From the NCBI GenBank assembly GCA_001778985.1, contig MFIU01000004.1, positions 67,067 through 131,066 of the forward strand: 64,000 nucleotides of DNA, written 5' to 3'. Position numbers and translations under genes: made by a program. Below, piece after piece: positions 1 through 64,000 of this stretch. The notes below the pieces were generated by a model. It worked only from the letters and a program-made list of their open reading frames with translations, was not told where the DNA came from and did no database searches. Source of the DNA: Candidatus Giovannonibacteria bacterium RIFOXYD1_FULL_48_21. GTDB taxonomy: Bacteria; Patescibacteriota; Minisyncoccia; JACPKW01; UBA11713. Positions within the stretch are counted from its first letter, which is position 1. Each line of letters starts with the position of its first letter.

Positions 1-244
1 GCTGCGATAAAGCGCTTGCGGCGGCAGACTTTTCGGCCGCAGATGAATACGGGTTTCTCAAAACATTTGAAGCTCTGCTGGCCGCTTTTTTACCTGTTGT
101 TTTAGGATGTGCCATTGAATTACTTTTAAACTAATAAAATAGCGGTTACGACTATTCCGCAATTCAAGTTTATCGCATGCCGCCATAGATAGGCTGTGTA
201 TAACTGCTCGGGTTTTGCTCGGTTGAATATGATATACTGACTAT

Positions 245-1699
245 ATGCTTACCCCTCGTCTAAAACAAATAAAGGATTACGTTGCCCATACTCTATCTAA
301 AAAAGGCATGGCGCCAACTGAACGTGAGATTGCTCGCCGGTTTAAGATTTCTCCATCTACTGCTCATGAGCATATAGAAATGTTGCAAGAAAGAGGATAT
401 CTAGAAAAAATCCAAAAGCGTGCGCGGGGTATTAGAATCTTAAAATCACCATCAACCCTTATACGCATCCCACTTCTGGGAACTATTGCTGCTGGGGAGC
501 CAATTCATGTATTTGAGGAACAAAAGGAAACAATTGCGGTACCGCAAAATAAGGTTCCGCGCCAAGGCGAAGTATATGCCTTACAAGTAATCGGGAATAG
601 CATGCTTGATGAAAATATCAAAGATGGAGATACTATTTTAATCAAAAAACAAAGTGTGGCCGAGAACGGGGAAAAAGTGGTCGCGCTTCTCAACGGCAAC
701 GAGGCAACGCTCAAAACTTTTTATAAAGAAAAAGGTCAAATAAGATTACAGCCGGCAAATAAGAATTATCAGCCAATTATAGTAAAGAGAGGTCAAGATT
801 TTTCTCTACAAGGAATTTTGTTTGATGTAATAAAAACTAGTGAAACAATCCAGCCAACACAAACTTTTGTTTTGCCCCCTGAAAAAGATTTTCAAGAAAG
901 AGGCAATGTTTCTGATTATCTAAATAAGGTTTATAACGGCGATATAATGCATGTTTTGAAAGATTTACCGGACAATAGCGTTAATATGATTTTTGGAGAT
1001 CCTGATTATAATGTCGGCATTAAATACGGAAGCAATAATTATACAAAAAATTTTGATGACTATATAAACTGGTATATAGAACTTACCAAAGAATCAATGC
1101 GCGTTCTCAAAAATGACGGTAATCTTTTTGTGATGAATTATCCGCAACAGAACGCCCACCTCCGTGTTAAGTATTTGGATTTACAATTCCCGCATATTAA
1201 CGAATATGTTTGGGTCTATAATACGAATGTAGGACATACTCCAAAAAGATTTACAACGGCACACCGAAGCATACTACATGTCAGAAAAAATGCTGATAAT
1301 AAATTTTTCAAAGACGAGGTTGCGCTCCCATACAAAAATCTGGCAGACAGAAGAATCCGTCAGAATTTGGCAAATGGATCAAAGGGGAGAATGCCTTATT
1401 CTTGGTTTGAGTTTAATCTTGTAAAAAATGTGAGCAAGGAAAAAACTTATCACGCCTGCCAAATTCCGCAAAAATTAACAGAAATGTTAATTAAAGCGGC
1501 GACCAAGCCAAAAGATATAGTTTTAGTTCTTTTTGGTGGTAGTGGCGCGGAAATAGATGTCTGCAGAAGCTTAAATCGTCAATTTATTTCCGCCGAGATA
1601 GACAAAAAATACTGTGACATTATAAACACTCGCTTGGCAAATGGCTTTATCGCACCAGAGCATAAACTATTTAGAGGACGAAAAAGAATTGAAAATTAA
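245..1699 (+). CDS. LexA-like repressor (winged HTH + S24 peptidase) fused to a beta-class N6/N4 DNA methyltransferase (PF01555-type)
   Basis: The N-terminal ~200 aa align along their whole length with LexA: an HTH domain, the linker '...IAAGEP...' holding the Ala-Gly autocleavage site, the 'GNSM' catalytic Ser motif and 'EATLKTF' holding the catalytic Lys. The C-terminal half carries methyltransferase motif IV-like 'GDPDYNV', then 'HACQIPQKL...DIVLVLFGGSGAEI...FISAEIDKKYCDIINTRL', which matches the PF01555 AdoMet-binding region (F-G-G-S-G). It is a single uninterrupted ORF. Confidence 0.8.
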   Translation: MLTPRLKQIKDYVAHTLSKKGMAPTEREIARRFKISPSTAHEHIEMLQERGYLEKIQKRARGIRILKSPSTLIRIPLLGTIAAGEPIHVFEEQKETIAVPQNKVPRQGEVYALQVIGNSMLDENIKDGDTILIKKQSVAENGEKVVALLNGNEATLKTFYKEKGQIRLQPANKNYQPIIVKRGQDFSLQGILFDVIKTSETIQPTQTFVLPPEKDFQERGNVSDYLNKVYNGDIMHVLKDLPDNSVNMIFGDPDYNVGIKYGSNNYTKNFDDYINWYIELTKESMRVLKNDGNLFVMNYPQQNAHLRVKYLDLQFPHINEYVWVYNTNVGHTPKRFTTAHRSILHVRKNADNKFFKDEVALPYKNLADRRIRQNLANGSKGRMPYSWFEFNLVKNVSKEKTYHACQIPQKLTEMLIKAATKPKDIVLVLFGGSGAEIDVCRSLNRQFISAEIDKKYCDIINTRLANGFIAPEHKLFRGRKRIEN

Positions 1700-2520
1700 C
1701 GAAAGTCAGGCGACAAAAGAGGATAAGTTTCAAAAAGACCCTTGATTTTTGGAAGTGGGGCCATGCCGGAGGGCGGTCGAGCAAACGCACCGGCAAATTT
1801 TGCGAGAGATCGGCGGTTTAATAAAACTGCTACCAGATGAGTGAAAGTTAGCAGGGTATTCACTCGTCCATAATCATGTTGCGCGTTTTCGTGTCCTAGT
1901 GTGTGCATTTTTACATCTTCATTAAGAGCTAAAACATCTAGGAAATATAAAAATACATCAACAGGAACGCCGCCAACTTCGGGAAGGCGTTTTTTAAGCA
2001 CGGCTAAAGATAATTTTGGCGGAATATACCTCCATTTATTTTCTTGATTTCGCTTATGGTCCAACATAAAAGCCATTCGGAATATAAGCATGCCCAAAAG
2101 TTCTAATCCAAACATATCCGCCCGCATAAGATGTTCAATTTGTTCGAATAATGCCCCAAAAGTTAAATCATTACCAACTTTTTTTCCTTTTGTCATTATA
2201 AAAGGGTTCATGTCGTTTTTATTATTCGTAGTTTCTCCTGTTATATAATGTTTCCGTTTGAAATCAGGGGCAGCTTCTTTCCCGGGTTTACCAACGGCAA
2301 TCACAAAATCGCCACTTTTATAAATTTCAGTCATCTTTCTTTTTTCTTGATTTTTACCTTTCGGGAACGCTATTGCTTCTTTCAACATTTCTGCGCGGCG
2401 AGATCTTGCGAATGGACTTAATTTAAGCCCCGCTGTAAGTGCTAACTCCTTATTGATAGCCGAAATATCTTTTTCAGATATGCCCAGCTTCAAATAAAAT
2501 TTCTTTGTTATTGTTTCCAT
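1696..2520 (-). CDS. putative type II restriction endonuclease (PD-(D/E)xK-like), convergent partner of the methyltransferase
   Basis: Its stop codon overlaps the methyltransferase stop by 4 nt (TTAA), tail to tail. It has a candidate catalytic motif 'PVD...x14...EDVK' (PD...DxK) and no similarity I recognise to a housekeeping family. The start is taken at the internal Met ('METITKKF', ATG at 2520), because the longer ORF would run into the tRNA-Ser gene. Confidence 0.35.
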   Translation of the reverse strand: METITKKFYLKLGISEKDISAINKELALTAGLKLSPFARSRRAEMLKEAIAFPKGKNQEKRKMTEIYKSGDFVIAVGKPGKEAAPDFKRKHYITGETTNNKNDMNPFIMTKGKKVGNDLTFGALFEQIEHLMRADMFGLELLGMLIFRMAFMLDHKRNQENKWRYIPPKLSLAVLKKRLPEVGGVPVDVFLYFLDVLALNEDVKMHTLGHENAQHDYGRVNTLLTFTHLVAVLLNRRSLAKFAGAFARPPSGMAPLPKIKGLFETYPLLSPDFR

Positions 2521-2582
2521 ATTATTTGATAAGATACGAGATGTCTTTTTTATAAACCTCTGCAAATTTGCTTTTTCCCAAC

Positions 2583-2671
2583 TGGCGGAGAGGGCGAGAT
2601 TCGAACTCGCGATGGGATTTCTCCCATACTTGCTTTCCAAGCAAGCGCACTAGGCCACTATGCGACCTCTC
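2583..2671 (-). tRNA. tRNA-Ser(GGA), 3' CCA encoded
   Basis: Cloverleaf read by hand: acceptor GGAGAGG/CCTCTCC, anticodon stem CTTGC/GCAAG with loop TTGGAAA, a long variable arm, T-arm GCGAG-TTCGAAT-CTCGC, discriminator G and CCA. Confidence 0.85.
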
Positions 2672-2684
2672 CAATTCTGAAACA

Positions 2685-3356
2685 TTATCTCGAAACGTTC
2701 TTCCTGGCAATAACGGCGACGCGCGAGAGATTCGCCGGAAAATCATCAGCCGTAAGCCGGAGGGTCCGAATATCGCTAAGCCCTGAATCGCGGCAAATCC
2801 GGCGAATTTCGTCCAAAGAATGGGGCTTAAATTTATAGACCATCGCCAAGACCGCGCCAGCCGGATTTCGCCTCACTCCCAAATTCAAAAACATTCCGCC
2901 GGGGCGAAGGAGCGAGGCTAAGCGCGGGATAACGACTTCGACTGGAACGTGCTCCAAGGCGCCGCTGGTAATCACGGCGTCGAAAAAATCAGGCGGGACG
3001 TTGAACGCCTGTTTGGTGTAAAAATCGTCCAAAATTTCCGGCGTATTCAAATCGTTTTGGAAAAGACGCACGTTATCAATTCCCTCTTCTTGAGTGAGAA
3101 GCGCCATCTCGCGGAGCATGCGGCGGTCAATGTCAGAAGCATAAATTTCAATATCTGGAAAACGCTTGGCGAGATAAAGCGCCACGAGTCCAGTGCCGGC
3201 GCCGGCGTCGAGAACCTTGCTTCCTTTTGAAAAAGAAAAATCAACGCGCTCGAGAAAATTTTCCACGCCCCGCTTAAAACCCGTGAGGGTAAGAAAAGCG
3301 TCGTAGACGTTCGCGAGCGAACCATATTGAGAACGAGGAGCGGAGTTTTGGCTCAT
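2685..3356 (-). CDS. class I SAM-dependent methyltransferase
   Basis: Motif I 'VLDAGAGTGLVALYLAKRF' and the spacing of the downstream acidic residue are typical of Rossmann-fold methyltransferases. Confidence 0.7.
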   Translation of the reverse strand: MSQNSAPRSQYGSLANVYDAFLTLTGFKRGVENFLERVDFSFSKGSKVLDAGAGTGLVALYLAKRFPDIEIYASDIDRRMLREMALLTQEEGIDNVRLFQNDLNTPEILDDFYTKQAFNVPPDFFDAVITSGALEHVPVEVVIPRLASLLRPGGMFLNLGVRRNPAGAVLAMVYKFKPHSLDEIRRICRDSGLSDIRTLRLTADDFPANLSRVAVIARKNVSR

Positions 3357-4252
3357 AGCGACATCTCACGCAATCTTTTTACGCGCTCCTTTATCGGCGG
3401 GTGGGTCATAAAAAGTTTCGCGAACCAGCCGACGGTGTTTTTCTTTCCCTGATACGGGTCGTCGAGCCACAAATGGGCTGTGGCGTGATTGGCTTGGCGC
3501 ATCGGAGTATTGTCATGCGCCAGCTTTTCCAAAGCCGAGGCCAGGCCGTCGGGATATCGCGTCAGCAACACCCCGGAAGCGTCAGCCAGAAACTCCCGCT
3601 TTCTCGAAACTGCCAACTGAATTAAAATCCCCGCGATCGGAGCCAAAATCGCGAGAACGATTCCAACCAGAAGAAAAATAGCTGAAGCCTGCCCCTCCCG
3701 GTCATTCCTGCCTCTCCACCAGATTGAGCGCAAAAATATGTCCGAGAGAAGCTGAACCACTCCCACCAGCACCACGACCACGGTCGAAACCAGCATATCG
3801 CGGTTTCCGATGTGGCTCATCTCGTGCGCCAAAACACCCTCGAGCTCGGCGCGGTTCATAATTTTCAAAATGCCGCTAGTAACCGCCACAACCGCGTGCT
3901 CGGGGTCGCGGCCGGTGGCAAAGGCGTTCGGCTGGGGAGAATCAACCAGATAAATTTTTGGCTTGGGAATGCCGGCAGTAATCGCGAGGTTTTCTACAAT
4001 ATTATGAACTTCAGGCGCGGCTGAATTCGGAAGCGGCCGCGCTCCGGTAGTGGCGATGACGATTTTATCCGAGTACCAATACGAGGCGAGGCTCATCAAA
4101 ATGCTCAAACCGAAGGCAAAAATAAAAATAACGGGATTGCCGTAAATTCTTGAGAAAGCCCAGCCCAGAGTGGTTACGATAATCAAAAAAATCGCAATCA
4201 AAAGCCAAGTCTTGCGGATGTTTGAATCCTTATGAGTCCAGATTGTCGCCAT
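3353..4252 (-). CDS. htpX: membrane zinc metalloprotease HtpX (M48 family)
   Basis: N-terminal transmembrane helices, the 'HEMSHIGNRD' HExxH zinc-binding motif, and an arrangement typical of HtpX. Confidence 0.8.
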   Translation of the reverse strand: MATIWTHKDSNIRKTWLLIAIFLIIVTTLGWAFSRIYGNPVIFIFAFGLSILMSLASYWYSDKIVIATTGARPLPNSAAPEVHNIVENLAITAGIPKPKIYLVDSPQPNAFATGRDPEHAVVAVTSGILKIMNRAELEGVLAHEMSHIGNRDMLVSTVVVVLVGVVQLLSDIFLRSIWWRGRNDREGQASAIFLLVGIVLAILAPIAGILIQLAVSRKREFLADASGVLLTRYPDGLASALEKLAHDNTPMRQANHATAHLWLDDPYQGKKNTVGWFAKLFMTHPPIKERVKRLREMSL

Positions 4253-4254
4253 AC

Positions 4255-4815
4255 TTAAAACGAAACTTTGACTGGTTCGCGCTCGGCCGGGGTTTCGTCG
4301 AGGTCGAAAAATTCTTCTTTCTTGAAGCCGAAAGCTCCGGCCACGAGGTTCGAAGGAAAGATTTCGATTTTATTGTTCAGTTCCAGCACATTGGAGTTGA
4401 AAAAACGCCGCGCGGCCTGAATTTTGTTTTCGGTGTCAGAGAGTTCCCGCTGAAGTTCGAGAAAATTCGTATTGGCTTTAAGCTCCGGATAAGCCTCGGC
4501 AATAGCAAAAATGCTTTTGAGCGCTCCGGTCAGCATATTCTCTTTAACCGCCTGCTCATGAGCTGTTCCTCCGCCTTTCAAAGCCTCGGCGCGAGCTTTC
4601 GTAACGTTTTCAAAAGCGGATTGCTCGTGCTTGGCGTAGCCTTTCACGGTCTGAACCAGGTTAGGAATCAAATCATATCTTCGCTTCAATTGAACCTCAA
4701 TGTCTGACCAGGCTTCTTTCGCGCGGTTTTTCAGCGTAATCAGCCGGTTATACGCCAAAATCAGCCAAAGAATAACTACCGCCACCACTCCTAAAATAAT
4801 CCAAAGAGTTGTCAT
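4255..4815 (-). CDS. lemA: LemA family protein
   Basis: N-terminal TM helix followed by the 'AYNRLITLKNRAKEAWSDIEVQLKRRYDLIPNLV' LemA signature. It lies adjacent to htpX, as is common. Confidence 0.75.
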   Translation of the reverse strand: MTTLWIILGVVAVVILWLILAYNRLITLKNRAKEAWSDIEVQLKRRYDLIPNLVQTVKGYAKHEQSAFENVTKARAEALKGGGTAHEQAVKENMLTGALKSIFAIAEAYPELKANTNFLELQRELSDTENKIQAARRFFNSNVLELNNKIEIFPSNLVAGAFGFKKEEFFDLDETPAEREPVKVSF

Positions 4816-4841
4816 CTATTTCATTATACTACAAATCGGAT

Positions 4842-5408
4842 TCAAGCGTAAGTCGGAGGTTTTTCTTGAGCGCCTCTTTGGTGCGCGATGAGGCGCGCCA
4901 GGGCGTATAAAGCGCTCGAAAGCCGGTTCAAATATTTTCGCGCGTTCTCACTAACCGCTGCGGGATTTTTTTCGGCATAGTTAAGCAGAGCGCGCTCGGC
5001 GCGGCGCGCGAGAGCCCGCGCGAAATCGCACCAAGCGCCGAGTTCCACCTCGCCCGCCACCCTAAACTCGGCGACGGGCGGAATCTCTTTTTCAATCGCC
5101 CTGATAAGCGCCTCTAGTTTGCGAACCGCAAATTCCCCCAGATGTTTATCCGCGCCGGCCAATTGGGCCTGCACGATAAAAAGCGCCTCTTGAAACTCGC
5201 GGAAAATTCCTGCCGCCGAAATCACTTTGCCCTCGAGATTGAAAGCGACATCTTTGCTCCGGCTGCGGCATAGGCCCAAGAGAGAATTCAGCTCGTCCAT
5301 CGTTCCCAAAGCTTCAAAAACAGGGTTAGTTTTCGAAAGCCGCTCTCCAGGTTTGGAAGAGAAGAGATTGGTTTCTCCTTTATCTCCCTTCCCGGTGTAG
5401 AGCATCAA
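4842..5408 (-). CDS. pduO: PduO-type ATP:cob(I)alamin adenosyltransferase
   Basis: The N-terminal 'YTGKGDKGETNL' matches the PduO/MMAB 'YTRTGDKGET' signature. The gene sits immediately downstream of a B12-dependent ribonucleotide reductase. Confidence 0.8.
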   Translation of the reverse strand: MMLYTGKGDKGETNLFSSKPGERLSKTNPVFEALGTMDELNSLLGLCRSRSKDVAFNLEGKVISAAGIFREFQEALFIVQAQLAGADKHLGEFAVRKLEALIRAIEKEIPPVAEFRVAGEVELGAWCDFARALARRAERALLNYAEKNPAAVSENARKYLNRLSSALYALARLIAHQRGAQEKPPTYA

Positions 5409-7699
5409 GCCGCGATTTCAATCTCGCACACTCCGGCCACGCAGGCGAGCTCCTGCTTAACGTCGGATTCGTCCTCTTTTTCATAGGTGACTATCTTGGA
5501 AAAATCCAGGTGCGCGACTTTCCGGCTAAGCGCTTCATAGGTTTTTTCGTCAATCGCTTCGTACGGAGCGAGTTGGTAGACATAGTTCGTCCGCGGCAAA
5601 AAGGAAAGTCCGCCGACCAAATCCCAATTTTCGTACACCCAGTTGGCGACGCTAATCCATTCATCGTCTCCGACCGAAATGGTCACGGAAGGATTGTGTT
5701 CGGTGTAATGTTTCTTGACCATTTTCCAGTGCTCCAGCTGTTCGAGCGCGCTCAAGTCGTCGCGGAAGATTCCGCCTTCCGGAGCTTTGACCGGAAATTC
5801 CAGCACATATGTATTCGCGCCGTCTTTCGGCTGTCCCACCTCCGGATGATACGGTATCCCCTGGTCGCGGAGCATTTTGAACAAAGAGTCGGTCGCCGAG
5901 ATGCGCACCCGCCGGACATAGTATTGGGAATGGCGGGGATGCATGCCGGAAGCGGAATCAACCAGCTGGGAAACGGTGCCGGACGGCTTAACGCAGGTAA
6001 TCGTCGCTGAACGCCTGACCCCGAAACGCGTGGCGTATTCTTCGTTCGTCCGGAGCGCCTCGTTTTTCATTTTTTCGAGCATTTCCGGCGTCCGGACGGC
6101 CGGCGAATCCCACTGGCCGGTGATGGAAACGCCCAAGAGCCGGTCCTCTTCGCAATTTTTCTTCCATTCCGGAGAAAGATATTGAAAATCCGTAAGAGTG
6201 GACTGGTAGGTTCCAAGAATAGTGGCGAGCCGCGTCTTTCGCAAAAGCGTTTCTTCGTTGTCTTCCGCCCGGGCGATGATTTCCGTGAGGTTGCAGAACT
6301 GTTTCGGCTTCAAAATAATCTCGCCGCACGGATTCGTTCCCCATTGGATATCTTCATCTTTTACCTTTTCCCAGCGACGAGGCGGCATCGTGTATTGAAG
6401 ATTTTCGCGGTTAAAAATTCCCCGCTCCCCGGAACCGCTTTTGGCCAGCGCCAGCCATTCTTCCATAAATTCTTCGGTCGCGGGCTTTTGGTTGTAGACT
6501 GTGGAATTGTTCGCCAATGACAGCTGGGTGTCGGTGAGATAAAACTGCCCTTTTTTGGCGTCCCTCATTTCAACATCGTCAAGGTCGGAAAGCGAAATAA
6601 GGGCGCTCCGCCTTACGCCGCCGGCGACGACGCATTCGCCGATTTTGCAGATGATGTCGTGCGCGGCGCGGTTGGAAAGCCGCCGGCCTTGATATTTTAA
6701 AATCCGGGCGCGCGTAAATTCCAAAAGCTGGCGCAAAGGTTCGGGTCCGGAACTTTTCCCGCCCATGGTCTTAAGCCTGGCGCCCGCGGGCCGGAGCTTG
6801 GAAAAATCGAACTTGACGTCGTTTCCGTCGTACCAGGTCTGCATTCCGAAAGTCAAGGCGTCGGCCCAGCCCTCGCGGCTGTCCTCAACGACATAATTCA
6901 GAAGCTCTCTGCCGCCCTGCCTTTTGATTTGCGGCAAAGCTTGGATGTTTTGACTTTCCACCGAGAACCCGACCCCTGCCCCGCACATGAGAATATAGAG
7001 AATTTCCGCGAAATCTTGAATGGTTCTGGGCGCAGTGTAAGAACAATTGTAGGCGCAGACGTTAGTTTTTCGCGCCGCCTTGCCCGCGAACTGCATGAGC
7101 CGCATGGAAGGCATCACTTCTTGTTTTAAAATCGCCTCCCGGAGTTCTTCGTATTCCGCCTCCGAGAGCCGGTCCGCCAGGTTCTCTTTCATGAAGTTAA
7201 GGTAACGCCCGACGGTTTCGATCCACGTTTCCCGCCGGCCTTCTTCTTCGATCCAGCGCGCGTAAGAACGGTAGAAAACAAATTCCGAGAGAGGGTTTCT
7301 GAAATATTTTTTGCTTTCGCTAACCAGCTGACGCACATGCTCCGGAACCGCGCCGCGTTCCCGGCGGATTTCAGCCCGCTTTTCGCGGTAAAGAATGTAG
7401 GCCTTGGCCGTCTTCGCGAACCCTTGATAAATAAGTTCTTCTTCCGCCAAATCCTGCACCATCTCGACATGCGGCAGGAAGTCGCCGTTGCGGCTGACTT
7501 TTTTGAGCTTCAAAAGATCTCTATAGACGAGCTCTGAAATTTTATCGGCTTCAGCCTCGCCTGCTTCGCCGGTCGCGTAAAACGCCCGCGCCACCGCCTG
7601 CGTAATTTTTTTAATGTTGAAAGGCGCAATCTGGCCGTCGCGTTTGCGGATTTGGATTAGGGATGGAACCATGATTGCTTTTTTCAGTTCTGGGGGCAT
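5405..7699 (-). CDS. nrdJ: class II (adenosylcobalamin-dependent) ribonucleotide reductase with N-terminal ATP-cone
   Basis: ATP-cone 'IRKRDGQIAPFNIKKI', the ribonucleotide reductase (RNR) active-site 'NPCGEI' and the C-terminal thiol pair. No NrdB or NrdG partner is present and the adjacent pduO supports B12 dependence. Confidence 0.85.
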   Translation of the reverse strand: MPPELKKAIMVPSLIQIRKRDGQIAPFNIKKITQAVARAFYATGEAGEAEADKISELVYRDLLKLKKVSRNGDFLPHVEMVQDLAEEELIYQGFAKTAKAYILYREKRAEIRRERGAVPEHVRQLVSESKKYFRNPLSEFVFYRSYARWIEEEGRRETWIETVGRYLNFMKENLADRLSEAEYEELREAILKQEVMPSMRLMQFAGKAARKTNVCAYNCSYTAPRTIQDFAEILYILMCGAGVGFSVESQNIQALPQIKRQGGRELLNYVVEDSREGWADALTFGMQTWYDGNDVKFDFSKLRPAGARLKTMGGKSSGPEPLRQLLEFTRARILKYQGRRLSNRAAHDIICKIGECVVAGGVRRSALISLSDLDDVEMRDAKKGQFYLTDTQLSLANNSTVYNQKPATEEFMEEWLALAKSGSGERGIFNRENLQYTMPPRRWEKVKDEDIQWGTNPCGEIILKPKQFCNLTEIIARAEDNEETLLRKTRLATILGTYQSTLTDFQYLSPEWKKNCEEDRLLGVSITGQWDSPAVRTPEMLEKMKNEALRTNEEYATRFGVRRSATITCVKPSGTVSQLVDSASGMHPRHSQYYVRRVRISATDSLFKMLRDQGIPYHPEVGQPKDGANTYVLEFPVKAPEGGIFRDDLSALEQLEHWKMVKKHYTEHNPSVTISVGDDEWISVANWVYENWDLVGGLSFLPRTNYVYQLAPYEAIDEKTYEALSRKVAHLDFSKIVTYEKEDESDVKQELACVAGVCEIEIAA

Positions 7700-8211
7700 A
7701 TTTCAAGAGCGGCCTTAGGAGTGGTCACTGATTTTGGATTCGCGGCCACCCAGCGGTAGAGCGCCGGGCTTATGAGCGCGGCAAAAATCGTATTGCCTAA
7801 AAGGTGCCGGGCGGTAAAAGGAATCTGCCCGATAAGCGCCGCCATAAACGGCTGGCCGAAAAAAATAGGGCCGATAGTGAGCCCGGTTAAAGCGTCGTAT
7901 AGTATCGTTCCTCCCACGGCAAAAAGGGAATAATTGAGGGCGGAACTCTCGCGATTCTTGAAAAATAAAGCGGCCAGAATCCCCAGAAGGCCGTAAGCAA
8001 AAGCCGTAACCCATGTCCAGACCCCGATTCCCGAGGTAAAAAGGTCGTAGATGACCATATTAGCGAACGCGAAACAAAAACCCGCCGCCGCCCCGTAGCG
8101 CTTGCTAAAAGGCATCTGAGCCGTAAGCACCGGTTCGATATTGGCGGGACGAAAAGGAATCAAACGCACCAAAAAAACAAGCAGCCATCCAGCAAAAAAC
8201 TTCTTGACCAT
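7684..8211 (-). CDS. small polytopic membrane protein, candidate ECF-type S-component (CbrT-like cobalamin transporter component)
   Basis: 175 aa with about 5-6 hydrophobic helices. It overlaps the nrdJ start by 16 nt. The gene context (membrane protein, then nrdJ, then pduO) resembles the known cbrT-nrdJ-pduO B12 clusters. The family assignment is an inference from context. Confidence 0.4.
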   Translation of the reverse strand: MVKKFFAGWLLVFLVRLIPFRPANIEPVLTAQMPFSKRYGAAAGFCFAFANMVIYDLFTSGIGVWTWVTAFAYGLLGILAALFFKNRESSALNYSLFAVGGTILYDALTGLTIGPIFFGQPFMAALIGQIPFTARHLLGNTIFAALISPALYRWVAANPKSVTTPKAALEICPQN

Positions 8212-8278
8212 GGTAATGATATTTTACCCGTAGAATTTTCCGCCAACAATGGCTTTCCTGTGCAAAACCGCCTCGGGT

Positions 8279-9922
8279 TCAGTAATCCTCGTGGGGCATT
8301 GGCCCCGCCGCGGCGGGATTCTCTTTTTTTGGAAGTTCGGCCACGATAACTTCCGTGGTCAAGAGCATGGCCGAAGCTGAAGCCGCGTTTTGGAGAGCCG
8401 AGCGGGTAACTTTTTTTGGGTCCACGATGCCGGCTTGTATCAAATCCTCATATTTTCCGGTGGCGGCGTTGTAGCCTAAATTATCTTTCAGTTTTAACAC
8501 CTCTTCCGTCACCACCGCGCCCGAAACCCCGGCGTTTTCCGCGATTTGCCAGAGGGGTTTCATAATGGCTAGCCTCAGAATTTCAATTCCGGTAACCTCG
8601 TCGCGATCCTGGCTCCTGGAATCTGTTTTCACGAGCATTTCATCCAATACTTTCGCCGCCCGGACCAGCGCCACGCCTCCGCCCGGCACGATTCCTTCTT
8701 CAATCGCGGCTTTGGTGGCCGAAATCGCGTCCTCAATCCGATGCTGTTTTTCTTTCTGCTCCACTTCGGTGGCCGCCCCAACCCTAATCACCGCCACGCC
8801 TCCGGAAAGTTTCGCCAATCTTTCTTCCAATTTCTCGCGGTCATAGTCCGAGTCGGTTTTTTCAATCAAAGCCTTGAGCTGTTTCATCCGTTTTTCAATG
8901 TCGCCCTTCTCACCTTGGCCGCCTACCAGCGTCGTGTTCTCTTTGGCGGCGATAACTTTCTTGGCGTGCCCCAACATGGCCAGTTCGGCTTTCTCGAGTT
9001 TCAATCCGGCTTTTTCCGAAATAACTTTGCCGCCGGTAACCACCGCGACATCTTCCAGCATTTCTTCCCGGCGGTCGCCGTAGCCCGGAGCTTTGACCGC
9101 CAAGACATTAAAGGTTCCGCGAATTTTGTTCACGACGAAAGTGGCCAAGGCTTCGCCCTCAACGTCCTCGGCGATAATCACAAGTTCCTTTTTGCCTTTC
9201 TGCGCCACCTTCTCCAAAAGCGGCAAAATTTCCTGGATGGAAGAAATTTTCTTGTCCGTGATTAAAATATCCACGTTTTCATAAACCGCTTCCATGCGTT
9301 CGGCGTTCGTAACCATATAGTGCGAGATGTAGCCGCGGTCAAACTGCAGACCTTCCACAATTTCGTAGGAAAGGCCGAAAGTCTGCGACTCTTCCACTGT
9401 AACCACGCCGTCCTTGCCGACTTTATGAATCACTTCGGCAATTCTCTCGCCGATCTCCGCGTCTTTGGCGGAGATGGTGGCCACCTGCGCGATGTCTTCC
9501 TTTTTTTCGCCCACCGGAATCGCGAGTTTTGCCAGATACTCCACCACGGCTTGGCTGGCTTTCTCAATACCGCGCTTCAAACCCATCGGGTTCGCTCCGG
9601 CGGCGATATTCTTAAGGCCTTCGGTGACGATGGCTTGAGCCAGCAAAGAGGCCGTAGTCGTTCCGTCGCCGGCCACATCGTTGGTCTTTGAAGCAACTTC
9701 TTTCACAATCTCCGCGCCCAAATTTTCGAGCTTATTCGGGAGTTCAATTTCCTTGGCAATCGTAACCCCGTCGTTGGTAATCGTGGGCGCGCCGAAACTT
9801 TTCTCCAGAACCACGTTCCGGCCCTTAGGCCCGAGGGTTATTTTCACGGCGTTCGCCACCTGGTCCACCCCGCGCTTCAAGGCTTCGCGCGCTTCGATGT
9901 TAAAAACAATTTGTTTTGGCAT
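8279..9922 (-). CDS. groL: chaperonin GroEL
   Basis: Full-length match including '[15 protein letters not shown]' and the C-terminal Gly/Met-rich tail. Uses a TGA stop. Confidence 0.95.
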
Positions 9923-9923
9923 A

Positions 9924-10229
9924 TTATTCTTCGATTATTGCTAAAATATCTTCTTCTTTGGCGATAAGATATTCTTTCTCGTCAATTTTTATCTCAGTCG
10001 GGCCGTATTTGGAGAAAAGAACTTTTTGACCTTTCTGGACCGCGAGCGGGACAAGTTTTCCTTCGTCAGTCCTCCGGCCTTCGCCCACTTCCAGCACCCG
10101 ACCCTGCTCCGGCCGCTCTTTCTCGGCCGTATCCGGAATCACGATGCCGGATTTGGTTTTGCCTTCTTTTTCTTCGGGGCTCAAAGGTTCGATTAAAACC
10201 CTGTCCCCCAACGGCTTTAGCTTTAACAT
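9924..10229 (-). CDS. groS: co-chaperonin GroES
   Basis: 101 aa, '[11 protein letters not shown]...[11 protein letters not shown]', located immediately upstream of groEL. Confidence 0.95.
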
Positions 10230-10313
10230 ATAAATATAATGCTAATCTACTAATTTATCCGAATGACACGAATATTCGCCGCATTCGCATATCATTCGTG
10301 GATTTGAATCATA

Positions 10314-10332
10314 CTAGCACTTTCAGTGCTAG
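10314..10332 (-). promoter_or_regulatory. CIRCE-like palindromic operator (CTAGCACT-N3-AGTGCTAG) upstream of groES-groEL
   Basis: A perfect 8+8 bp inverted repeat sharing the TAGCACT/AGTGCTA cores of the HrcA operator CIRCE. It lies 85 nt upstream of the groES start and is directly followed on the gene strand by TATGAT, which resembles a -10 box. A second perfect palindrome CGAATATTCG (10270-10279), nested in GAATG...CATTC, lies in the leader. Confidence 0.5.
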
Positions 10333-10398
10333 ACTGCTAATTCTCTATTTTAGGCAAGTCCAAAGCATTGTCAAGCCATTGAATAGAAAGCGGTAGAT

Positions 10399-10427
10399 TT
10401 GACAACCTTTATATTATCTACTATAAC
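10399..10427 (+). promoter_or_regulatory. near-consensus sigma70 promoter (TTGACA-N17-TATAAC) driving a small ORF
   Basis: The -35 box TTGACA (10399-10404), a 17-nt spacer and the -10 box TATAAC (10422-10427), followed by the Shine-Dalgarno sequence AAGGAGGT (10435-10442) and an ATG at 10450. Confidence 0.55.
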
Positions 10428-10449
10428 TGGAAAAAAGGAGGTATAGATC

Positions 10450-10689
10450 ATGAAAAAGAAAAGAAAGGTGTGGTGTTTTGCTCTTCTCATTAAGTTTCGA
10501 AAGTCTGGGCTTTTGGCCATCCATAAGGTGGGGGCGTTTAATAAAATAGACGCCTTACGCATCTTTCGTACTCTCCATGATATGCGCCCCTTAAAAATTA
10601 AGAATGTGTGGCGGGAAGGCATAACAAATGTCGAGTATGGATTGATAGAAGGAGGTTCCCAAGTTATCAAGTTCACGAAATCTCGCTAG
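10450..10689 (+). CDS. small basic protein (79 aa), unknown function
   Basis: A consensus promoter plus a perfect SD 7 nt upstream of the ATG. Lys/Arg-rich. Sits in an AT-rich island. Confidence 0.45.
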   Translation: MKKKRKVWCFALLIKFRKSGLLAIHKVGAFNKIDALRIFRTLHDMRPLKIKNVWREGITNVEYGLIEGGSQVIKFTKSR

Positions 10690-10739
10690 GGGTTTACTGC
10701 AAAGGAGGTGTCAAATCAACCCAAAAGGAGGAGACGACA

Positions 10740-10877
10740 ATGATCTTTGAGGCAATTTGTTGGATAGCATTGCTGGTGTGGGGCTCCACATTCGTAATAT
10801 CGGTGGCCTGCCCGCGCCTTGCTAGGCGTCTGCTGGGGGAGGGAAGGTCTCTCTTCATCCCTCCAGAAGACATATAG
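10740..10877 (+). CDS. small hydrophobic peptide (45 aa, single predicted TM helix)
   Basis: An ATG preceded by AAAAGGAGGAG. The sequence 'MIFEAICWIALLVWGSTFVISVACPRLARRLLGEGRSLFIPPEDI' has a hydrophobic core and a C-terminal charged tail. It is followed by an imperfect hairpin (10900-10939). Confidence 0.35.
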   Translation: MIFEAICWIALLVWGSTFVISVACPRLARRLLGEGRSLFIPPEDI

Positions 10878-10887
10878 AGCAGTGTAC

Positions 10888-11715
10888 CTAAGGGGCAGCA
10901 AACGGCCGTGCGTAAAAATCAGTATGCACGAGCCGTTTTCTTTTGCGCGTTATCTCGTGCGGATAATTTTTTATAGTAGCAAAGTCAAAGATATTTTCAG
11001 TTATCCCAAGTTTTGCCGCCAGATTTCTTGCCTTCTTCTCCCCACCGACGTAGTCAAAAACTTTTTTAACATTCCTCTGATATCTCCATTTTTCTAGCTT
11101 TCTGAGGGCTGAAAGAAGCTTTGTTACCTCTTGTTTCGATGGTGCCTTGAATCCTTGAGACATAAATCTTAAGCATGCAAATAGGTCTGCGGGGTGAGTA
11201 ATTTTATTTACGCGAAGACTTTTTTCTTTAAGATCGTGAATGGCATTTGGTAAGGCAATAATTTTTCTATGCCAATTTTTTGATGCCACATATTTTAAGG
11301 GGAGCGCGAAACCGTTAATGGTAAAATTAGAATGTGCGATTAGATTCTTTGTAACACTTTTCTCATTAGAAATATGAATATCAAGATAAATATAATCAGA
11401 AAGTTGTCTTGGGTTATTTACCTTTTTTCTCTTTAATGTAATTTCATCCTTTCTTTTCAGAAGACCGTACGTGAATCCAACCAATCTCAGTTTTTCGATG
11501 AATTTCTTTTTATTTCCGATAAACAGAATGTCGTAATCGCGTTGTGGCAGTTTCTTGTGAAAGAAATGATAATATAAGGCATTTCTTACCACGCCCCCAA
11601 CAACATAAATCTTGGTGTGTTTAGGAGCTGCTTGTATAACCTGCTTTAATATCTCGTTTGTCTTTGGATCCTGCATAAAGATTGGCGGATTGCCCGAAAA
11701 GTTTTTTCTGTCCAT
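10888..11715 (-). CDS. nucleotidyltransferase of the CCA-adding/poly(A) polymerase head-domain family (short, 275 aa)
   Basis: 'IYVVGGVVRNALYYHF...RDYDILF' matches the GGxVRD...DxD Pol-beta-type motif of tRNA nucleotidyltransferases. It is too short for a full CCA enzyme and lies in an AT-rich region. Confidence 0.5.
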   Translation of the reverse strand: MDRKNFSGNPPIFMQDPKTNEILKQVIQAAPKHTKIYVVGGVVRNALYYHFFHKKLPQRDYDILFIGNKKKFIEKLRLVGFTYGLLKRKDEITLKRKKVNNPRQLSDYIYLDIHISNEKSVTKNLIAHSNFTINGFALPLKYVASKNWHRKIIALPNAIHDLKEKSLRVNKITHPADLFACLRFMSQGFKAPSKQEVTKLLSALRKLEKWRYQRNVKKVFDYVGGEKKARNLAAKLGITENIFDFATIKNYPHEITRKRKRLVHTDFYARPFAAP

Positions 11716-11759
11716 ATGATTATTATATTCTGATTGCTAAATAAATAATGACCTTCTCC

Positions 11760-14573
11760 TTAAACTTTTTTAAGCCATGTTCCAGTCAAGGAGTTTTTGC
11801 TGTGTTTTAAATCCTCTGGAGTTCCCTCGGCTACAATGCGGCCGCCTTTGTCCCCGCCCTCCGGACCGAGGTCTAAAATCCAGTCGGCGTTTTTTAGAAC
11901 ATCAAGATTATGCTCAATCACCAAAACCGTGTTGCCTTTGTCAACGAGAGCCCGAAGAACTAATAAAAGTTTTCTAATATCTTCAAAATGAAGCCCGGTC
12001 GTGGGCTCGTCGAGAATATAAAGAGTTTTCCCCGTAGCTTTCTTGGCAAGCTCTGTGGCTAGCTTTACTCTTTGCGCCTCCCCTCCGGAAAGCGTGGTGG
12101 CTGATTGTCCCAATTTCATGTAACCAAGTCCGACTTCGTTCAGGGTTTCGAGGCGCTGGCGAACTTGAGGGATATTTTTAAAAAATTTAAGCGCCTCTTC
12201 GATGGAAAAATCCAGCACCTGGGCGATGTTCACGCCGTTATAATGAATCGCCAAAGATTCTTTGTTGTAGCGCGTCCCCTTGCACTCTTCGCATTCCACG
12301 TAAATATCGGGCAGAAAATACATTTCGATTTTTTTAACACCCTGGCCCTCGCAAACCTCGCATCGGCCGCCTTTGACGTTAAATGAGAAGCGTCCGGATT
12401 TGTAGCCGCGGCTTCTGGCTTCGCGGGTCTTCGCGAAAATTTCCCGGACGAAAGAGAAAGTTCCGGTGTAGGTCGCGGGATTGGAACGGGGCGTGCGGCC
12501 GATGGGCGACTGGTCCACCACCACGACTTTGTCCAAAAATTCCAAGCCTAAAATCTCATCATGCCTGCCGGGATTTTCCTTTGAACCGTAGAAATGCTTC
12601 AAAAGGGCAGTAGCCAAAATATCGTTGACTAAAGTGGACTTGCCGGAGCCGGAAACGCCGGAAACGCAGACGAATTTTTCCAAAGGAATATCAACCGAGA
12701 TATTTTTAAGATTATGTTCTTTTGCGCCTTTGATAATTAACTGAGGTCCGACCTCAGGGTTTTTTCGAGGTCGGACCTCTAATTTCCGGCGCCCTGCCAA
12801 ATAATCCGCAGTTAAAGTTTTAGCCCGCAGTAATCGGCGATATGTCCCCTCAAAAATAACCTGCCCTCCGTGTTTTCCGGCCCCGGGGCCCAAATCCAAA
12901 ATCCAATCAGCCTGGCGCATGGTTTCGCGGTCATGCTCCACGACCAAAATGGTGTTTCCATAATCGCGAAGTTTTTTCAGCGTCTGAATGAGGCGAGCGT
13001 GGTCGCGGGGATGAAGGCCAACCGAAGGCTCGTCCAGAACATAGATAACTCCGGAGAGGCCGGAGCCGATTTGGGTCGCCAATCTTACTCTCTGCGCCTC
13101 TCCTCCGGCCAGGGTAGTCGAGGAGCGGTCCAAGGTCAGATATTCCAGACCCACATCCAGCAAAAAACGAAGCCTGGCCGCGATTTCTTTTAAAAGCGGA
13201 GAGGCAATATTCGCACTCGCTTTTCCTTTTGAAAAATCTTTTTCAAGTTTTTTCACGAAACCCAGGGCAGATTCGGCGGATTCGGCCGCGAGATCCGCGA
13301 TATTCTTTCCCGCCATCAAGACCGAAAGAGCCTCTGGTTTCAACCTTTTGCCTTTACACTTCGGACAAGGCTCAAAAGTCATATAACGCTCGATCTCGGA
13401 GCGGGTCCATTCGGACTCGGTTTCTTTCCAGCGGCGCTCCAAATTCGGGATAACGCCTTCGTACCCGCCTGCCTGCCCGTCCCCATTAAGAATTAACTCC
13501 ACAACTTTTTTAGGGAGTTCTTTGACCGGAATCGAAAGCGAGAAGCCGTGTTTCTCCGCAAGGTCGGAAAGGGTGTACCAGTACCAGGACTGCCGGCCCA
13601 CGCGGTGCGAAGCTCTGGCCCAAGGAAAAATCGCGCCCTCCTCCAGGGTCAAATTTTTGTTAGGAAGGACCAGATTCGGGTCCACCTCCAAAGTGTGGCC
13701 GAGCCCGGTGCACTCGTCGCAGGCGCCGTAAGGCGAGTTGAATGAGAAAAGCCGCGGCTCAATCGGCGGGAGTGAACGTTCGCAGATAGGACAGGCGAAA
13801 TGCTCGGAGAAAAGATGGTCAGTGTATCCTTTTTCAATTTCAGTCGCGACCATCGCGATTCCATCGCCTTTGCGAAGCGCGGTTTCGAGCGAGTCCACCA
13901 AGCGCGAGCGCTCGGTCTCTTTGTCTAAAATCAACCTATCCACCACAACTTCCAAAGAATGCTTTTTCTTCGGGTCAAGTTTTTCTTCCAAAGCTTCTTC
14001 CAGCCGCATCACGATGCCGTCCAGCCTCACTCTTAAAAATCCTTCTCGGGCCAAAAGCGTCAGCTCCCGGCGGTGCTCTCCTTTTCTCTCGCGGACCAGC
14101 GGACCCAAAATCAAAATCGAGGAGCCCTGGGGCAATTCCAAAATTTTTTTTACCATCTGGTCCACGGACTGTCTTTGGACCTTGCGGCCGCATTGGGGGC
14201 AGTGCGGCTCGCCGAGCCTCGCGAACAAAATTCTAAGATAGTCGTAAATCTCGGTGATGGTCCCTACCGTGGAGCGCGGATTTTTGGAAACCGAGCGCTG
14301 GTCAATCGCTATCGCCGGTGAAAGCCCGGAGATTTCATCCACGTCCGGTTTTTCCGCGACGCCTAAGAACTGGCGGGCGTAAGAGGAAAGCGATTCCACG
14401 AATCTTCGCTCGGCCTCGGCGTAAATCGTGTCGAAAGCGAGCGAGGATTTTCCGGAACCCGAAAGCCCAGTGATGACCACGAGCTTATTTTTCGGAATAT
14501 CAACGCTGATATTCTTTAAATTGTGAACCCTCGCTCCCTTGATGCGTATGAAATCTTTCGACGGCAGAGCCAT
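11760..14573 (-). CDS. uvrA: excinuclease ABC subunit A
   Basis: 937 aa, two ABC ATPase modules ([10 protein letters not shown] / [10 protein letters not shown]) and zinc-finger Cys clusters. Confidence 0.95.
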
Positions 14574-14702
14574 AAAGTTTTAATTATAGTCGGGATGTCA
14601 AGAGATTGCAACCTTTTTGGATATGCTTTCTGCTCCTTTTATTGTGGTCTCTCCTGCCGTTTCCGGGCTGGGCGCGAAAAATTTTCATGTTATCATCTCT
14701 TT

Positions 14703-15959
14703 ATGCTTTCGCGGAAAGATTTCAAAAAAGCGCCTAGCTCGCCGGGGATTTATTTTTTCTCCGCCAAAGGTGGAAAGATTCTCTACATCGGGAAGGCGGC
14801 GAATTTAAGATTGCGGCTTTTGAGCTACGCGGACACAAAAACCCTCGGGCCGGCCAAAGAAAAAATGCTCGAGGAGGCACCGAAAGTCGAATGGCGGGAG
14901 CTTGAATCCGAAGTGGAAGCGCTGATTGAAGAAGCGCTCGCTATAAAACAATATAAACCGCGCTACAACATTGTTTTTCGCGACGATAAACAATATCTTT
15001 TTGTGGGTTTCTCGAAAGAAAAATTTCCAAAAATAATTCCAACTCATCAAAAAAAGAAAAATTTTGAATATATCGGGCCGTTTACCGAGGGAGTATCTCT
15101 AAAAATAGTTTTAAAATCGCTCCAGAAAATATTTCCCTACTGTACATGCAAGGAAAAGCATAGGCGGCCCTGCGTTCGGGCCGAGATCGGACGTTGCCCT
15201 GGCTTTTGCTGCCTCAAAAATGTTGAACATTCAATGTTCAACATTAAAAGCTACCAAAAAAATGTTTCGGCGGTTAAAAACATCCTTCGCGGCAGAAAAC
15301 AAGATGTGCTTAAGACACTCGAAAAAGAAATGCACAGATTCTCCCAAATTCAAAACTTCGAGGAAGCCAGAAAAATCCGCGACCAAATCTTCGCTCTCGA
15401 AAACATTTTCAAGCACGCGCCAATCATCCGGCGGGAAATGAATCCGGAGCGTTTAAAAGCTTTGGTGCTCGCAAAAGAAATCCTGGGCCTGGCCGATGTT
15501 CCCCGAAGAATCGAGGGATATGATATTTCGAACATCCAAGGAACTAGTGCCGTGGGCTCAATGGTGGTCTTTGACAACGGCGAGCCCAAAAAAGAAGATT
15601 ATCGCTTGTTCAAAATTAGATTCAAAAAAACGCCCGATGATACTGCCATGCTCCAGGAAGTTTTAATACGCCGTCTTCGGCACGATGAATGGCCTCTGCC
15701 GGATTTGTTTTTAATAGACGGGGGTGTCGGGCAATTAAACGCCGCGCGAAAAGTTTTGGATTTATATCAGTTAAAAATTCCGGCAGTCGCGCTCGCAAAA
15801 CGCGAAGAGGAATTATGGCTAGGCTCGAGAAAATTTATTCCGCTGAAGCAGGTTTCGCCGGTTCTTTTGCATCTTTTCCAGCATATCCGTAACGAATCCC
15901 ACCGCTTCGCTATAACTTTCCACCGAAAGCGCCGTTCAAGATCATTATTGACGAAATAA
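14703..15959 (+). CDS. uvrC: UvrC-like excinuclease subunit, short form lacking the C-terminal (HhH)2 domain
   Basis: A GIY-YIG domain ('GIYFFSAKGGKILYIGKAANLRLRL'), a Cys cluster, a UVR domain and the UvrC RNase-H-like endonuclease region. It ends at ~418 aa without helix-hairpin-helix motifs. The start is taken at the ATG at 14703, not the overlapping upstream ORF start. Confidence 0.75.
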   Translation: MLSRKDFKKAPSSPGIYFFSAKGGKILYIGKAANLRLRLLSYADTKTLGPAKEKMLEEAPKVEWRELESEVEALIEEALAIKQYKPRYNIVFRDDKQYLFVGFSKEKFPKIIPTHQKKKNFEYIGPFTEGVSLKIVLKSLQKIFPYCTCKEKHRRPCVRAEIGRCPGFCCLKNVEHSMFNIKSYQKNVSAVKNILRGRKQDVLKTLEKEMHRFSQIQNFEEARKIRDQIFALENIFKHAPIIRREMNPERLKALVLAKEILGLADVPRRIEGYDISNIQGTSAVGSMVVFDNGEPKKEDYRLFKIRFKKTPDDTAMLQEVLIRRLRHDEWPLPDLFLIDGGVGQLNAARKVLDLYQLKIPAVALAKREEELWLGSRKFIPLKQVSPVLLHLFQHIRNESHRFAITFHRKRRSRSLLTK

Positions 15960-15983
15960 GCCCGCTGGGCTACACTTAAACCA

Positions 15984-16214
15984 ATGTCTTTTCTCGTTAA
16001 GGCTTTGCCCTACCTCGAGGTGGGGGTGGCGGTCCTCTTGGTTACGGCGATTCTGCTTCAGCAGCGAGGCTCGGGCCTCTCGGCGGCTTTCGGCGGCGAG
16101 GGCAATATTTACGCCACCAAGCGCGGACTCGAAAAAATTCTCTTCCGGACCACGATTGTTCTGGGAGCTTTATTTTTAATCCTGGCTTTTTTAAGCCTCG
16201 CTCTCCCCAAATAA
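15984..16214 (+). CDS. secG: preprotein translocase subunit SecG
   Basis: 76 aa, two TM segments with 'LLQQRGSGLSAAFGGEG'. Confidence 0.7.
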   Translation: MSFLVKALPYLEVGVAVLLVTAILLQQRGSGLSAAFGGEGNIYATKRGLEKILFRTTIVLGALFLILAFLSLALPK

Positions 16215-16221
16215 TCAAGAC

Positions 16222-17943
16222 GTGAGAATAAATTTTCCGTCATCCGACCAACTCCGCTATACCTTGCGCCTGATGAATCCCCGCCAAAGAGCCTGGCTGG
16301 CAATACTCGTTATTTTGACGGCGGTGGGTTTTTTCGGAACGCTGAATAAATTGAACGAGCGCTTTTCGGTGCTGGTGCCGGAGAACGGCGGAAGCATCAC
16401 GGAGGGAATTATCGGCTCGCCGCACTTTATAAATCCGCTTCTCGCCATCGCCGACCCAGACCGCGACGTGACCAATCTGGTTTATGCCGGTCTGATGCGC
16501 TCGGACGGCAAGGGCAATCTGGCGCCGGAGCTCGCCGAAAGATACGAAATTTCTCCGGACGGCCTTTCCTACACCTTTTATTTAAGACCGGGGGCGACTT
16601 TTCACGACGGCGAAGCGGTAACGGCTGATGACGTCATCTTCACCATCGAGTCGGCCAGAAATCCAACGCTGAAAAGCACCGTCCGGGCCGGCTGGGAAGG
16701 CGTGGAGCTGGAAAAGGTTGACGTAAAAACCGTCCGCTTCTGGCTGAAGCGGCCCTATGCTCCCTTCCTTGAAAATACCACCGTAGGCATTCTGCCGGCC
16801 CATCTCTGGAAAAATATTCCGGTTGAACAAATGAGTCTTTCAGAACTAAATTTAGAACCAGTCGGCGCCGGTCCCTTCAAAATCACCAATCTCAAAACCG
16901 AGAAGAGCGGCATAACCAGCTCCTACACTTTGCGGTCCTTTTCTGATTATGTCGGGGAGGAGCCATACCTTCGCAAAATTACGCTGAAATTCTATCCTTC
17001 CGAAGTCGAACTCTTGAATGCCTATGAATCCAAGGAGGTTGACGCCATTTCGGCCATCTCGCCTCAAAACATTAAAAAAATCGGGAGGGGGGGCGGAGAG
17101 ATAAAAACTTTGACTCTGCCGCGGGTCTTCGGCGTATTTTTCAATCAAAACGAGAAATCTCTGTTCATCGAGAAGGAGGTGCGTCAAGCTCTGGAACTGG
17201 CGGTGGACAAAAATCAAATCGTCGCCGAAGTGCTGGGAGGCTACGCTCGCCAAATCTCCTCGCCCATTCCGCCGGGCAGTTTCGGAGCCCTGGAAACCGA
17301 AAACCGCGGACAAAACCTGGAAGAGGCCCGAGGGCTCCTCGAAAAAAATAAATGGAAATTCAACTCCGAAAAAAATATCTATGAAAAAACTGAAAAGAAC
17401 AAAGCAACCAAAGAATTAAGTTTTTCTCTGGCCACCTCCAACGCGCCGGACCTGGTGCGGAGCGCCGACCTTCTGAAGGCGAGTTGGGAAAAATTGGGCG
17501 CCAAGGTGGAAGTCAAAGTTTTCGAAATCGCCGACCTTAACCAAAATGTGATTCGGCCCAGAAAATACGACGCCCTCCTCTTCGGCGAGGTGGTGGGCCG
17601 CGACCCCGACCCTTTCGCCTTCTGGCATTCTTCCCAGCGCAATGACCCTGGACTCAACATTGCCCTTTACACCTCGGCGAAGGTGGACAAAATTTTGGAA
17701 GAGGCCCGCGGCCTCATCTCCCGCGAAGAGCGAACCAAAAAATATGAAGAGTTCCAGAAAGAAATCTTCCAGGACAACCCAGCCATCTTCCTTTATTCGC
17801 CCTCCTTCATCTATATTCTGCCCAAAACTCTAAAGGGTTTCGAAACCGAATATATCGTAACCCCGGCCGAAAGATTCACCAATGTTTTTAAGTGGCACTT
17901 TAACACCCGCTATGTCTGGAAAATCTTTTACAAGAACGATTAA
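16222..17943 (+). CDS. ABC transporter substrate-binding protein, family 5 (peptide/nickel type), orphan
   Basis: 573 aa with an N-terminal signal/TM anchor and SBP_bac_5-like sequence features. No adjacent permease or ATPase genes. Confidence 0.6.
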   Translation: MRINFPSSDQLRYTLRLMNPRQRAWLAILVILTAVGFFGTLNKLNERFSVLVPENGGSITEGIIGSPHFINPLLAIADPDRDVTNLVYAGLMRSDGKGNLAPELAERYEISPDGLSYTFYLRPGATFHDGEAVTADDVIFTIESARNPTLKSTVRAGWEGVELEKVDVKTVRFWLKRPYAPFLENTTVGILPAHLWKNIPVEQMSLSELNLEPVGAGPFKITNLKTEKSGITSSYTLRSFSDYVGEEPYLRKITLKFYPSEVELLNAYESKEVDAISAISPQNIKKIGRGGGEIKTLTLPRVFGVFFNQNEKSLFIEKEVRQALELAVDKNQIVAEVLGGYARQISSPIPPGSFGALETENRGQNLEEARGLLEKNKWKFNSEKNIYEKTEKNKATKELSFSLATSNAPDLVRSADLLKASWEKLGAKVEVKVFEIADLNQNVIRPRKYDALLFGEVVGRDPDPFAFWHSSQRNDPGLNIALYTSAKVDKILEEARGLISREERTKKYEEFQKEIFQDNPAIFLYSPSFIYILPKTLKGFETEYIVTPAERFTNVFKWHFNTRYVWKIFYKND

Positions 17944-18562
17944 GGAACTGTCTCCCGTACTCTTTGGGCCAGCAACAGGACCGGAACGCGTCGTATACGA
18001 GGTTCGGCGCGGAGAGGTGGACAAAAATACAAAAATCCGCTACGATACCACTACTATCTTCCCAGGCCTGTTGGGCCGGGAGCTCCCGAAGACCTTCGGC
18101 CACTACCACAAAGGGGTAGATTTTCCGGAACTCTACGTGGTACTGGAGGGCCGAGCCTGGTATCTAATCCAGCGGCCACAGAAAGCCAACCCGAAAATCA
18201 TCGAAGAAGTCTACCTCATAGAAGCGAAAGAAAATGAAAAAACCATAATACCGCCGGGGTTTGGACATGTCAGCATCAATCCTGAAAATAAAAAATTAAT
18301 CCTGGGCAACTGGATAGGAACTGGATTTGAATACGACTATCAAACGTACGAAAACTTGCGCGGAGCCTGCTACTATCTTTTGGAATCTAAGGGCAGACAG
18401 TCTGTAAATTTCGAAAAAAATTCATATTATGAAAAAATGCCAGAATTGGCAAAAGTACGTCCGCGAGAATTTCCAAAAGAATTGGAAAATTTGGAATTTC
18501 TAACAAAACCGGAAAAATATCTAGAAATTTTGACCATCGAAAATTGCTTCAAAAGAATGTAA
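17912..18562 (+). CDS. cupin-type glucose-6-phosphate isomerase (archaeal cPGI-like)
   Basis: 'FGHYHKGVDFPELYVVLEG' and 'IIPPGFGHVSINP' match the metal-binding G-H-x-H...E-x-Y / PPGxxHxxxN motifs of the Pyrococcus-type cupin phosphoglucose isomerase. Confidence 0.6.
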   Translation: MSGKSFTRTIKELSPVLFGPATGPERVVYEVRRGEVDKNTKIRYDTTTIFPGLLGRELPKTFGHYHKGVDFPELYVVLEGRAWYLIQRPQKANPKIIEEVYLIEAKENEKTIIPPGFGHVSINPENKKLILGNWIGTGFEYDYQTYENLRGACYYLLESKGRQSVNFEKNSYYEKMPELAKVRPREFPKELENLEFLTKPEKYLEILTIENCFKRM

Positions 18563-18566
18563 CCTG

Positions 18567-18650
18567 GCCGCGGTGGCGGAACTGGTAGACGCACTAGCTT
18601 CAGGAGCTAGCGTTCGCAAGGACATGGGAGTTCGAATCTCCCCCGCGGCA
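18567..18650 (+). tRNA. tRNA-Leu(CAG), CCA not encoded
   Basis: Acceptor GCCGCGG/CCGCGGC, anticodon stem CTAGC/GCTAG with loop TTCAGGA, a long variable arm and T-arm GGGAG-TTCGAAT-CTCCC. Confidence 0.85.
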
Positions 18651-18652
18651 CT

Positions 18653-20350
18653 ATGACACCAACCAAACAAATCAAAAGAAAAGGGGATTTGAATTTGCGG
18701 TTCATTCCCCTTGGCGGCTGCGGAGAGGTAACCCGTTCCTGCTACGTCTACGAGTACGGGGACGACATCGTGATTATCGACATGGGGCTGCAATTCCCGG
18801 AAGAGGATATGCCGGGGATAGATTACATTATTCCCAATATTGAATACCTGCGGCCCAAAAAGAAAAATATCAGGGGAATAATCATCACCCACGGGCACTT
18901 AGACCACATCGGAGCAATCCCCCATCTCCTGGAACCGTTGGGTTACCCGGTGCTCTATACCATGCCCCTAACCCGCGGCATGATTTTGAAACGCCAGGAT
19001 GATTTTAAGGATTACGCCAAGCCGAAAGTCCAAACTATTGACGAGAATTCTAAGCTGAAACTGGGAGCTTTTGACATAGAATTTTTACACGTGAATCATA
19101 ATATTCCCGACTCTCTGGGCGTGGTGCTGAAAACCCCGGCCGGCACCGTGGTTCACACCGGCGACTGGAAATTTGACCACACTCCGGTAAATGAAAAGCC
19201 CGCGGACATGGCGCGCCTGAAAAGCCTCGGCGAGGCCGGAGTTTTGCTCCTGGTCTCGGATTCCACCGGAGCTAAAGACGCCGGCCGCACCATCTCCGAA
19301 TCCGAAATCCAAAAAAATCTCGAAGAAATTTTTCAGAAAGCGGACGGGCGCATTATTGCCGCGACTTTCTCCTCGCTCTTGACCAGAGTCCAGCAGTTAA
19401 TCTGGCTTTCCGAGCAATACGGAAGAAAGGTGCTGATTGAAGGCTATTCCATGAAGTCTAACGTGGCGGTGGCGCAGGAACTCGGCTATCTCAAAGTCCA
19501 GAAAGGAACATTCATCACCAAAGAAGAGTTTTCAAAACTTCCCCTGAATCAGGTAACCGTGATTTGCACCGGCGCGCAGGGCGAAGACCGGGCCGTACTG
19601 ATGCGGATTGCCAACGGAGAACACAAATACATTCAAGTGGACCCGAAAGATTCCATTTTATTTTCCTCGTCCGTGATTCCGGGAAACGAAGCCTCGGTCC
19701 AGCGCTTGAAAGACATTCTCTACAAAAAGGCGGGGAAAATTTACCACTCCGAGTCCATGGACATCCACGCCTCCGGGCACGCCAAAGGAGAAGACCTGAA
19801 AGATATGGTTCGCCTCATCAAGCCAAAATATTTCATACCCATGCACGGGAATTACTTTATGCTGCGCCTGCACGCTGAACTCGCCATGGAAGCCGGGGTA
19901 AAGCCGGCTCACGCCGCCATCGCCGAGGACGGCGAGATAATGGAGATGAGCGCCGAGCGCATCCATAAATTAAAAGAAAAAGCGCCTTCCAACTACATCA
20001 TGGTGGACGGGCTCGGCGTTGGAGATGTCAAAGAGGTGGTGCTCCGCGACCGCCAGATGCTTTCGGAAGACGGCATTTTCGTCATTATCGCCGTCGTGGA
20101 CTCCGCTTCCGGAAAGGTGAAGGGCTCGCCGGACATTATCTCCCGCGGTTTCGTGTATCTTCGTGAATCCAAAGAACTCCTCTCACAGGCGCGGCATGTG
20201 ATACGAAAAGTCATCGAAGAGGCCACGGCCGAAATGCACCCCATCAACTGGACTTTCCTCCGAAACGAGCTTCGCGAAGAGCTCGGCAAATTCCTTTTCC
20301 GCAAAACCGAACGCCGCCCAATGGTCCTGCCGGTGATAATCGAGGTCTAA
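18653..20350 (+). CDS. rnj: ribonuclease J (metallo-beta-lactamase / beta-CASP RNase)
   Basis: 'IITHGHLDHIGAIPHL' MBL motif, beta-CASP motifs, 565 aa. Starts 3 nt after the tRNA-Leu gene. Confidence 0.85.
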   Translation: MTPTKQIKRKGDLNLRFIPLGGCGEVTRSCYVYEYGDDIVIIDMGLQFPEEDMPGIDYIIPNIEYLRPKKKNIRGIIITHGHLDHIGAIPHLLEPLGYPVLYTMPLTRGMILKRQDDFKDYAKPKVQTIDENSKLKLGAFDIEFLHVNHNIPDSLGVVLKTPAGTVVHTGDWKFDHTPVNEKPADMARLKSLGEAGVLLLVSDSTGAKDAGRTISESEIQKNLEEIFQKADGRIIAATFSSLLTRVQQLIWLSEQYGRKVLIEGYSMKSNVAVAQELGYLKVQKGTFITKEEFSKLPLNQVTVICTGAQGEDRAVLMRIANGEHKYIQVDPKDSILFSSSVIPGNEASVQRLKDILYKKAGKIYHSESMDIHASGHAKGEDLKDMVRLIKPKYFIPMHGNYFMLRLHAELAMEAGVKPAHAAIAEDGEIMEMSAERIHKLKEKAPSNYIMVDGLGVGDVKEVVLRDRQMLSEDGIFVIIAVVDSASGKVKGSPDIISRGFVYLRESKELLSQARHVIRKVIEEATAEMHPINWTFLRNELREELGKFLFRKTERRPMVLPVIIEV

Positions 20351-20368
20351 ATCTGCTACAATAAAAAA

Positions 20369-21358
20369 ATGGCGAAAGAAATCGTAGTAAGCGGGGTGCG
20401 GCCGACCGGAGAGCTGCATCTTGGAAATTATCTCGGAGCGATAAAACAATTCGTAGAGCTTCAGGACAAATATAAAACTTTTTTCTTTATCGCTGACTTG
20501 CATGCCATCACCGAACCGCAAGACCCAAAAAAATTAGGAAGGCAGATTCTCGAAGTCGCGGCTTTGTACCTCGCCTGCGGGCTTGACCCAAAAAAAACAA
20601 CTCTCTTCATCCAGTCGCAAATCTCCGAACATCTCGAACTCTCTCATATCCTCGGAACGCTCACTCCGGTAGGCGAGCTGAATCGGATGACCCAATATAA
20701 GGAAAAAATTCAAGAAGGCCAGCCTGCGAATTTTGGTCTTTTTGCCTATCCGGTCTTAATGGCGGCGGATATTTTAGTTTACAATGCTGACGCGGTTCCG
20801 GTGGGCGAAGACCAAAGACAACATCTGGAATTCGCGAGAACCATCGCCCGAAAATTTAACTCCCGCTATGGGAAAATGTTCAGGGAGCCGAAAGCTCTGA
20901 CCCAGAAAACCGGAGCGCGCCTCATGGGCCTCGACGACCCTTCCAAAAAAATGTCCAAATCAGCGAAAAGTCCAGACAACTATATCGGGCTTCTGGATAA
21001 CTCTGACGAAATCCGGAGAAAAATTAGAGTCGCCGTGACTGACTCCGGACGCGAGATTAAATACGACTCGGACCGAAAACCGGCGATATCGAACCTACTT
21101 TCTATTTATAGTCTCATCGCCAACTTCCCTATTCCGGAGCTAGAAAAAAAATATAAGGACCGAGGCTACGCCGAGTTTAAAAAAGACCTGGGAGAAGTTC
21201 TAGTTCAAAAGCTCTCCTCCATCCAGAAACAATATCGGGCGCTCGCGAAAAACCAGCAAAAAATTAAAAAAATCCTCGAAGACGGGGCAAAAGAGGCAAG
21301 AAAAACGGCCGGGAAAACTATGTCCGAAGTCCGCCGCAAAATCGGATTTCTCGGCTAA
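20369..21358 (+). CDS. trpS: tryptophan--tRNA ligase
   Basis: 329 aa class I aaRS with HIGH-like 'GELHLGNY' and 'KMSKS'. Confidence 0.9.
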   Translation: MAKEIVVSGVRPTGELHLGNYLGAIKQFVELQDKYKTFFFIADLHAITEPQDPKKLGRQILEVAALYLACGLDPKKTTLFIQSQISEHLELSHILGTLTPVGELNRMTQYKEKIQEGQPANFGLFAYPVLMAADILVYNADAVPVGEDQRQHLEFARTIARKFNSRYGKMFREPKALTQKTGARLMGLDDPSKKMSKSAKSPDNYIGLLDNSDEIRRKIRVAVTDSGREIKYDSDRKPAISNLLSIYSLIANFPIPELEKKYKDRGYAEFKKDLGEVLVQKLSSIQKQYRALAKNQQKIKKILEDGAKEARKTAGKTMSEVRRKIGFLG

Positions 21359-21381
21359 GCCCCGCTAAGCGGGGCTAATCA
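21359..21381. terminator. bidirectional hairpin terminator (AGCCCCGC-taa-GCGGGGCT)
   Basis: A perfect 8 bp GC-rich stem between the convergent trpS and phosphoglucomutase genes. Confidence 0.5.
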
Positions 21382-22751
21382 ATCTTCGCCCCTTTCCCAA
21401 AAAGAAAAGCCAAAAGCTCGTCTTTTTTCTCGTGAAAAATTTCTTTGCTTCGGGCTTCAATTACCAAACGTAACAAATCTTCGGTGTTGGACTGCCGGAG
21501 ATTGAACCACCAGAAAGGATATTCCACCGTCAGGCCGTCTAAATAGTTCCTGGCTCCGTCTTTATATTTTTCGGATAGCTCCGAAATGATCAGGTCATGC
21601 CGCGCGGCGATAAGATTTATGTCTCCGGATTGAAAATAGCGGCGAAAGGGCTTTAACAATTCGGAAAGGGCGGCTTCGCTTCTGGAGAGAATTTCAAGCA
21701 CTTTCAAAGCGGCCCAGAGGGCGGAGTCAGAGTAAAAGAATTCTTTGAAAAAAAAGTGCCCCGAAAGTTCGCCTCCCAACAAAGCGTCCTCTTCCCGCAT
21801 AAGTTCTTGAATAAAGGACCTTCCCACTCTGCTTTTCAAAAGACGCATCCCTTTATCTTCGGCTTCATCCTTTAGCGCTCGGGAAGCGCGCAGGTCCGCC
21901 ACCAGCGTATCGCCGGGCTTCGCGAAATTCGAGGCGAGGAGCCACAAAATCGCGTCGGCCCGCGCCGCCTCACCCTTTTCATCAAGAACGACGAGTCTAT
22001 CCCCGTCCGGGTCAAAAATAAAAGCGACCTCGGCCTTCGTTTTTAAAACTTCCTCCCGGGCCTTGGCCTGGGCCGACTGAGAAAGAGGGTCCGGTTTTCT
22101 GACCGAAAGACGCGGGTCTGGTTTCAAAAAAAGGCACTCACTTTTCAAATTTAACTTTTCAAGAACTTTCGGCAGAATCAACCCCATAGTTCCGCCGCCG
22201 GTGTCGAAAATCGCGTTTATTTTTCTTCCGAGAGAAGCATGAGAAACGACAAACTCAGCGTAATTTTTACCAAAATCCTCAAACCTGCGGCCGCCCCTGG
22301 GGCCGGCGTAAGGCTTAAGGCCGGCCTCAATAATATTCTTAATGTCTTTAAGCCCGGTTCTTTCGCTCAAAGCCCGGGTTCCTTCGTAAAGTTTCAGCCC
22401 GTTATACTGAATGGAATTATGCGAAGCCGTTATCATGATGCCGCCGTCGGCCTCGCTCTGATTTAAGGCGAAAAGAAAAAGAGGAACATCAACGACCCCC
22501 ACTTCCAAAACATCTAGTCCCCTCTCCAAAACCTTACTCTTGACCATTTCCCTGATTTCCGGAGAGGTATAGCGAACGTCCTCGCCCAAGAGACAGAGAT
22601 TCCCTTTATCGTGGGAGTGAAGATATTCAACAAAGCCTGAAGCAATGAGCTCGACGGTATTGTGGTCGAGCTCCTGGGGATAAAGCCCCCGAATGTCGTA
22701 AGCCTTGAAAACTTTGGGGTTAAGCGCTTTGAGTTTAAGTTTCACATCCAT
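21375..22751 (-). CDS. phosphoglucomutase/phosphomannomutase family protein
   Basis: 'ITASHNSIQYNGLKL' phospho-Ser active-site loop and four-domain PGM/PMM length. Confidence 0.8.
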   Translation of the reverse strand: MDVKLKLKALNPKVFKAYDIRGLYPQELDHNTVELIASGFVEYLHSHDKGNLCLLGEDVRYTSPEIREMVKSKVLERGLDVLEVGVVDVPLFLFALNQSEADGGIMITASHNSIQYNGLKLYEGTRALSERTGLKDIKNIIEAGLKPYAGPRGGRRFEDFGKNYAEFVVSHASLGRKINAIFDTGGGTMGLILPKVLEKLNLKSECLFLKPDPRLSVRKPDPLSQSAQAKAREEVLKTKAEVAFIFDPDGDRLVVLDEKGEAARADAILWLLASNFAKPGDTLVADLRASRALKDEAEDKGMRLLKSRVGRSFIQELMREEDALLGGELSGHFFFKEFFYSDSALWAALKVLEILSRSEAALSELLKPFRRYFQSGDINLIAARHDLIISELSEKYKDGARNYLDGLTVEYPFWWFNLRQSNTEDLLRLVIEARSKEIFHEKKDELLAFLFGKGAKID

Positions 22752-22764
22752 TAGTCTTAATTAT

Positions 22765-22877
22765 ATGAACCCCGTTAGAAAATCTCCAGATGTTTGAAAC
22801 TTCTAAAATAATTTTTTCCTTGTTAAAAAGTCTATCCAGGGCAGATAGACCCGGCTTAGATTTTCTAACGGGGTGAA
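22765..22877 (+). mobile_element. MITE-like inverted-repeat element (copy 1), inserted at the ychF start codon
   Basis: Perfect 16 bp terminal inverted repeats CCCCGTTAGAAAATCT (22770-22785) and AGATTTTCTAACGGGG (22858-22873) enclosing a 72 nt AT-rich core. They are flanked by the direct repeat TGAA (ATGAA at 22765-22769 and GTGAA at 22873-22877). Removing the element restores ATGAAAATCGGA = M-K-I-G. Confidence 0.7.
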
Positions 22878-23832
22878 AATCGGAATCGTCGGACTACCCA
22901 ACGTCGGAAAATCCACGCTCTTCCAGGCTTTGACAAAAAAAGAAGTGGATTGCTCCAACTATCCTTTCGCCACCATCGACCCCAACGTCGGGGTGGTTCA
23001 GGTGCCGGATTTACGGCTTGCCAAGCTGTCGAGCCTCTCAAATTCCCAAAAAACCATTCCCGCCATAATAGAGTTCGTGGACATCGCCGGGCTCGTGAAA
23101 GGCGCGGCTGAAGGCGAAGGCCTCGGAAACAAATTCCTCGCTCACATCCGCGACGTGGACGCCATCGTGGAGGTGGTAAGAGTTTTTGAAGACGAAAGCG
23201 TCGTTCACGTTGACGGACGGCCGAATCCGGAAAGGGACATCGCCGTGCTTGAGACGGAACTCATCCTAAAAGATATGGAAAGCATCGAAAAAGCATTGGA
23301 GAAGGCCGCTAAAGACGCGAAAACCGGAGACAAAAAAACACTCCTCCGCCTCGAAGAGCTCAAAAAACTTCAAACGGAACTCGCGAGCGGCAAAAAGGCC
23401 TGGGAAGGCGCGGAAAATCTTCTGACCGCGAAGCCCATCCTTTATTGCTTCAACTCTCAAGAGGAAAATCAGGCCTTGAAGGAAAAATTCCCCAACTCCG
23501 TTTTTCTTAATCTAAAAAAGGAATTAGAAGAAGAGGAAAAACTTCCAGAACTCGCTCGCGAAGCTTACCGGCTCCTCGGGTTGATAACCTTTTTCACGAC
23601 CGGAGAAGATGAGACCAGAGCTTGGACTATTCCCAAAGGTTCCAAGGCGCCGCGGGCCGGGCGCGCCATCCACGGCGATTTTGAAGAAAAATTCATAAAA
23701 GCGAGTGTTATCTCCTATGAAAAACTGGTCGAGGCCGGAAGCCTCGCGAAGGCGCGCGAAGCCGGCTGGCTTCGCACCGAAGGCAAGGAATATCTCGTCC
23801 AAGACGGCGACGTGATTGAATTTAAAATCTAG
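22873..23832 (+). CDS. ychF: ribosome-binding ATPase YchF (Obg-family GTPase)
   Basis: 'IGIVGLPNVGKSTLF' G1 motif and the C-terminal TGS domain. It now starts with GTG formed at the element/target-duplication junction. Confidence 0.9.
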   Translation: MKIGIVGLPNVGKSTLFQALTKKEVDCSNYPFATIDPNVGVVQVPDLRLAKLSSLSNSQKTIPAIIEFVDIAGLVKGAAEGEGLGNKFLAHIRDVDAIVEVVRVFEDESVVHVDGRPNPERDIAVLETELILKDMESIEKALEKAAKDAKTGDKKTLLRLEELKKLQTELASGKKAWEGAENLLTAKPILYCFNSQEENQALKEKFPNSVFLNLKKELEEEEKLPELAREAYRLLGLITFFTTGEDETRAWTIPKGSKAPRAGRAIHGDFEEKFIKASVISYEKLVEAGSLAKAREAGWLRTEGKEYLVQDGDVIEFKI

Positions 23833-23834
23833 CC

Positions 23835-24251
23835 GTGTTAAGATTGTCCGATATGGAACCGAAATTATACGAACTCGCCTATCTCCTCCGCAATGAACCG
23901 GAAGAAGCGCTGAAGCCGATACTCGAGAAAATCAGAGAATACATCGAGAAAAAAAATGGCCGGAGTTTAGAAGGAGTAAGCTTGAGCCGAAGACGTTTTT
24001 CCTATCCTATCCGCAAAGAAAACGAAGGCTTTTTCGGGCATCTTAAATTTTTTATAAAAGCCGAGGACCTGGCGGAACTGGAGGAAATTTTGAAGCGGGA
24101 AAAAAGCATCCTGCGCTATCTGCTGACGAAAATAAAAAGATTGGAAGCTGAAGTCCGGCCGCAGGTGCGGAGAATAAGAAAGCCGGTCGAGAAAAAAGCG
24201 GTAGACCTCGCGGAAATTGACAAAAAGCTGGAAGAAATCCTAGGCAGCTGA
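23835..24251 (+). CDS. rpsF: 30S ribosomal protein S6
   Basis: 'YELAYLL...RRRFSYPIRK' pattern parallel to S6, followed by ssb and rpsR in the canonical rpsF-ssb-rpsR order. Confidence 0.65.
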   Translation: MLRLSDMEPKLYELAYLLRNEPEEALKPILEKIREYIEKKNGRSLEGVSLSRRRFSYPIRKENEGFFGHLKFFIKAEDLAELEEILKREKSILRYLLTKIKRLEAEVRPQVRRIRKPVEKKAVDLAEIDKKLEEILGS

Positions 24252-24263
24252 TAAGCTAAAACT

Positions 24264-24375
24264 ATGAATCCCGTTAGAAAATCTAGAAACTTTTCCATAG
24301 TCAAAAAGAGTGTTTTAATTTTAAAAAACTGGCTCAGGTCGGGTCGGTTTATTATAGATTTTCTAACGGGATGAA
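24264..24375 (+). mobile_element. MITE-like inverted-repeat element (copy 2), inserted at the ssb start codon
   Basis: Terminal inverted repeats TCCCGTTAGAAAATCT (24269-24284) and AGATTTTCTAACGGGA (24356-24371), a 71 nt AT-rich core and the flanking direct repeat ATGAA (24264-24268 and 24371-24375). It has the same orientation as copy 1 and the same internal GAAACTT motif. Confidence 0.7.
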
Positions 24376-24820
24376 CTTAAATAAAGCGTTTTTAATCGGC
24401 AACCTGACGCGCGACCCGGAGCTCCGGACTTTGCCCTCCGGACAACCGGTGGCTTCTTTCGGACTGGCCACGAACCGCGTCTTTACTCGGGATGGGAAAC
24501 AGGAAAGACAGGCTGAATTTCATAATATCGTGGCCTTCGGACGCCTCGCCGAAATTGCCTCGCAGTATCTCTCCAAAGGCAAAATGGCCTTGGTGGAAGG
24601 AAGACTCGTTACCAGGAACTGGGAGGCTAAAGATGGGACAAAACGAAATCGCACCGAGATAATCGCGGAGCGGCTGCAATTGGGCCCTCGACTAGCCCCG
24701 CCTGCCGGACGGGCAGGTCAGACTGAAGCCCCCCCAGAAGAACCGAAGCGAAGCGAGGAAAAGCTGGACACCATCGAATACCCGTCAGAAGAAATCAACC
24801 CAGATGAAATCCCTTTCTAA
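24371..24820 (+). CDS. ssb: single-stranded DNA-binding protein
   Basis: OB-fold N-terminus 'MNLNKAFLIGNLTRDPELR', an acidic C-terminal tail ending '...DEIPF', located between rpsF and rpsR. Confidence 0.9.
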   Translation: MNLNKAFLIGNLTRDPELRTLPSGQPVASFGLATNRVFTRDGKQERQAEFHNIVAFGRLAEIASQYLSKGKMALVEGRLVTRNWEAKDGTKRNRTEIIAERLQLGPRLAPPAGRAGQTEAPPEEPKRSEEKLDTIEYPSEEINPDEIPF

Positions 24821-25022
24821 GCAGTGTTTCTTTTGCACTTCCAATATCCAGGCGCTAGACTACAAAGACACTGAAAACTTAAAGCGTTTTCTAGACCCTC
24901 TATCCCGCATCCTTCCCAAAAGGCGAAGCGGGCTTTGCGCCGGGCACCAAAGAGAATTCGGCCGCAACGTAAAGAAAGCGCGCGCCCTGGGGCTCCTGCC
25001 TTATCGGCCGCTCGCCAAATAA
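24804..25022 (+). CDS. rpsR: 30S ribosomal protein S18
   Basis: 'DYKDTENLKRFL...ILPKRRSGLCAGHQREFGRNVKKARALGLLPY' matches the S18 core. Confidence 0.85.
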   Translation: MKSLSKQCFFCTSNIQALDYKDTENLKRFLDPLSRILPKRRSGLCAGHQREFGRNVKKARALGLLPYRPLAK

Positions 25023-25585
25023 GACGCCAGGGCGGCTTTCAGAGTCGGGTCGCCGGGATTTTTACGAAGCCCCTCTTCCAAAATATCGTCGGCGAGTTCG
25101 GCCTTTTCTTTATATTGATAGCGGTAAAGTTCGTGAAGATTCATATAGCCCGCGATGTAGCCGGGGTAAAGTTCAACGGCTTTCCGCAGATTTTGCTCCG
25201 CCTTGGGAAAATCGCGAAGGTAGAATTGATAGAGGTCGCCAAGATTGGAGTAAGGAATATGACTTTCAGGGATTAGCCTCGACGCCTCTTCCCAGACCTT
25301 AACGGCGCCGGCGTAATCTTTATTATTTTTCTTCGAAATCCCGAGGAAAAGCAGGTCTTCAAAAGAAAGCTGGGGCTCGGGTTGTGGTTCGGGTTTGGGT
25401 TCTGGTTCAGGGGAAGATAAACTTCCGCTTGGAAGCTTAGCTTCTTCGGGAACTTCTGGAAGTTTCGTGAAATCTTTAAAGATAACAAAGCCCAGAACAC
25501 CCAAGGCCACGACAGCCAAAGATGAAATAGATATCAAGATTAAGTTTGGTTTCATAATCCAGCTATTGTAACAAATTTTCCCCAA
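25001..25585 (-). CDS. membrane-anchored tetratricopeptide-repeat protein
   Basis: An N-terminal TM helix, a Pro/Glu-rich linker and TPR-like helical repeats. Confidence 0.5.
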   Translation of the reverse strand: MGKICYNSWIMKPNLILISISSLAVVALGVLGFVIFKDFTKLPEVPEEAKLPSGSLSSPEPEPKPEPQPEPQLSFEDLLFLGISKKNNKDYAGAVKVWEEASRLIPESHIPYSNLGDLYQFYLRDFPKAEQNLRKAVELYPGYIAGYMNLHELYRYQYKEKAELADDILEEGLRKNPGDPTLKAALASYLASGR

Positions 25586-25592
25586 AAACCAA

Positions 25593-25616
25593 CCCCGCCG
25601 TTAGGCGGGGTTGGCT
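25593..25616 (-). terminator. hairpin terminator CCAACCCCGCC-gtta-GGCGGGGTTGG downstream of the large surface-protein gene
   Basis: A perfect 10-11 bp GC stem with a 4-nt loop. Confidence 0.5.
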
Positions 25617-25637
25617 AGTTCACAAGGATAAACTATT

Positions 25638-28600
25638 TTAGTTCGGAGAGGTGAAGGTCTCCAGAGTCATGTTCAGGGTCGGCAGTCCTGGAATGAGATA
25701 GCCGTTGGAGTAGTCCAGAGACGTCCTCGAGGAGGCAGTGGTCGTGGACCTTGGTGACCAGATAAAGTCATCATTCGTGTCGTCGTCCACCCCAGTTATG
25801 CTGTTCTCGAAGGATTCTCCAACCCGTCCCATGTTACCGGTTATGCTCTGACCAGCCTGGTGCTGGGTCGGGAAAGCGGCATCACCCAAGAGTCCAACCT
25901 GGAAGGTTTCCTGTCCGGTGGCACTCTCCACAGTGGCTACCGTGGCTCTCAGCTCAAAGTAGCGAGTCGCGTCTTTGGGAACAGAGTAGGTGGTGGTTGC
26001 CGTACCAGTGTTGCAGGAGGTCGCGTCCTTGTCCATGAAGATTTCCGCGGAAGGAGCAGAGCCGTTTACGCCTCCGGCCGCAGAGCCAATCAGTGCCGTA
26101 TCAGGGTTGTTGGCAAAGCCGGAACGGTAGCACTGCGAGGCGTTCAAGAGACCGTCAGAGCTGAAAGTTGTGTCAGCCTGCGAGTAGCTGGAATCAGTAA
26201 AGGCGTAGAGGGATAGGAGCGAAGTGGTCGCTCCGGCCTGAGCGGCTGGCGCGGTTGAGGAAGAGATGGAGAAGCTAAACTTGTAAAGGTCCACAACGCC
26301 TCCGACCGCGGTAACCTTGAAGCGGTAGAGCACCTTATTGGCAGTGGTTCCGGCAGAGAGAGCCCTGTCCGAAGAGCTCAAAGGAATATGAGCGAAAGAC
26401 GGATAGGCCTTGAAGATTCTCGTGCCTGACACCGCGGAGTCAGTGGTAGCGCCGTTTATGGTCGCTCCAGAGGAAAGTCCGGTGCCATAGGTTCCGTTAA
26501 GACCGACATTGCCGCCGTCATAGTCAACCCGCAAGCGGTCTCCAGAGAAGGTCATCGGTCCATTTACAGATATTCCGGCAATATCTCCCTTGATGGTCAT
26601 AATCCTGGTTCCGCCCGCAGGAATTCTGAAGTTTCCGGTCGTAATCGGGGAGGAGGTCGCGTAGTCGGAGTTTGAGCCGGAGAATTGAGCCGTGCCAATC
26701 TGTGTTCCGGTCTGGTCATCCCACAGCGTTACCTTCTGGTCCACTAGGTTGTTCGGGGAGTTGGAAGCAGCAACCGAGATCTCCAGAGCCACCTGTTTGA
26801 GGTCAATATCCTCGTTGGTGGCGCTGAAGCGAAGCTTGTTAAGCGTAACTCCAGTCTGGCCAGCGTAGGCGAATTGATATCCCGGAGCTGAATCGTCCGA
26901 AGCCACATCCATCGTGCCGCTGCCGGACGCTGACATTTTCTGACCGATGTTCGCAACCATAGTTTCGGCTACAGTCTGCCCTGAAGTCATTCCAGTCGCG
27001 CCGGTGTAGTTGGTGGCGTCATTTATCTGACCCCACTGATAGGCTCCGGTAGCGCCGGAAGAAATGTCGCATTTCAAGCCAACAGTCTTGGCGGTTCCTT
27101 TGGCCACAGTCAGGCCTGTTCCGCTGAAGGTAAAGGTAGTAGTCGAAGCTCTGGCCGTGGGGTTAAGGGTGGTGGAAGAAACCACGACAGTGCCGTCATA
27201 GAGCTTGCAGTTGGTAAGGTCTGTGGCGCTTCCAGCCGGGATGTTGTATTCCGGCGTAAGCGAAGTCATTCTCACATCCTCTCCTGAAGCCGTGGCGTCC
27301 AGAACGTAATTGGCGAAGAGGAATTGAGAGGAACCGGCGATTATAGTCTGGGCAACCGGAACCGAGGAAACGCTTATGGTCAGCGCTCCTGACCTCACGG
27401 TCATTTGGTTAAGAGTAATGACAGAGTTTGGATCCGGGCTGATAGTGTTGCCGGAAATCTGACCCCGGACCGTGCCGGCAAAGTCAGAGCGCGGAGTAGT
27501 GGAAGCTTGGACGGTGCCGGTGGCAATGTCCGTGCCCAGCTTGCCTTTCAGAGTGTAGACGTGGTCCCCGACCGGGAAGACAACCGTGTCAGTAAAGATT
27601 ATCGCGCCGTCGGAAGAACCAGCAGCCTGCGCGTGGTCGTCAGTCGCAGAGCCGTCTACCGGGCCGGCAACGATGGCGCCGTTTTCATCCACTAGGGTAA
27701 CGTTGGTAATGTCATCCACGTCGGCCGCGGTGCCGGTGGAGCCGGTGGAGCTCAAAGTAACGTTGAATCCGATTCGGCCCACCGAGATGGCCTCACCTCT
27801 AACTTGAGACAAGAACGAGCCTAGGGGCTGGTTGGCCAAGCTGTTGGCGACATTTTGGGCCGGAACCGCGTTGGAGTTGGCGATATTAATGGTGCCGGCT
27901 CCAACGGTTACTTCTGCCGCGTCATACCACGGGTCTTCAGAAGAGCTGAAAGCCGCCGTGTCGGCCGTAGGAACAGAAGAGCCGGTCTGCGGCGGAGTGA
28001 TTCCGTAGCCGTAGGTTTCGCCAGTAAGGCCGATGTCTCGGCGTTTGGCGACGTCAAAGTCCACGGTTCTTCCGGAACCTCCGGCAATATCCCCTTTAAT
28101 ATAGATTTCTTTGGAAAATCCTTTATCAATGAGGATTCCTTTGCCGTTGTTCTCCGGGAAAGAGGCGGTGTAGTACTTGCCGTCAGAACTGACCGTAGGT
28201 ACATAGGCAACGCCGTCTAGGTAAACTTTAAGATTTGCGAGGTCTCCTGAACCGATTGAGCCGGTCTGATTCCATCGGAAAGATTTAAGATAGATTCTTT
28301 CGGTCGAGCCGGCGGTAACTTTCACTGAAGAGAAAGTATAATCTGCCTGGCCGACCCGCTTGGTCTGGCTGGCGCCTGGGTCAGTAGGACCCCGGCCCAC
28401 AGTGACCGAACCGATGGAAAGCGAAGCGTTGATGGTGTGGCCTGCTCCAGTTATGGGCAAACTTCCGCTTACGGTCGCGGAGGTGTTAACGCTTACCACC
28501 GAAACGTAAGCTACTTGTCCTGCTTCTTGAGACAGGTCTGAATCCATATTGGCTCCGATAGTCATGGTCCTGGTCTGGCCGGCTTTAACCACAAAGGCCT

Positions 28601-29399
28601 CACCGACGGTGGCCTGATGATTGGAGTTTAAGGTCTTTTCAATCCCAAGCTGGAGTCCGTTTTCATCCATCAGGATGACCCCGGAAAACACGGTATCAGC
28701 CGCGAGTCCGGTCCGCTCCACCGTGATGCTGTTCACGGTTACGTCCCCGTCAGAAGCGGCGGTTAATTGAAGCACCGTAAACGGAACTCGGGCCGCGGAT
28801 TGGGGCGCGAGCGAGTTTGCGGGCTGTGTTCCAGCAATCACACTCAAGCCAGTGCCTGGAGGCGCTGGAGGAGTCGGGCCTGGAGGCGTAGGCGGTGTTG
28901 CGATAACCAAGGAGTTGTATTTGGCTCGAGAAATTGGACCAAAGTAGCCGGCCGTGGGAGAAACCCCGTTGGCCGCCTGCCAACTGGAAACCGCACTCTG
29001 GGTTCTTGACCCAAAGTAATTAGTCTCGTTTCCTGGCGAACCGGCGCCTGAAGAGGCAACCTGGTGGCCTGCTGAATTCAAGTATTTCTGCAGACACAAT
29101 ACATCATCACCAGTCGAATCTCTGGTCAGGTCGCGAGTGAAACTGCAGGTTCCGCTCGGTGCCGGAGGCGTAGTCGTCGGCAGACCGCGAAGCGAAGCAT
29201 TGACATTGGCCCTCGTGGCAGAATCCACACCGAAGCTGTCCAGTAAGGTCAGAATGGAGTTAATTTGCGCTTCCGTCAGAGCCGCGTGGGCCACTAACGG
29301 AACAGTTAGCGAGGCTCCCGACAGAAATATTGCCGTCGAAAGACTCAAGAAAGTAACGGTGATTCTTGACACCAGTCCTTTCTTTAATTCTTTACTCAT
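25638..29399 (-). CDS. very large secreted/cell-surface protein with an N-terminal peptidoglycan-binding domain and a long Ser/Thr/Gly-rich beta-repeat region
   Basis: A signal peptide, a PG_binding_1-like region ('DVLCLQKYLNSAGH...GYFGSRTQSAVSSWQAANG') and 1253 aa of low-complexity T/S/G/A-rich sequence typical of adhesin-like surface proteins. Confidence 0.6.
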   Translation of the reverse strand: MSKELKKGLVSRITVTFLSLSTAIFLSGASLTVPLVAHAALTEAQINSILTLLDSFGVDSATRANVNASLRGLPTTTPPAPSGTCSFTRDLTRDSTGDDVLCLQKYLNSAGHQVASSGAGSPGNETNYFGSRTQSAVSSWQAANGVSPTAGYFGPISRAKYNSLVIATPPTPPGPTPPAPPGTGLSVIAGTQPANSLAPQSAARVPFTVLQLTAASDGDVTVNSITVERTGLAADTVFSGVILMDENGLQLGIEKTLNSNHQATVGEAFVVKAGQTRTMTIGANMDSDLSQEAGQVAYVSVVSVNTSATVSGSLPITGAGHTINASLSIGSVTVGRGPTDPGASQTKRVGQADYTFSSVKVTAGSTERIYLKSFRWNQTGSIGSGDLANLKVYLDGVAYVPTVSSDGKYYTASFPENNGKGILIDKGFSKEIYIKGDIAGGSGRTVDFDVAKRRDIGLTGETYGYGITPPQTGSSVPTADTAAFSSSEDPWYDAAEVTVGAGTINIANSNAVPAQNVANSLANQPLGSFLSQVRGEAISVGRIGFNVTLSSTGSTGTAADVDDITNVTLVDENGAIVAGPVDGSATDDHAQAAGSSDGAIIFTDTVVFPVGDHVYTLKGKLGTDIATGTVQASTTPRSDFAGTVRGQISGNTISPDPNSVITLNQMTVRSGALTISVSSVPVAQTIIAGSSQFLFANYVLDATASGEDVRMTSLTPEYNIPAGSATDLTNCKLYDGTVVVSSTTLNPTARASTTTFTFSGTGLTVAKGTAKTVGLKCDISSGATGAYQWGQINDATNYTGATGMTSGQTVAETMVANIGQKMSASGSGTMDVASDDSAPGYQFAYAGQTGVTLNKLRFSATNEDIDLKQVALEISVAASNSPNNLVDQKVTLWDDQTGTQIGTAQFSGSNSDYATSSPITTGNFRIPAGGTRIMTIKGDIAGISVNGPMTFSGDRLRVDYDGGNVGLNGTYGTGLSSGATINGATTDSAVSGTRIFKAYPSFAHIPLSSSDRALSAGTTANKVLYRFKVTAVGGVVDLYKFSFSISSSTAPAAQAGATTSLLSLYAFTDSSYSQADTTFSSDGLLNASQCYRSGFANNPDTALIGSAAGGVNGSAPSAEIFMDKDATSCNTGTATTTYSVPKDATRYFELRATVATVESATGQETFQVGLLGDAAFPTQHQAGQSITGNMGRVGESFENSITGVDDDTNDDFIWSPRSTTTASSRTSLDYSNGYLIPGLPTLNMTLETFTSPN

Positions 29400-29705
29400 A
29401 ATTAATTTGCTCTTATTTTCTAATAATCACTAATAATAGCTAACGACTTTTTTAATTTGTCAATAGAAACATTTTCATTCTTTCGGCCGTTAATATTTAG
29501 TTATCAAAGTTCTAACAAAGCGACAAACCCCGTATCTTCTACGGTATTTGCTTAATTGTGTCTTCCCTTATTATAGGGATTCATCTTAAAGGCAACAAGT
29601 AGATTAGTAAAGCCTTTGTGGATAACTAGAAAGTCCTTAGAAATAAGGTCTTTTTAGTATTTAAATACACTTGTTTGCCTTGAGGTGAAAAACTATAATT
29701 GAACC

Positions 29706-30719
29706 ATGGGGAACTTTAAATCAAATCTTACCATTATTGGAGTTGTTGTTATTGTCTTTCTTTCGGGCTTAGTTTTGTGGTACTCGCCTCCAGATTTTTT
29801 GAAGCCGGAGCCGGTTAAAGTTCAGTATCAAGTTGCTACCGGAGGAGCCAATGAATTGCGGGCGCAAGTGATTAAAAAATATGGCCTTGACAAGAAGCAT
29901 GGCGTTGAGCTTGAAATAATTTCCACGGACCCCGGAGAATTGGAAAGGAGAATCTCCAAAGGCGAGTCTTATCTGGCCGAGGTCTCCCCTTTCACCGCCT
30001 TGACGGCAAAGCAAAATAATGTCGAGCTTCGCATTATAAGCCCGGCGGTTTACTTTAATTACTACCTGCTCGTTTCAAGCAATTCCAAGATTACCTCTCT
30101 GGAGGAGTTGAAAGGGGGAAAAATCGGGACACAGCCAAAAGTCACTGCCGCTTACAGCGCCTTGGCCATAGTGCTTAAGTCCGCGGGTTTTGACATTGAG
30201 AAAGATTTCAGCGTCCTTTTCGGAAATATCCCCCAAACCGTCGCCGCTGTGGAAAAAGGAGAAGCGGACGCGGCTTCAGCCTCGTATCCGAGCGCGGCCG
30301 CTATCATTGCCGGCGGGAAATTCAGAAGCATCGCGTCTTTGGGAGACCTTTGGAGCAAAAATGAGGACGGGCTTTCCCTGCCATTCGTCGTGCTGGCCGC
30401 GAATGGCGATTGGTTCGAAGAAAACCGAGAAACGGCGCGGCGAGTGGTGGAAACTATTCTGGAAGGCGGGCGCTTTATTCAAGAACAGCCGCAAGTACTT
30501 TCCGAACTTACTGATTATCTCAACAAATACAACTACAATACTCCGCAAATCACGGCGCTGCTGGAAGCGCATATACCAAGCATGCTGCCCGCGAGTTACG
30601 GAGAGAAAGAAGTAAGAGCCTTTGAAAGATTCTTCGCGCGGGCGAAGCAATTAAAAATCATCCCTCCCGACGCTCCGATTGAAAGTTATCTGGTGAAACC
30701 GGAGGATTTAGGAATTTAG
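29706..30719 (+). CDS. ABC transporter substrate-binding protein, NMT1/THI5 (SsuA/TauA-like) family, orphan
   Basis: An N-terminal TM anchor and a periplasmic-binding fold with NMT1-like sequence features. No permease or ATPase neighbours. Confidence 0.5.
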   Translation: MGNFKSNLTIIGVVVIVFLSGLVLWYSPPDFLKPEPVKVQYQVATGGANELRAQVIKKYGLDKKHGVELEIISTDPGELERRISKGESYLAEVSPFTALTAKQNNVELRIISPAVYFNYYLLVSSNSKITSLEELKGGKIGTQPKVTAAYSALAIVLKSAGFDIEKDFSVLFGNIPQTVAAVEKGEADAASASYPSAAAIIAGGKFRSIASLGDLWSKNEDGLSLPFVVLAANGDWFEENRETARRVVETILEGGRFIQEQPQVLSELTDYLNKYNYNTPQITALLEAHIPSMLPASYGEKEVRAFERFFARAKQLKIIPPDAPIESYLVKPEDLGI

Positions 30720-30880
30720 GCTGGGTTGTTCAATATCGGCAAGAGGTGTGGACAACTTTTCTGGAAATATGCTATAGTGTATTTGGCGCTTGGAGGGCTT
30801 TGGCCCTATCACGGTCAATGTTTTCCAAACCGTAACCAAGTGCCACCAAAAAGTACCGCATAAGCGGCACTTTTTGTTTC

Positions 30881-31360
30881 TTAATCGGTTTCGGGTTTGC
30901 CGCTATGGAGCAATCTCCGTCCAGTTATTTTATCCATCTTCCAAAACGGGATAATGCTCCAAAAATATTTTCCTGAACCGCCTTCGACTTCTTTCATGAT
31001 AACTCTAACTCGATAGTCGTTGATTACGGCTACAAACTCGTAATATGTTACAGAACGCATTGCTGTCTCCCATCTGCTATTCGTTTTTATACGCTCAAGA
31101 TTATTTCTTCGTGATAGACCTTGAAGAGTGTGTGATTCCTGTAAAATGCGGGGAGCCAATGAAATTAAACGAAAACGGATGTACTGATCTCTATGTGACC
31201 GTGCATGCCTAGGGCCATGAAATTTTATGTGCTCAAGACCTTTAGCATTAAATGATATCCCTTCCTTGAAATACGGACAGCGAACTTTTCCGATGGTTTT
31301 ATAAAACGCTTCAGATTCGTTTTTTACTTTCTCAAATTTGATTGGATCAATATCGTTCAT
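30881..31360 (-). CDS. hypothetical protein (low-GC, accessory)
   Basis: A 159 aa ORF with AT-rich codon usage distinct from the neighbouring genes, located 3' of tRNA-Gln. Confidence 0.4.
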   Translation of the reverse strand: MNDIDPIKFEKVKNESEAFYKTIGKVRCPYFKEGISFNAKGLEHIKFHGPRHARSHRDQYIRFRLISLAPRILQESHTLQGLSRRNNLERIKTNSRWETAMRSVTYYEFVAVINDYRVRVIMKEVEGGSGKYFWSIIPFWKMDKITGRRLLHSGKPETD

Positions 31361-31477
31361 ATTTTGTATAATCCCTTTCCCCTATCGGGGAGTGTCGGTT
31401 AGAACTTGTCCAAATTTTATTTTATCGTTTCGATGTTTACCCGTCCGTAGTCTTGACGCAGGAGGGCTCCTCGGATA

Positions 31478-31867
31478 TTACGACTTTTTCAATCTCCTAT
31501 AAGTTCGAGTGAACCAATTTTTAGAAATAAAATCGAGAGTAAATTCCATTTCTTTAGTCGCTCGTGGCTGATCTGCCCACTGAGTCTTCAAATCGGTAAG
31601 AATTCTTTTCGTAACAGGGAAATAACTCGGAAAATTTCTGAGTTCAAAAATTACAGCTATTTGCCTGTCGAGTTTAATTTGCCTATCTGGATTACGTTGC
31701 TCATTAACTAATCCATCAATTAATTCATGATATGTTTTAAAGCGCTTGTCCTTTAAATATTCTCTAAATTTGAGAAAGGGCCAAATACCAGCAACTATTA
31801 ATGAAAAGATAGTTGCGGCTGCAGGATATTCTTTCAAGAAACCGAGAATACTGATTAGTATGTTCAT
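31478..31867 (-). CDS. hypothetical membrane protein (low-GC, accessory)
   Basis: 129 aa with an N-terminal TM helix, AT-rich. Confidence 0.4.
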   Translation of the reverse strand: MNILISILGFLKEYPAAATIFSLIVAGIWPFLKFREYLKDKRFKTYHELIDGLVNEQRNPDRQIKLDRQIAVIFELRNFPSYFPVTKRILTDLKTQWADQPRATKEMEFTLDFISKNWFTRTYRRLKKS

Positions 31868-31995
31868 AATTTAGTGATTATATATCTCCTTAGACTCCTA
31901 ACCCATCTCCCTCCTTCGCTAAAGCTACGGACGCTAAAGCTACGGACGGGCAGGCAGGTTGGCTACCGGCCAAGTATTTTAAATTCCGTCCGGAG

Positions 31996-32066
31996 CTGCG
32001 GGACTAGGATTCGAACCTAGATTCCCGGGTTCAGGGCCCGGTTGCCTACCATTAGCAGATCCCGCA
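31996..32066 (-). tRNA. tRNA-Gln(CTG), U1:A72, CCA not encoded
   Basis: Acceptor TGCGGGA/TCCCGCA, anticodon stem CCGGG/CCCGG with loop CCCTGAA and T-arm CTAGG-TTCGAAT-CCTAG. Confidence 0.8.
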
Positions 32067-32139
32067 ACTCCGGAAAGAATTTCGTTTAATAATTTTCTTC
32101 TAGACTACCCCACAATACTCGAGATACTATAATAAAATA

Positions 32140-32580
32140 GTGCGCTTGTCTAAAAAAGAGAAAAGAACGAAAGTCCTGGAATATCTGAAGCAAAACCGGC
32201 TCATGAGCCTGGGGACTTCCTCGGCCAACAAGCCCTGGGCGGCTACGGTGTTTTTTGCTTATGATAAAAATTTAAATCTCATTTTCTATTCGCGCGAAGA
32301 CACGCGCCACTGCCGCCACATAAAAAGAAACCCATATGTTTCAGCCGCGATAAATCAGGACTGGAAAGAAAAAGGAGGCATTAAAGGACTGCAAATTACC
32401 GGGCGCGCTTCCAAGATAACGAAAAAGCAATATAACCGTTATTATGCCATTTATAAATCGCGCTTCCGGTGGGCTGACGAATTCGCTTCCGACCACATCC
32501 TCTACCTCGTGAAGCCCCTCGAGGTTTGGTACATCAATCAGAAACTTTTCGGGCACTTTCGCCGGGTGAAAATGATTTAA
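32140..32580 (+). CDS. pyridoxamine 5'-phosphate oxidase-like FMN-binding family protein
   Basis: 146 aa split-barrel-like pattern 'LMSLGTSSANKPWAATVFFAYD'. Confidence 0.45.
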   Translation: MRLSKKEKRTKVLEYLKQNRLMSLGTSSANKPWAATVFFAYDKNLNLIFYSREDTRHCRHIKRNPYVSAAINQDWKEKGGIKGLQITGRASKITKKQYNRYYAIYKSRFRWADEFASDHILYLVKPLEVWYINQKLFGHFRRVKMI

Positions 32581-32586
32581 ATATCC

Positions 32587-33183
32587 ATGATAGAAATTGA
32601 AAAAAATTTTGACCTCCACCCCGGCGATAAAGAGCGGCTGATAGAAGGCGCGAAGTTCTTGAACAAGAAAACTTTTACGGATGTCTATTATGATACCGAG
32701 GATTTTCGCCTCACCGCGAAAGATTACTGGCTACGGCAGAGGGATGGAAAATGGGAACTAAAAGTTCCGCTTAACGGGACAGCGGCAAACCGCGAAACCG
32801 ACCAGTACCGGGAACTGGAAGACCAAAAAGAAATCGCGCGCGAGCTAGAATTGCCCGGCAATGCCCCTTTTCAAAAAGAAATTCAAAACATTGGCGCGAG
32901 GCCTTTCGCGACCATAGTCACGAATCGCAAAAGATATCAAAAAGGAGATTTTCATCTTGACTTTGATGAAATGGATTTTGGATTTTCCACCTTCGAAGCA
33001 GAACTCATGATAGAAAACGAAAAAGATATCCCTGCCGCCGAACAAAAAATCATGGATTTCGCCCGTGAATACGGCATCGCCTCAACTCCCGGAGCCGGAA
33101 AAGTAATAGTCTTTATCGAGCGCAATAATCTGGCGCATTACAACGCACTTTTAAAATCAGGTGTAGTCAGAGAACATGCTTAG
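32587..33183 (+). CDS. CYTH-domain protein (triphosphate tunnel metalloenzyme)
   Basis: 'IEIEKNF...E' N-terminal signature and acidic clusters typical of CYTH. Confidence 0.5.
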   Translation: MIEIEKNFDLHPGDKERLIEGAKFLNKKTFTDVYYDTEDFRLTAKDYWLRQRDGKWELKVPLNGTAANRETDQYRELEDQKEIARELELPGNAPFQKEIQNIGARPFATIVTNRKRYQKGDFHLDFDEMDFGFSTFEAELMIENEKDIPAAEQKIMDFAREYGIASTPGAGKVIVFIERNNLAHYNALLKSGVVREHA

Positions 33184-33631
33184 ACCGATTCTGCCGCCGC
33201 CTTATATATTTTTGGGGCCGCTTTTAATCGGGGTTGGTTTAAATATTATTTTTCCGCTTCGGATATTTCCTGGAAATCTTTCCAATTTGCGTTTCCTTGT
33301 CGCGGCCATTTTGGCGTTAGGCGGGGTTTCATTACTTCTCTGGGCGATAAAAACTCTTTTTCGCTCCGGGGTTGACCCCCGTTTTAAACCCGTGGGCGGA
33401 ATTGTTTCCCAAGGGCCCTTTGGGATAACAAGAAATCCGATGTATGTAAGTTTCACCCTAATTTATTTAGGAGTCGCGGCGGGATTCAACGCGCTCTGGC
33501 CGATTCTATTTTTACCGATTATATTTCCGGTCCTCCATTACGGAGTAATTCTCCGGGAAGAAGCATATTTAGAAAAAACCTTAAGTGAAGAATATAAAAA
33601 ATATCGAACTAAAGTAAGGAGGTGGTTATAA
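33176..33631 (+). CDS. isoprenylcysteine carboxyl / phospholipid methyltransferase family membrane protein
   Basis: A multi-TM protein with 'NPMYVSFTLIYLGVAAG' and the C-terminal 'REEAYLEKTLSEEYKKY' ICMT/PEMT signature. Confidence 0.6.
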   Translation: MLRPILPPPYIFLGPLLIGVGLNIIFPLRIFPGNLSNLRFLVAAILALGGVSLLLWAIKTLFRSGVDPRFKPVGGIVSQGPFGITRNPMYVSFTLIYLGVAAGFNALWPILFLPIIFPVLHYGVILREEAYLEKTLSEEYKKYRTKVRRWL

Positions 33632-34029
33632 AATCAATCTGAAGCTATTATATAAGGTATGAATCCCATCGATATGAATCCCATGATGAATATGCCCGAC
33701 GGTTTTGGGCAGGGTTCTCAGGGAACCAATCTTTTAAGCATCCTTATTAACGCGGCCTTTGGGTTCGTGGCCGGGCTTATGCTGTTTATCGGGCCGAAGG
33801 AAGTGATTGCCTACGGGTCTAAGCTCGCGGGAGAGCTCATCAAGCTTACTGGTTATGGACAACAAATGGCGGCGTTTGGATTTGCTACAACCGCGGCGCC
33901 ATATATAGTTCTCGCGCCAATTGTCGGCTTGGTGGTCCGCCAACTTGCTTCCGTTCGTTCGCTCAAGAGTTTCGCGTTTTTCGCGCTCGCGGCGGCGGTC
34001 GGATTTGGCGCCGCCTACTTTGGCCAGGA

Positions 34030-34548
34030 TTATATTACAACCACTTTCTCTATCTTCCCCACGACGGCCTCAACATCAATATTGGCAGTATCAATAACCA
34101 AATCGAACTTCTCGTCCGTAAAGTCCGTAATGCCGTAATATTTCCGGTAACGCTCGGCTATCATTTTTTCCCGAAATTCGGTGTGTTCTCGGGCTTCTTC
34201 GAAAGAAATTTTGTCGCGCGCGGCGACTCGTTTCACGCGCGTTTCAAAATCGCATTCTAACTTTATCTTTATTGAATCCGGTATGAAGTGCCAGGCCAAG
34301 CGCGACTCCACCACAAAATTATCATTTTTCTCTCCGAAGTTTTTTATTTCCCGGTCGAGCTTCTTATCGTACTGCGGGTCTTGATTTGTAAGTTTTTCAA
34401 AATCCTGCAAAGACATATCGTTTTCTTGGGCCATTTTCCTGAAAAGCATTCCGCTCGAAAGAAAAGTATAGCCGAGTTTCGCGGCCAGAATTTTCCCCAC
34501 CGAACTCGTCCCCGTCCCAGCTAGCCCGAAAATCGTAATCTTAGCCAT
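34030..34548 (-). CDS. cytidylate kinase-like P-loop kinase
   Basis: 'ITIFGLAGTGTSSVGKILAAKLGYTF' Walker A at the N-terminus, 172 aa. Confidence 0.55.
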   Translation of the reverse strand: MAKITIFGLAGTGTSSVGKILAAKLGYTFLSSGMLFRKMAQENDMSLQDFEKLTNQDPQYDKKLDREIKNFGEKNDNFVVESRLAWHFIPDSIKIKLECDFETRVKRVAARDKISFEEAREHTEFREKMIAERYRKYYGITDFTDEKFDLVIDTANIDVEAVVGKIEKVVVI

Positions 34549-34614
34549 TGGTTTTATTTTAAATGAACCTCACTTTCAATTGAACCCCCTCGGGTTTTGC
34601 GTTAAAATTTCGCC

Positions 34615-35184
34615 ATGAAACGGGTCTTTATAGTTCACTGCTGGGAAGGATATCCGGAATATTGCTGGTATCCTTACGTAAAAAGAGAGCTTGAAACCAG
34701 AGGATTCGAGGTGAAAGTTCCGGCTTTTCCTGACACCGACAACCCCCGGCAAAACAAATGGGTTCCCTGCTTGGCGGAGCAAATCGGCACGCCGGATGAA
34801 AACGTTTTTCTCGTCGGTCACAGCATCGGCGTTGCCACCATCTTGCGCTATCTTGAAACCATGCCGGAGGATAAAAAAATCGGCGGAGCGGTCCTCGTCG
34901 CGGGATTTACCGAAGACATCGGGTATGAAGAGGTTAAAAATTTTTTTGAAACACCATTCGATTTTGCGAAAATCAAAGCCAGCGCGCGAAAAGGATTTGC
35001 CGCGATTCATTCCGATAACGACCCTTACGTTGATTTAAAATTTTCCAAAATTTTCAAAGAGAAACTCGGAGCCGAGGTTATCGTAAAACACGCCTTGGGG
35101 CATTTCTCCGGCTCTATCGAAGGCGAACCCGCCTGCACCGAACTCCCTGTGGTCTTAGAAAAAATTCTGGAGATGGCAAAATAA
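34615..35184 (+). CDS. alpha/beta hydrolase of the RBBP9/YdeN serine hydrolase family
   Basis: 'FLVGHSIGVATILRY' nucleophile elbow, 189 aa. Confidence 0.65.
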   Translation: MKRVFIVHCWEGYPEYCWYPYVKRELETRGFEVKVPAFPDTDNPRQNKWVPCLAEQIGTPDENVFLVGHSIGVATILRYLETMPEDKKIGGAVLVAGFTEDIGYEEVKNFFETPFDFAKIKASARKGFAAIHSDNDPYVDLKFSKIFKEKLGAEVIVKHALGHFSGSIEGEPACTELPVVLEKILEMAK

Positions 35185-35185
35185 A

Positions 35186-35689
35186 TTGGACATTCTCTCA
35201 CACGGGCTTTGGGGCTCTTTGGCTTTCGGAAGAAAAAACCGAAGAAATTTCTGGCTTGCGTTTCTTTTCGGCATTGCGCCTGATTTTTTTTCTTTCGGCG
35301 CTTTTTTTATTTCAGTCTGGCTGGGAATTCAAGAACTTCCACCCTTTTCCCCTGAACCGCCTGACCCGGCCTTAATCCCGGCCTATGTTTCAAATCTTTA
35401 TAATTTCTCGCATAGCATCATTATCTTCGCGATAGCTTTTCTGGCGGTTTGGCTCATCTGGAAGCGCCCCTTCTGGGAAATGTCCGCCTGGGGGCTTCAT
35501 ATCCTTTTTGACATTCCCACTCATTCTTATAAATTCTTTCCCACTCCGTTTTTATGGCCGATTTCGGATTTCAAATTCAATGGCTGGCATTGGGGTTCTC
35601 CCTGGATTTTCTTTCCGAATATTGCTCTGCTTTTTTTACTCTATCTCTGGTTTTTTGTAATTCGAAAATTGCTTAAAAAAGATATCTAA
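35186..35689 (+). CDS. membrane-bound metal-dependent hydrolase, YdjM/DUF457-like
   Basis: 'MDILSHGLWG' N-terminus and a multi-TM topology. Confidence 0.5.
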   Translation: MDILSHGLWGSLAFGRKNRRNFWLAFLFGIAPDFFSFGAFFISVWLGIQELPPFSPEPPDPALIPAYVSNLYNFSHSIIIFAIAFLAVWLIWKRPFWEMSAWGLHILFDIPTHSYKFFPTPFLWPISDFKFNGWHWGSPWIFFPNIALLFLLYLWFFVIRKLLKKDI

Positions 35690-35759
35690 TTCACAGCTGA
35701 TTTTATTTTTTCATTGTAGAATGTAAATAGCGGTCTTTAATGGTTAATTGAAATATAAA

Positions 35760-35879
35760 ATGAAAAAACTGAAAAAACGCGCGAAGACCTCGGGAGGGGG
35801 CTTCACGATTTCGCGTGAAATCTGGGTGCTCGGCATAGGATTTTTGGCGCTCGCGGCCATCGTTTCGGCTGGCCTATAA
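35760..35879 (+). CDS. small membrane protein (39 aa)
   Basis: 'MKKLKKRAKTSGGGFTISREIWVLGIGFLALAAIVSAGL', followed by a strong terminator. Below the ORF-track length cutoff. Confidence 0.3.
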   Translation: MKKLKKRAKTSGGGFTISREIWVLGIGFLALAAIVSAGL

Positions 35880-35905
35880 AGACAAAAACTCATATTTAAA
35901 AAGCT

Positions 35906-35937
35906 AAGCCTTGCTGAAATTTTTCAGCAAGGCTTAT
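35906..35937. terminator. bidirectional terminator (TAAGCCTTGCTGAAA-TT-TTTCAGCAAGGCTTA)
   Basis: A perfect 15 bp stem flanked by A/T runs on both strands. Confidence 0.6.
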
Positions 35938-36461
35938 AACTTTTTGCGAAAACTCCGCTTCAGCCCGGCTTTAAGCCGAAACCAAGAAGAGACGAATAAA
36001 TTTCGCAAGAACCAGACCGGAAGAGCGGCAGTTGAAATCCAGCCGTGATTGGACTCAAAACTGCATTTAAACTTTCGGAACTCCGCCTCCGGGCCGATGT
36101 GCTGTTTAAAAATCGGTCTGACCGCCAGGGCGTGAACCGACTCTGTAAACACGAAGAGACTCCGGATGCTGCCAAATCTCGTCTTCAGCTCGCGGGCGAG
36201 GCGCCGCGCTAACTCTTCTTCGTTCTTAAAAAAACCGAGTTCAATCAGTTGGACCGCGCCGCAGTGAGCAATAAGTTCCTTTTTAAGCTCCAGCTCTTCC
36301 TGAAAGTCAGAGTCAAAACTGGCCAAGACCAAATAGATCCGAGGCCTGACGCCGCTGAAAGACTTTTTCCAGAAATTCAGAGCCCGCTCCAGAGCTTTAA
36401 CCGAGGCCGCGGACAGTTTTCCGTTCGCCAAGCCGTACGGAATCGGCAACAGGACATACAT
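35934..36461 (-). CDS. hypothetical protein
   Basis: 175 aa ORF immediately downstream of ftsX on the same strand. Confidence 0.4.
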   Translation of the reverse strand: MYVLLPIPYGLANGKLSAASVKALERALNFWKKSFSGVRPRIYLVLASFDSDFQEELELKKELIAHCGAVQLIELGFFKNEEELARRLARELKTRFGSIRSLFVFTESVHALAVRPIFKQHIGPEAEFRKFKCSFESNHGWISTAALPVWFLRNLFVSSWFRLKAGLKRSFRKKL

Positions 36462-36512
36462 TTTCCACCTCCTTTCCTCCCGAATATTACCAGAGCCAGG
36501 TTTTTATTCCAG

Positions 36513-37424
36513 CTATTTGTTCAAATACCTCCTCGTGGCAATAAGACTCGAAATGACGCCAAGAACAACGCCGATGAACAAAAGCATCAGAAAAATCCAG
36601 AGAAAGTTTGAAAAATAGTAGTCCAGAAGATTCGGTCCGCCGAAGAAACGCTCGGCTTTTGGTCCCAGCCAGGCCACGAGCGGCCAAAAAATAATCATGG
36701 CGGCGAGGGAGGCCAAAAACCCGTGAAGCACTCCTTCCACTAAAAAGGGTCCGCGGATATAGGAATTGGCCGCGCCCACGAGGCGCATGATTGAAATTTC
36801 GTCCCGCGAGGTGTAGATGGCGAGGCGGACGGTGTTGAAAGCGACCAGAATCGCGATTACCGCCAAGACTATGGTCACGCCGAGCCCCATGGCGCGCGAA
36901 GAATTCAAAATTTGACTTAACCTCTCGATAACAAGCTGGTTTTGGCGGTAATTTATTTTGTCGATTATATTTTCAAAGCTCGCTGATTCAAGAAAGCGCG
37001 AAATCGCTTCATACTGATTGGGATTCTGGGCCCTTATATTCAAAGAGGCGCCCAATGGATTTTCACCAAGCTCTTCCAAAGACTGGGTGATTAACGAGTT
37101 TTCGCGGTGCCGCTCCTCGAACTCCAAAAGCGCTTGTTCCCTCGAAATATATTCCGCCTCGCGCACTTCCGCCAATTTTTCCACTGAAGATTTTAACGCG
37201 AGAATTTCGTCTTCTATGGCTGAAGTTTTGAAATAAACGCTGATGTCCACCTTCTCCTCGAGTTGTTCCAGGGCCGAGGTCAAAAGAACATTTGAAAAAA
37301 AGAGCCCTCCGAAAACGAAAAGCGTCAAAACCATGACCAAAACCGTGGCCAAAGAAACCCAGCCGTTTCGCCAGAAGTTTACAAAGCCTTGCCTGACAGT
37401 TCTTTTTAGCTGAATTATTTCCAT
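36513..37424 (-). CDS. ftsX: cell division ABC transporter permease FtsX
   Basis: 303 aa, four TM segments with a large periplasmic loop, following ftsE. Confidence 0.8.
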   Translation of the reverse strand: MEIIQLKRTVRQGFVNFWRNGWVSLATVLVMVLTLFVFGGLFFSNVLLTSALEQLEEKVDISVYFKTSAIEDEILALKSSVEKLAEVREAEYISREQALLEFEERHRENSLITQSLEELGENPLGASLNIRAQNPNQYEAISRFLESASFENIIDKINYRQNQLVIERLSQILNSSRAMGLGVTIVLAVIAILVAFNTVRLAIYTSRDEISIMRLVGAANSYIRGPFLVEGVLHGFLASLAAMIIFWPLVAWLGPKAERFFGGPNLLDYYFSNFLWIFLMLLFIGVVLGVISSLIATRRYLNK

Positions 37425-37426
37425 GC

Positions 37427-38107
37427 CTAAAGCACGTATCTGCCGCGTTTTTCATCTCGCACCACCCGGCCTTTCTCCAAAGTGACAACGCGGCGCTTCA
37501 AAGAATTAATCACTTCTTTGTCATGGGTCGCCAAAATCACGGTCGTCCCCAGTTCATTTATTTTCTCAAGTAAATTGATGATTTCCCAGGTATTGATGGG
37601 GTCGAGGTTTCCGGTCGGCTCATCCGCGATTACCACATCCGGCCGGTTCACGATGGCCCTCGCGATGGCCACGCGCTGGAGCTCCCCTCCGGAGAGCTCG
37701 GAAGGAAAATGCCAGGCTTTGTCCATCAAGCCCACGAGCTCCAAAACCTGCGGCACGTCCTGCTGGATTTCTTCTTCGGTCTTACCGGCGGCTTCCATGG
37801 CGAAAGCGATGTTCTCATAGGCGGTTTTAGTCGGCAGAAGCTTATAGTCCTGAAAGACTACGCCCATGCGCCGGCGCACCCTGGGAAGCTCCCCATTCGA
37901 AATCTTGTGTACGTCCAAAGATTCAAAAAAAACTTTTCCGGAAGAGGGTTTTTCTTCCGCCAAGAGAAGCTTCAAGAGCGTGGATTTGCCGGCTCCGGAT
38001 TGCCCCACAATCGAAACGAATTCCTGCGGCTCCACCGCGAAAGAAACGTCTTCGAGCGCCGCCGAAGTCGGAGAATACACCTTGGAAACGTGGTCAAAAT
38101 AAATCAT
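37427..38107 (-). CDS. ftsE: cell division ATP-binding protein FtsE
   Basis: ABC ATPase with 'GQSGAGKSTLL', 'LSGGELQRVAIARA' and 'IADEPTGNLD'. Confidence 0.85.
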   Translation of the reverse strand: MIYFDHVSKVYSPTSAALEDVSFAVEPQEFVSIVGQSGAGKSTLLKLLLAEEKPSSGKVFFESLDVHKISNGELPRVRRRMGVVFQDYKLLPTKTAYENIAFAMEAAGKTEEEIQQDVPQVLELVGLMDKAWHFPSELSGGELQRVAIARAIVNRPDVVIADEPTGNLDPINTWEIINLLEKINELGTTVILATHDKEVINSLKRRVVTLEKGRVVRDEKRGRYVL

Positions 38108-38115
38108 ACAATCAT

Positions 38116-39184
38116 CTACAATCCTAACTCGACTTCAATAAACTCATCAAGGGCTCCGTTCAGAACTTTTTGGACGTCAGAAATTTCAAGGCCGGTGCGG
38201 TGGTCTTTTACCAATTGGTAAGGATGCAAAACGTAGGAGCGAATCTGGTGGCCCCATTCAATTTCCCCCGCCTTAGTCTTCTTCAAAGTTTCTTTTTCTT
38301 TTTTCTGGCTCGTGACGCGCAGAGCATAGAGCTTAGAACGAAGCAGTTCTTTGGCTTTCTCGCGGTTTCGTTCCTGGGAGCGCTCTTCGGAAACATGGAC
38401 CTGAAGGCCGGTGGGCTTGTGGGTAAGGCGCACCGCGGTCTCCCGCTTGTTCACGTTCTGCCCGCCCGGGCCGCTGGAGCGGGCAAAACCAAATTCCAAA
38501 TCTTCCTCGCGAAGTTCCACTTCGGAGGGCGGAACAAACTTGGGCATCACTTCCACCAGCGCGAAAGAGGTGTGCCGGCGCTTATTGGCGTCAAACGGAG
38601 AGATGCGGACCAGACGGTGCACTCCGGATTCTTTTTCAAGATAGCCGTAAGCGTATCGGCCGCCAATCTCGGCCGTGGCGTTTTTAACTCCGTTTAGTTC
38701 GTTGAAGTGCCGATGCAGAGTTCTAAAACTCCATTTCTGCCGCGAGGCGTATTTTTCATACATTTCAAGCAAAATCCGCGCCCAGTCCTCGGCGTCGTCT
38801 CCGCCCGCGCCGGCCACGATTGTCAAAACCGCGTCACCTTTGTCGTAGGGGCCGGAGAGAAAAGCCTCGCGCTTTTTATTTTCAAAAACTCTTGAAATTT
38901 CGAGATATTTTTTTTCAAGCTCCCCCGCCTCCGCAATCGCCGCGAGCTCTTTCAAACTTCCAGCCTCCGACCTCAAATTTTCCCAGAATGAAGTAAATTC
39001 CCTTAGTTCAGAAATTTTTTGGGTGAGCTCTGCGGCGCGTTTTGGATTATTCCAGAAATTAGGATGTCGAGTTTCCTCTTCGAGTTTTAAGGCTTCTTCT
39101 TTTTTTCTGCTCAAGTCAAAGCCGGTCCGAAATCTTTCGGACCTCGGCCTCCAAAGTTTCAATTTTTTCTTTCAGAAGTTCCAT
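38116..39184 (-). CDS. prfB: peptide chain release factor 2, with programmed +1 ribosomal frameshift
   Basis: The frame-0 leader '[22 protein letters not shown]' ends at the in-frame TGA within CTT-TGA-C (minus strand, 39115-39121). The +1 frame continues '[12 protein letters not shown]...' through '[23 protein letters not shown]' (GGQ motif). Confidence 0.85.
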
Positions 39185-39217
39185 AAAAATATTTTAGCAT
39201 AAAAATGTCTGATAAAC

Positions 39218-39407
39218 AATGGAGCCGATGGTCGGACTTGAACCGACAACCTATCGCTTATTCAGCCCGTTAGAAATCTACAGAGCCGGAGGCGAGATTC
39301 GAACTCGCGACCTTTGCTTTACGAAAGCACTGCTCTACCAACTGAGCTACTCCGGCATACATTTCTAACGGGCCGGGACGATTGCTCTGCCATTGAGCTA
39401 CATCGGC
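39218..39407 (-). tRNA. split or interrupted tRNA gene (intact D-arm, T-arm and acceptor, CCA encoded) carrying a ~128 nt insertion in the anticodon loop
   Basis: 5' half GCCGATG-TA-GCTC-AATGGCA-GAGC-A-ATCGT and 3' half GCGAT-AGGTT-GTCGG-TTCAAGT-CCGAC-CATCGGC-T-CCA. Between the two anticodon-stem strands lies CCCG-[GCCCGTTAGAAAT...ATTTCTAACGGGC]-TGAATAA, in which the 13 bp inverted repeats enclose a complete tRNA-Thr. Confidence 0.5.
39285..39356 (-). tRNA. tRNA-Thr(CGT), nested inside the interrupted tRNA
   Basis: GCCGGAG-TA-GCTC-AGTTGGTA-GAGC-A-GTGCT-TTCGTAA-AGCAA-AGGTC-GCGAG-TTCGAAT-CTCGC-CTCCGGC. A canonical 72-nt cloverleaf with U33, anticodon CGU and A37. Confidence 0.75.
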
Positions 39408-39413
39408 GATTAT

Positions 39414-39563
39414 TTAAATATAAGTATCTTCGCGCCGACGTTCGATTTTCAAGATAAATAAATTTCTTTTTTGATCACCAGCAGAAAGTTTCTTCAGTAT
39501 AATTTTTACCCTCTCGCGTTCTTTGGAAATCAGCTTCGAAAGCGCCTTTTCAATTCTGTCCAT
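39414..39563 (-). CDS. short ORF (~49 aa) downstream of a Phd/YefM antitoxin gene; candidate truncated toxin
   Basis: 'MDRIEKALSKLISKERERVKIILKKLSAGDQKRNLFILKIERRREDTYI'. Its start lies 6 nt after the antitoxin stop. Confidence 0.25.
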   Translation of the reverse strand: MDRIEKALSKLISKERERVKIILKKLSAGDQKRNLFILKIERRREDTYI

Positions 39564-39569
39564 GAAGCC

Positions 39570-39791
39570 TCAAATTCTAGCAAGGACTTCTCGCAGAGGA
39601 ATGCCTCCTTTTTTGATTTTCGTGAAATCTAACACGGTTTCCCAAAGCTCTGACTCCTCTTCCGGCGAGGAGATTTTAAATACCGGCCTCGAACGCCTTA
39701 CCACAATGAAAGAATCCCCTCTTTTCACGCGCTCAATGTAGCGTTCGGCATTTCCTCGAAGTTCTTTAAGCCCAATGACACTTTTAGCCAT
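39570..39791 (-). CDS. Phd/YefM-family type II antitoxin
   Basis: 'LKELRGNAERYIERVKRGDSFIVVRRSRPVFKI' matches the Phd/YefM fold signature. Confidence 0.65.
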   Translation of the reverse strand: MAKSVIGLKELRGNAERYIERVKRGDSFIVVRRSRPVFKISSPEEESELWETVLDFTKIKKGGIPLREVLARI

Positions 39792-40049
39792 AAAATAAGT
39801 TTATCTCAAGATAAACCTGGAGTCAATATTTAAAGTGGCGGAGGATCAAAAACACCCCGCAAACTTGCGGAGTGTTTTATTAAATACCAATCATCAGGCT
39901 CGGAACCATTTAGGAATAATGCAGACCTAGAAACAGTGCTTAGAGGAGAGAGATTTTTTCTCCATCCGCCATACAGCAATGAAGATATCTCACACTGCCG
40001 CCAGACCTGATCTTAAATGGCTCACGAGCCTGATAACGACTATTCAATT

Positions 40050-40076
40050 TTTTACTTCTAACCTCGTCTCGACCCA
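40050..40076 (+). repeat. repeat B (TTTTNCTTNTAACCTCGTCTCGACCC), copy 1 upstream of hicB; copy 2 at 41172-41199
   Basis: A ~25 nt near-identity. Copy 2 is followed by the complementary GGTCGAGGT and a CGCC-aga-GGCG hairpin. Confidence 0.5.
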
Positions 40077-40112
40077 TTGATTTTACGTCGGCAGCACACT
40101 ATCATAACCTAT

Positions 40113-40367
40113 ATGAACTCTTATACCTACCGAATAATAATAGAGCCGGATGAGAACAACACTTTTCACGCCTATGTTCCGGCGCTTCCTGGTTGCCATA
40201 CTTGGGGAGAAAGTTTTGAGGAAGCGCGTGGGAATATCCGCGATGCCATTGACGTTTACATCAGAAGCCTCACAAAAGACGGCGAGAAAATTCCTATAGA
40301 TCGCGGCGTAGAGATCGTGGAAACTATCTCTGCTTCCCGGCACAGAAAATCTTTTTCCCGTGTCTAA
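40113..40367 (+). CDS. hicB: HicB-family antitoxin
   Basis: 'YRIIIEPDENNTFHAYVPALPGCHTWGESFEEARGNIRDAIDVYI' (UPF0150/HicB RNase-H-like fold). Confidence 0.7.
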   Translation: MNSYTYRIIIEPDENNTFHAYVPALPGCHTWGESFEEARGNIRDAIDVYIRSLTKDGEKIPIDRGVEIVETISASRHRKSFSRV

Positions 40368-40593
40368 ACTTCCCCAGATTAAAGACCGGGAGTTGATCCG
40401 AGCGTTAAAGAAACTCGGATTTTTTGAGCATCCGGAACGCGGCAGTTCTCATTTGGTCTTTGCACATCAAGACGGAAGACGCGCCACCGTGTCTCGCCAT
40501 CCAGGCAAAAACATTCCCAGAGGCACTCTCCGCGCCATCATGCGCGACATCAATATTTCTCCTCAAGAATTCACCAGACTTTTGAAGCAGTAA
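40360..40593 (+). CDS. hicA: HicA-family toxin (mRNA interferase)
   Basis: 'ALKKLGFFEHPERGSSHLVFAHQDGRRATVSRHPGKNIPRGTLRAIMRDI'. Overlaps hicB by 8 nt. Confidence 0.7.
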   Translation: MSKLPQIKDRELIRALKKLGFFEHPERGSSHLVFAHQDGRRATVSRHPGKNIPRGTLRAIMRDINISPQEFTRLLKQ

Positions 40594-40614
40594 TTTTTCT
40601 CAAAGAACTCTCAG
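40592..40614 (+). repeat. repeat A (TAATTTTTCTCAAAGAACTNTC), copy 1, abutting the hicA stop codon; copy 2 at 41116-41138 abuts the DUF2283 stop
   Basis: A 22/23 nt identity between 40592-40614 and 41116-41138, each beginning at or next to a stop codon. Copy 1 is tandemly half-duplicated at 40626-40645. Confidence 0.5.
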
Positions 40615-40886
40615 AGTCCTCGAGATTTCTCAAGAACTCAATCGAGTGGGGGAAGATATTGAGTCCTCCCCCCTCTAAAGTTTGAGATTGATTTCCTTCA
40701 CTACACTGTTATATTATGGGTACAGGCATGGAAAGATTCAGCTCACCCTTTGGAATTATAGAACTGACTTCTGATTTTTTATTCACCTGTCCCGGGCAAG
40801 AAATATCTCGCCATAGTCGTAAAGATAAACCGCCGAAATTTTATCCTAACCGCTTACGTTACCAATAAAATTCAACATCTGCCGCT

Positions 40887-41114
40887 ATGAAACTCCATTA
40901 TTATTACGACCGAGAAGCAGACGTACTCTATTTCTCGCAAGGGAAGCCGTCCCGGAAAGACATCTCTGAAGAAGCGTCTGACGACGTGGTGCTTCGTCTT
41001 GACCCCAGAACCAAAAAGGTAAAAGGATTTACTATCCTCAATTTCGCCAAACGAGGCGCGAAGAAATACGCGCCGCTCTCGTTGCCTATCAAAGCCGAAC
41101 TCTTGCCGGCTTGA
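40887..41114 (+). CDS. DUF2283-family small protein
   Basis: 'YYYDREADVLYFSQGKP...' is the characteristic DUF2283 N-terminus. Confidence 0.5.
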   Translation: MKLHYYYDREADVLYFSQGKPSRKDISEEASDDVVLRLDPRTKKVKGFTILNFAKRGAKKYAPLSLPIKAELLPA

Positions 41115-41390
41115 CTTAATTTTTCTCAAAGAACTTTCGACTCGTTTTTGCGAATCGAGATGAGATTACAAGTTTTTGCTTTTAACCTCGTCTCGACCCG
41201 CCCGCCAGAGGCGGGTAAATAGGTCGAGGTCACTCATATATATTTTAAGATTCGCCTTGGAACTCTCTCCTCTAGAGTTGGAGAGAATTATGGAGATGAG
41301 TTCTTGAGTGAACCTGCGGGCCAATATATATTATTTGATTCCTCATTAAAAAGAAAATTCCGCGCGCGCCCACTTGTTGACTTTTCCTAA

Positions 41391-41464
41391 TGGTGCGGGA
41401 TACGAGAATTGAACTCGTGTCTCTTGCTTGGGAAGCAAGCATATTACCACTATACTAATCCCGC
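41391..41464 (-). tRNA. tRNA-Gly(CCC), CCA encoded
   Basis: Acceptor GCGGGAT/ATCCCGC, anticodon stem CTTGC/GCAAG with loop TTCCCAA, T-arm ACGAG-TTCAATT-CTCGT, discriminator A and CCA. Confidence 0.8.
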
Positions 41465-41518
41465 CTTCGGTCGCCGTAGCGACCTTCGGCGGGCAAGCCC
41501 GCTGGGTCGCGAAGGCGA

Positions 41519-42082
41519 CTAATACCTTCTCTGCACCTCTCCGTCTTCCCATTTCCAGCGGGGAAGGTATATGGAGATTCTAGCTGCGCTCAAAGATTTT
41601 TCAAGCCACTGGTCCGGTTCGATATTTTCTTTCTGAAATTCCTCCATTATCAGAAGGCGGCGGGACTGCGGATAGAGTATAAATTTTTTAAAATCATCCA
41701 GCGACCAGTCGTAAAGCCGGGCTACGGCGTCTTCAAGATTTGATAATTCCTCATCGCTTACCGTGGAGCGAATAAGCTTCTGGACATCTTCCTCTCCTCT
41801 GCCCCTTAATTTGAGCTCTTTTTGAATCAAAGTATTTTCGATAAAGGCCAGAATAACTCCTTTTTCAATATCCAAATCTGAAATATTTTCTTTACTTAAT
41901 TCCCGGAACTGCTTCAACCCGGCCCTATTCTTAGAAAAATCCCTCCAGAAAAGACTCTCCCCCTCAACTCTCACGACCGGCAGAAAGGAACGAGTAAAAA
42001 TAAAAAGGGCTGAAAGTATAATTATAATCAGGAGTAGGACCGAGAGATTCTTCATTGGAAAATATTCTTTATAAACTCCCAC
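41519..42082 (-). CDS. hypothetical membrane-anchored protein
   Basis: 187 aa with an N-terminal TM helix. Overlaps the upstream ftsB-like gene by 31 nt. Confidence 0.4.
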   Translation of the reverse strand: MGVYKEYFPMKNLSVLLLIIIILSALFIFTRSFLPVVRVEGESLFWRDFSKNRAGLKQFRELSKENISDLDIEKGVILAFIENTLIQKELKLRGRGEEDVQKLIRSTVSDEELSNLEDAVARLYDWSLDDFKKFILYPQSRRLLIMEEFQKENIEPDQWLEKSLSAARISIYLPRWKWEDGEVQRRY

Positions 42083-42432
42083 GCACGGCGGTAAGGAGGG
42101 CTCGTTATCGAATCTTTTTCTTCCGTCTTCGGCTCCACAATCACTAAAACTTTTTCATCCGGAGCGGTGATGGTAAAACGTTCTTTGGCTTCTTTTTCTC
42201 TCTCTTCCGGGTTTTCCAAAGTTTTAATCTTCCCCTCGAGCCTTTCTTTCTGGGCCAGAAGCTCCTGATATTCTTTCTCCAGTTCCAGGCGCGCCTGATA
42301 AGCCTGCCAGGCGCGAAGGGTCATCCGGAAAGAAGCGACCAGCAAAAAAAGGACCAAAACCATCAGAAAAAAAAGAATCGGCCGAGAGCTTAAAAAACGC
42401 TGAATTTTTTTTCGTTCTTGATAAACCCGCAT
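42052..42432 (-). CDS. septum formation initiator (FtsB/DivIC-like)
   Basis: A single TM helix followed by a coiled coil 'RLELEKEYQELLAQKERLEGKIKTLENPEE'. Confidence 0.5.
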   Translation of the reverse strand: MRVYQERKKIQRFLSSRPILFFLMVLVLFLLVASFRMTLRAWQAYQARLELEKEYQELLAQKERLEGKIKTLENPEEREKEAKERFTITAPDEKVLVIVEPKTEEKDSITSPPYRRAWEFIKNIFQ

Positions 42433-42654
42433 AATTCGGTTAAAATTTTTTAATGGCGACTCAACGTCAGAAACGCCGCAACCAATTCATCTGGACCGCC
42501 ATCACCATTGTAGCGGTTTTGAGTATGATTGTTTATCTTCTGATTCCGCTGATTTAAATTCGCTCGCACTTGAATTAGGTAAAGAAAAAGCCGCGTTGGT
42601 TACCCAAGGGCTTTTCCTTTCGCCAGATATGGAAGCGACGTGAGGTTCTCTGGC

Positions 42655-43131
42655 TTAACCCCACGGTTTGAGGTCGGTGTACTGCATGGCCTTAATCCAA
42701 TCATCCGCTTCGGGAAAGTCAGGAATATTCATGAGGGGTCCCTTTGCGACTGGAGAGGTCATGAGTGCCCACCGTTTCTGGAGCAGACGACGTAGAAAGG
42801 TATTGAAGATATTCTTCTTCGGATTCGGCTTCCCATAATGGGATACCGTCTCGTGGAAGAAACGCTTCACGATTTCCGCCATCTGGGGAATTGTCAGGCC
42901 GAGTTGAAGCCTGACCTTCTCGCCGATCGTCATACTATCAGCCCTTGTGGCTGGTGTTATGACGACTTCCAGATTCAGATAGTAAAGAGTCTTCGGCGTT
43001 TCCCAACCAGGCCCACCGCCTCCACCTCCGAACGTAATATGGGACTCCGGAAGTGAGTCATAGCAGTGGTCCGGCACGGCCATGAATTCCTCAAACCCGA
43101 TCTCCTTGCCAGCATTAGTATTAGCCTCCAT
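42655..43131 (-). CDS. hypothetical protein
   Basis: 158 aa ORF with a Gly-rich loop 'FGGGGGGPGWE'. Confidence 0.4.
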   Translation of the reverse strand: MEANTNAGKEIGFEEFMAVPDHCYDSLPESHITFGGGGGGPGWETPKTLYYLNLEVVITPATRADSMTIGEKVRLQLGLTIPQMAEIVKRFFHETVSHYGKPNPKKNIFNTFLRRLLQKRWALMTSPVAKGPLMNIPDFPEADDWIKAMQYTDLKPWG

Positions 43132-43284
43132 GACATCCTCCTTTCTTGTCTCGAGCCTGCCTTTCGGTCAGGATAGTGGCCAAGCCACTGCTTGTGAGAC
43201 TGAGGCGAAACAGTGAAGGTACTAATATCCATACAAAATAGCATAAATAAACAAATATGTCAATACTTTAGAAGAAATCAAAAA

Positions 43285-43303
43285 ACCCTTACGTTACAAG
43301 GAT
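43285..43303. terminator. small hairpin (CCTT-acgttac-AAGG) flanked by A/T runs, downstream of lepA
   Basis: aaaaaCCCTTacgttacAAGGattttta. The stem is weak but the flanks are symmetric. Confidence 0.3.
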
Positions 43304-43316
43304 TTTTATACAAAAA

Positions 43317-45107
43317 CTACTTTTTTAACATTTTGATGAACGCTTCCGCGGGGATGGAATAGCGGCTTTCGGCTTGGAGGCGTTTTTTGCCGGCTTTCTG
43401 CTTTTTCCAGAGCTTCATTTTGCGCGAGCGGTCGCCGCCGTAAAGATAACCCGTCACGTCTTTTCGCAAAGCCTTGAGGGTTCTGGAAGCCAAGATTCTG
43501 CCAAGAGCTTTGGCCTGAATTTTGAGCGCGAACAAAGCCGGCGGCAGTATTTTATGCAATTTTTCAACCGCGCGCTCGGCTTCTTCTCGAACCCGCGCCT
43601 TTGGAACGATTCTGGAAAAAGCCGGTTGGACCTCTTGGGCTACCAAAACATCAAGCCGCACCAGGTCCCCGGGGCGCATCTCCAAAAATTCATAATTCAG
43701 CGAGGCGTAGCCCTGGGAAACGCTTTTTAATTCGTCAAAAAAATCCCGCATCAGTTCGCGCAAGGGCATTTCGGCTTCGAGCTTTATTCTGGATTCGGAA
43801 AACTGATGTGTATCTCCTACTGCGGCTTCATGTTCTTTCAGAAGTTTTAAAACCGGGGATATTTTCCCGGGCGGCATTAAAATTTCCAGCTTAAGCCACG
43901 GTTCCATAACTTTAACCAGCTCGCCCTCGTCAGGAAATTTATGCGGCGAATAGATTTCCATTTTTTTCTCTCTGGTCTGGACGAGATATCTGACGGTAGG
44001 CGTGGCCACAACAGTCTCGACGTTAAAATCCCGCTTGAGCCGCTCCACTACAATCTCCAAATGCAGCATGCCCAAAAAACCGGCACGAAATCCCCGGCCC
44101 AAAACTCCGGCGGATTCTTCTTCAAAAAACAGGGAGGCGTCGGAAAGTTTTAATCTCTCAAGGGCCCGGCGAAGCTCCTCAAAATCATCTTGACTCTCAG
44201 GATAGAGACTCGAAAAAACCACGGGCTTAACCTCGCGATAGCCCGCCAAAGGCTCGCCGACCTGACCAAGAATAGTATCTCCTGTCCGTACAACACGCGC
44301 TTCTTTTATATTCGTAACCACGTAGCCAATCTCGCCGTTGGAGAGCTTCTCGGCCGGCTCCAGTTCCGGCTTGAAAAAACCAACCTCCCCAACCACAAAA
44401 TTTTCTTTGGCTTGAAACAGCTTGAGCCTGTCTCCTTTTTTGAGCTCGCCGTCGAACACCCGGATATGCGCAATAACCCCGCGGTGAAGCGAATAATCAA
44501 AATCAAAGATTAAAGCCCGGCATTCTTCGCGAGCTCCCTTTGGTTCCGGGAAGCGCTTAACGATTTCTTCCAAAAGTTTTTCCACTCCCTCGCCGGTTCT
44601 GGCGGAAACTTTTAAAATATCTTCGTTCTCGCACCCCAAAAGATTTTTGAGCTCCTCGCTGGTTTCTTTAATCCTCGCCTGCGCGAGGTCAATTTTGTTT
44701 ATGACCGGAAGTATGACCAAGTTAAGCGCCTTCGCCAACTCCACGTTGGACAAAGTCTGCGCCTCGACCCCTTGGGTGGCGTCCACCAATAAAACCGCGC
44801 CTTCCACCGCGGCCAAAGCCCTAGAAACTTCATATGAAAAATCAACGTGGCCTGGAGTATCTATCAAGTTCAGAACGTATTCCCGTCCTTCGCTTTGCTC
44901 AGGACCTCCAGGATGCCAAAGCATCCTCACGGGCTGCATTTTTATGGTAATTCCGCGCTCCCGCTCCAAGGGCATCTGGTCCAAATACTGCTCGCGCATT
45001 TTCCGGGCTTCCACGGTTTTCGTAATCTCCAGCATCCGATCCGCCAGAGTGGACTTCCCGTGGTCAATATGAGCGATGATGGAAAAATTGCGAATATTGC
45101 GTTCCAT
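43317..45107 (-). CDS. lepA: elongation factor 4 (LepA)
   Basis: 'NFSIIAHIDHGKSTLADR' G1 motif, 596 aa, with the LepA C-terminal domain. Confidence 0.95.
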   Translation of the reverse strand: MERNIRNFSIIAHIDHGKSTLADRMLEITKTVEARKMREQYLDQMPLERERGITIKMQPVRMLWHPGGPEQSEGREYVLNLIDTPGHVDFSYEVSRALAAVEGAVLLVDATQGVEAQTLSNVELAKALNLVILPVINKIDLAQARIKETSEELKNLLGCENEDILKVSARTGEGVEKLLEEIVKRFPEPKGAREECRALIFDFDYSLHRGVIAHIRVFDGELKKGDRLKLFQAKENFVVGEVGFFKPELEPAEKLSNGEIGYVVTNIKEARVVRTGDTILGQVGEPLAGYREVKPVVFSSLYPESQDDFEELRRALERLKLSDASLFFEEESAGVLGRGFRAGFLGMLHLEIVVERLKRDFNVETVVATPTVRYLVQTREKKMEIYSPHKFPDEGELVKVMEPWLKLEILMPPGKISPVLKLLKEHEAAVGDTHQFSESRIKLEAEMPLRELMRDFFDELKSVSQGYASLNYEFLEMRPGDLVRLDVLVAQEVQPAFSRIVPKARVREEAERAVEKLHKILPPALFALKIQAKALGRILASRTLKALRKDVTGYLYGGDRSRKMKLWKKQKAGKKRLQAESRYSIPAEAFIKMLKK

Positions 45108-45110
45108 GCT

Positions 45111-46796
45111 CTAAGGCAGTTTCTCGGGCTCTGAGAAGAGGACGAAAATTTTCTTCCAGAATTTTTCGCGAAAGGCTTCGGCGAACTCCTTAAATTCCTG
45201 GTTTTTGAGAAAAAACAGAACCAAAGCGCCGGCAAAAATTCCCAAAATACCGGCCGAAAAACCCTGCAGAAAAATTCCCAAAAAAGTATCCAAGTCGAAA
45301 ATTAAGGCAAAGAACTTAAGGCTGTAATAAGCCGCCAGCCCCAAAATAAAGCTCGCGAGAAAAGAATCCCGCCAGGAATATTTAATCGCCTCTCCGTCAA
45401 AACGGCCGAAATTCTTTTTAAAATACCAGAGCAAGAGAATCAAGTTGACTAAACTTCCCAAGGAGATCGCCAGCGGCAAAATCAAAACTCCGCTCTCGGC
45501 AATGTCTCCGACTCTCAAAGTTCTCAAAAACCAACTATGGAAAGCAGCCGAGGTTTGGAACAGACCCAAAAACCACCAAGCCGAAGCCACCGTAGCCGCG
45601 GAGGAAATCAAATTGAGGCCCACGGGCAGAAAGGTGTGGCCGGCGGCGTAAAAGGCACGGATGAAAAGCATAATCAGACTTTGGGAAAGAATTGAAAACG
45701 AGAATAAAAATAAGGCGGCGGCCGTGAGCCTGGTGTCCGCCCAGGTGAAAGCGCCCGCGCCCAGAATGACCCGCACGATCTGGGCCCTTAAAACGATGAA
45801 AAGCACGGTGGCCGGCAAAGACCAGAAAACAATATGCCGAAAAGCCAGAGAAAAATGTTCCAGAAATTCACTCCGGCCGTTTTTCGCGTATGAAGCCGCG
45901 AGGGTAGGGAAAGCCGAAACCGCGTAGGAAAGACCGATGACCGACAAGGGAACGGATTGCAGATTGGTCGCGAAATTAAAAACCGCCACCGCGCCCGCGC
46001 CCAAGGTACTTCCCAGAGCCGTGACGGCGCTTAAAACCAGCTGATTCAAAGAAAGGCCGAGGGTCCGCGGCAAAGAAAGTTTTAAGGAGCGGATAAGTTC
46101 CGGAGAGATTTTCGGGAGGCGCGGCCTTAAAGAGAACCCTAGGGAAAAAACTGTCGGCAGCTGAATAACCAGATGCAAAAACGCGCCAAAGACCACCCCC
46201 CAGACAATTCCGGAAAGTCCCCAGCGCGGCAGGAAAAAAATTATGCCGATTATAATTCCGAGATTGTAGAAAAGAGGAGAGAGGGCATAAATATAAAAAC
46301 GCCGAAAGGACTGAATCACCGAAGAGACTAAATTGGAAAGACCCAAAAACAGAGGCGAGAGCAATAAAATTCTGGAGAGCAAAATTACCCTTCCTTGCTC
46401 CTCGGCCGAAAACCCGGGCGCAAAATACGGCACCAAAAAAGGCATCAAAAAATAGGCCAAGACGACCAGGAGCACGGTGACGAGTCCAAAGAGCGAGAAA
46501 ATATTTCCGAAAAAATCTTCTGCCCCTTTCCGGTCTTCTGAAAATTTTTCCAAAAGAATCGGAATCACGGCGGTGGAGGCCGCGAAGAAAAGCGAGAAAG
46601 TATAAATAAAATCAGGAATCCTAAAGGCGACATAATATAAATCCAGGGTTCGGGAAGCTCCGAATTCCGACGCCAAGAGCCGGTCGCGAAAAAGCGACAA
46701 GAGGTCCGCCAAAATTCCGGCGGCGGCCAAAACGAAAGCGCCCTGCGTCACGCTTTTAAGTTCGCTTCCGAAAAAAGAAAAGAAATTGTAAACCAT
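45111..46796 (-). CDS. murJ: lipid II flippase MurJ (MviN)
   Basis: 561 aa, 14 TM segments, N-terminus 'GAFVLAAAGILADLLSLFRDRLLASEFGAS'. Confidence 0.85.
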   Translation of the reverse strand: MVYNFFSFFGSELKSVTQGAFVLAAAGILADLLSLFRDRLLASEFGASRTLDLYYVAFRIPDFIYTFSLFFAASTAVIPILLEKFSEDRKGAEDFFGNIFSLFGLVTVLLVVLAYFLMPFLVPYFAPGFSAEEQGRVILLSRILLLSPLFLGLSNLVSSVIQSFRRFYIYALSPLFYNLGIIIGIIFFLPRWGLSGIVWGVVFGAFLHLVIQLPTVFSLGFSLRPRLPKISPELIRSLKLSLPRTLGLSLNQLVLSAVTALGSTLGAGAVAVFNFATNLQSVPLSVIGLSYAVSAFPTLAASYAKNGRSEFLEHFSLAFRHIVFWSLPATVLFIVLRAQIVRVILGAGAFTWADTRLTAAALFLFSFSILSQSLIMLFIRAFYAAGHTFLPVGLNLISSAATVASAWWFLGLFQTSAAFHSWFLRTLRVGDIAESGVLILPLAISLGSLVNLILLLWYFKKNFGRFDGEAIKYSWRDSFLASFILGLAAYYSLKFFALIFDLDTFLGIFLQGFSAGILGIFAGALVLFFLKNQEFKEFAEAFREKFWKKIFVLFSEPEKLP

Positions 46797-46799
46797 TTT

Positions 46800-49088
46800 T
46801 TATTCCCCCACCGGAGGCTTGCTTCGTTTCTCCGGCGCCGGTCCGGGCGGAGCAATCGAAAAAAGAGGGTCTCGGCCGGAAAGCAGATTCTGAATAATAG
46901 TTTTAACCTCTTGGTTCGCGGGATTTAACTCGGCGATTTTCTGAAATTCTTCCAAGGCCTTGTCCGGCTGGCGCTCGCGGGCATAGATTAAACCCAAAAA
47001 ATAACGAGCGTTGGAGTAGTTGGAGTTAAGCCCCACGGCCCGTTCCAGCACCAAACGCGCCTCGCTGAAATTTCGGTTTTGGTAATACAAAAGTCCCAGC
47101 TGAAAAAGAGCCCCGATGTCGTCCGGCGCGAGAAGCGCCGTAGTTTCGGCGCTCCCAATCGCCGCCCCGATATTGCCGGCAGCGGCTTCCAGCTGCGCCA
47201 GCAGGAAATGCGCTTCGGCGTAGTCTCGCTTCAAACTAATGGCCTGTTTGAGATACTCTCTTGCCGCCGTGAGATTGTTTTGAGAAATTTCAACTCGGGC
47301 CAGGGCCAGATACGGCTCCGGACTTGAAGGAAACTGCTTCGAGCCCTCGGTATAAGAGTTTTTAGAAAATTCGGCCGCGCCCTGAATCCGAAAGGGTAAG
47401 ACCGCTTCATAGACCCTGCCAAGATTCATCCAGTTCAAAGGGTCTACCGGATTCAAAGCCGTGGCCTCCTGGGCCGCGCGGATAGTCTGGGCCAGAGCAT
47501 TTTGAAACTGAAGCCGAAGTTCTTCCGCTGAAACATCCTGGCGTCCCACAATCTGCTGCAGTCTCGCGAGCCCGGCCGCGGTAAGACTGCGCAAATATAA
47601 ATCGCGCCGGTCCAGATTCAAAGCCCGGTTAAATCCGTCTTCAGCTTCCTCGAGCTTGCCTGCGGCCAGAGCTTGAGTTCCGTCAGCGTAAAGAAGAGCG
47701 GCGTAATATTTCTGCGCCAAAACTGAAAGCCAGGAAACGCCCAGGACCACGAAAAGAATGAGCAAAAGCGCGCCGATAAATCCCGGGCCGGAACGCTCGA
47801 AAAGCGATATTTCCAAATTTTCCGAAACTCCTCTCTGGGCCGCGAGCCTCAAAAAAATACCAGTGAAGAAAAAAGCGAAAAAAATCAAAGAAAACCCGGC
47901 CGAGTACACGAAGGCAAATATCCAGAGGTACAAAGCCGCGATAAAACTAGCCGAAAGAGCGAAAGAAGCCGGGACGGAAAATTTAACGAAAGCTCTAAAC
48001 CCTGACCAAAGAAAAAGCCCCAGAAAGCAGACGAGCGCCAAAGTCCCTACCAGTCCGCTCGTAATCAGCAGGGTGGGAATGAACCCTATGCCGGAATTAA
48101 ATCTGGTCTGCCAAAAAGGAGTGGCGGCGATGTCAGCCGGACGGTGCTTGAACCAGGCATAAAGAAAAGTATTGGGGCCAAAACCAAAGGCTGAACGTTC
48201 TTTGAGCACCTTGGAAGCCACCTCCAGAGTTGAAGCTAAAGAAGGCCTGATTTCAACAAATTGAACCCCAAGATTATTAATAAGTTCCGTCATGAGCGGA
48301 GCGGCAAAAATAAAGAACAAAGAAATTACCAAGGCCGCGAAGGGCGCGCCGGAAAGCGCGCTCATTTCCCGTTTTTGAGAATAGTTATATGCCAAGAAAA
48401 TAATCAGGACCGCGGCCATAATCCACCAAACGAGCGTAAAATTAACCGCGGCCGTCAGTGCCAGGGCCGAAAGAAGCACGACCCCGGCCAAAACTTTCCA
48501 AAAAGAACGGGGCAGGACTTCAAAAAGAATAAGGCTCAAAAGGACCGCGAGTCCGGAAAAAATTCCCAACTCGTTCCAAGAACCGAAAAGATTAAAACTT
48601 GGGTCGCGGCTCATGGAGGCGAGAAGCGGAATCTTAAAAAGAGATTGGGAAAGCTGGAACAGAAAAATCACAAGAAAACTTCCCAAAAGAGCCGAGAGTG
48701 CCCAGAAGACCTTGGATTCTGAGTCAAAGACAGAAAACGCCAGGAACAAGGTCAAGGCAAAAAGAATAAAGGCGCCGAGTGTTCCAACTTCGCTGCCAAG
48801 ACCGAAAAAAGAAACGTGCGGCGAAACGGAAAGAAAGCTGGAGAGGGCCAAAACCGCCAAAAATACCGCCAAAAAAATCCACGCGATACTTTTAGGCACT
48901 ATAATCTTGCCGCTTCGAAGTGCGGAAACAATATGGATAAGACCGATAAGGATAATCAGAAAATAGGCCAAATAACTTTTGTTTAGCGCGACAGGCAAAA
49001 AAGTCTGGGGTAAAACTAAAAGCGGGAAGAAAAAAATAAGCAGATAGAAGAACCAATCCCGGGCTTGTTCGATAGATTTTTCTAGCAT
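46800..49088 (-). CDS. O-antigen-ligase-like polytopic membrane protein with C-terminal TPR repeats
   Basis: A ~450 aa multi-TM N-terminal domain and a C-terminal run of TPR-like repeats ('YYAALLYADGTQALAAGKLEEAEDGFNRALNL...'). Confidence 0.55.
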   Translation of the reverse strand: MLEKSIEQARDWFFYLLIFFFPLLVLPQTFLPVALNKSYLAYFLIILIGLIHIVSALRSGKIIVPKSIAWIFLAVFLAVLALSSFLSVSPHVSFFGLGSEVGTLGAFILFALTLFLAFSVFDSESKVFWALSALLGSFLVIFLFQLSQSLFKIPLLASMSRDPSFNLFGSWNELGIFSGLAVLLSLILFEVLPRSFWKVLAGVVLLSALALTAAVNFTLVWWIMAAVLIIFLAYNYSQKREMSALSGAPFAALVISLFFIFAAPLMTELINNLGVQFVEIRPSLASTLEVASKVLKERSAFGFGPNTFLYAWFKHRPADIAATPFWQTRFNSGIGFIPTLLITSGLVGTLALVCFLGLFLWSGFRAFVKFSVPASFALSASFIAALYLWIFAFVYSAGFSLIFFAFFFTGIFLRLAAQRGVSENLEISLFERSGPGFIGALLLILFVVLGVSWLSVLAQKYYAALLYADGTQALAAGKLEEAEDGFNRALNLDRRDLYLRSLTAAGLARLQQIVGRQDVSAEELRLQFQNALAQTIRAAQEATALNPVDPLNWMNLGRVYEAVLPFRIQGAAEFSKNSYTEGSKQFPSSPEPYLALARVEISQNNLTAAREYLKQAISLKRDYAEAHFLLAQLEAAAGNIGAAIGSAETTALLAPDDIGALFQLGLLYYQNRNFSEARLVLERAVGLNSNYSNARYFLGLIYARERQPDKALEEFQKIAELNPANQEVKTIIQNLLSGRDPLFSIAPPGPAPEKRSKPPVGE

Positions 49089-49110
49089 AGAATTTTATTA
49101 ATTATAGCAT

Positions 49111-49317
49111 ATGGAGAACAATTACCGTCAATACCTGAAAATTAGTCAAGCCGCCCAATTTCTCGGGGTAAGCCGGGAAACGCTTAGGGATTGGGACCGT
49201 TCAAAAAAGCTGAAAGCGTTTAGGCACCCAAAAAACAAGTACCGTCTCTACCAGGTCGGCGAACTTCAAAAATCCAAAGAAAATCACAAAAGGAAATATC
49301 ATAAAATGCAGAAGTAA
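49111..49317 (+). CDS. small MerR/excisionase-type helix-turn-helix DNA-binding protein
   Basis: 'YLKISQAAQFLGVSRETLRDWDRSKKLKAF' is an Xis/AlpA/MerR-like HTH_17 motif, 68 aa. Confidence 0.55.
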   Translation: MENNYRQYLKISQAAQFLGVSRETLRDWDRSKKLKAFRHPKNKYRLYQVGELQKSKENHKRKYHKMQK

Positions 49318-49321
49318 AATC

Positions 49322-49343
49322 AACCCCGCATTCTGCGGGGTTG
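49322..49343. terminator. hairpin AACCCCGCA-ttct-GCGGGGTT shared by the HTH gene (+) and rnpB (-)
   Basis: A perfect 9 bp GC-rich stem. Confidence 0.55.
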
Positions 49344-49347
49344 ATTT

Positions 49348-49753
49348 AGATACGCCTATAAGCCGAATTCTGTCCTCCCGCTGAAAGCGGGATGTATGGT
49401 CATTTATCTCAGCCTCGCCTTACGGCGGGGCCTGAAGCGGCACTTCCCGCCTTCCTTTGAAAGTTTCAATGGTTGGCGGGACACGGCCTTGCACCAGGCA
49501 GGGTTTTCAACTCCGGCGTCTTGCGAGGTCGGAGCGTGCGCTCTTACCGCACGATTTCACCTTTGCTCTCTTGCCCTTTAGGGGAAAGAGGGCCGTATAT
49601 TTTCTGTTGCACTATCCGTCCCTGAAAGATTCCTCTTTCAAGGCGTGGGTGTTACCCACTGCCCACTTCTCATTTTTCAATGAGGGTGTTCGGACTTTCC
49701 TCCCCGCCTACGATTATTTTTAAATGTTGGCGGGGTGACCATCCGGCGTATCT
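49348..49753 (-). ncRNA. rnpB: RNase P RNA, bacterial type A
   Basis: Minus-strand matches to the conserved blocks GGCGGGGAGGAAAGTCCGAACACC, AGTGCAACAGAAAAT...CGGCC, AGGTGAAATCGTGCGGTAAGAGCGCACGC and GGACAGAATTCGGCTTATAGG (P4). P1 forms by pairing AGATACGCC (5') with GGCGTATCT (3'). Confidence 0.9.
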
Positions 49754-49854
49754 TGCAGTAATTATAGTCGAGAAATAATTTTTGTCAACTATTTATTTTA
49801 TTTTAAAAAATCCGGCGGATACCCAAGGGCATCCGCCGTTTAGAGAAACATTCA

Positions 49855-50625
49855 TCAGCGTATCTTTTCCACCTCTTCCATAAAGCGCTCCACCAGCTCG
49901 CGTGAAACCGGCTCGCCAGGCTCAACGCCGCGTTTCTTGAAGGCAGTGCCAACAATTGCGCCGTCCGCGATGGCAAGTTGCGACCGGACATTTTCCGGCG
50001 TAAGGCCACTTCCTACAACAAGGGGATGCTCGTTTAACGCCTCTCGCGCGACGCGAAGGTCATCGAAAGTTGCGGGATCACCCGTGATCTGTCCCGTCAC
50101 TACTACTGCGTCTGCAAGCACCATCGCTTTTTTGGCGCATTCCGCAAGTGAGCAAGTCGGCTCAACGAGTTCGTAGTACTTGGGATGGATACCTCCAAAA
50201 ACCGCTATGTTGGAATAGAACTTCCGCGCCCAGAGATATTCACCGGCTTCGACTGACTCGCAACCGACAAAATCCCCGGTAATATGGTCCATTTGGATAA
50301 ACTTGCCTCCAGTGGAGAGCGCAACCGATAGTGCCTTTTCGTAGTCGTTTGGTAGAACGTTTACGCCAATAGGGATCTTCGAGTGTTTCCTAACCGTGAG
50401 GGCAATTTCGGCGAGCCGTTCCGCCATCTCATCGGTGGCGCAGTTCGCATCAAGGTAGCCGCAGTCGTAGTTCTCTACGAGTAAGCCGTCTACGCCGCCT
50501 CTCTGGAGTCGTTCGACATCTTCCAGGGCTTTGTCAATTTGCCTCTGGCGCTTGCCGTTGAAGACATGGATCATCGCGATGATTGGTTTTTTCTTGGGAA
50601 AGAGCTTATGAAAAAGTGAATTCAT
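49855..50625 (-). CDS. BtpA/SgcQ family TIM-barrel protein
   Basis: 'IIAMIHVFNGK...GVDGLLVENY' matches the BtpA family pattern, 256 aa. Confidence 0.5.
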   Translation of the reverse strand: MNSLFHKLFPKKKPIIAMIHVFNGKRQRQIDKALEDVERLQRGGVDGLLVENYDCGYLDANCATDEMAERLAEIALTVRKHSKIPIGVNVLPNDYEKALSVALSTGGKFIQMDHITGDFVGCESVEAGEYLWARKFYSNIAVFGGIHPKYYELVEPTCSLAECAKKAMVLADAVVVTGQITGDPATFDDLRVAREALNEHPLVVGSGLTPENVRSQLAIADGAIVGTAFKKRGVEPGEPVSRELVERFMEEVEKIR

Positions 50626-50659
50626 CTTTCACCTCCTTTCAGAAAAAAATATAGCAGTT

Positions 50660-51019
50660 TCAAATCCAAAACGCAACGAGGCCGTATTTTCTGATGCGCT
50701 CGCGATAGCCAGGGTAGACATAGTATTGTTTCTTAATATTCTCCAGCGTGCGCACCGGCATATGCGGCCAGACCAGTTTTTGATTTACTTCTTTGAAAAA
50801 TTTCTCCACGCTTAGAAATTTACTGACTTTTATAATCTTTTTGCGAAGTCTTGCTTTTCCGCACATAAAAAGAAGTGTATCCCCTTTCTGGACACTCCCG
50901 AAATTTTTTCCGGTCTTGGTATGGCCGAGGGCGCGCGTTTCCACTTTCTTTTTGCCGGATTTAATTTGATTGAAAATAATCCGGTTTTTCGCCCGAATCC
51001 TCAATACCCAAGTTCTCAT
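50660..51019 (-). CDS. ASCH (PUA-like) domain protein
   Basis: 119 aa with 'IFNQIKSGKKKVETR' as in ASCH beta-barrel proteins. Confidence 0.4.
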   Translation of the reverse strand: MRTWVLRIRAKNRIIFNQIKSGKKKVETRALGHTKTGKNFGSVQKGDTLLFMCGKARLRKKIIKVSKFLSVEKFFKEVNQKLVWPHMPVRTLENIKKQYYVYPGYRERIRKYGLVAFWI

Positions 51020-51037
51020 TCAGCTATTCTACCGCGA

Positions 51038-52150
51038 CTAGAGTTTTTTTGAGCGGCGCAGAAACGCCGGAATAGAATCCCACTCGGAATTCTCCGCGGC
51101 TGGCTCCAAAAGTTCCTCGCCAGGCTTTGGTCCGGCGGACTCGCGGCGCAAAGTTTGAATTTCGGTCGGGAAAAGAGAAATACTGCGGCCAAAACCGTTC
51201 GGAAAACCAGAGGCAATCACGGTTACTTTCAGCTGGCCTTTCCTAAGCCGGTCATCCTGCACCGCGCCAAAAATAATTTTAGCCTCTTTGTCAATATTTT
51301 CGGTGATAAGTTTGGCGGCTTCCTGCACTTCCCACATGGAAAGGTCTTCCCGTCCGGAAACCGTGAATAAAACTCCTTTGGCTCCGTCAGCCGAAACCTC
51401 GAGGAGCGGCGAATGGATCGCGAGGCGGGCCGCTTCCTGGGCGCGGTTTCGGCCGGAAGCCAAGCCTATTCCAATGATGGCCGAGCCGGAGTTTAAGAGA
51501 ACCGTTCTTACGTCCGCGAAATCCACGTTAATAATGCCCGGGGTAATTATCAAATCCGCAATCCCTTCCACCGCTTGTCTCAAAACTTCGTCGCACATCG
51601 CAAAAGCCGCCAGAAAAGGAGTGTCCCGCTCCACCGTGTTCAGCAAGCGGTCATTGGGAATCACAATCATGGCGTCAACAGCTTTGCGAAGCCTCACCAG
51701 ACCGTCCTCGGCAATTCTTTTGCGAATCTCGCCTTCAAAAGCGAAAGGTTTGGTGACGATGGCCACGGTGAGCGCGCCTTGATTTTTGGCAAGCTCGGCC
51801 ACGATCGGCCCCCCGCCCGTGCCGGTGCCGCCGCCGAAACCGCAGGTGACGAAAACTAAATCCGCGCCGCGGATAAATTCTTCAATCTCGCGCTTCGACT
51901 CTTCCGCGGACATGCGGCCGAGCTCCGGGTTCATGCCCGCGCCGAGCCCACGGGTTACGTTTTTCCCGATGTGAAGTTTTTTTGGAGCAAGTGAATTATG
52001 CAAATCTTGGGCGTCGGTGTTGATGGCGATGAAATCCACTCCGCGCACCCTGGAGCGAATCATATGGTCGACCGCGTTCTGTCCCGACCCCCCTACCCCG
52101 ATTACTTTCAGCCGGGCCGCGGTTTCAAATTCTGGCTTAACCTGAGGCAT
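51038..52150 (-). CDS. ftsZ: cell division GTPase FtsZ
   Basis: 'GGGTGTGGGPIVAE' tubulin signature, 370 aa. Confidence 0.95.
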   Translation of the reverse strand: MPQVKPEFETAARLKVIGVGGSGQNAVDHMIRSRVRGVDFIAINTDAQDLHNSLAPKKLHIGKNVTRGLGAGMNPELGRMSAEESKREIEEFIRGADLVFVTCGFGGGTGTGGGPIVAELAKNQGALTVAIVTKPFAFEGEIRKRIAEDGLVRLRKAVDAMIVIPNDRLLNTVERDTPFLAAFAMCDEVLRQAVEGIADLIITPGIINVDFADVRTVLLNSGSAIIGIGLASGRNRAQEAARLAIHSPLLEVSADGAKGVLFTVSGREDLSMWEVQEAAKLITENIDKEAKIIFGAVQDDRLRKGQLKVTVIASGFPNGFGRSISLFPTEIQTLRRESAGPKPGEELLEPAAENSEWDSIPAFLRRSKKL

Positions 52151-52184
52151 AATAATCCAAGCCTAGCCGTTCACCTAAAGCCCG

Positions 52185-52988
52185 TCAAGCGGCGACATGT
52201 TTTTGAGCTTTGAAATCCGGCTCCCCTGAAACTCGCTTATGCCATTCGCTTTCATAGAATTCTTTAAGTATCGCTCCTGCCTCTCCCGCGTTTCTGCGCA
52301 CTTCAGGATTTTCTAAATGCTCGGGTAAAACTATGAAAGTTGGCTGGGGCGCTTCATACATACCGACATAGGGAATCCGCGGGTAGACTATCTTTTCTGC
52401 TCCGCCTCCTTCGGCTTCCCATTTCGCGAAATCATAGATTGCAATATCAGGATAGCCCTTATTGAGGCCTTGCAGAATCGACATCAAATCGAAACCCTGC
52501 GGTATTTTCCCATCTCTCTGGGCCTCCTCTAATCCTCGAACGGTGTCTTCGGTCCAGCGCATCAAACCTTCGAAGCCGGCTTTACTTTCGAACTTTGCCA
52601 CTCCTGGAATTTTGGTGGTTTTGCTTTTTCGCTCGTAACCTTTGAGATTCTCGACAGTAAGCATCTGAATTTTCTTGTCTTCGCTCTTCTCCACCTCTCC
52701 AACAAAACCAAGCTCAATCCCTTTCTCTTTAAGCAATGAATTGATTCTGGCTACTGACTCTTTCAGCTCTTCTTCGTCAGTAAAGGAGTGCCAAATCTCG
52801 GTATTGGGCTTAAAGCCGGCCATGGTTAAAACAACGCCCGGTTCAACAAAGTGGGCTCCAAATTCTCGGGGGATTTTTTCGTAAAGTTCCTCTGAGAGTC
52901 TGGCTACTTCCTTCCCAGAAAAAACCTCGGGAATTGCCTCGATTGATTCTGATCTAACTTCGGTAGGTTGGGGCAATTTCTCTGACAT
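52185..52988 (-). CDS. hypothetical protein
   Basis: 267 aa ORF, co-directional with ftsZ and 34 nt upstream of it. Confidence 0.45.
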   Translation of the reverse strand: MSEKLPQPTEVRSESIEAIPEVFSGKEVARLSEELYEKIPREFGAHFVEPGVVLTMAGFKPNTEIWHSFTDEEELKESVARINSLLKEKGIELGFVGEVEKSEDKKIQMLTVENLKGYERKSKTTKIPGVAKFESKAGFEGLMRWTEDTVRGLEEAQRDGKIPQGFDLMSILQGLNKGYPDIAIYDFAKWEAEGGGAEKIVYPRIPYVGMYEAPQPTFIVLPEHLENPEVRRNAGEAGAILKEFYESEWHKRVSGEPDFKAQKHVAA

Positions 52989-52989
52989 T

Positions 52990-53400
52990 TTAATTTAAAA
53001 TGGCCAAATCTTCTTTGATTCCTTTTTTGAGCGCTTCCAGTTCAGAGGCAGGGACAGAAAGAAGCGAGGCGAAAAATTCAACTCGCTCCGCATTTTCCAA
53101 ATGCGCATTTGCCAGAAGTTCTGCTACCTCCCTTCTTTTTCCCTCAAAAATGTAAACCTCAAAATTTCTCTTCCTCAACTCTTCCACCACAGCCCAGAAA
53201 TAATTTTCATTCCCCGGACCGATCTCTTCCTCGACCAAGAGGTCGTCTTCGTGCCTTAAAATCGAAATACGTTCCTCGATTAAAGTTTTTACCAAATCAT
53301 TCTTAGAAATATCCTCATCTTTAGAAATTTTCCCGAGGTACTCGCCGTCTTTTTTGAAGATGTAAGCGCTCTCCATTTTAGTATTCTTTTTCTCTAACAC
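52990..53400 (-). CDS. hypothetical protein
   Basis: 136 aa ORF. Confidence 0.4.
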   Translation of the reverse strand: MLEKKNTKMESAYIFKKDGEYLGKISKDEDISKNDLVKTLIEERISILRHEDDLLVEEEIGPGNENYFWAVVEELRKRNFEVYIFEGKRREVAELLANAHLENAERVEFFASLLSVPASELEALKKGIKEDLAILN

Positions 53401-54415
53401 CCTCGGGCTTGCTTTTTTGATTTTGCCGGCGTTCCAGTTCCGGAATATTGTATGCTGTTTCTTTGTCTAAATAATCTCTCACCAGCTCGCGGTCTTGACG
53501 CCCAAGCAAGATAGCACTCGCGGAGTTTGCCCTAACAATTTCCGCCCAGTATTCCGAGGCTTTCATTAATAATTCCTTCTTTTTATCCTCGTTGCGAATG
53601 GATTCAACATATCCCGAATAATATCTGTCTTCCGATTTAACTCTCTCCAATGTCCTGTGAAGCAAATCTACGCGCTCCGGCATTGAGCGGCGGCGATTCT
53701 TCCAGTCATTCGCGTGAGCGATTTCATGCCTGAAGCTTAAGGCAAAACTGCTTTCTTGCCAGCCGTCGGGATGCTTAAAAAAAGATAATACTGTTTCGTT
53801 GCCGGCACTACTATAAGAAGCTTGGCCAACGACATTGAGGTCAGATTTCAGCCCGTAATCTTTCCTGACTTTTCCAATTTGCTCTTCTCTATCAACGAAA
53901 TTGATTTCGTTGATACTTTCTATCCAAACATGCGGAAGTGCATCTAAAATAAAATTTATCGACCTGGGATTGATGCCCATTTGTTTTGCTCTCTCGGGTG
54001 ATATATTCGGGTAATTCAAAGTCTTGTCGTGGAAGTGTTCTTTTATTTTTTCACTTTCTCCTGCAATTCCAAAATTTCTGTCTAAGTTAGCGGCTCCAAT
54101 TTTCTCTTCGACTTTCTTTGCCTTTGCAACGGTTTGGAAAAGTTCTTTTCTTTCTTTTCCATCCATTTCCCCCTCCTTTGCGGCTTTATCGGCGCGTTTA
54201 ACGTATTCCGAAACTTTTATATCCTGGTGCAGCATTTCTTCCACGTTTTTCTTCGAAAACCCTACTTGTTCAGGCGCCGCCAGCACGCCTGAAAATGCCA
54301 TGGGCAGGACTGCAGCAGAAACAGCTTTTTTAAATCTCTCGCGGATGGACAAAACCGCCTTCTCTCTATCCTCGCTTCGAGGTTCTGGTTTTTCAAAAGA
54401 AAATTTTTCCGACAT
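53378..54415 (-). CDS. putative zinc metallopeptidase (HExxH)
   Basis: 'FALSFRHEIAHANDWKNRR' HEIAH motif and an N-terminal hydrophobic signal-like segment. Confidence 0.4.
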   Translation of the reverse strand: MSEKFSFEKPEPRSEDREKAVLSIRERFKKAVSAAVLPMAFSGVLAAPEQVGFSKKNVEEMLHQDIKVSEYVKRADKAAKEGEMDGKERKELFQTVAKAKKVEEKIGAANLDRNFGIAGESEKIKEHFHDKTLNYPNISPERAKQMGINPRSINFILDALPHVWIESINEINFVDREEQIGKVRKDYGLKSDLNVVGQASYSSAGNETVLSFFKHPDGWQESSFALSFRHEIAHANDWKNRRRSMPERVDLLHRTLERVKSEDRYYSGYVESIRNEDKKKELLMKASEYWAEIVRANSASAILLGRQDRELVRDYLDKETAYNIPELERRQNQKSKPEGVREKEY

Positions 54416-54420
54416 TGAAA

Positions 54421-54495
54421 TTAAATTCCTTTATGCCTCCTCCTAATCTCCTCCTCCACTTCTTCTCTGGGGCGGGTGAACTTGGAGCGGGAGTA
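54421..54495 (-). repeat. peptide-conserving 3'-end repeat, copy A (other copies at 55669-55770 and 56943-57016)
   Basis: Core TGCCTCCTCCT(A/T)ATCTCCTCCTCNACTTCTTCTCTGGGGCGG plus a flanking ...TTGGAGCGG. On the minus strand all three copies encode SRSK(F/Y)xRPREEVEEEIRRRH(K/H)(G/A). The nucleotide differences fall mostly on synonymous positions (GTG/GTT/GTC Val and ATT/ATA Ile). Confidence 0.7.
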
Positions 54496-54502
54496 TATAA
54501 AA

Positions 54503-54754
54503 TCATTTATAAATATCTTTTCGGTGGCCAACTTTCAAAATTATAATGCGGTCGCGTTCGACATCAAAAAGTGCCCGATAGTCCCCAATATGAAAACGCC
54601 GCTCGCCGAGGCGAGGGTCTTTCAGTTCTTCGGAGAATTTAAGCGGATCTATCGCGGCGGTGTAAAAATCGAATTTGGTTATGATCCGCCTTTGAACGAT
54701 TCTTGGGAGCTTTTTAAGATCTTTGAGAGCAGCAGGTTTAAAGAAATACTTCAT
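54503..54754 (-). CDS. relE: RelE/ParE-family type II toxin
   Basis: 'RFHIGDYRALFDVERDRIIILKVGHRKDIY' is the RelE/ParE C-terminal signature. Confidence 0.7.
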   Translation of the reverse strand: MKYFFKPAALKDLKKLPRIVQRRIITKFDFYTAAIDPLKFSEELKDPRLGERRFHIGDYRALFDVERDRIIILKVGHRKDIYK

Positions 54755-54975
54755 AACCGAAGAAGTCTCTTTACTTCAGCTGCGGAGTAAAGTTTTTTCT
54801 CTTTTCGGGCTTTTATAATTTCTTTTGGAAGAATGTTTGAATTTCTCATCTCCGTATCTTCCATCAAATCCTCCAGCTTTCTCCAATCCTCCAAGGGTAT
54901 CACTACCACCGGCTCGCCGCGAAAGCGAGTCTTCTCAATTTTTTTATCAATAGTAGCGAGGTTGCGATGGGCCAT
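54751..54975 (-). CDS. type II antitoxin (RelB/Phd-like), partner of relE
   Basis: A 74 aa ORF overlapping relE by 4 nt, with 'PVVVIPLEDWRKLEDL'. Confidence 0.55.
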   Translation of the reverse strand: MAHRNLATIDKKIEKTRFRGEPVVVIPLEDWRKLEDLMEDTEMRNSNILPKEIIKARKEKKLYSAAEVKRLLRL

Positions 54976-55073
54976 GTTCCAACTCTATTCTTCTCCTGCC
55001 CAAAAGTCAAAAATCAAAATGCGCGACCCTGAGGATCGTGCGACAAGAATGAACCCTTAATTTCTGAATATTT

Positions 55074-55628
55074 CTACCTCGTTTCCCTATATTTTTCCAT
55101 TATTTCTTCGGCGCTCTTAGAAATTTCGAGATCACCTTCGGCTGCTGCGGCTTGACCAAAACTTTTTATTCCTTCCTGTAAGCCCTCCGTTTCCGTATAC
55201 GCAAGCCAATTTTTAGGGTCTTTCTCTAAAGCTGATTGAGAATATCCCAAGAGCTCAGATGCAGTATCAATCCATTCTTTTGGGGTAAAAATTCCTTTTG
55301 GAATAGAAATAGATCCTCCGCCGAATGAAATAGAAGATTCCCATTCATCTTTTCGAGTTTCCTTGTTCCAAACCTGCTTATTAATTTGATATACGCCAGG
55401 ATTTGGTATCGCTACATGACGCTCCTTGCTAGCTCTTTGCATTACCTCCTTTAATTTTTCTCGCTTCTTCGTCAAAGCTAGATAACTGAACTGGGCATTT
55501 TCTCTTGCCTCCGCCATTCTAGTCTCATGATGCATCGCCTCCAATTCCTCTAGAGTCTTGTTAGGCTTATTCTCCAACTCATAGAGCCTTCTATTAGGAT
55601 CCTCAGAATTTGGTGTTTCAAATCCCAT
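55074..55628 (-). CDS. hypothetical protein
   Basis: 184 aa, Glu/Lys-rich. Confidence 0.4.
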   Translation of the reverse strand: MGFETPNSEDPNRRLYELENKPNKTLEELEAMHHETRMAEARENAQFSYLALTKKREKLKEVMQRASKERHVAIPNPGVYQINKQVWNKETRKDEWESSISFGGGSISIPKGIFTPKEWIDTASELLGYSQSALEKDPKNWLAYTETEGLQEGIKSFGQAAAAEGDLEISKSAEEIMEKYRETR

Positions 55629-55761
55629 ATTTTATGTTTATTAGTTTAATAAAATCCTCCTGCCTAAATTATATTGCTTTTTCTGGAGTCGCGCCAGCGT
55701 GGTGCCTCCTCCTAATCTCCTCCTCAACTTCTTCTCTGGGGCGGCCGTATTTGGAGCGGTC

Positions 55762-55989
55762 TCATAAATGTTTAGAAAATTCTCCGGGTGTCACTTCGAT
55801 CTCCCGCAGAATCTGCCGCAGGAGCCCGCGGCCGATATCTTCTCCGCCGTGCCTAGGAACCAAAGTGGTTCTGCCATCCGGATGTTTAAAAAAGATATGA
55901 GAACCAACTTGACGAAAACCTCTAAAGCCGAACTTCTCTAAAACGCGCATAACATCGCGCGCCTTTAGCATCGGCAAGCGGCCTTTCAT
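55762..55989 (-). CDS. hicA: HicA-family toxin
   Basis: 'VLEKFGFRGFRQVGSHIFFKHPDGRTTLVPRHGGEDIGRGLLRQIL'. Confidence 0.7.
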   Translation of the reverse strand: MKGRLPMLKARDVMRVLEKFGFRGFRQVGSHIFFKHPDGRTTLVPRHGGEDIGRGLLRQILREIEVTPGEFSKHL

Positions 55990-55993
55990 AAAT

Positions 55994-56248
55994 TTAAACG
56001 CTTACCAACTCCACTCCCACAAAGGATGGTTCATAAGCGAAGAGTTGAATTTTCTTTCGATATTGCGGGTCGGTCTTGGCGACAGAAAGGCAAAGCTTGA
56101 TTGCCTCGCGAACGCGCCTCCTTAGCTCTTCCAGGTCTTTGGCTTGGGTATGACAGCCCGGCAAAGCCGGAACAGAAGCCACAAAGTAGCCGTCTTCATC
56201 GCGTTCAATGAGGACTTTAAATTCTTTTGGTGATATTTCTCTAGCCAT
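55994..56248 (-). CDS. hicB: HicB-family antitoxin
   Basis: 'LIERDEDGYFVASVPALPGCHTQAKDLEELRRRVREAI'. Confidence 0.7.
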   Translation of the reverse strand: MAREISPKEFKVLIERDEDGYFVASVPALPGCHTQAKDLEELRRRVREAIKLCLSVAKTDPQYRKKIQLFAYEPSFVGVELVSV

Positions 56249-56328
56249 ATTTAGAGCCTATCACGTCCAAAGTCAAAAATCAAAATGCGCGACCAGTAAG
56301 CCGCGCATTTCTTGAAAATAAATCCAGC

Positions 56329-56904
56329 CTAAAAATCAAACTCTTTTTTCTGTTTCTCTTGTGCTTCTTTTTCCAACCTTTCCCTCTTTTTGGTTATGGC
56401 CTTCCAGATTTCTTCTAACGCCTCGCTGTCTTGTTGGTCATTCCTATTAAACTTGTTAAAGTTTAATTTCAGAAGATCTTCTGTCACCTTATTTCTTAAT
56501 TTATCTTTTAATTCAAAATTATAGCCTTGCGCGGGCTGCGGAACATTTTTATAAGCAGAAATTTTTGATGCATCCAGCTTTACTTTCGCAACATTTCCGT
56601 CTCTATCTACATAATAGAAGTCATTCAGTAACCCAAAAGAGCTATCATATTTTCCTTTCATGCCTTCCAATTTCTTTTTTAAGTCCCCCGACATTTCTGG
56701 GTCCTCTAACGAAAGAAAGAACTGTTTATTCATTTTTATATACGTCCCCAAGTCGGCCACCATCTCTCCCTTTTCAAGACGCTCTCGAAGATTCTCGCGT
56801 TCCTCTTTTGTGCCAATAATAACAGCGGCGTTTTCTTCCCAGCCTTCTTTATTGATATCGGCTTTGGCTTGTTCAAATTCAGAATCTGGTTGTTCTTGGC
56901 CCAT
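56329..56904 (-). CDS. hypothetical protein
   Basis: 191 aa, acidic/Lys-rich. Confidence 0.4.
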   Translation of the reverse strand: MGQEQPDSEFEQAKADINKEGWEENAAVIIGTKEERENLRERLEKGEMVADLGTYIKMNKQFFLSLEDPEMSGDLKKKLEGMKGKYDSSFGLLNDFYYVDRDGNVAKVKLDASKISAYKNVPQPAQGYNFELKDKLRNKVTEDLLKLNFNKFNRNDQQDSEALEEIWKAITKKRERLEKEAQEKQKKEFDF

Positions 56905-56942
56905 AACCGTATCTTACAATATCGAACAAAGGATGCAAATGT

Positions 56943-59333
56943 TTATCCACCTTTATGCCTCCTCCTTATCTCCTCCTCGACTTCTTCTCTGGGGCGGCTG
57001 TACTTTGAACGGGAGAGCTGCTTAATATAATCGGCCATCTGGGGGTTGCCGGTTTCGGGCGGAATGGTTTTTATATTGAAAGGTTTTGAAGTCTGCCCGT
57101 CAATCAATAATTTTAGATAGGCGTTATAGTTATCGATATTCAGCAAGTCGTGGGCAGAGAATACGGGTTGAAACTGCTTCTCCATATACTCGCCGTCGTC
57201 CGAGCCGATTCTGAAGGAACAAATAGAACCGACGTTTCCAAAGACCGCTTTCTGAATCTCTTCCTCGAGCTGTCCGATGAACTGGTGAGTTAAAATGAGG
57301 TTCAATTTATACTTTCTCGCTTCGGAAAGTATGGTCGCGATGGACTTAGTTGTGACGTTTTGGAACTCATCGATATAAAGGTAAAAATCGGGACGTTGGG
57401 ATTCGTCAACGTTTACTCTGGATAGCGCGGCCATCAAAATTTTACCAACCATAATTAGCCCGAGGAGCGACGAGTTAAGCTCGCCTAGGCGCCCCTTGGA
57501 AAGATTCAACAGCAAAATCTTTTTATTATCCATCACCTCGCGGATATTGAAGGCGGATTTCTCCTGCGCGATGATTGGGCGCATTATTTCGTTTGCAAGA
57601 AATGTGTCGAATTTCGAGACCACATAAGGCACCATGTTCTGCAAAGCGGCCTCGCCGCCGGCTTTCTCGGCAATCTGTTTCCAGAAGGTCTCAACCACGA
57701 TATTTTTCGAGCGGGAAAGTTTGTAGTCGCGAAAGGATTTATCCGCCAAAACGCGCTCAATCTCCAAAAGGGTGTTCCCTGACTCCGGATCGTCCATCAC
57801 CAGCAAAGCGGCATTCCTGAAATACTGCTCGAACATCGGGCCTCCGGCGACTGACATATTGAAAAGCTTGTTGAAGATTTCCAAAAGCTCGTTCACTATC
57901 ATGGTTTTCTGCTCCGGACGCGCCGCATCATACTCCAGCATGTTAAGCCCCATGGGATATTGAACGTCTCCGGGGTCAAAATAAATCACGTCCTCGGCGC
58001 GCTCGCGCGGGACGAGCGCTAAAATTTTTTCGATAAGCTCTCCGTGCGGGTCAATCACCGCGACTCCCTCGCCCGCTCGTATATCCTGAATAATCATGTT
58101 CTGCATTAAGACTGATTTTCCGGTTCCGGTCTGGCCGATGGTATAAAAATGCCTGCGCCGGTCGTCTTTTTTAATCCTTACTTCCTGGGAAGTTCCGCGA
58201 AAAGCGCTCCTGCCGACTAAAATTCCCTCCTTTGGAAGATTTACGGGCGGGGCCGCCTCTCGGGCTTTTAGCATCCGCACCTGGGGTGCGGCTTTCTTGG
58301 AATACGGAAAATGATAAATGCTTGCGATTTCCTCCACGTTGAGCGGTATCGCCGTATCTTCATCAAAAAACCTGAAAGAAAAATCTTCATTTAACTTGCG
58401 AAGCCTACTTCCAAAAACGTTCCGGATTTTGAATGAATTTCCCTCGGGACTCGAGAATTGATAAAAACCGGCTTCAAATTCTTTCATAATTCGATCGGTT
58501 TCTGCGTCTGATCCGGCAGAAACAATGAGGCGAACATTCGCGTCGAAAATCATCTTGCCTGCTTTCTCCTCCAGTATCTTTACAAGCTCCTCATCGTAGA
58601 CTACGGGTTTGTTTTTTTCCTCGGGCCTCTGGCTTTTCGGTTTTTTGAAAATTTCAATTGTTTCTTCCGCCAAACTTTTTTCTCCCAGAACCTCTTTTCT
58701 TGATTTCCCCTGCTTTAACTTCTCCGTAACGCTATGTATCGACTTTTCGAGCTTTTCTGCTGAAGGCCGCAGTACAAGCTGTAGGGCGGCTCCTTCGTCG
58801 AACTCGTCAATCTTCGAGAAAGCAGAGGTTATAGTTTCAACAGGATCTGACTCTATTTTTTGATAAGTTTTCAAAGGCAGGAATTTATTTTTTTCAAGTT
58901 CCAGAATCGCACCGCGGGATATTCCGTCCGGATTAAAAATGTTGTAATCGTTTACTTTGTCTATTTTGGCTTCCGGAAATGCGCCATGCAGCTGGCCCTC
59001 GACGAGTTTTTCGAATTTTCGTGGTGCGGCCACATAAAAAAATATCTCCGCTCCGTTATTGTGCGCCGCGAGCTCCAGGGCAAAACTTTTATTCTTCATT
59101 CCGCCAAAGCCCATCAAAAACTTTTCCATCTGGGCGATGAAATTTTTTCTGGCTTCATTTGGGTTTTCCTTACCTTCCTCGCGGCTTTCCGGAACGCTCA
59201 CCAAGAAAAGCTGAAGCGAAAGGCTCGAAGATATGGCGCTTGTTCTCTTGTAGCGTAAATAAAAAAAGAGAATTACTAAAATGGGGACGAGGAGAACAAA
59301 GAAAGTCGTGAAAATAAAGGCGCCGTCATTCAT
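56943..59333 (-). CDS. membrane-anchored FtsK/TraG/VirD4-superfamily P-loop ATPase (type IV coupling-protein-like)
   Basis: An N-terminal TM helix, Walker A 'YTIGQTGTGKSVLM', Walker B 'FYLYIDEFQNV' about 275 aa downstream (T4CP-like spacing) and 'DPHGE'. Its last ~22 aa are encoded by repeat copy C. Confidence 0.6.
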   Translation of the reverse strand: MNDGAFIFTTFFVLLVPILVILFFYLRYKRTSAISSSLSLQLFLVSVPESREEGKENPNEARKNFIAQMEKFLMGFGGMKNKSFALELAAHNNGAEIFFYVAAPRKFEKLVEGQLHGAFPEAKIDKVNDYNIFNPDGISRGAILELEKNKFLPLKTYQKIESDPVETITSAFSKIDEFDEGAALQLVLRPSAEKLEKSIHSVTEKLKQGKSRKEVLGEKSLAEETIEIFKKPKSQRPEEKNKPVVYDEELVKILEEKAGKMIFDANVRLIVSAGSDAETDRIMKEFEAGFYQFSSPEGNSFKIRNVFGSRLRKLNEDFSFRFFDEDTAIPLNVEEIASIYHFPYSKKAAPQVRMLKAREAAPPVNLPKEGILVGRSAFRGTSQEVRIKKDDRRRHFYTIGQTGTGKSVLMQNMIIQDIRAGEGVAVIDPHGELIEKILALVPRERAEDVIYFDPGDVQYPMGLNMLEYDAARPEQKTMIVNELLEIFNKLFNMSVAGGPMFEQYFRNAALLVMDDPESGNTLLEIERVLADKSFRDYKLSRSKNIVVETFWKQIAEKAGGEAALQNMVPYVVSKFDTFLANEIMRPIIAQEKSAFNIREVMDNKKILLLNLSKGRLGELNSSLLGLIMVGKILMAALSRVNVDESQRPDFYLYIDEFQNVTTKSIATILSEARKYKLNLILTHQFIGQLEEEIQKAVFGNVGSICSFRIGSDDGEYMEKQFQPVFSAHDLLNIDNYNAYLKLLIDGQTSKPFNIKTIPPETGNPQMADYIKQLSRSKYSRPREEVEEEIRRRHKGG

Positions 59334-59728
59334 TTTATTTTCCTGGCCTCCAGAAGCTTTTGATAATAATAATCGGCTAAAGTGTCGTGAAATTCGTCCA
59401 AGAGATGCGGATTTTTGAGAGAATTTGCCACTTTGAGGGCCGAGGATAAATTTTTTTCAAAAGCCAGATTGATAAGTTCTTCGATTATATATTTGTGCTC
59501 TTTTTCTTTGAGCTCGGCGGCTTTGTCCTTGCTCGTCTCGTCCGGAATCGTTACTGGCGGCAAAATCGGCGGAGAAGGCTTCTCGCCGGCTCCGGCTTCG
59601 CGGAAAATCTCCCCAATCATTTCCCGCTCCTCCCTCGGCTCTTTCCCCTCTCCTGAAAGCTCTTTTTTCTTCGTCTCGAGCTGACTCTCGAGCCACTTTA
59701 TCTCTTCACGAATCTGCTCCTGCGGCAT
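59330..59728 (-). CDS. hypothetical protein
   Basis: 132 aa, overlaps the ATPase start by 4 nt. Confidence 0.4.
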   Translation of the reverse strand: MPQEQIREEIKWLESQLETKKKELSGEGKEPREEREMIGEIFREAGAGEKPSPPILPPVTIPDETSKDKAAELKEKEHKYIIEELINLAFEKNLSSALKVANSLKNPHLLDEFHDTLADYYYQKLLEARKIK

Positions 59729-59755
59729 GGTTTTATTCTAACTTCTTTAAGAATT

Positions 59756-60916
59756 CTATGGAATCAGCGAGCGCAGCCATGAAGAGAGTTTCTGGCGAAG
59801 GGCTGAAGGTTTTTTGAAAGCAGGGCTGGTTTCTTGGTCGAGCGCCAAAAGGGCCGCACCCAAGGCAGTGTGCCAGAGAGAGTCCTGAAGTTTGTGCCCG
59901 GAATCAAGCTCGCGGCATCCTCCGAGCTCGGCCGGAAGCCGGAGAGCGTTTCTGGAAAATTCTTCAAGGCCCGGAATTTTGGCCGAGCCTCCCGACAAAA
60001 CCACCCCGCCCGGCAAAAGTCCGGCGCGTCCTATTTTTTTCAGATGCGTCTGGACCAGCTCAAACATATCCTCGAGCCTGGCCTCCACGATGTTTTGAAA
60101 CTTTTTTTTGGACGTTTGAGAATCATCCGGAAGTTTCGCGGAAATTTTTATCTCCTCGGCTTTCTCCAGCGGAACTTGAAAACCAAGCGCGATATCGTTC
60201 GTGATATGCGCTCCGCCAAATGGAAAAATCGCCAGAGAATACGGAAGGTTCTCCTCAAAAACCGCGAGGTTCAAGGTCTCGGCTCCAATATCCATAATTA
60301 AAGCGCCGGCTTCGCGCTGTCTGGAGGCGAGCAAAGCTCTGGCTGTGGCGAGAGGCGCCGGAACAACGTCATCAATCGCAACTCCCGCCTCCTCCACAGC
60401 GCTAATCGCTTCGGCGAGCGGTTTTAGGAGCGAGGTTACGAATAAAACTTCTGCCTCCAAATGCTCTCCCTTGAGCCCGACTGGGTCTTTCAGGGAAAGC
60501 TCTAAATCCACGGCATAGTTCAAGCCGAAAAATTCCATCACCCCGCGGTTTTGGAGTTCGCGGGAAGAGGGCCGGGCCTGGGCCAGCACCCGGTCCACGT
60601 CGTAGGGACTGACTTCTCCAGAGGCTTGGGAGATGGCCACGCGGGAGCGCACTTTCTGAAAGCCGAGAGCCGGCGAGCCGAAAACCACGTAGGCATGCTT
60701 GAAAGGAATCCCGGAAAAGCGCCCCACCTCTTTCACGACTTCTTTTATTTTTTTGGATAGAAGGCCTGGGGTCTGAACCAAACCGCGCCTAACTCCCTCG
60801 GCCGGGACCAGGGCCGCGCCCAAAATATGCAGCCCGGTTTCTTGCGGCCTGCGCTCCGCACTCAAAGCTTTAAGGCTCGCCGAACCGATATCCAAGATAT
60901 GAACGATATTCCTCAT
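59756..60916 (-). CDS. ftsA: cell division protein FtsA
   Basis: Actin-like ATPase 'MRNIVHILDIGSASLKAL...'. The start is taken at the ATG at 60916, which overlaps the ybeY stop (ATGA). Confidence 0.85.
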   Translation of the reverse strand: MRNIVHILDIGSASLKALSAERRPQETGLHILGAALVPAEGVRRGLVQTPGLLSKKIKEVVKEVGRFSGIPFKHAYVVFGSPALGFQKVRSRVAISQASGEVSPYDVDRVLAQARPSSRELQNRGVMEFFGLNYAVDLELSLKDPVGLKGEHLEAEVLFVTSLLKPLAEAISAVEEAGVAIDDVVPAPLATARALLASRQREAGALIMDIGAETLNLAVFEENLPYSLAIFPFGGAHITNDIALGFQVPLEKAEEIKISAKLPDDSQTSKKKFQNIVEARLEDMFELVQTHLKKIGRAGLLPGGVVLSGGSAKIPGLEEFSRNALRLPAELGGCRELDSGHKLQDSLWHTALGAALLALDQETSPAFKKPSALRQKLSSWLRSLIP

Positions 60917-61215
60917 GAAAACTTTTTCTCCAAAGCCTCCATCTTGGGGCCGTGGCGAAACCCTTTTAAATGCAGAAGACCGTGCAGATACAAAGTCCAA
61001 AGGCGCTCTTTTTTTCTAGCCAGCTCGCGGTTCAAAAAAATCTGGCCTAATTTTGGCGAAAGCGCGAAAGCGAGCACATCGGCTGCCTTATTTTTACGGC
61101 GGTAAGTTTTATTCAAGCGAAGCATCGTTTTTGAATCCGCAAAAACTAAATCCAATTCGTATTTCTTTCCTAAAATTTTATCTTTGGCTTTTTTGAAATG
61201 CTGACGGGGAGGCAC
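60913..61215 (-). CDS. ybeY: endoribonuclease YbeY (short form)
   Basis: 'YLHGLLHLKGFRHGPKMEALE' matches the H-x-x-x-H...H zinc motif of YbeY. Confidence 0.65.
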   Translation of the reverse strand: MPPRQHFKKAKDKILGKKYELDLVFADSKTMLRLNKTYRRKNKAADVLAFALSPKLGQIFLNRELARKKERLWTLYLHGLLHLKGFRHGPKMEALEKKFS

Positions 61216-61216
61216 C

Positions 61217-61690
61217 TTAGCCCAAAAGCTTTTTTAAAACGGCGGAGATGCGCTCGCCCGAGGCCTTGCCTTTCAAAACCGGCATCACGGTTTTCATGAC
61301 TTGGCCGAAATCTTTCGGGCCGGAAGCGCCCGCCTTGCCGCGAGGCAGGCCCGCTTCGCGAATACCGTCTTTCAAAATCCGCTCCAGGTCTTCGTCCGAA
61401 ATCTCCGCCGGCAGGTAGACCGCCAGCAGTTCGGCTTCTCTCTTTTCTTTATCGGCGAGGTCAGCGCGGCTGGCTTTTTCAAACTCCGCGCTGGCGTCCT
61501 TGCGTTTTTTAACTTCCCCTTTCAGAACTTCCACCACTTCTTCGTCCGAAAGTCCGGTCTCTTTTTTCAAAAGCTGAATCTCCTTATTGTGAATCGCGCT
61601 CTGGGCCATCCGAAGCGCGGAAAGTTTCAACTGCTCGCTGGCTTTCAAGGCGGCGCGCAGGTCTTCTTCAATTCTCTTTTGAAGATTCAT
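61217..61690 (-). CDS. GatB/YqeY domain protein
   Basis: 157 aa, 'EEDLRAALKASEQLKLSALRMAQSAI', downstream of rpsU as in many bacteria. Confidence 0.7.
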   Translation of the reverse strand: MNLQKRIEEDLRAALKASEQLKLSALRMAQSAIHNKEIQLLKKETGLSDEEVVEVLKGEVKKRKDASAEFEKASRADLADKEKREAELLAVYLPAEISDEDLERILKDGIREAGLPRGKAGASGPKDFGQVMKTVMPVLKGKASGERISAVLKKLLG

Positions 61691-61693
61691 GAT

Positions 61694-61915
61694 TTATTCT
61701 ATTTTACCCAGCTTCCTAAGCCGCTCCATATTTTCTTGCCATTGAATCCTCTTGAGCGCTTCCTTTTTTTTCTTGAAATCGGACTTGGAACGCGCTCGAA
61801 ACTGCCGGCCCCTCGCTTCAATCAAAATTTTGGAACGCTGAATTTTTCTGGTGAAGCGCCGCAAGAGGCTTCCCACTGATTCATTTTCTCTTTTTCTAAC
61901 TCCCACACTCGCCAT
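61694..61915 (-). CDS. rpsU: 30S ribosomal protein S21
   Basis: 'VRKRENESVGSLLRRFTRKIQRSKILIEARGRQF'. Confidence 0.85.
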   Translation of the reverse strand: MASVGVRKRENESVGSLLRRFTRKIQRSKILIEARGRQFRARSKSDFKKKKEALKRIQWQENMERLRKLGKIE

Positions 61916-61916
61916 G

Positions 61917-62249
61917 TTATACCTCCACTTTCCCCGGCTTCTCTCTCCAACCTCCCAAGAGATGCAGATGGAGATGTTCCACCACCTGCCCGCCCGCCGG
62001 GCCTACGTTAAAAACAAGCTTATAACCCTCGAGTTTTTTCTCGGCCGCGATTTTTTTTGCTATTTCGACCGTAGTACCGATGAGCTCCCCTTTCGCCTCC
62101 AGAACTGAAGCCAAATGTTCTTTCGGCAATACTAAAATATGGACCGGCGCTTTCGGATGAATATCCTCAAAAGCGACGAACTTTTCGTCTTCAAAAACGA
62201 ACTGGGCGGGAATTTCCTTTTGAGAAATTTTGCAAAAGATACAATTCAT
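61917..62249 (-). CDS. HIT-family (histidine triad) hydrolase
   Basis: 'CIFCKI' and 'HLHLHLLGG' histidine triad. Confidence 0.85.
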   Translation of the reverse strand: MNCIFCKISQKEIPAQFVFEDEKFVAFEDIHPKAPVHILVLPKEHLASVLEAKGELIGTTVEIAKKIAAEKKLEGYKLVFNVGPAGGQVVEHLHLHLLGGWREKPGKVEV

Positions 62250-62250
62250 T

Positions 62251-63600
62251 TCATTTGAATTTCAGTTTCAAGCGCTCGAGCGCCTTGGCCACCGGCAAAG
62301 TCTCCTGCATGCCGGAGTCCATGTTACGGATAATAATGGTACCTTCGAGGGCTTCCTTCTGGCCCATAATCAAGCTGAATTCAACTCCGAGTTTTGAGGC
62401 CAAGCGGAGCTGGCCCCGGAGCGAATCCTTGGAGAGCGACTGGGCTAGAGGAATTCTAGCCTTTCGAAAATCTTCCATCAAGCTTAAAATCTTCCGTTTG
62501 GCCGCCATGCCCAGTTGAATCAGAAAGACCTGCGGTCTCTCGGTTTTCAAAAGTTGAGCGCGGTCTTTTTCTTCCGGGCGGGATGAAACGAGCTCGGCTA
62601 TCCGATCAATGCCCAGCGCCGCTCCCGCGGCCGCCAAATCTTTTCCAGCCAAAACCTGCGCCAGATAATCGTATCTCCCTCCGCCTCCCAATTCAACCCG
62701 CTTCCCGCCTTGACTCGCGGAAGGCGAGGCAGGCCCGCCGGTTTCGCCCTCGGCTTCGGTTTTGCCCGTAGTCACGAACTCAAAAACCGTTCGGGTGTAA
62801 TAATCAAAACCTCGCACCAGCTGCGGGTTCAGCCGATAAGGCAATTCCAGGGAGTCCATGAATTCCAAAACTTCTTTGAAGTGCGCTTTGCATTCCTCGC
62901 AGACGTATTCCAGCATCTGCGGCGCTTTGGCTTTAAATTCCTGACAGGAGGGCTCTTTGCAGTCCAAAAGCCGGAGAGGATTTTCTTTAAACCTCCGCTT
63001 GCAGTCTTTGCAGAGTTTTTCGAAATGCTTCCGATAAAAAGCCACCAGTTCCTTCTTCCAAGTCGGCCGGCATTCTTTGTCTCCGAGGGTGTTCAATTCC
63101 AAGCTCGTCTCAATCCCAAGTTCTTTGAAAATCAGACTGCAGACTCGGATGATGGTGGCTTCGGCCACCGCCAGCTCTTCACCCAAAATTTCAAGACCAA
63201 ATTGGTTGAATTCGCGAAAACGCCCCTTCTGCGGGCTCTCGTGCCTGAAAAATGAGCCGGAATAATAAAGCATGACTGGCTGTGGCCAAGAGCCAAGGCC
63301 GTGTTCGAAATAAGCGCGCACCGCCGGCACGGTTCCCTCCGGCCGCAGAACCAAAGCATCTCCGCCCCTGGTCCGAAAAGTGTACGTCTGTTTCTCCACC
63401 ACATCCGTGCTCTCGCCCAAGGAGGCTCCAAAAAGTTCGGCATGCTCGAAATGCGGGGTTTGAATCTCCTGAAAACCATAGTAGCTGGAAAACTCCTGGG
63501 CGGTTTTTTGGATTTTCCTCACAACCGAAAGCTCGGACTCTAAAAGATCCCTCGTGCCCCTGGGCGTTTTTAATAGTTCTCTCTTAACTTTCGAACCCAT
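62251..63600 (-). CDS. hisS: histidine--tRNA ligase
   Basis: Class II aaRS motifs, 'ALVLRPEGT' and the HisRS anticodon-binding C-terminus. It carries a Gly/Glu-rich insertion. Confidence 0.9.
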   Translation of the reverse strand: MGSKVKRELLKTPRGTRDLLESELSVVRKIQKTAQEFSSYYGFQEIQTPHFEHAELFGASLGESTDVVEKQTYTFRTRGGDALVLRPEGTVPAVRAYFEHGLGSWPQPVMLYYSGSFFRHESPQKGRFREFNQFGLEILGEELAVAEATIIRVCSLIFKELGIETSLELNTLGDKECRPTWKKELVAFYRKHFEKLCKDCKRRFKENPLRLLDCKEPSCQEFKAKAPQMLEYVCEECKAHFKEVLEFMDSLELPYRLNPQLVRGFDYYTRTVFEFVTTGKTEAEGETGGPASPSASQGGKRVELGGGGRYDYLAQVLAGKDLAAAGAALGIDRIAELVSSRPEEKDRAQLLKTERPQVFLIQLGMAAKRKILSLMEDFRKARIPLAQSLSKDSLRGQLRLASKLGVEFSLIMGQKEALEGTIIIRNMDSGMQETLPVAKALERLKLKFK

Positions 63601-64000
63601 AAACTCCCGGTAAAAAATTTAATCTATTCGGCGGCCACAGTCGTAAGAGGGCCCGGCCTATAATCAGTCCTTTATCTAATGTTCCCCATTTTCTGGAATC
63701 CGAGGAAAAGAGTCGGTTGTCGCCGAGCATAAAATATTCGCCGGCCCCCAGCTCGACGACGCTGTCAGGCGTGGTGAGGGCTTCGCTCAAATAAGGCTCG
63801 TCGAGCTCTTCTCCCTTAATAAAAATTTTGTTATTGCGAATCTCGAGCGACTCGCCCGGAAGCCCTATTATTCTTTTGATAAAAAATTTCGAGGGGTCTT
63901 GGGGAAAGCGAAAAACTATAACCTCGCCCCGCTGGGGTTCGCGAAACCGGTAAGAGAGCTCATCGATAACAAGATATTCGCCGTCCTCAAAAGTCGGCTC
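63584..64000 (-). CDS. lepB: signal peptidase I (5' end beyond the window)
   Basis: 'YFMLGDNRLFSSDSRKWG', and upstream in the same frame 'VIVFRFPQDPSKFFIKRIIGLPGE'. Confidence 0.8.
   Translation of the reverse strand, partial: EPTFEDGEYLVIDELSYRFREPQRGEVIVFRFPQDPSKFFIKRIIGLPGESLEIRNNKIFIKGEELDEPYLSEALTTPDSVVELGAGEYFMLGDNRLFSSDSRKWGTLDKGLIIGRALLRLWPPNRLNFLPGVYGFES

What the first reader, a model, noticed from the sequence alone, without database searches (positions are those of the whole stretch)
52185..59728. ftsA and ftsZ are separated by a ~7.6 kb co-directional island carrying two toxin-antitoxin pairs and a coupling-protein-like ATPase
ybeY-ftsA (60.9 kb) and ftsZ (51.0-52.2 kb) are on the same strand but are not adjacent, as they are in the usual division cluster. 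Eleven co-oriented genes intervene: three hypotheticals, an HExxH protein, relB-relE, a 184 aa ORF, hicB-hicA, a 191 aa ORF, a 796 aa TM-anchored FtsK/TraG/VirD4-superfamily ATPase and a 132 aa ORF. The gaps to ftsA (27 nt) and ftsZ (34 nt) are small, so ftsZ transcription may read through the island. The toxin-antitoxin (TA) modules and the internal repeat (next finding) suggest a mobile or addiction cassette array lodged inside the division operon. Alternatively, the membrane ATPase could be a lineage-specific division or DNA-translocation component.
Basis: partly seen in the sequence, partly recalled or inferred. Interest (0 to 1): 0.62.

Follow-up and report, generated by a model that had tools for sequence, protein, structure and literature searches.

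The report
Relocating ATPase island splitting ftsA and ftsZ
In one small branch of the ultra-small groundwater bacteria Candidatus Giovannonibacteria, a conserved membrane ATPase operon with a fast-changing tail of toxin-antitoxin cassettes sits between the division genes ftsA and ftsZ, while ftsZ keeps its own promoter.

Summary
Eleven co-oriented genes (52185-59728, minus strand) lie between a genuine ftsA and ftsZ, with gaps of 27 and 34 nt.

It is a lineage-restricted insertion. About 65 related Paceibacteria genomes, including two Giovannonibacteria, have ftsA directly followed by ftsZ. Only one Giovannonibacteria subclade carries the island.

The island has three layers:
- **ATPase pair.** A 132-aa protein plus a 796-aa VirB4/VirD4-like ATPase. 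More distant relatives keep this pair in one fixed place, PMT_2 | pair | GtrA-dnaX. In the window's clade it sits at ftsA|ftsZ, inside the S10 ribosomal operon before rpsS, or upstream of dnaG.
- **Cassette units.** Two units of about 1.26 kb, each a charged small ORF, a hairpin-plus-promoter element and a TA pair (hicBA, relBE). Each unit ends in a roughly 66-nt orphan copy of the ATPase gene's 3' end.
- **Narrow-range genes.** An HExxH protein, a 136-aa ORF and a 267-aa ORF.

Orphan 3' ends recur in four genomes, always right after a toxin gene. A 95-99% identical tract between two relatives starts in the ATPase 3' end, so this is a recombination junction.

ftsZ keeps a conserved TTGAC-N17-TAGNCT promoter. 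No integrase, relaxase or attC-like site was found. It is not an integron or an ICE, and nothing ties the ATPase to division.

The parts
59756..60916 (-). ftsA, the true ortholog; its start overlaps the ybeY end
   Evidence: Pfam FtsA, SHS2_FTSA and PilM_2. It is the last gene of the hisS-HIT-S21-yqeY-ybeY-ftsA string conserved in about 65 relatives.
59330..59728 (-). o132, the conserved small helical partner of the ATPase. Its stop overlaps the ATPase start (ATGA).
   Evidence: Found directly upstream of the ATPase in every locus examined. It has an invariant NPHxxDEFHDxLA motif. No Pfam, NCBIfam, PHROG or PADLOC hit and no fold match.
56943..59333 (-). 796-aa membrane-anchored P-loop ATPase: one N-terminal TM helix, a DUF8128 domain, then a VirB4/VirD4 (TrwB)-like NTPase domain. 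Walker A is GQTGTGKS at 400-407 and Walker B is DEF at 655-657.
   Evidence: Pfam. PF26449 on its homologs. AF2 model with pLDDT 84. Foldseek: TrwB TM 0.64-0.67 over about 420 columns, and full-length VirB4/TrwK at E 1e-14.
56950..57015 (-). R1: the last 22 codons of the ATPase gene (..SRSKYSRPREEVEEEIRRRHKGG*), the reference copy of the 66-nt repeat
56329..56904 (-). o191, a charged small ORF that follows R1; cassette 1
   Evidence: No family hits. Weak similarity to the 122-aa ORF of L115.
56250..56311 (-). Hairpin terminator (13-bp stem) plus a TTGACT promoter element upstream of hicB. It contains the exact 26-nt repeat at 56269-56294.
   Evidence: Terminator scan. RNA fold z = -3.8. Repeat. 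An equivalent element precedes every TA pair in relatives.
55762..56248 (-). hicB-hicA type II toxin-antitoxin pair (antitoxin first); cassette 1
   Evidence: Pfam HicB_lk_antitox 1e-7 and HicA_toxin 7.5e-21. 75% nucleotide identity to the hicBA-R unit of L092.
55669..55762 (-). R2: orphan copy of the ATPase 3' end (DRSKYGRPREEVEEEIRRRHH...*), starting at the hicA stop codon
55074..55628 (-). o184, a charged small ORF that follows R2; cassette 2
   Evidence: Weak similarity to the L092 183-aa ORF and to the 952-aa protein of L081.
54976..55062 (-). Second hairpin plus TTGACT-N17-TAGAGT promoter element upstream of the relB-like gene. It contains the exact 26-nt repeat at 55003-55028.
54503..54975 (-). 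relB-like antitoxin (74 aa) and RelE toxin (83 aa) with a 4-nt overlap; cassette 2
   Evidence: ParE_toxin/RelE Pfam 1.4e-12. PDB RelE-type hits 6e-11 to 5e-4. The antitoxin is assigned by position and by weak Phd/RelB hits on a homolog; it has no direct hit.
54418..54501 (-). R3: orphan copy of the ATPase 3' end (SRSKFTRPREEVEEEIRRRHKGI*), 9 nt after the relE stop
53378..54415 (-). o345, an HExxH (HEIAH) protein with an N-terminal hydrophobic segment. It is shared with the L081 and L111 islands.
   Evidence: Only 2 close clusters. 490 remote representatives of its C-terminal domain, with no Pfam hit in 10 sampled.
52990..53400 (-). o136, the partner ORF of o345, conserved alongside it
52185..52988 (-). 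o267, an ORF found only in this genome's version of the island
   Evidence: Only a sub-threshold AbiJ_NTD3 hit.
52160..52188 (-). ftsZ promoter: -35 TTGACG (52183-52188, overlapping the o267 stop), a 17-nt spacer, and -10 TAGGCT (52160-52165)
   Evidence: TTGAC and TA..CTT are invariant in six genomes with or without the island. This is a sequence inference, not transcript data.
51038..52150 (-). ftsZ
   Evidence: Pfam Tubulin and FtsZ_C. 76-83% identical to other Giovannonibacteria FtsZ.

Best explanation
The 7.6-kb block is a composite, lineage-restricted genomic island.

**Core.** The core is the o132 plus DUF8128/VirB4-VirD4-like ATPase operon. This is a vertically inherited Patescibacteria gene pair whose ancestral home is PMT_2 | pair | GtrA-dnaX. 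In the ancestor of one Giovannonibacteria subclade the pair, with a tail of accessory genes, moved into the spacer between the ftsA stop codon and the ftsZ promoter. In sister lineages the same unit lies before rpsS or before dnaG.

**Effect on neighbouring genes (inferred).** Because it landed upstream of a self-sufficient ftsZ promoter, division-gene expression is left intact. o132 and the ATPase are probably now read from the ftsA transcript.

**Cassette hot spot.** The ATPase gene's 3' end is a recombination hot spot. DNA from co-occurring relatives is probably taken up by transformation. It then recombines using the conserved last ~70 nt of the ATPase gene as a one-sided homology anchor, in a Campbell-type or homology-facilitated illegitimate manner. 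Each event adds a cassette of a charged small ORF, a hairpin-plus-promoter element and a type II TA pair. Each event also pushes a copy of the 3' end downstream as an orphan.

**Role of the TA pairs (inferred).** The self-promoted TA pairs act as addiction modules. They protect the direct-repeat-flanked cassettes from deletion.

**What is shown and what is inferred.** Shown: the insertion and its phylogenetic distribution, the ancestral locus, the orphan 3' ends and their position after toxin genes, the recent recombination tract, and the conserved promoters. Inferred: the recombination mechanism, the co-transcription, the stabilising role of the TAs, and the ATPase's biochemical role as a membrane-anchored hexameric translocase of the T4SS ATPase clade with an unknown substrate.
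For: **Insertion and distribution.**
- ftsA and ftsZ are adjacent in about 65 of 80 relatives, including Giovannonibacteria L005 and L006 with gaps of 52 and 94 nt.
- The island is present only in the window, L081, L003, L089/L115, L098 and L102/L111.
- A seven-protein tree puts island-less L006 inside the island-bearing clade with 100% bootstrap.

**Ancestral and derived locations.**
- The ancestral locus serS..PMT_2 x2 | o13x-ATPase | GtrA-dnaX is conserved in nine loci at 52-68% ATPase identity.
- Derived positions are rplB..MscS | module | rpsS and upstream of dnaG-rpoD.
- In the ATPase tree the ftsA|ftsZ and rpsS locations are interleaved.

**Orphan 3' ends.**
- There are six in-frame orphan 3' ends in four genomes.
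- Each sits 0-20 nt after a TA toxin stop, and all begin near the codons LSRSKF.
- None occurs in genomes that lack TAs in the tail.

**Recent exchange.** Between L115 (ftsA|ftsZ site) and L121 (rpsS site), identity is 75-82% over o130 and the ATPase. It jumps to 95-99% from the last ~50 nt of the ATPase through the 122-aa ORF, then drops to 60-70%.

**Regulatory elements.**
- A conserved hairpin plus TTGACTTT-N17-TATAGT element precedes every TA pair.
- The ftsZ promoter is conserved.

**ATPase family.** There are more than 6400 homologs carrying DUF8128 plus T4CP domains. The fold is closest to TrwB and VirB4. Patescibacteria carry thousands of VirD4-like T4CP genes that are not linked to virB4 (PMC12102498).
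Against: - The rest of the source genome could not be read. The island ATPase could therefore be a second copy rather than the relocated ortholog.
- No strain-level variation in cassette number was seen among 24 contigs carrying the identical ATPase. Ongoing cassette turnover in this population is not shown.
- The identical left boundary of all orphans, across three toxin families, fits a site-specific process at least as well as homologous or illegitimate recombination. No recombinase was found.
- L081 and L111 carry relBE in the tail without an orphan.
- Both trees are neighbour-joining. The ATPase tree was not bootstrapped.
- The promoter and terminator calls are sequence-based only.
Confidence: 0.6

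Rival explanations
1. The block is the decayed remnant of an integrative conjugative or mobilisable element, or an integrated plasmid. On this reading the coupling protein and the TA maintenance modules are its surviving genes, and it integrated between ftsA and ftsZ.
For: - A T4CP-like ATPase plus two type II TA pairs is a typical ICE or plasmid gene set.
- GC3 is lower in the tail genes.
- The island is present or absent among close relatives.
- The module occupies at least four chromosomal positions.
Against: - No integrase, relaxase, VirB4 or replication gene lies in the island or within 10 kb either side in any of about 10 genomes.
- The ATPase and o132 have host-like GC3 of 0.55.
- The pair has a deeply conserved chromosomal neighbourhood in relatives at 52-68% identity.
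- There are no terminal direct repeats. The one 19-nt inverted repeat at the ends is at chance level and is not conserved.
- Only six distant relatives (32-36% identity) occur in 2.9 million viral contigs.
Confidence: 0.12
2. The ATPase and o132 are a lineage-specific divisome or chromosome-segregation component, an FtsK-like DNA pump recruited into the division cluster. On this reading its position between ftsA and ftsZ is functional.
For: - It is co-oriented with ftsA and only 27 nt downstream, with no terminator between them.
- It belongs to the FtsK/HerA/VirD4 superfamily of hexameric translocases.
- The arrangement is kept in five or more species-level genomes.
Against: - There is no FtsK_SpoIIIE or FtsK-gamma Pfam hit.
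- The best structural matches are VirB4 and TrwB, not FtsK.
- The ancestral and most widespread neighbourhood is PMT_2/GtrA/dnaX.
- Equally close relatives carry the module before rpsS or dnaG.
- A relative nested in the clade has ftsA-ftsZ adjacent.
- A T4CP homolog was reported as non-essential for epibiotic growth in Ca. S. epibionticum (PMC12102498).
Confidence: 0.08
3. The tail is an effector or secretion locus of the ATPase. The charged small ORFs and large proteins that follow each ATPase 3' end would be substrates, and the orphan 3' ends would mark displaced modules as at essC, rhs and cdiA loci. The TA pairs would then be incidental or act as immunity-like partners.
For: - Every genuine or orphan ATPase 3' end but one is followed by an ORF with no family hit, in most cases a small charged one: o191, o184, o345, and the 183-aa, 144-aa, 122-aa, 173-aa and 97-aa ORFs.
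- The tails also carry Trypsin_2 proteases, an HExxH protein and 885-952-aa proteins.
- There is weak similarity between the small ORFs and parts of the large proteins.
- The tract exchanged between L115 and L121 is exactly the ATPase 3' end plus the small ORF.
Against: - The similarities among small ORFs are weak and were obtained without composition correction on low-complexity sequence.
- No secretion channel genes are nearby.
- The orphans carry only the conserved last 22 codons, not a variable domain.
- The orphans are tied to TA toxin genes rather than to the ORFs that follow them.
Confidence: 0.12
4. The block is an integron-like array, with cassettes inserted by a site-specific recombinase at structured attC-like sites.
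For: - The array consists of promoter-bearing TA cassettes separated by repeats, as in chromosomal superintegrons.
- The orphan boundaries are constant.
Against: - No tyrosine recombinase lies in or near the array in any genome.
- The repeats are in-frame copies of a protein-coding 3' end.
- The repeats show no significant secondary structure, with z-scores of +1.7, +0.4 and -0.4.
Confidence: 0.03

Closest known systems
Orphan VirD4-like type IV coupling protein (T4CP) homologs of Patescibacteria (Microb Genom 2025, PMC12102498)
   Same: Chromosomal, membrane-anchored T4CP-like P-loop ATPase that is widespread in Patescibacteria and not linked to virB4 or a relaxase. Public annotation of its close homologs uses the same names.
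   Different: The paper does not describe the o132 partner, the conserved PMT_2/GtrA/dnaX neighbourhood, relocation into ftsA|ftsZ, rpsS or dnaG positions, or the cassette tail with orphan 3' ends. In this analysis Foldseek ranks full-length VirB4/TrwK at least as high as TrwB.
Chromosomal TA cassette arrays such as Vibrio superintegrons (from own knowledge)
   Same: Tandem small cassettes, several of them self-promoted type II TA pairs, separated by repeats. The TAs plausibly stabilise a deletion-prone array.
   Different: There is no IntI integrase and no structured attC. The repeat is a copy of a neighbouring gene's coding 3' end. The array is only 2-4 cassettes long.
Displaced 'orphan' 3' modules downstream of rhs, cdiA and the T7SS ATPase gene essC (from own knowledge)
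   Same: Partial 3' copies of a conserved upstream gene are stacked downstream, each followed by variable small genes. This implies serial replacement by recombination anchored in the conserved gene. In essC the anchor gene is also an FtsK/VirD4-superfamily ATPase.
   Different: The orphans here hold only the conserved C-terminal 22 codons and no variable toxin or specificity domain. The cargo is classical type II TA pairs plus unknown ORFs.
Genomic islands integrated at the 3' end of tRNA or protein genes with att direct repeats (from own knowledge)
   Same: Direct repeats derived from a gene's 3' end bound each inserted unit, and the gene stays intact.
   Different: There is no integrase. 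The units are only about 1.26 kb. The repeats are 82-91% identical and resemble the ATPase 3' ends of other species.
Canonical dcw cluster end (ftsQ-)ftsA-ftsZ
   Same: ftsA and ftsZ are co-oriented and orthologous to the cluster genes. ftsZ has a promoter immediately upstream.
   Different: The two genes are 7.6-10.8 kb apart in this subclade.

Membership tests
Type IV coupling protein (VirD4/TrwB/TraD) | P-loop NTPase domain of the VirD4/TrwB type | tested here: met
   Pfam TrwB_AAD_bind 37.8 bits (cut-off 20.5) and T4SS-DNA_transf 34.5 bits (cut-off 20.1). Foldseek to TrwB gives target TM 0.64-0.67 and rmsd about 4.4 A over about 420 columns. Walker A and B are invariant in 32 homologs.
Type IV coupling protein (VirD4/TrwB/TraD) | Scores as a member of a curated T4CP equivalog (TraD, TraG, VirD4) | tested here: not met
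   The best NCBIfam hit, SXT_TraD, scores 48.7 bits against a cut-off of 366. All others are far below their cut-offs.
Type IV coupling protein (VirD4/TrwB/TraD) | Genetic linkage to a relaxase and/or a VirB4-type T4SS | tested here: not met
   None lies within 10 kb either side in any locus. None was found among the window proteins scanned. The literature reports the same for most Patescibacteria T4CPs.
Type IV coupling protein (VirD4/TrwB/TraD) | N-terminal membrane anchor (two TM helices in TrwB/VirD4) directly followed by the NTPase domain | tested here: inconclusive
   There is one hydrophobic N-terminal helix (residues about 5-26; AF2 helix 3-38). It is followed by a roughly 300-residue alpha/beta DUF8128 domain that classical T4CPs lack. 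Full-length Foldseek alignments are to VirB4/TrwK.
FtsK/SpoIIIE DNA translocase | FtsK_SpoIIIE motor domain, gamma (KOPS-reading) domain and a multi-pass N-terminal domain | tested here: not met
   No FtsK_SpoIIIE or FtsK_gamma hit at E <= 0.01. No FtsK structure appears among the top 50 fold matches. There is a single TM helix.
HicAB type II toxin-antitoxin | Adjacent small genes with HicA toxin and HicB antitoxin domains | tested here: met
   HicA_toxin 74.4 bits (cut-off 27) and HicB_lk_antitox 32.6 bits (cut-off 27), with a 4-nt gap between the genes. Toxicity and neutralisation are not testable here.
RelBE (RelE/ParE superfamily) type II toxin-antitoxin | RelE-fold toxin preceded by an overlapping small antitoxin gene | tested here: met
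   The toxin scores 48.5 bits against PF05016 (cut-off 23) and matches PDB RelE-type chains 2khe, 3g5o and 3bpq. The upstream 74-aa ORF overlaps it by 4 nt.
RelBE (RelE/ParE superfamily) type II toxin-antitoxin | Antitoxin recognisable as RelB/Phd family | tested here: inconclusive
   No Pfam, NCBIfam or PDB hit for the window protein. A homolog in L111 has weak PhdYeFM and RelB-like hits.
Integron | IntI tyrosine recombinase next to the array, and structured attC sites between cassettes | tested here: not met
   No recombinase in any locus. The repeats are not structured, with z-scores of +1.7, +0.4 and -0.4.
Integrative conjugative or mobilisable element | Integrase plus relaxase (and a T4SS for an ICE), with att repeats at the ends | tested here: not met
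   These genes are absent (calls above). There are no terminal direct repeats and only a chance-level 19-nt inverted repeat.

The most novel reading that the evidence does not exclude
The conserved 3' end of a T4SS-type ATPase gene may serve as the anchor of an integrase-free cassette system in Giovannonibacteria. Small modules (charged ORF, promoter-hairpin, TA pair) would be captured, stacked and swapped between co-occurring species by one-sided homologous recombination after DNA uptake. The ATPase operon with its cassette tail would behave as a relocating unit that settles immediately upstream of promoters of essential genes (ftsZ, rpsS, dnaG). A stronger version holds that the small ORFs are clients of the ATPase, which would make this an essC-like polymorphic locus in the Candidate Phyla Radiation.
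Probability: 0.2. Interest if true: 0.7.

Novelty: new variant of a known kind. Interest (0 to 1): 0.5.

Why it matters
Patescibacteria have tiny genomes, and their gene order around division and ribosomal genes is normally rigid. This locus shows that, within one family-level group, a core ATPase operon has become part of a relocating island. The island splits ftsA-ftsZ, and in sister lineages it splits the S10 ribosomal operon or sits before dnaG.

The locus also gives a concrete, sequence-defined junction, the last ~70 nt of the ATPase gene, at which recent inter-species recombination can be seen. That junction is a usable handle for studying gene flow and TA-mediated stabilisation in organisms that cannot yet be cultured.

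It adds context to the thousands of unexplained 'orphan' T4CP genes in this phylum: a constant partner protein, a constant ancestral neighbourhood and a variable tail.

It does not change the picture of cell division. ftsZ appears insulated by its own promoter.

Tried and rejected
- **Integron reading.** Rejected. No recombinase was found and the repeats are unstructured.
- **ICE or plasmid remnant.** No integrase, relaxase or VirB4 in any locus. The ATPase pair is deeply syntenic elsewhere.
- **Phage origin.** The PHROG hit is to an unknown-function family. Only six distant relatives were found in the IMG/VR viral contigs.
- **Defence system.** PADLOC gave only generic mad8 and HerA P-loop hits for the ATPase and nothing for the other ten proteins.
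- **19-nt inverted repeat bracketing the island (52250-52268 / 59745-59763).** It lies inside o267 and over the ftsA stop, contains a GAATTC palindrome, is about what chance gives in 12 kb, and is absent from relatives.
- **Composition test.** GC3 is lower in the tail, but the tetranucleotide distance is unremarkable (z at most 0.8) in a heterogeneous window.
- **Strain-level variation in cassette number.** None was seen in 24 contigs carrying the identical ATPase.
- **o132 function.** No family hit, and no fold match with E below 1.
- **o345 function.** It belongs to a 490-member HExxH domain family with no Pfam hit in ten sampled members.
- **Do o191 and o184 form one family?** Only weak, composition-prone similarities were found.
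- **Mapping accession names to assemblies, to test for a second ATPase copy.** The names were truncated.

Full report
**Observation**

The window comes from a Candidatus Giovannonibacteria genome (Paceibacteria, Patescibacteria). The 796-aa protein is 100% identical to a protein named for a Giovannonibacteria bin and is found on contigs up to 706 kb.

On the minus strand the gene order is ybeY, ftsA, o132, the 796-aa ATPase, o191, hicB-hicA, o184, a relB-like gene with relE, o345 (HExxH), o136, o267, ftsZ. There are eleven intervening genes.

The same layout was read in 24 contigs from independent assemblies, so it is not a chimera.

**Is it an insertion?**

I fetched ftsZ with 10 kb of flank on each side from 80 species-representative genomes and located the window's proteins in them.
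- About 65 loci, spanning many Paceibacteria groups, show (hisS-HIT-S21-yqeY-)ybeY-ftsA-ftsZ with ftsA directly before ftsZ, in full or as far as the contig reaches.
- These include two Giovannonibacteria, L005 and L006, with ftsA-ftsZ gaps of 52 and 94 nt.
- This also shows that the window's ftsA is the ortholog and not a paralog.
- The island occurs only in a subclade: the window, L001/L081, L003, L089/L115-118, L098 and L102/L111-114.
- A neighbour-joining tree of seven flanking housekeeping proteins (1645 columns, 100 bootstraps) places island-less L006 inside the island-bearing clade with 100% support. The island has therefore been lost or moved at least once, or gained more than once.

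**The core of the island**

In all island versions the constant part is o132 plus the ATPase, with overlapping stop and start codons.

The ATPase has the following features:
- more than 6400 homologs, at 52-80% identity among the best 120 listed, carrying PF26449 (DUF8128) plus T4CP domains;
- Pfam TrwB_AAD_bind and T4SS-DNA_transf hits above their cut-offs;
- only far sub-threshold hits to curated TraD and TraG equivalogs;
- no FtsK domain hit.

An AlphaFold model (pLDDT 84) shows one N-terminal membrane helix, an alpha/beta domain, and a P-loop domain. The P-loop domain superposes on TrwB with TM 0.64-0.67. Full-length alignments go to VirB4/TrwK at E 1e-14.

This matches the published observation that Patescibacteria carry 5,713 VirD4-like T4CP genes. 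Only 148 of them are near virB4, and their function is unknown (PMC12102498).

o132 is a small helical protein with an invariant NPHxxDEFHDxLA motif. It has no family or fold match.

**Ancestral home and relocation**

In relatives whose ATPase is 52-68% identical, the pair sits in one conserved neighbourhood: serS, two divergent PMT_2 glycosyltransferases, o13x-ATPase, GtrA, dnaX. This holds for nine loci. The pair is therefore a vertically inherited core gene pair.

In the clade at 72% identity or above it has left that context. It is found at three other places:
- between ftsA and ftsZ (the window's subclade);
- between rplB(-rplJ-rplL-185aa-MscS-like) and rpsS, inside the S10 operon (L092, L119-L122);
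- directly upstream of dnaG-rpoD. There it is followed by an 865-aa plus 98-aa gene pair like the 885-952-aa plus 99-aa pair of the ftsA|ftsZ islands. That match rests on size and order only, because no DNA was available.

In a neighbour-joining tree of the ATPase, the ftsA|ftsZ and rpsS locations are interleaved (not bootstrapped). Whether the island copy is the genome's only copy could not be checked.

**The tail**

Downstream of the ATPase, gene content differs in every species:
- window: o191, hicBA, o184, relBE, o345, o136, o267;
- L081: a 47-aa ORF, Trypsin_2, relBE, o339, o127, a 952-aa protein, a 99-aa protein;
- L111: a 144-aa ORF, Phd/ParE-type TA, o336, o128, 888-aa, 99-aa and 176-aa proteins;
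- L115: a 122-aa ORF, DUF433/DUF5615, a 56-aa ORF with PIN, Trypsin_2, 885-aa, 99-aa, 356-aa and 72-aa proteins;
- L121: a 122-aa ORF, two small pairs including a PIN, a relE pseudogene, a 173-aa ORF, hicBA;
- L092: a 183-aa ORF, relBE, hicBA, a 97-aa ORF.

**Repeats in the window**

The window's tail contains two units of 1269 and 1253 nt.

The 66-nt repeat is the last 22 codons of the ATPase gene (56950-57015). It recurs, still in frame, at two places:
- at the hicA stop codon (55697-55762; DRSKYGRPREEVEEEIRRRHH...);
- 9 nt after the relE stop (54428-54493; SRSKFTRPREEVEEEIRRRHKGI*).

The 26-nt exact repeat (55003-55028 and 56269-56294; expected 0) is the 3' arm of a hairpin, a T-run and a TTGACT -35 box. 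It lies just upstream of each antitoxin gene.

Relatives have the equivalent element (ACACGG-loop-CCGTGT, TTGACTTT, 17 nt, TATAGT, about 6 nt, ATG) before every TA pair, whatever its family.

**Orphan 3' ends are a rule**

A census of all loci found six orphans in four genomes: the window (2), the L115 type (1), L092 (1) and the L121 type (2).
- Each lies 0-20 nt after a toxin gene: hicA three times, relE twice (one a pseudogene) and DUF5615 once.
- All start near the codons LSRSKF.
- Genomes without TAs in the tail have none.
- The orphan sequences resemble the ATPase C-termini of other species (KF.RP or KYGRP types) more than that of their own genome.
- They have no significant secondary structure.

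**Recent exchange**

L115 (module at ftsA|ftsZ) and L121 (module before rpsS) share a 3.37-kb block. It starts 17 nt upstream of o130 and ends about 120 nt after the 122-aa ORF.

Identity along that block varies as follows:
- 75-82% over o130 and most of the ATPase;
- 84-88% in the last 500 nt of the ATPase;
- 95-99% from the last ~50 nt of the ATPase through the 122-aa ORF;
- 60-70% beyond that.

This is a recombination tract whose left edge lies in the ATPase 3' end.

**ftsZ expression**

A TTGAC-N17-TA(G/C)(G/T)CTT motif lies 9-30 nt upstream of the ftsZ start in all six Giovannonibacteria compared, with or without the island. In the window its -35 box (52183-52188) overlaps the o267 stop codon. 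The insertion point is thus between the ftsA stop and the ftsZ promoter. Read-through is possible but not needed.

**Explanation**

The best-supported reading is a composite island.
- A core ATPase operon was relocated into a permissive spacer upstream of a self-promoted essential gene.
- It carries a recombination hot spot at its 3' end. There, TA-containing cassettes are added and exchanged, each time displacing a copy of the 3' end.
- The TA pairs, each with its own promoter, plausibly hold the repeat-flanked cassettes in place.

The recombination mechanism (Campbell-type, homology-facilitated illegitimate, or an unknown site-specific enzyme) is inferred. The constant orphan boundary remains unexplained.

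The rivals are less well supported, for the reasons given in their entries. They are an ICE remnant, a divisome component, an effector locus and an integron.

**Novelty and score**

The parts are of known kinds: orphan T4CP genes of Patescibacteria, type II TAs, and genomic islands. The new points are these:
- the split of ftsA-ftsZ, and of the S10 operon in sister lineages;
- the constant o132 partner and the constant ancestral neighbourhood;
- the orphan 3' ends tied to TA cassettes;
- the visible recombination tract.

I rate it a new variant of a known kind, with interest 0.5.

Noticed in passing
window 245-1699 (+): A single 484-aa ORF combines a LexA DNA-binding domain, a Peptidase_S24 domain and an N6/N4 DNA methylase domain. 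This is an unusual LexA-methyltransferase fusion.
   Followed up: no
window 40077-40584 (+): A second hicB/hicA-like pair, 49% and 45% identical to the island's pair, lies elsewhere in the window.
   Followed up: no
window 49343-49754 (-): The RNase P RNA gene (Rfam RF00010, 189 bits) lies just downstream of the ftsZ-ASCH-BtpA genes.
   Followed up: no
window 1-2500 and 25001-30000: These are the strongest tetranucleotide outliers of the window (z 3.5 and up to 3.7). The second covers a 1253-aa protein with a PG_binding_1 domain at 25638-29399. The island itself is not an outlier.
   Followed up: no
window 52250-52268 and 59745-59763: A 19-nt inverted repeat (17 of 19 complementary) brackets almost the whole island. 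It lies inside o267 and over the ftsA stop, contains a GAATTC palindrome, and is not conserved in relatives. It is probably chance.
   Followed up: partly
L119 2554-9518; L121 1985-16379: In sister Giovannonibacteria, rplJ-rplL, a 185-aa ORF, an MscS-like channel gene and the ATPase module lie between rplB and rpsS, splitting the S10 ribosomal operon. Further TA pairs (HigB-like in L119 13087-13603; MazEF in L120 868-1424) also interrupt or flank the ribosomal-protein genes.
   Followed up: partly
L121 14456-14825: This intergenic stretch holds a frame-disrupted relE remnant (...GKFRFRISEYRIIFEVEKDTIFVLRVGHRKDIYK*) followed by an orphan ATPase 3' end. It looks like a decaying relBE-R cassette.
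   Followed up: partly
L111 8282-9528; L081 9017-9574: The ftsA-to-o130 junction is also variable. L111 has an 80-aa and a 331-aa ORF there, and L081 has a 185-aa ORF on the opposite strand. The window and L115 have only 27-31 nt.
   Followed up: no
window 56943-59333 (-), residues 40-340: Foldseek aligns the whole ATPase model, including the DUF8128 region, to VirB4/TrwK chains over about 880 columns (E 1e-14) but with a low TM of 0.3. DUF8128 may be related to the VirB4 N-terminal domain.
   Followed up: partly

Follow-up and report, generated by a model that had tools for sequence, protein, structure and literature searches.

Repeated 3' ends of a VirD4/TrwB-like ATPase gene in Candidatus Giovannonibacteria are probably displaced gene ends beside toxin-antitoxin cassettes

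Results

Two toxin-antitoxin cassettes lie between an ATPase gene and a conserved neighbor. We analyzed a 64,000-nucleotide stretch of DNA (the window) from Candidatus Giovannonibacteria bacterium RIFOXYD1_FULL_48_21. A gene for a T4CP-like ATPase is followed by two cassettes of about 1.25 kb and then by a 345-aa ORF (Table 1), homologues of which come after a toxin-antitoxin pair in relatives L001 and L002. The order is the same in both cassettes: a small ORF, a terminator/promoter repeat (R2), hicBA or relBE, and an orphan copy of the ATPase tail directly after the toxin gene. The two units have only the tail and the 26-nt R2 repeat in common; their ORFs are unrelated and their toxin-antitoxin families differ.

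Table 1. Features of the array, in order of position in the window.
Feature	Position	Strand	Basis or remark
345-aa ORF, conserved downstream neighbor closing the array	53378..54415	-	
Copy A, orphan ATPase 3' end (SRSKFTRPREEVEEEIRRRHKGI, stop), +1 frame relative to relE	54424..54493	-	
RelE/ParE-family toxin, 83 aa	54503..54754	-	Pfam ParE_toxin, 1.4e-12
relB-like antitoxin, 74 aa	54751..54975	-	4-nt overlap with toxin start
Second copy of 26-nt repeat (55003-55028) and promoter-like TTGACT-17-TAGAGT (54982-55010), ahead of relB-like gene	54982..55028	-	
184-aa acidic ORF, first gene of cassette 1	55074..55628	-	ORF call
Copy B, orphan ATPase 3' end (DRSKYGRPREEVEEEIRRRHHAGATPEKAI, stop), core 55699-55761	55672..55761	-	directly after hicA TGA
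hicA toxin	55762..55989	-	Pfam HicA_toxin, 7.5e-21
hicB antitoxin	55994..56248	-	Pfam HicB_lk_antitox, 1e-07
Terminator hairpin (56282-56311) overlapping 26-nt exact repeat (56269-56294)	56269..56311	-	z = -3.9
191-aa acidic ORF, first gene of cassette 2	56329..56904	-	ORF call
VirD4/TrwB-like (T4CP-like) ATPase, 796 aa, N-terminal membrane helix	56943..59333	-	Pfam and homologues
Copy C, native ATPase 3' end (LSRSKYSRPREEVEEEIRRRHKGG, stop)	56948..57017	-	repeat alignment, homologue ends, AF2

Both hicBA and relBE consist of adjacent small genes with family domains, the arrangement of type II toxin-antitoxin systems. The relB-like antitoxin had no match in Pfam; relB-like genes adjoin relE in L001, L055, and L121 (tblastn). 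A -35/-10-like element specific to each operon lies inside the R2 repeat or after it, and the R2 copy ahead of hicB ends in a -35-like TTGACT. Pfam and PADLOC searches of the 191-aa and 184-aa ORFs gave no match. The acidic ORFs behind tails are hypervariable, with a common N-terminal motif, M-[SG]-x-E-x-P-x-[PS]-E. Pfam detected no recombinase domain in these two cassette ORFs or in the toxin-antitoxin genes, and a crude motif scan of the window detected no recombinase motif. The ATPase is identical, with essentially the same neighboring genes, in 24 contigs from separate samples and assemblies. We saw no recombinase, no circular form, no empty site, and no variant in cassette number.

The repeat is conserved at the peptide level. 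Three direct copies of 66 nt each align in register at 54428-54493 (A), 55697-55762 (B), and 56950-57015 (C), spaced by 1269 and 1253 nt; copies B and C are 82% and 91% identical to copy A. A 27-nt core pattern has three exact matches in the window (0.00 expected, 100 shuffles). The first-pass annotation had placed the three copies correctly and had translated them correctly (encoded peptide LSRSKYxRPREEVEEEIRRRH). Its reading frames also hold: copy C supplies the final 22 codons of the ATPase gene, copy B continues the hicA frame beyond its TGA, and copy A is shifted to +1 with respect to relE/parE. Differences are indeed concentrated at synonymous sites, with seven synonymous and three non-synonymous events in the 19-codon core, against 20% synonymous expected (binomial P about 8e-4). 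The non-synonymous changes are confined to the two positions that also vary among ATPase homologues.

We found no RNA structure in the tails beyond that of shuffled sequences (z = +1.0, -0.1, -0.3), no promoter or terminator, and no Rfam family. A purine tract, described earlier as immediately upstream of each following gene, in fact stops about 20 nt short of the start codon of the 345-aa ORF, about 76 nt short of that of the 184-aa ORF, and about 53 nt short of that of the 191-aa ORF.

By sequence comparison, the repeat peptide is the C-terminus native to a whole family of VirD4/TrwB-like ATPases in Parcubacteria. The window ATPase matches TrwB_AAD_bind (37.8 bits, cut-off 20.5), T4SS-DNA_transf, and DUF87 in Pfam, the first two above cut-off, and its AF2 model has an N-terminal helix at residues 3-38. 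It thus combines the N-terminal anchor and TrwB-type P-loop ATPase domain of a T4CP. The protein is 100% identical to a Candidatus Giovannonibacteria protein and has 6471 homologues at E<=1e-20; the repeat-encoded tail is the conserved end in nearly all of the 120 homologues listed. Proximity to virB4 is rare for T4CP homologues in Patescibacteria (148 of 5,713; PMC12102498). In a set of 107 unique ATPase ends, entropy at synonymous sites is near its maximum and constraint falls on the peptide alone. With synonymous sites unconstrained, the conservation is not explained by a motif in DNA or RNA. The tail is predicted to fold into two helices at the terminus, unlike a flexible tag (AF2 helices 764-778, pLDDT 94, and 782-794, pLDDT 89).

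The same kind of array, with different toxin-antitoxin families, occurs in five other Giovannonibacteria lineages. Orphan tails recur in L055, L121, L090, L103, and L137, where they come after relE, hicA, or a DUF433/DUF5615 pair. The frame relation between toxin and orphan at seven junctions is 0, +1, 0, +1, +1, +1, and -1; a spacer of about 100 nt separates the two in L103, and junction sequences differ between cases. Several orphans are decayed. The L055 orphan is 5'-truncated, the L090 orphan has an 11-nt deletion and an R-to-C change, and of the L137 orphans one is 5'-truncated with an R-to-C change and the other lacks a stop codon. The relE genes preceding the L055 and L137 orphans are pseudogenes. 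Orphan starts fall within about 10 nt of each other, and those of L121, L137, and L090 fall on the identical base (toxin TAA followed directly by ACTCTCCCGCTCC) behind two unrelated toxins. Cassette content varies among relatives, none of which showed an exact empty site. The cassette of L001 and L002 includes a toxin-antitoxin pair and no orphan. At other genomic sites, hicA homologues (72-80% identical) have no tail.

Some orphans match the ATPase ends of other genomes. The L055 orphan differs from the L135 ATPase end at 2 of 54 nt, and the sequence 3' of this orphan can be aligned with that 3' of the ATPase genes in L002 and L135. The distal L137 orphan, which adjoins rpsS, differs from the L135 ATPase end, likewise just upstream of rpsS, at 3 of 57 nt, but from L137's own ATPase end by 10 nt. 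The HHAGAT ending of copy B resembles the HAGAS ending of the L001 ATPase. Within the window, all three copies have a GAA variant where all related tails have GAG, and the nearest neighbors of copy C are copies A and B. This points to exchange within the genome. The nearest relative of copy A over the longest stretch is the L121 orphan; these two differ by six synonymous and no non-synonymous changes, and have in common a “KFT” variant that is absent from every ATPase sampled. Given such synonymous bias between orphans, and “KFT,” orphans may be under some selection or may frequently return to service.

Discussion

The repeat is probably a working ATPase 3' end (copy C) with two displaced copies of that end (A and B) beside cassettes that recombined in. 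The best explanation for copies A and B is that they were left behind where toxin-antitoxin cassettes recombined into the DNA just downstream of the ATPase gene. The region between the ATPase gene and the 345-aa gene would then be a recombination hot spot where small cassettes accumulate. Each cassette combines a type II toxin-antitoxin operon with a terminator/promoter element and, ahead of both, a hypervariable acidic ORF. Incoming DNA would carry its own ATPase end, which would become the working C-terminus, while the former end would be pushed downstream and persist as an orphan directly behind a toxin gene. We infer that cassettes join by homologous recombination that is anchored, on one side, in the ATPase gene or tails and is completed on the opposite side by an illegitimate or short-homology join, and that a toxin-antitoxin pair between two direct repeats guards its cassette against repeat-to-repeat deletion.

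Several lines of evidence argue for displacement: the tail belongs natively to the ATPase family, cassette boundaries are where the orphans lie, and the arrangement recurs with unrelated toxin-antitoxin families. Moreover, frames vary, orphans decay, and some orphans match foreign or ancestral ATPase ends and their flanks. The first-pass annotation had offered, as one option, a cassette-boundary recombination module with retained coding potential, and this is essentially what we conclude. It had also read the synonymous bias as selection on the peptide. We agree that the peptide is selected; that selection, however, acts on the ATPase and not on toxin fusions. Since synonymous sites are unconstrained in ATPase ends, the peptide-level signature of the orphans is best seen as inherited from service as ATPase ends, aided by gene conversion. 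Synonymous-biased conservation would have been acquired while each copy was a real ATPase end, and gene conversion or crossing-over between copies in the same genome would prolong it. A tail-to-tail crossover would return an orphan to service, much as icdC is re-fused to icd when e14 is excised.

Other observations run counter to displacement. A shared orphan start base is unexpected under random illegitimate joins; no recombinase, circle, empty site, or change in cassette number was seen, the 24 contigs having essentially one gene arrangement; the L001 and L002 cassettes lack an orphan; orphans show synonymous bias among themselves; and “KFT” is absent from the sampled ATPases.

The orphan tails might instead be translated, either as C-terminal extensions of the toxins by readthrough or +1 frameshifting, or as an export or partner-binding tag shared with the ATPase, as had been proposed from the frames of copies A and B. 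Peptide-level conservation among orphans would fit. We nevertheless give this very little credence: the frame relation varies across junctions and about 100 nt intervene in L103, orphans are truncated, frameshifted, or stopless in L055, L090, and L137, and two of the toxin genes concerned are pseudogenes. A shared tag is further disfavored by the absence of the tail from hicA homologues elsewhere and by its place in the ATPase family as a helical pair with a pLDDT of about 90. Programmed recoding is not supported, there being no conserved frame relation or recoding context. A regulatory element for the neighboring genes (a Shine-Dalgarno-like loading tract, a terminator, or an antisense RNA target) is scarcely more credible. 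The tract GGAGGAGGAGATTAGGAGGAGG does contain several Shine-Dalgarno-like motifs, and a gene comes after every copy. However, the next start codon is about 20, 76, and 53 nt away, relatives encode the same peptide with non-Shine-Dalgarno codons (e.g., GAGGAAGAAATTAGAAGAAGG in L121), synonymous sites are unconstrained family-wide, and structure, terminator, promoter, and Rfam match are all absent. Repeats can mislead assemblers, and our source is a metagenome-assembled genome; even so, the chance that chimeric joins created the array is negligible. The 24 contigs come from different samples and pipelines (ENA, JGI), and analogous arrays occur in unrelated data sets. The three copies also differ pairwise at 5 to 7 of 57 core positions, and thus are not collapsed duplicates.

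A different possibility is that the tails are attachment sites of a site-specific cassette system, integron-like or resembling mobilized integrative elements, whose recombinase would be encoded elsewhere in the genome and would move toxin-antitoxin cassettes in and out at a core close to the tail 5' edge. The identical 5' boundary behind hicA (L121, L137) and a DUF5615 toxin (L090) favors it, as do two split tails broken at GCTCCAA (L121, L103), different toxin-antitoxin families between the same left handle (R2, ending GTTTGACTTT) and right handle (the tail), and the small size of cassettes that have no recombinase of their own. Yet no integrase adjoins the array or was seen in the window, the tails are neither palindromic nor structured as attC sites are, and the cassettes bring their own promoters. 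The same hicBA family occurs elsewhere in the genomes without a tail, viral contigs gave no match, the L121 split can just as well be read as a simple deletion when compared with L137, and no population variation was found. On balance, we regard this as unlikely. It is also rather improbable that the tails are working recombination handles of a cassette-switching locus, or are used by a site-specific recombinase with the tail 5' edge as its core. With switching, the ATPase gene would be an “expression site,” and the acidic ORFs behind tails could be its clients. Tail-to-tail recombination would choose the ORF directly behind the ATPase gene, and interleaved toxin-antitoxin pairs would penalize loss of stored cassettes. 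Selection would keep orphan tails intact, since each would need to function as the end of the ATPase gene following a switch.

Little is understood of mobile DNA and genome plasticity in Candidate Phyla Radiation bacteria. If the tails are displaced ends, the end of a near-universal T4CP-like ATPase gene is here a hot spot of recurrent insertion, filled with toxin-antitoxin cassettes and fast-evolving small proteins, with no recombinase in sight. It would also be a natural example of a non-coding relic that mimics protein-level selection, because the relic takes over the substitution pattern of its source gene and is refreshed with it from time to time. This calls for caution where dN/dS-like signals are used to call small ORFs, readthrough products, or frameshift products in metagenomes.

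The array has partial counterparts among known systems. Orphan cdiA-CT/cdiI and Rhs-CT modules lie downstream of CDI and Rhs genes, with fragments of the upstream gene preceding each variable module; these repeated fragments can be handles for homologous recombination that alters the main protein. Fragments of an upstream gene are similarly repeated among variable modules here. In the present locus, by contrast, the fragment is the extreme 3' end of the gene, stop codon included, rather than a segment upstream of a variable toxin domain, and recombination would leave the ATPase nearly unchanged, altering only what comes after it. The pdif modules of Acinetobacter plasmids are likewise small, often encode toxin-antitoxin pairs but no recombinase, and have short recurring sites as their boundaries. 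Those sites bind XerC/D and are inverted repeats, whereas the tail has no inverted-repeat symmetry.

Two publications describe toxin-antitoxin cassettes as common in sedentary chromosomal integrons and as thought to stabilize the arrays (PMC13108822, PMC11551772). Like an integron, the locus is an ordered array of small cassettes with a recurring boundary that begins right after the last gene's stop codon. The integron hallmarks themselves (IntI and attI, attC hairpins, promoterless cassettes) were not found. The neighbors of the array are the ATPase gene and the 345-aa ORF rather than IntI, with no recombinase match by Pfam or the crude motif scan; the boundary repeat is a sequence-conserved coding gene end rather than a structured attC, and the cassettes have their own promoters, unlike the mostly promoterless cassettes of integrons.

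The icd/icdC pair at the attachment site of e14 (and phage 21) in E. coli is a further comparison. There, the displaced end is a downstream C-terminal pseudogene, differences between the two copies are mostly synonymous or conservative, and once the insert is lost the displaced end is fused to the gene again (PMC13626634). The window inserts are not prophages; they are about 1.25 kb long, integrase-free, and several in tandem. The repeated piece is only about 66-75 nt, no excision was observed, and Pfam and the crude motif scan of the window revealed no integrase or recombinase of the locus's own beside the site. In both cases, however, on the displacement reading, a mobile segment in the 3' end of a conserved gene supplies a replacement end, and the working end and a displaced pseudo-end flank the insert as direct repeats.

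Three copies of an ATPase gene end in the window

The 3' end of the gene for a 796-aa ATPase occurs three times in the window, as direct repeats of 66 nt that are 82-91% identical, with start-to-start spacings of 1269 and 1253 nt. A 27-nt core within this "tail" has three exact matches in the 64-kb window, against 0.00 expected. Copy C is the native end of the ATPase gene, while copies A and B are orphans that lie behind toxin genes. On the gene strand, the three copies translate as SRSKFTRPREEVEEEIRRRHKGI, DRSKYGRPREEVEEEIRRRHHAGATPEKAI and SRSKYSRPREEVEEEIRRRHKGG, each followed by a stop; copy B is in frame after the TGA of hicA, and copy A is in the +1 frame relative to the relE/parE stop. 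Over the 19 codons that the copies have in common, 7 events are synonymous and 3 are not, against an expected synonymous share of 20% (P about 8e-4). The positions, translations, frames, and synonymous bias described in the first-pass annotation were thus all recovered. Its purine-rich tract, said to lie immediately upstream of each following gene, instead stops short of the start codons by about 20, 76, and 53 nt. Because 24 contigs from independent samples carry an identical ATPase and essentially the same neighboring genes, the arrangement is not an assembly accident.

All genes of the locus lie on the minus strand between ftsA and ftsZ, in a Rifle aquifer member of Candidatus Giovannonibacteria (Parcubacteria, Candidate Phyla Radiation). 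ftsA and a 132-aa ORF are followed by the ATPase gene, which closes with copy C. One unit then comprises a 191-aa ORF, a terminator hairpin that overlaps an exact repeat of 26 nt, hicB, hicA, and copy B; the next comprises a 184-aa ORF, a further copy of the 26-nt repeat, a relB-like gene, relE/parE, and copy A. ORFs of 345, 136, and 267 aa come before ftsZ. The two units are about 1.26 kb each and have only the tail and the 26-nt repeat in common. Since their ORFs are also unrelated and their toxin-antitoxin pairs come from different families, we reject tandem duplication followed by divergence.

The 26-nt repeat (GGTCGCGCATTTTGATTTTTGACTTT) precedes both antitoxin genes and has a -35-like TTGACT at its end; at 56282-56311, a strong terminator hairpin (z = -3.9) takes its 3' arm and U-tract from the repeat. 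In related loci (L numbers), an analogous conserved terminator/promoter element, R2, consisting of a hairpin and then GTTTGACTTT, precedes every toxin-antitoxin operon of the arrays, regardless of family. The 26-nt repeat is the local version of R2. In some cases, the promoter region is identical as far as the ATG even though the antitoxin genes are unrelated (relB in L121 and L055, vapB in L090).

Small acidic ORFs follow the tails in the window as well as in L055, L090, L103, L137, and L002. They have no Pfam or PADLOC match (no defense family) and are almost unalignable with one another. Their N-termini are nonetheless alike: MGQEQPDSE, MGFETPNSE, MSEKLPQPTE, MSREMPTPEE, MSNEMPSPEE, and MSEKMPTPED. 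They could represent a fast-evolving family that is functionally tied to the ATPase.

Coordinates of features in the window and in two related loci
Feature	Location	Strand	Remark
Copy A, 66-nt register	54428-54493	-	direct repeat
Copy B, 66-nt register	55697-55762	-	direct repeat
Copy C, 66-nt register	56950-57015	-	direct repeat; end of 796-aa ATPase
26-nt exact repeat	55003-55028	-	upstream of antitoxin gene
26-nt exact repeat	56269-56294	-	upstream of antitoxin gene
Small acidic ORF	56329-56904	-	after tail
Small acidic ORF	55074-55628	-	after tail
Small acidic ORF	53378-54415	-	after tail
Small acidic ORF	52185-52988	-	after tail
Second toxin-antitoxin-like islet	39360-41390		between the two tRNA genes below
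tRNA-Thr	39283-39356
tRNA-Gly	41391-41464
Phd/YefM-like ORF, second islet	39570-39791	-	sequence reading only
Second hicB/hicA pair, second islet	40077-40367, 40360-40593	+	sequence reading only
DUF2283-like ORF, second islet	40887-41114	+	sequence reading only
Bacterial class A RNase P RNA	49343-49754	-	189 bits
relE pseudogene	L055, 5236-5484	-	internal stop; adjoining relB intact
relE pseudogene	L137, 4776-5026	+	frameshift; adjoining relB intact

The tail as the C-terminus of the ATPase

The ATPase is a homologue of VirD4/TrwB-like coupling proteins, with at least 6471 relatives at E<=1e-20. Among the best 120 of these, nearly all full-length homologues end in …LSRxKYxRPREEVExEI… plus a few variable residues. 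In an AlphaFold2 model built from a 75-sequence alignment (mean pLDDT 85.7), the last 35 residues form two predicted helices, 764-778 and 782-794, with pLDDT about 90. The tail is therefore modeled as a structured terminal element of the ATPase. We gathered 107 unique ATPase ends with a pattern that leaves synonymous sites free. Entropy at their third positions approaches the maximum (about 1 bit for Glu, 1.9 for Val and Pro, and 2.3 for Arg), which indicates that constraint on the native tail is at the peptide level alone; these ends show no DNA or RNA motif common to the family. T4CP homologues are abundant in Patescibacteria, mostly away from virB4 and with no assigned function (PMC12102498).

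Orphan tails in related genomes

Each species-representative locus has a single tail (13/13). In the two closest, L001 and L002, the ATPase is 78-79% identical, the ftsA…ftsZ synteny is kept, and one or two small ORFs plus a RelE-type toxin-antitoxin pair separate the ATPase from a homologue of the 345-aa ORF; this cassette region contains no orphan tail. A metagenome scan yielded at least 118 loci. Counting the species-representative genome loci, 87 loci extend at least 1.5 kb past the ATPase end. A second tail is present in three of the 87 (L055, L121, and L090), all from the clade nearest the window. Further arrays are L103 and L137, the latter with three tails. Every orphan lies close behind a toxin gene or toxin remnant. 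In L055 and L137 this is a relE pseudogene, in L121, L137, and L103 it is hicA, and in L090 it is a DUF433/DUF5615 pair.

The 132-aa ORF, ATPase, and cassette array lie between ftsA and ftsZ in the window, L001, L002, and L055. The same module is found inside a ribosomal-protein cluster, from rplL to rpsS, in the sister lineages L121, L135, L136, and L137. Either the module as a whole has changed place or the genes around it have been rearranged.

HicA proteins 70-80% identical to that of the window occur at unrelated sites in many Parcubacteria, often on very short contigs (proteins P0122-P0241 and loci L138-L145 were examined). This scatter suggests a highly mobile hicBA module in Parcubacteria. 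The tail is not an intrinsic part of such a module, as five other hicBA contexts (seven loci within L138-L145) are without it. The tail repeat is also absent from the second toxin-antitoxin-like islet of the window (39360-41390). The window contains five tRNA genes.

Origin of the orphans

Some orphans retain traces of former service as ATPase ends. Of 54 positions, the L055 orphan matches the working ATPase end of L135 at all but 2, and its 3' flank, …GGTTCGTAATCCAC…TTGAC.CGTTGGGGGG…GATGGAGG.ATGAG…, aligns with the post-ATPase flanks of L002 and L135. These matches identify it as a former ATPase end with its old downstream region attached. The distal orphan of L137 adjoins rpsS. It has 3 differences in 57 positions relative to the ATPase end of L135, which likewise lies just upstream of rpsS, and 10 relative to the ATPase end of L137 itself. 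The intervening 3.5 kb hold a small ORF, three toxin-antitoxin pairs, relBE, a tail, a second small ORF, and hicBA; they look as if they had been inserted behind the ATPase body, separating it from its ancestral end. In the window, the end of copy B (…RRRHHAGAT…) resembles the extended ATPase end of L001 (…RIRHAGAS…).

There are also signs of exchange within genomes. Window copies A, B, and C have a GAA variant (AGAGAAGAAGT) in common where all related tails have GAG, the nearest neighbors of copy C are A and B, and both L055 tails carry a private GAA. Differences between orphans are synonymous-biased as well (6:0 for window copy A against the L121 orphan), and a "KFT" variant common to these two is in no sampled ATPase. 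Both observations are compatible with gene conversion or with orphans going back into service repeatedly, and selection on orphans as stand-by ends may also play a part.

Alternative explanations and proposed mechanism

The first-pass annotation offered three readings of the repeat, of which only a cassette-boundary module survives. A C-terminal tag shared by toxins and ATPase is poorly supported because hicA homologues 72-80% identical at other genomic sites have no tail, and because several orphans are damaged: the L055 orphan is 5'-truncated, that of L090 lacks 11 nt and shows an Arg-to-Cys change, the middle orphan of L137 is 5'-truncated with the same change, the distal one has lost its stop codon, and window copy B has lost 3 nt and has its stop at a shifted position. 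Programmed recoding fares no better, since the toxin-to-orphan frame varies (0 in L055 as in copy B; +1 in L121, L090, and the distal L137 orphan as in copy A; -1 in the middle L137 orphan) and about 100 nt separate hicA from the tail in L103. Regulatory RNA is also poorly supported, as the tails show no RNA structure beyond that of shuffles, no promoter or terminator match, and no Rfam family.

The best-supported explanation is that cassettes recombine in at the ATPase 3' end and displace the old end. An ATPase end, a small ORF, and a toxin-antitoxin operon would arrive together on DNA that recombines into the 3' end of the resident ATPase gene, so that the incoming tail becomes the working end and the previous tail is displaced. 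Repeated rounds would stack cassettes and leave the oldest tail at the greatest distance from the ATPase. The differences would be synonymous-biased because each tail evolved within a functional ATPase gene; gene conversion between copies, and possibly tail-to-tail re-fusion to the ATPase, would keep orphans coding-like for a while before they decay, as in L090 and L137. A toxin-antitoxin pair between two direct repeats may penalize cassette deletion, which would explain why orphans always lie behind a toxin gene. A dedicated site-specific recombination system acting at the tails would account for orphan starts that agree within about 10 nt, for a start at the identical base (TAA, then ACTCTCCCGCTCC) in L121 and L137, where the toxin gene in front is hicA, and in L090, where it is an unrelated one, and for a left handle, R2, that is constant across arrays. 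The exact starts and constant R2 fit such a system better than random illegitimate joining. We nevertheless consider it unlikely. Pfam searches revealed no recombinase within the cassettes or next to them, and a crude motif scan covering all large ORFs of the window gave no convincing tyrosine-recombinase boxes. No circles, empty sites, or population variants were seen in the 24 contigs of the population. A degenerate tail pattern had no matches in viral contigs, giving no phage or plasmid attP candidate. We also considered CTCCAA as a recombination core duplicated on either side of inserts; upstream of hicB in L137 it is probably a variant -10 region, and the L121 case is equally explained by deletion relative to L137.

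Comparison with known systems

The locus resembles an integron array in its layout and toxin-antitoxin content, but differs in the three features tested, having neither an adjacent IntI, nor structured attC sites, nor promoterless cassettes. Unlike in CDI/Rhs orphan modules, the stop codon is part of the repeated piece. The proposed displacement has the same logic as that of icd and its pseudo-end icdC at the attachment site of e14, where icdC is joined to icd again upon excision and the two differ by synonymous or conservative changes (PMC13626634). Although the present locus has no integrase, it resembles an e14/icd-type gene-end attachment site accompanied by a displaced pseudo-end.
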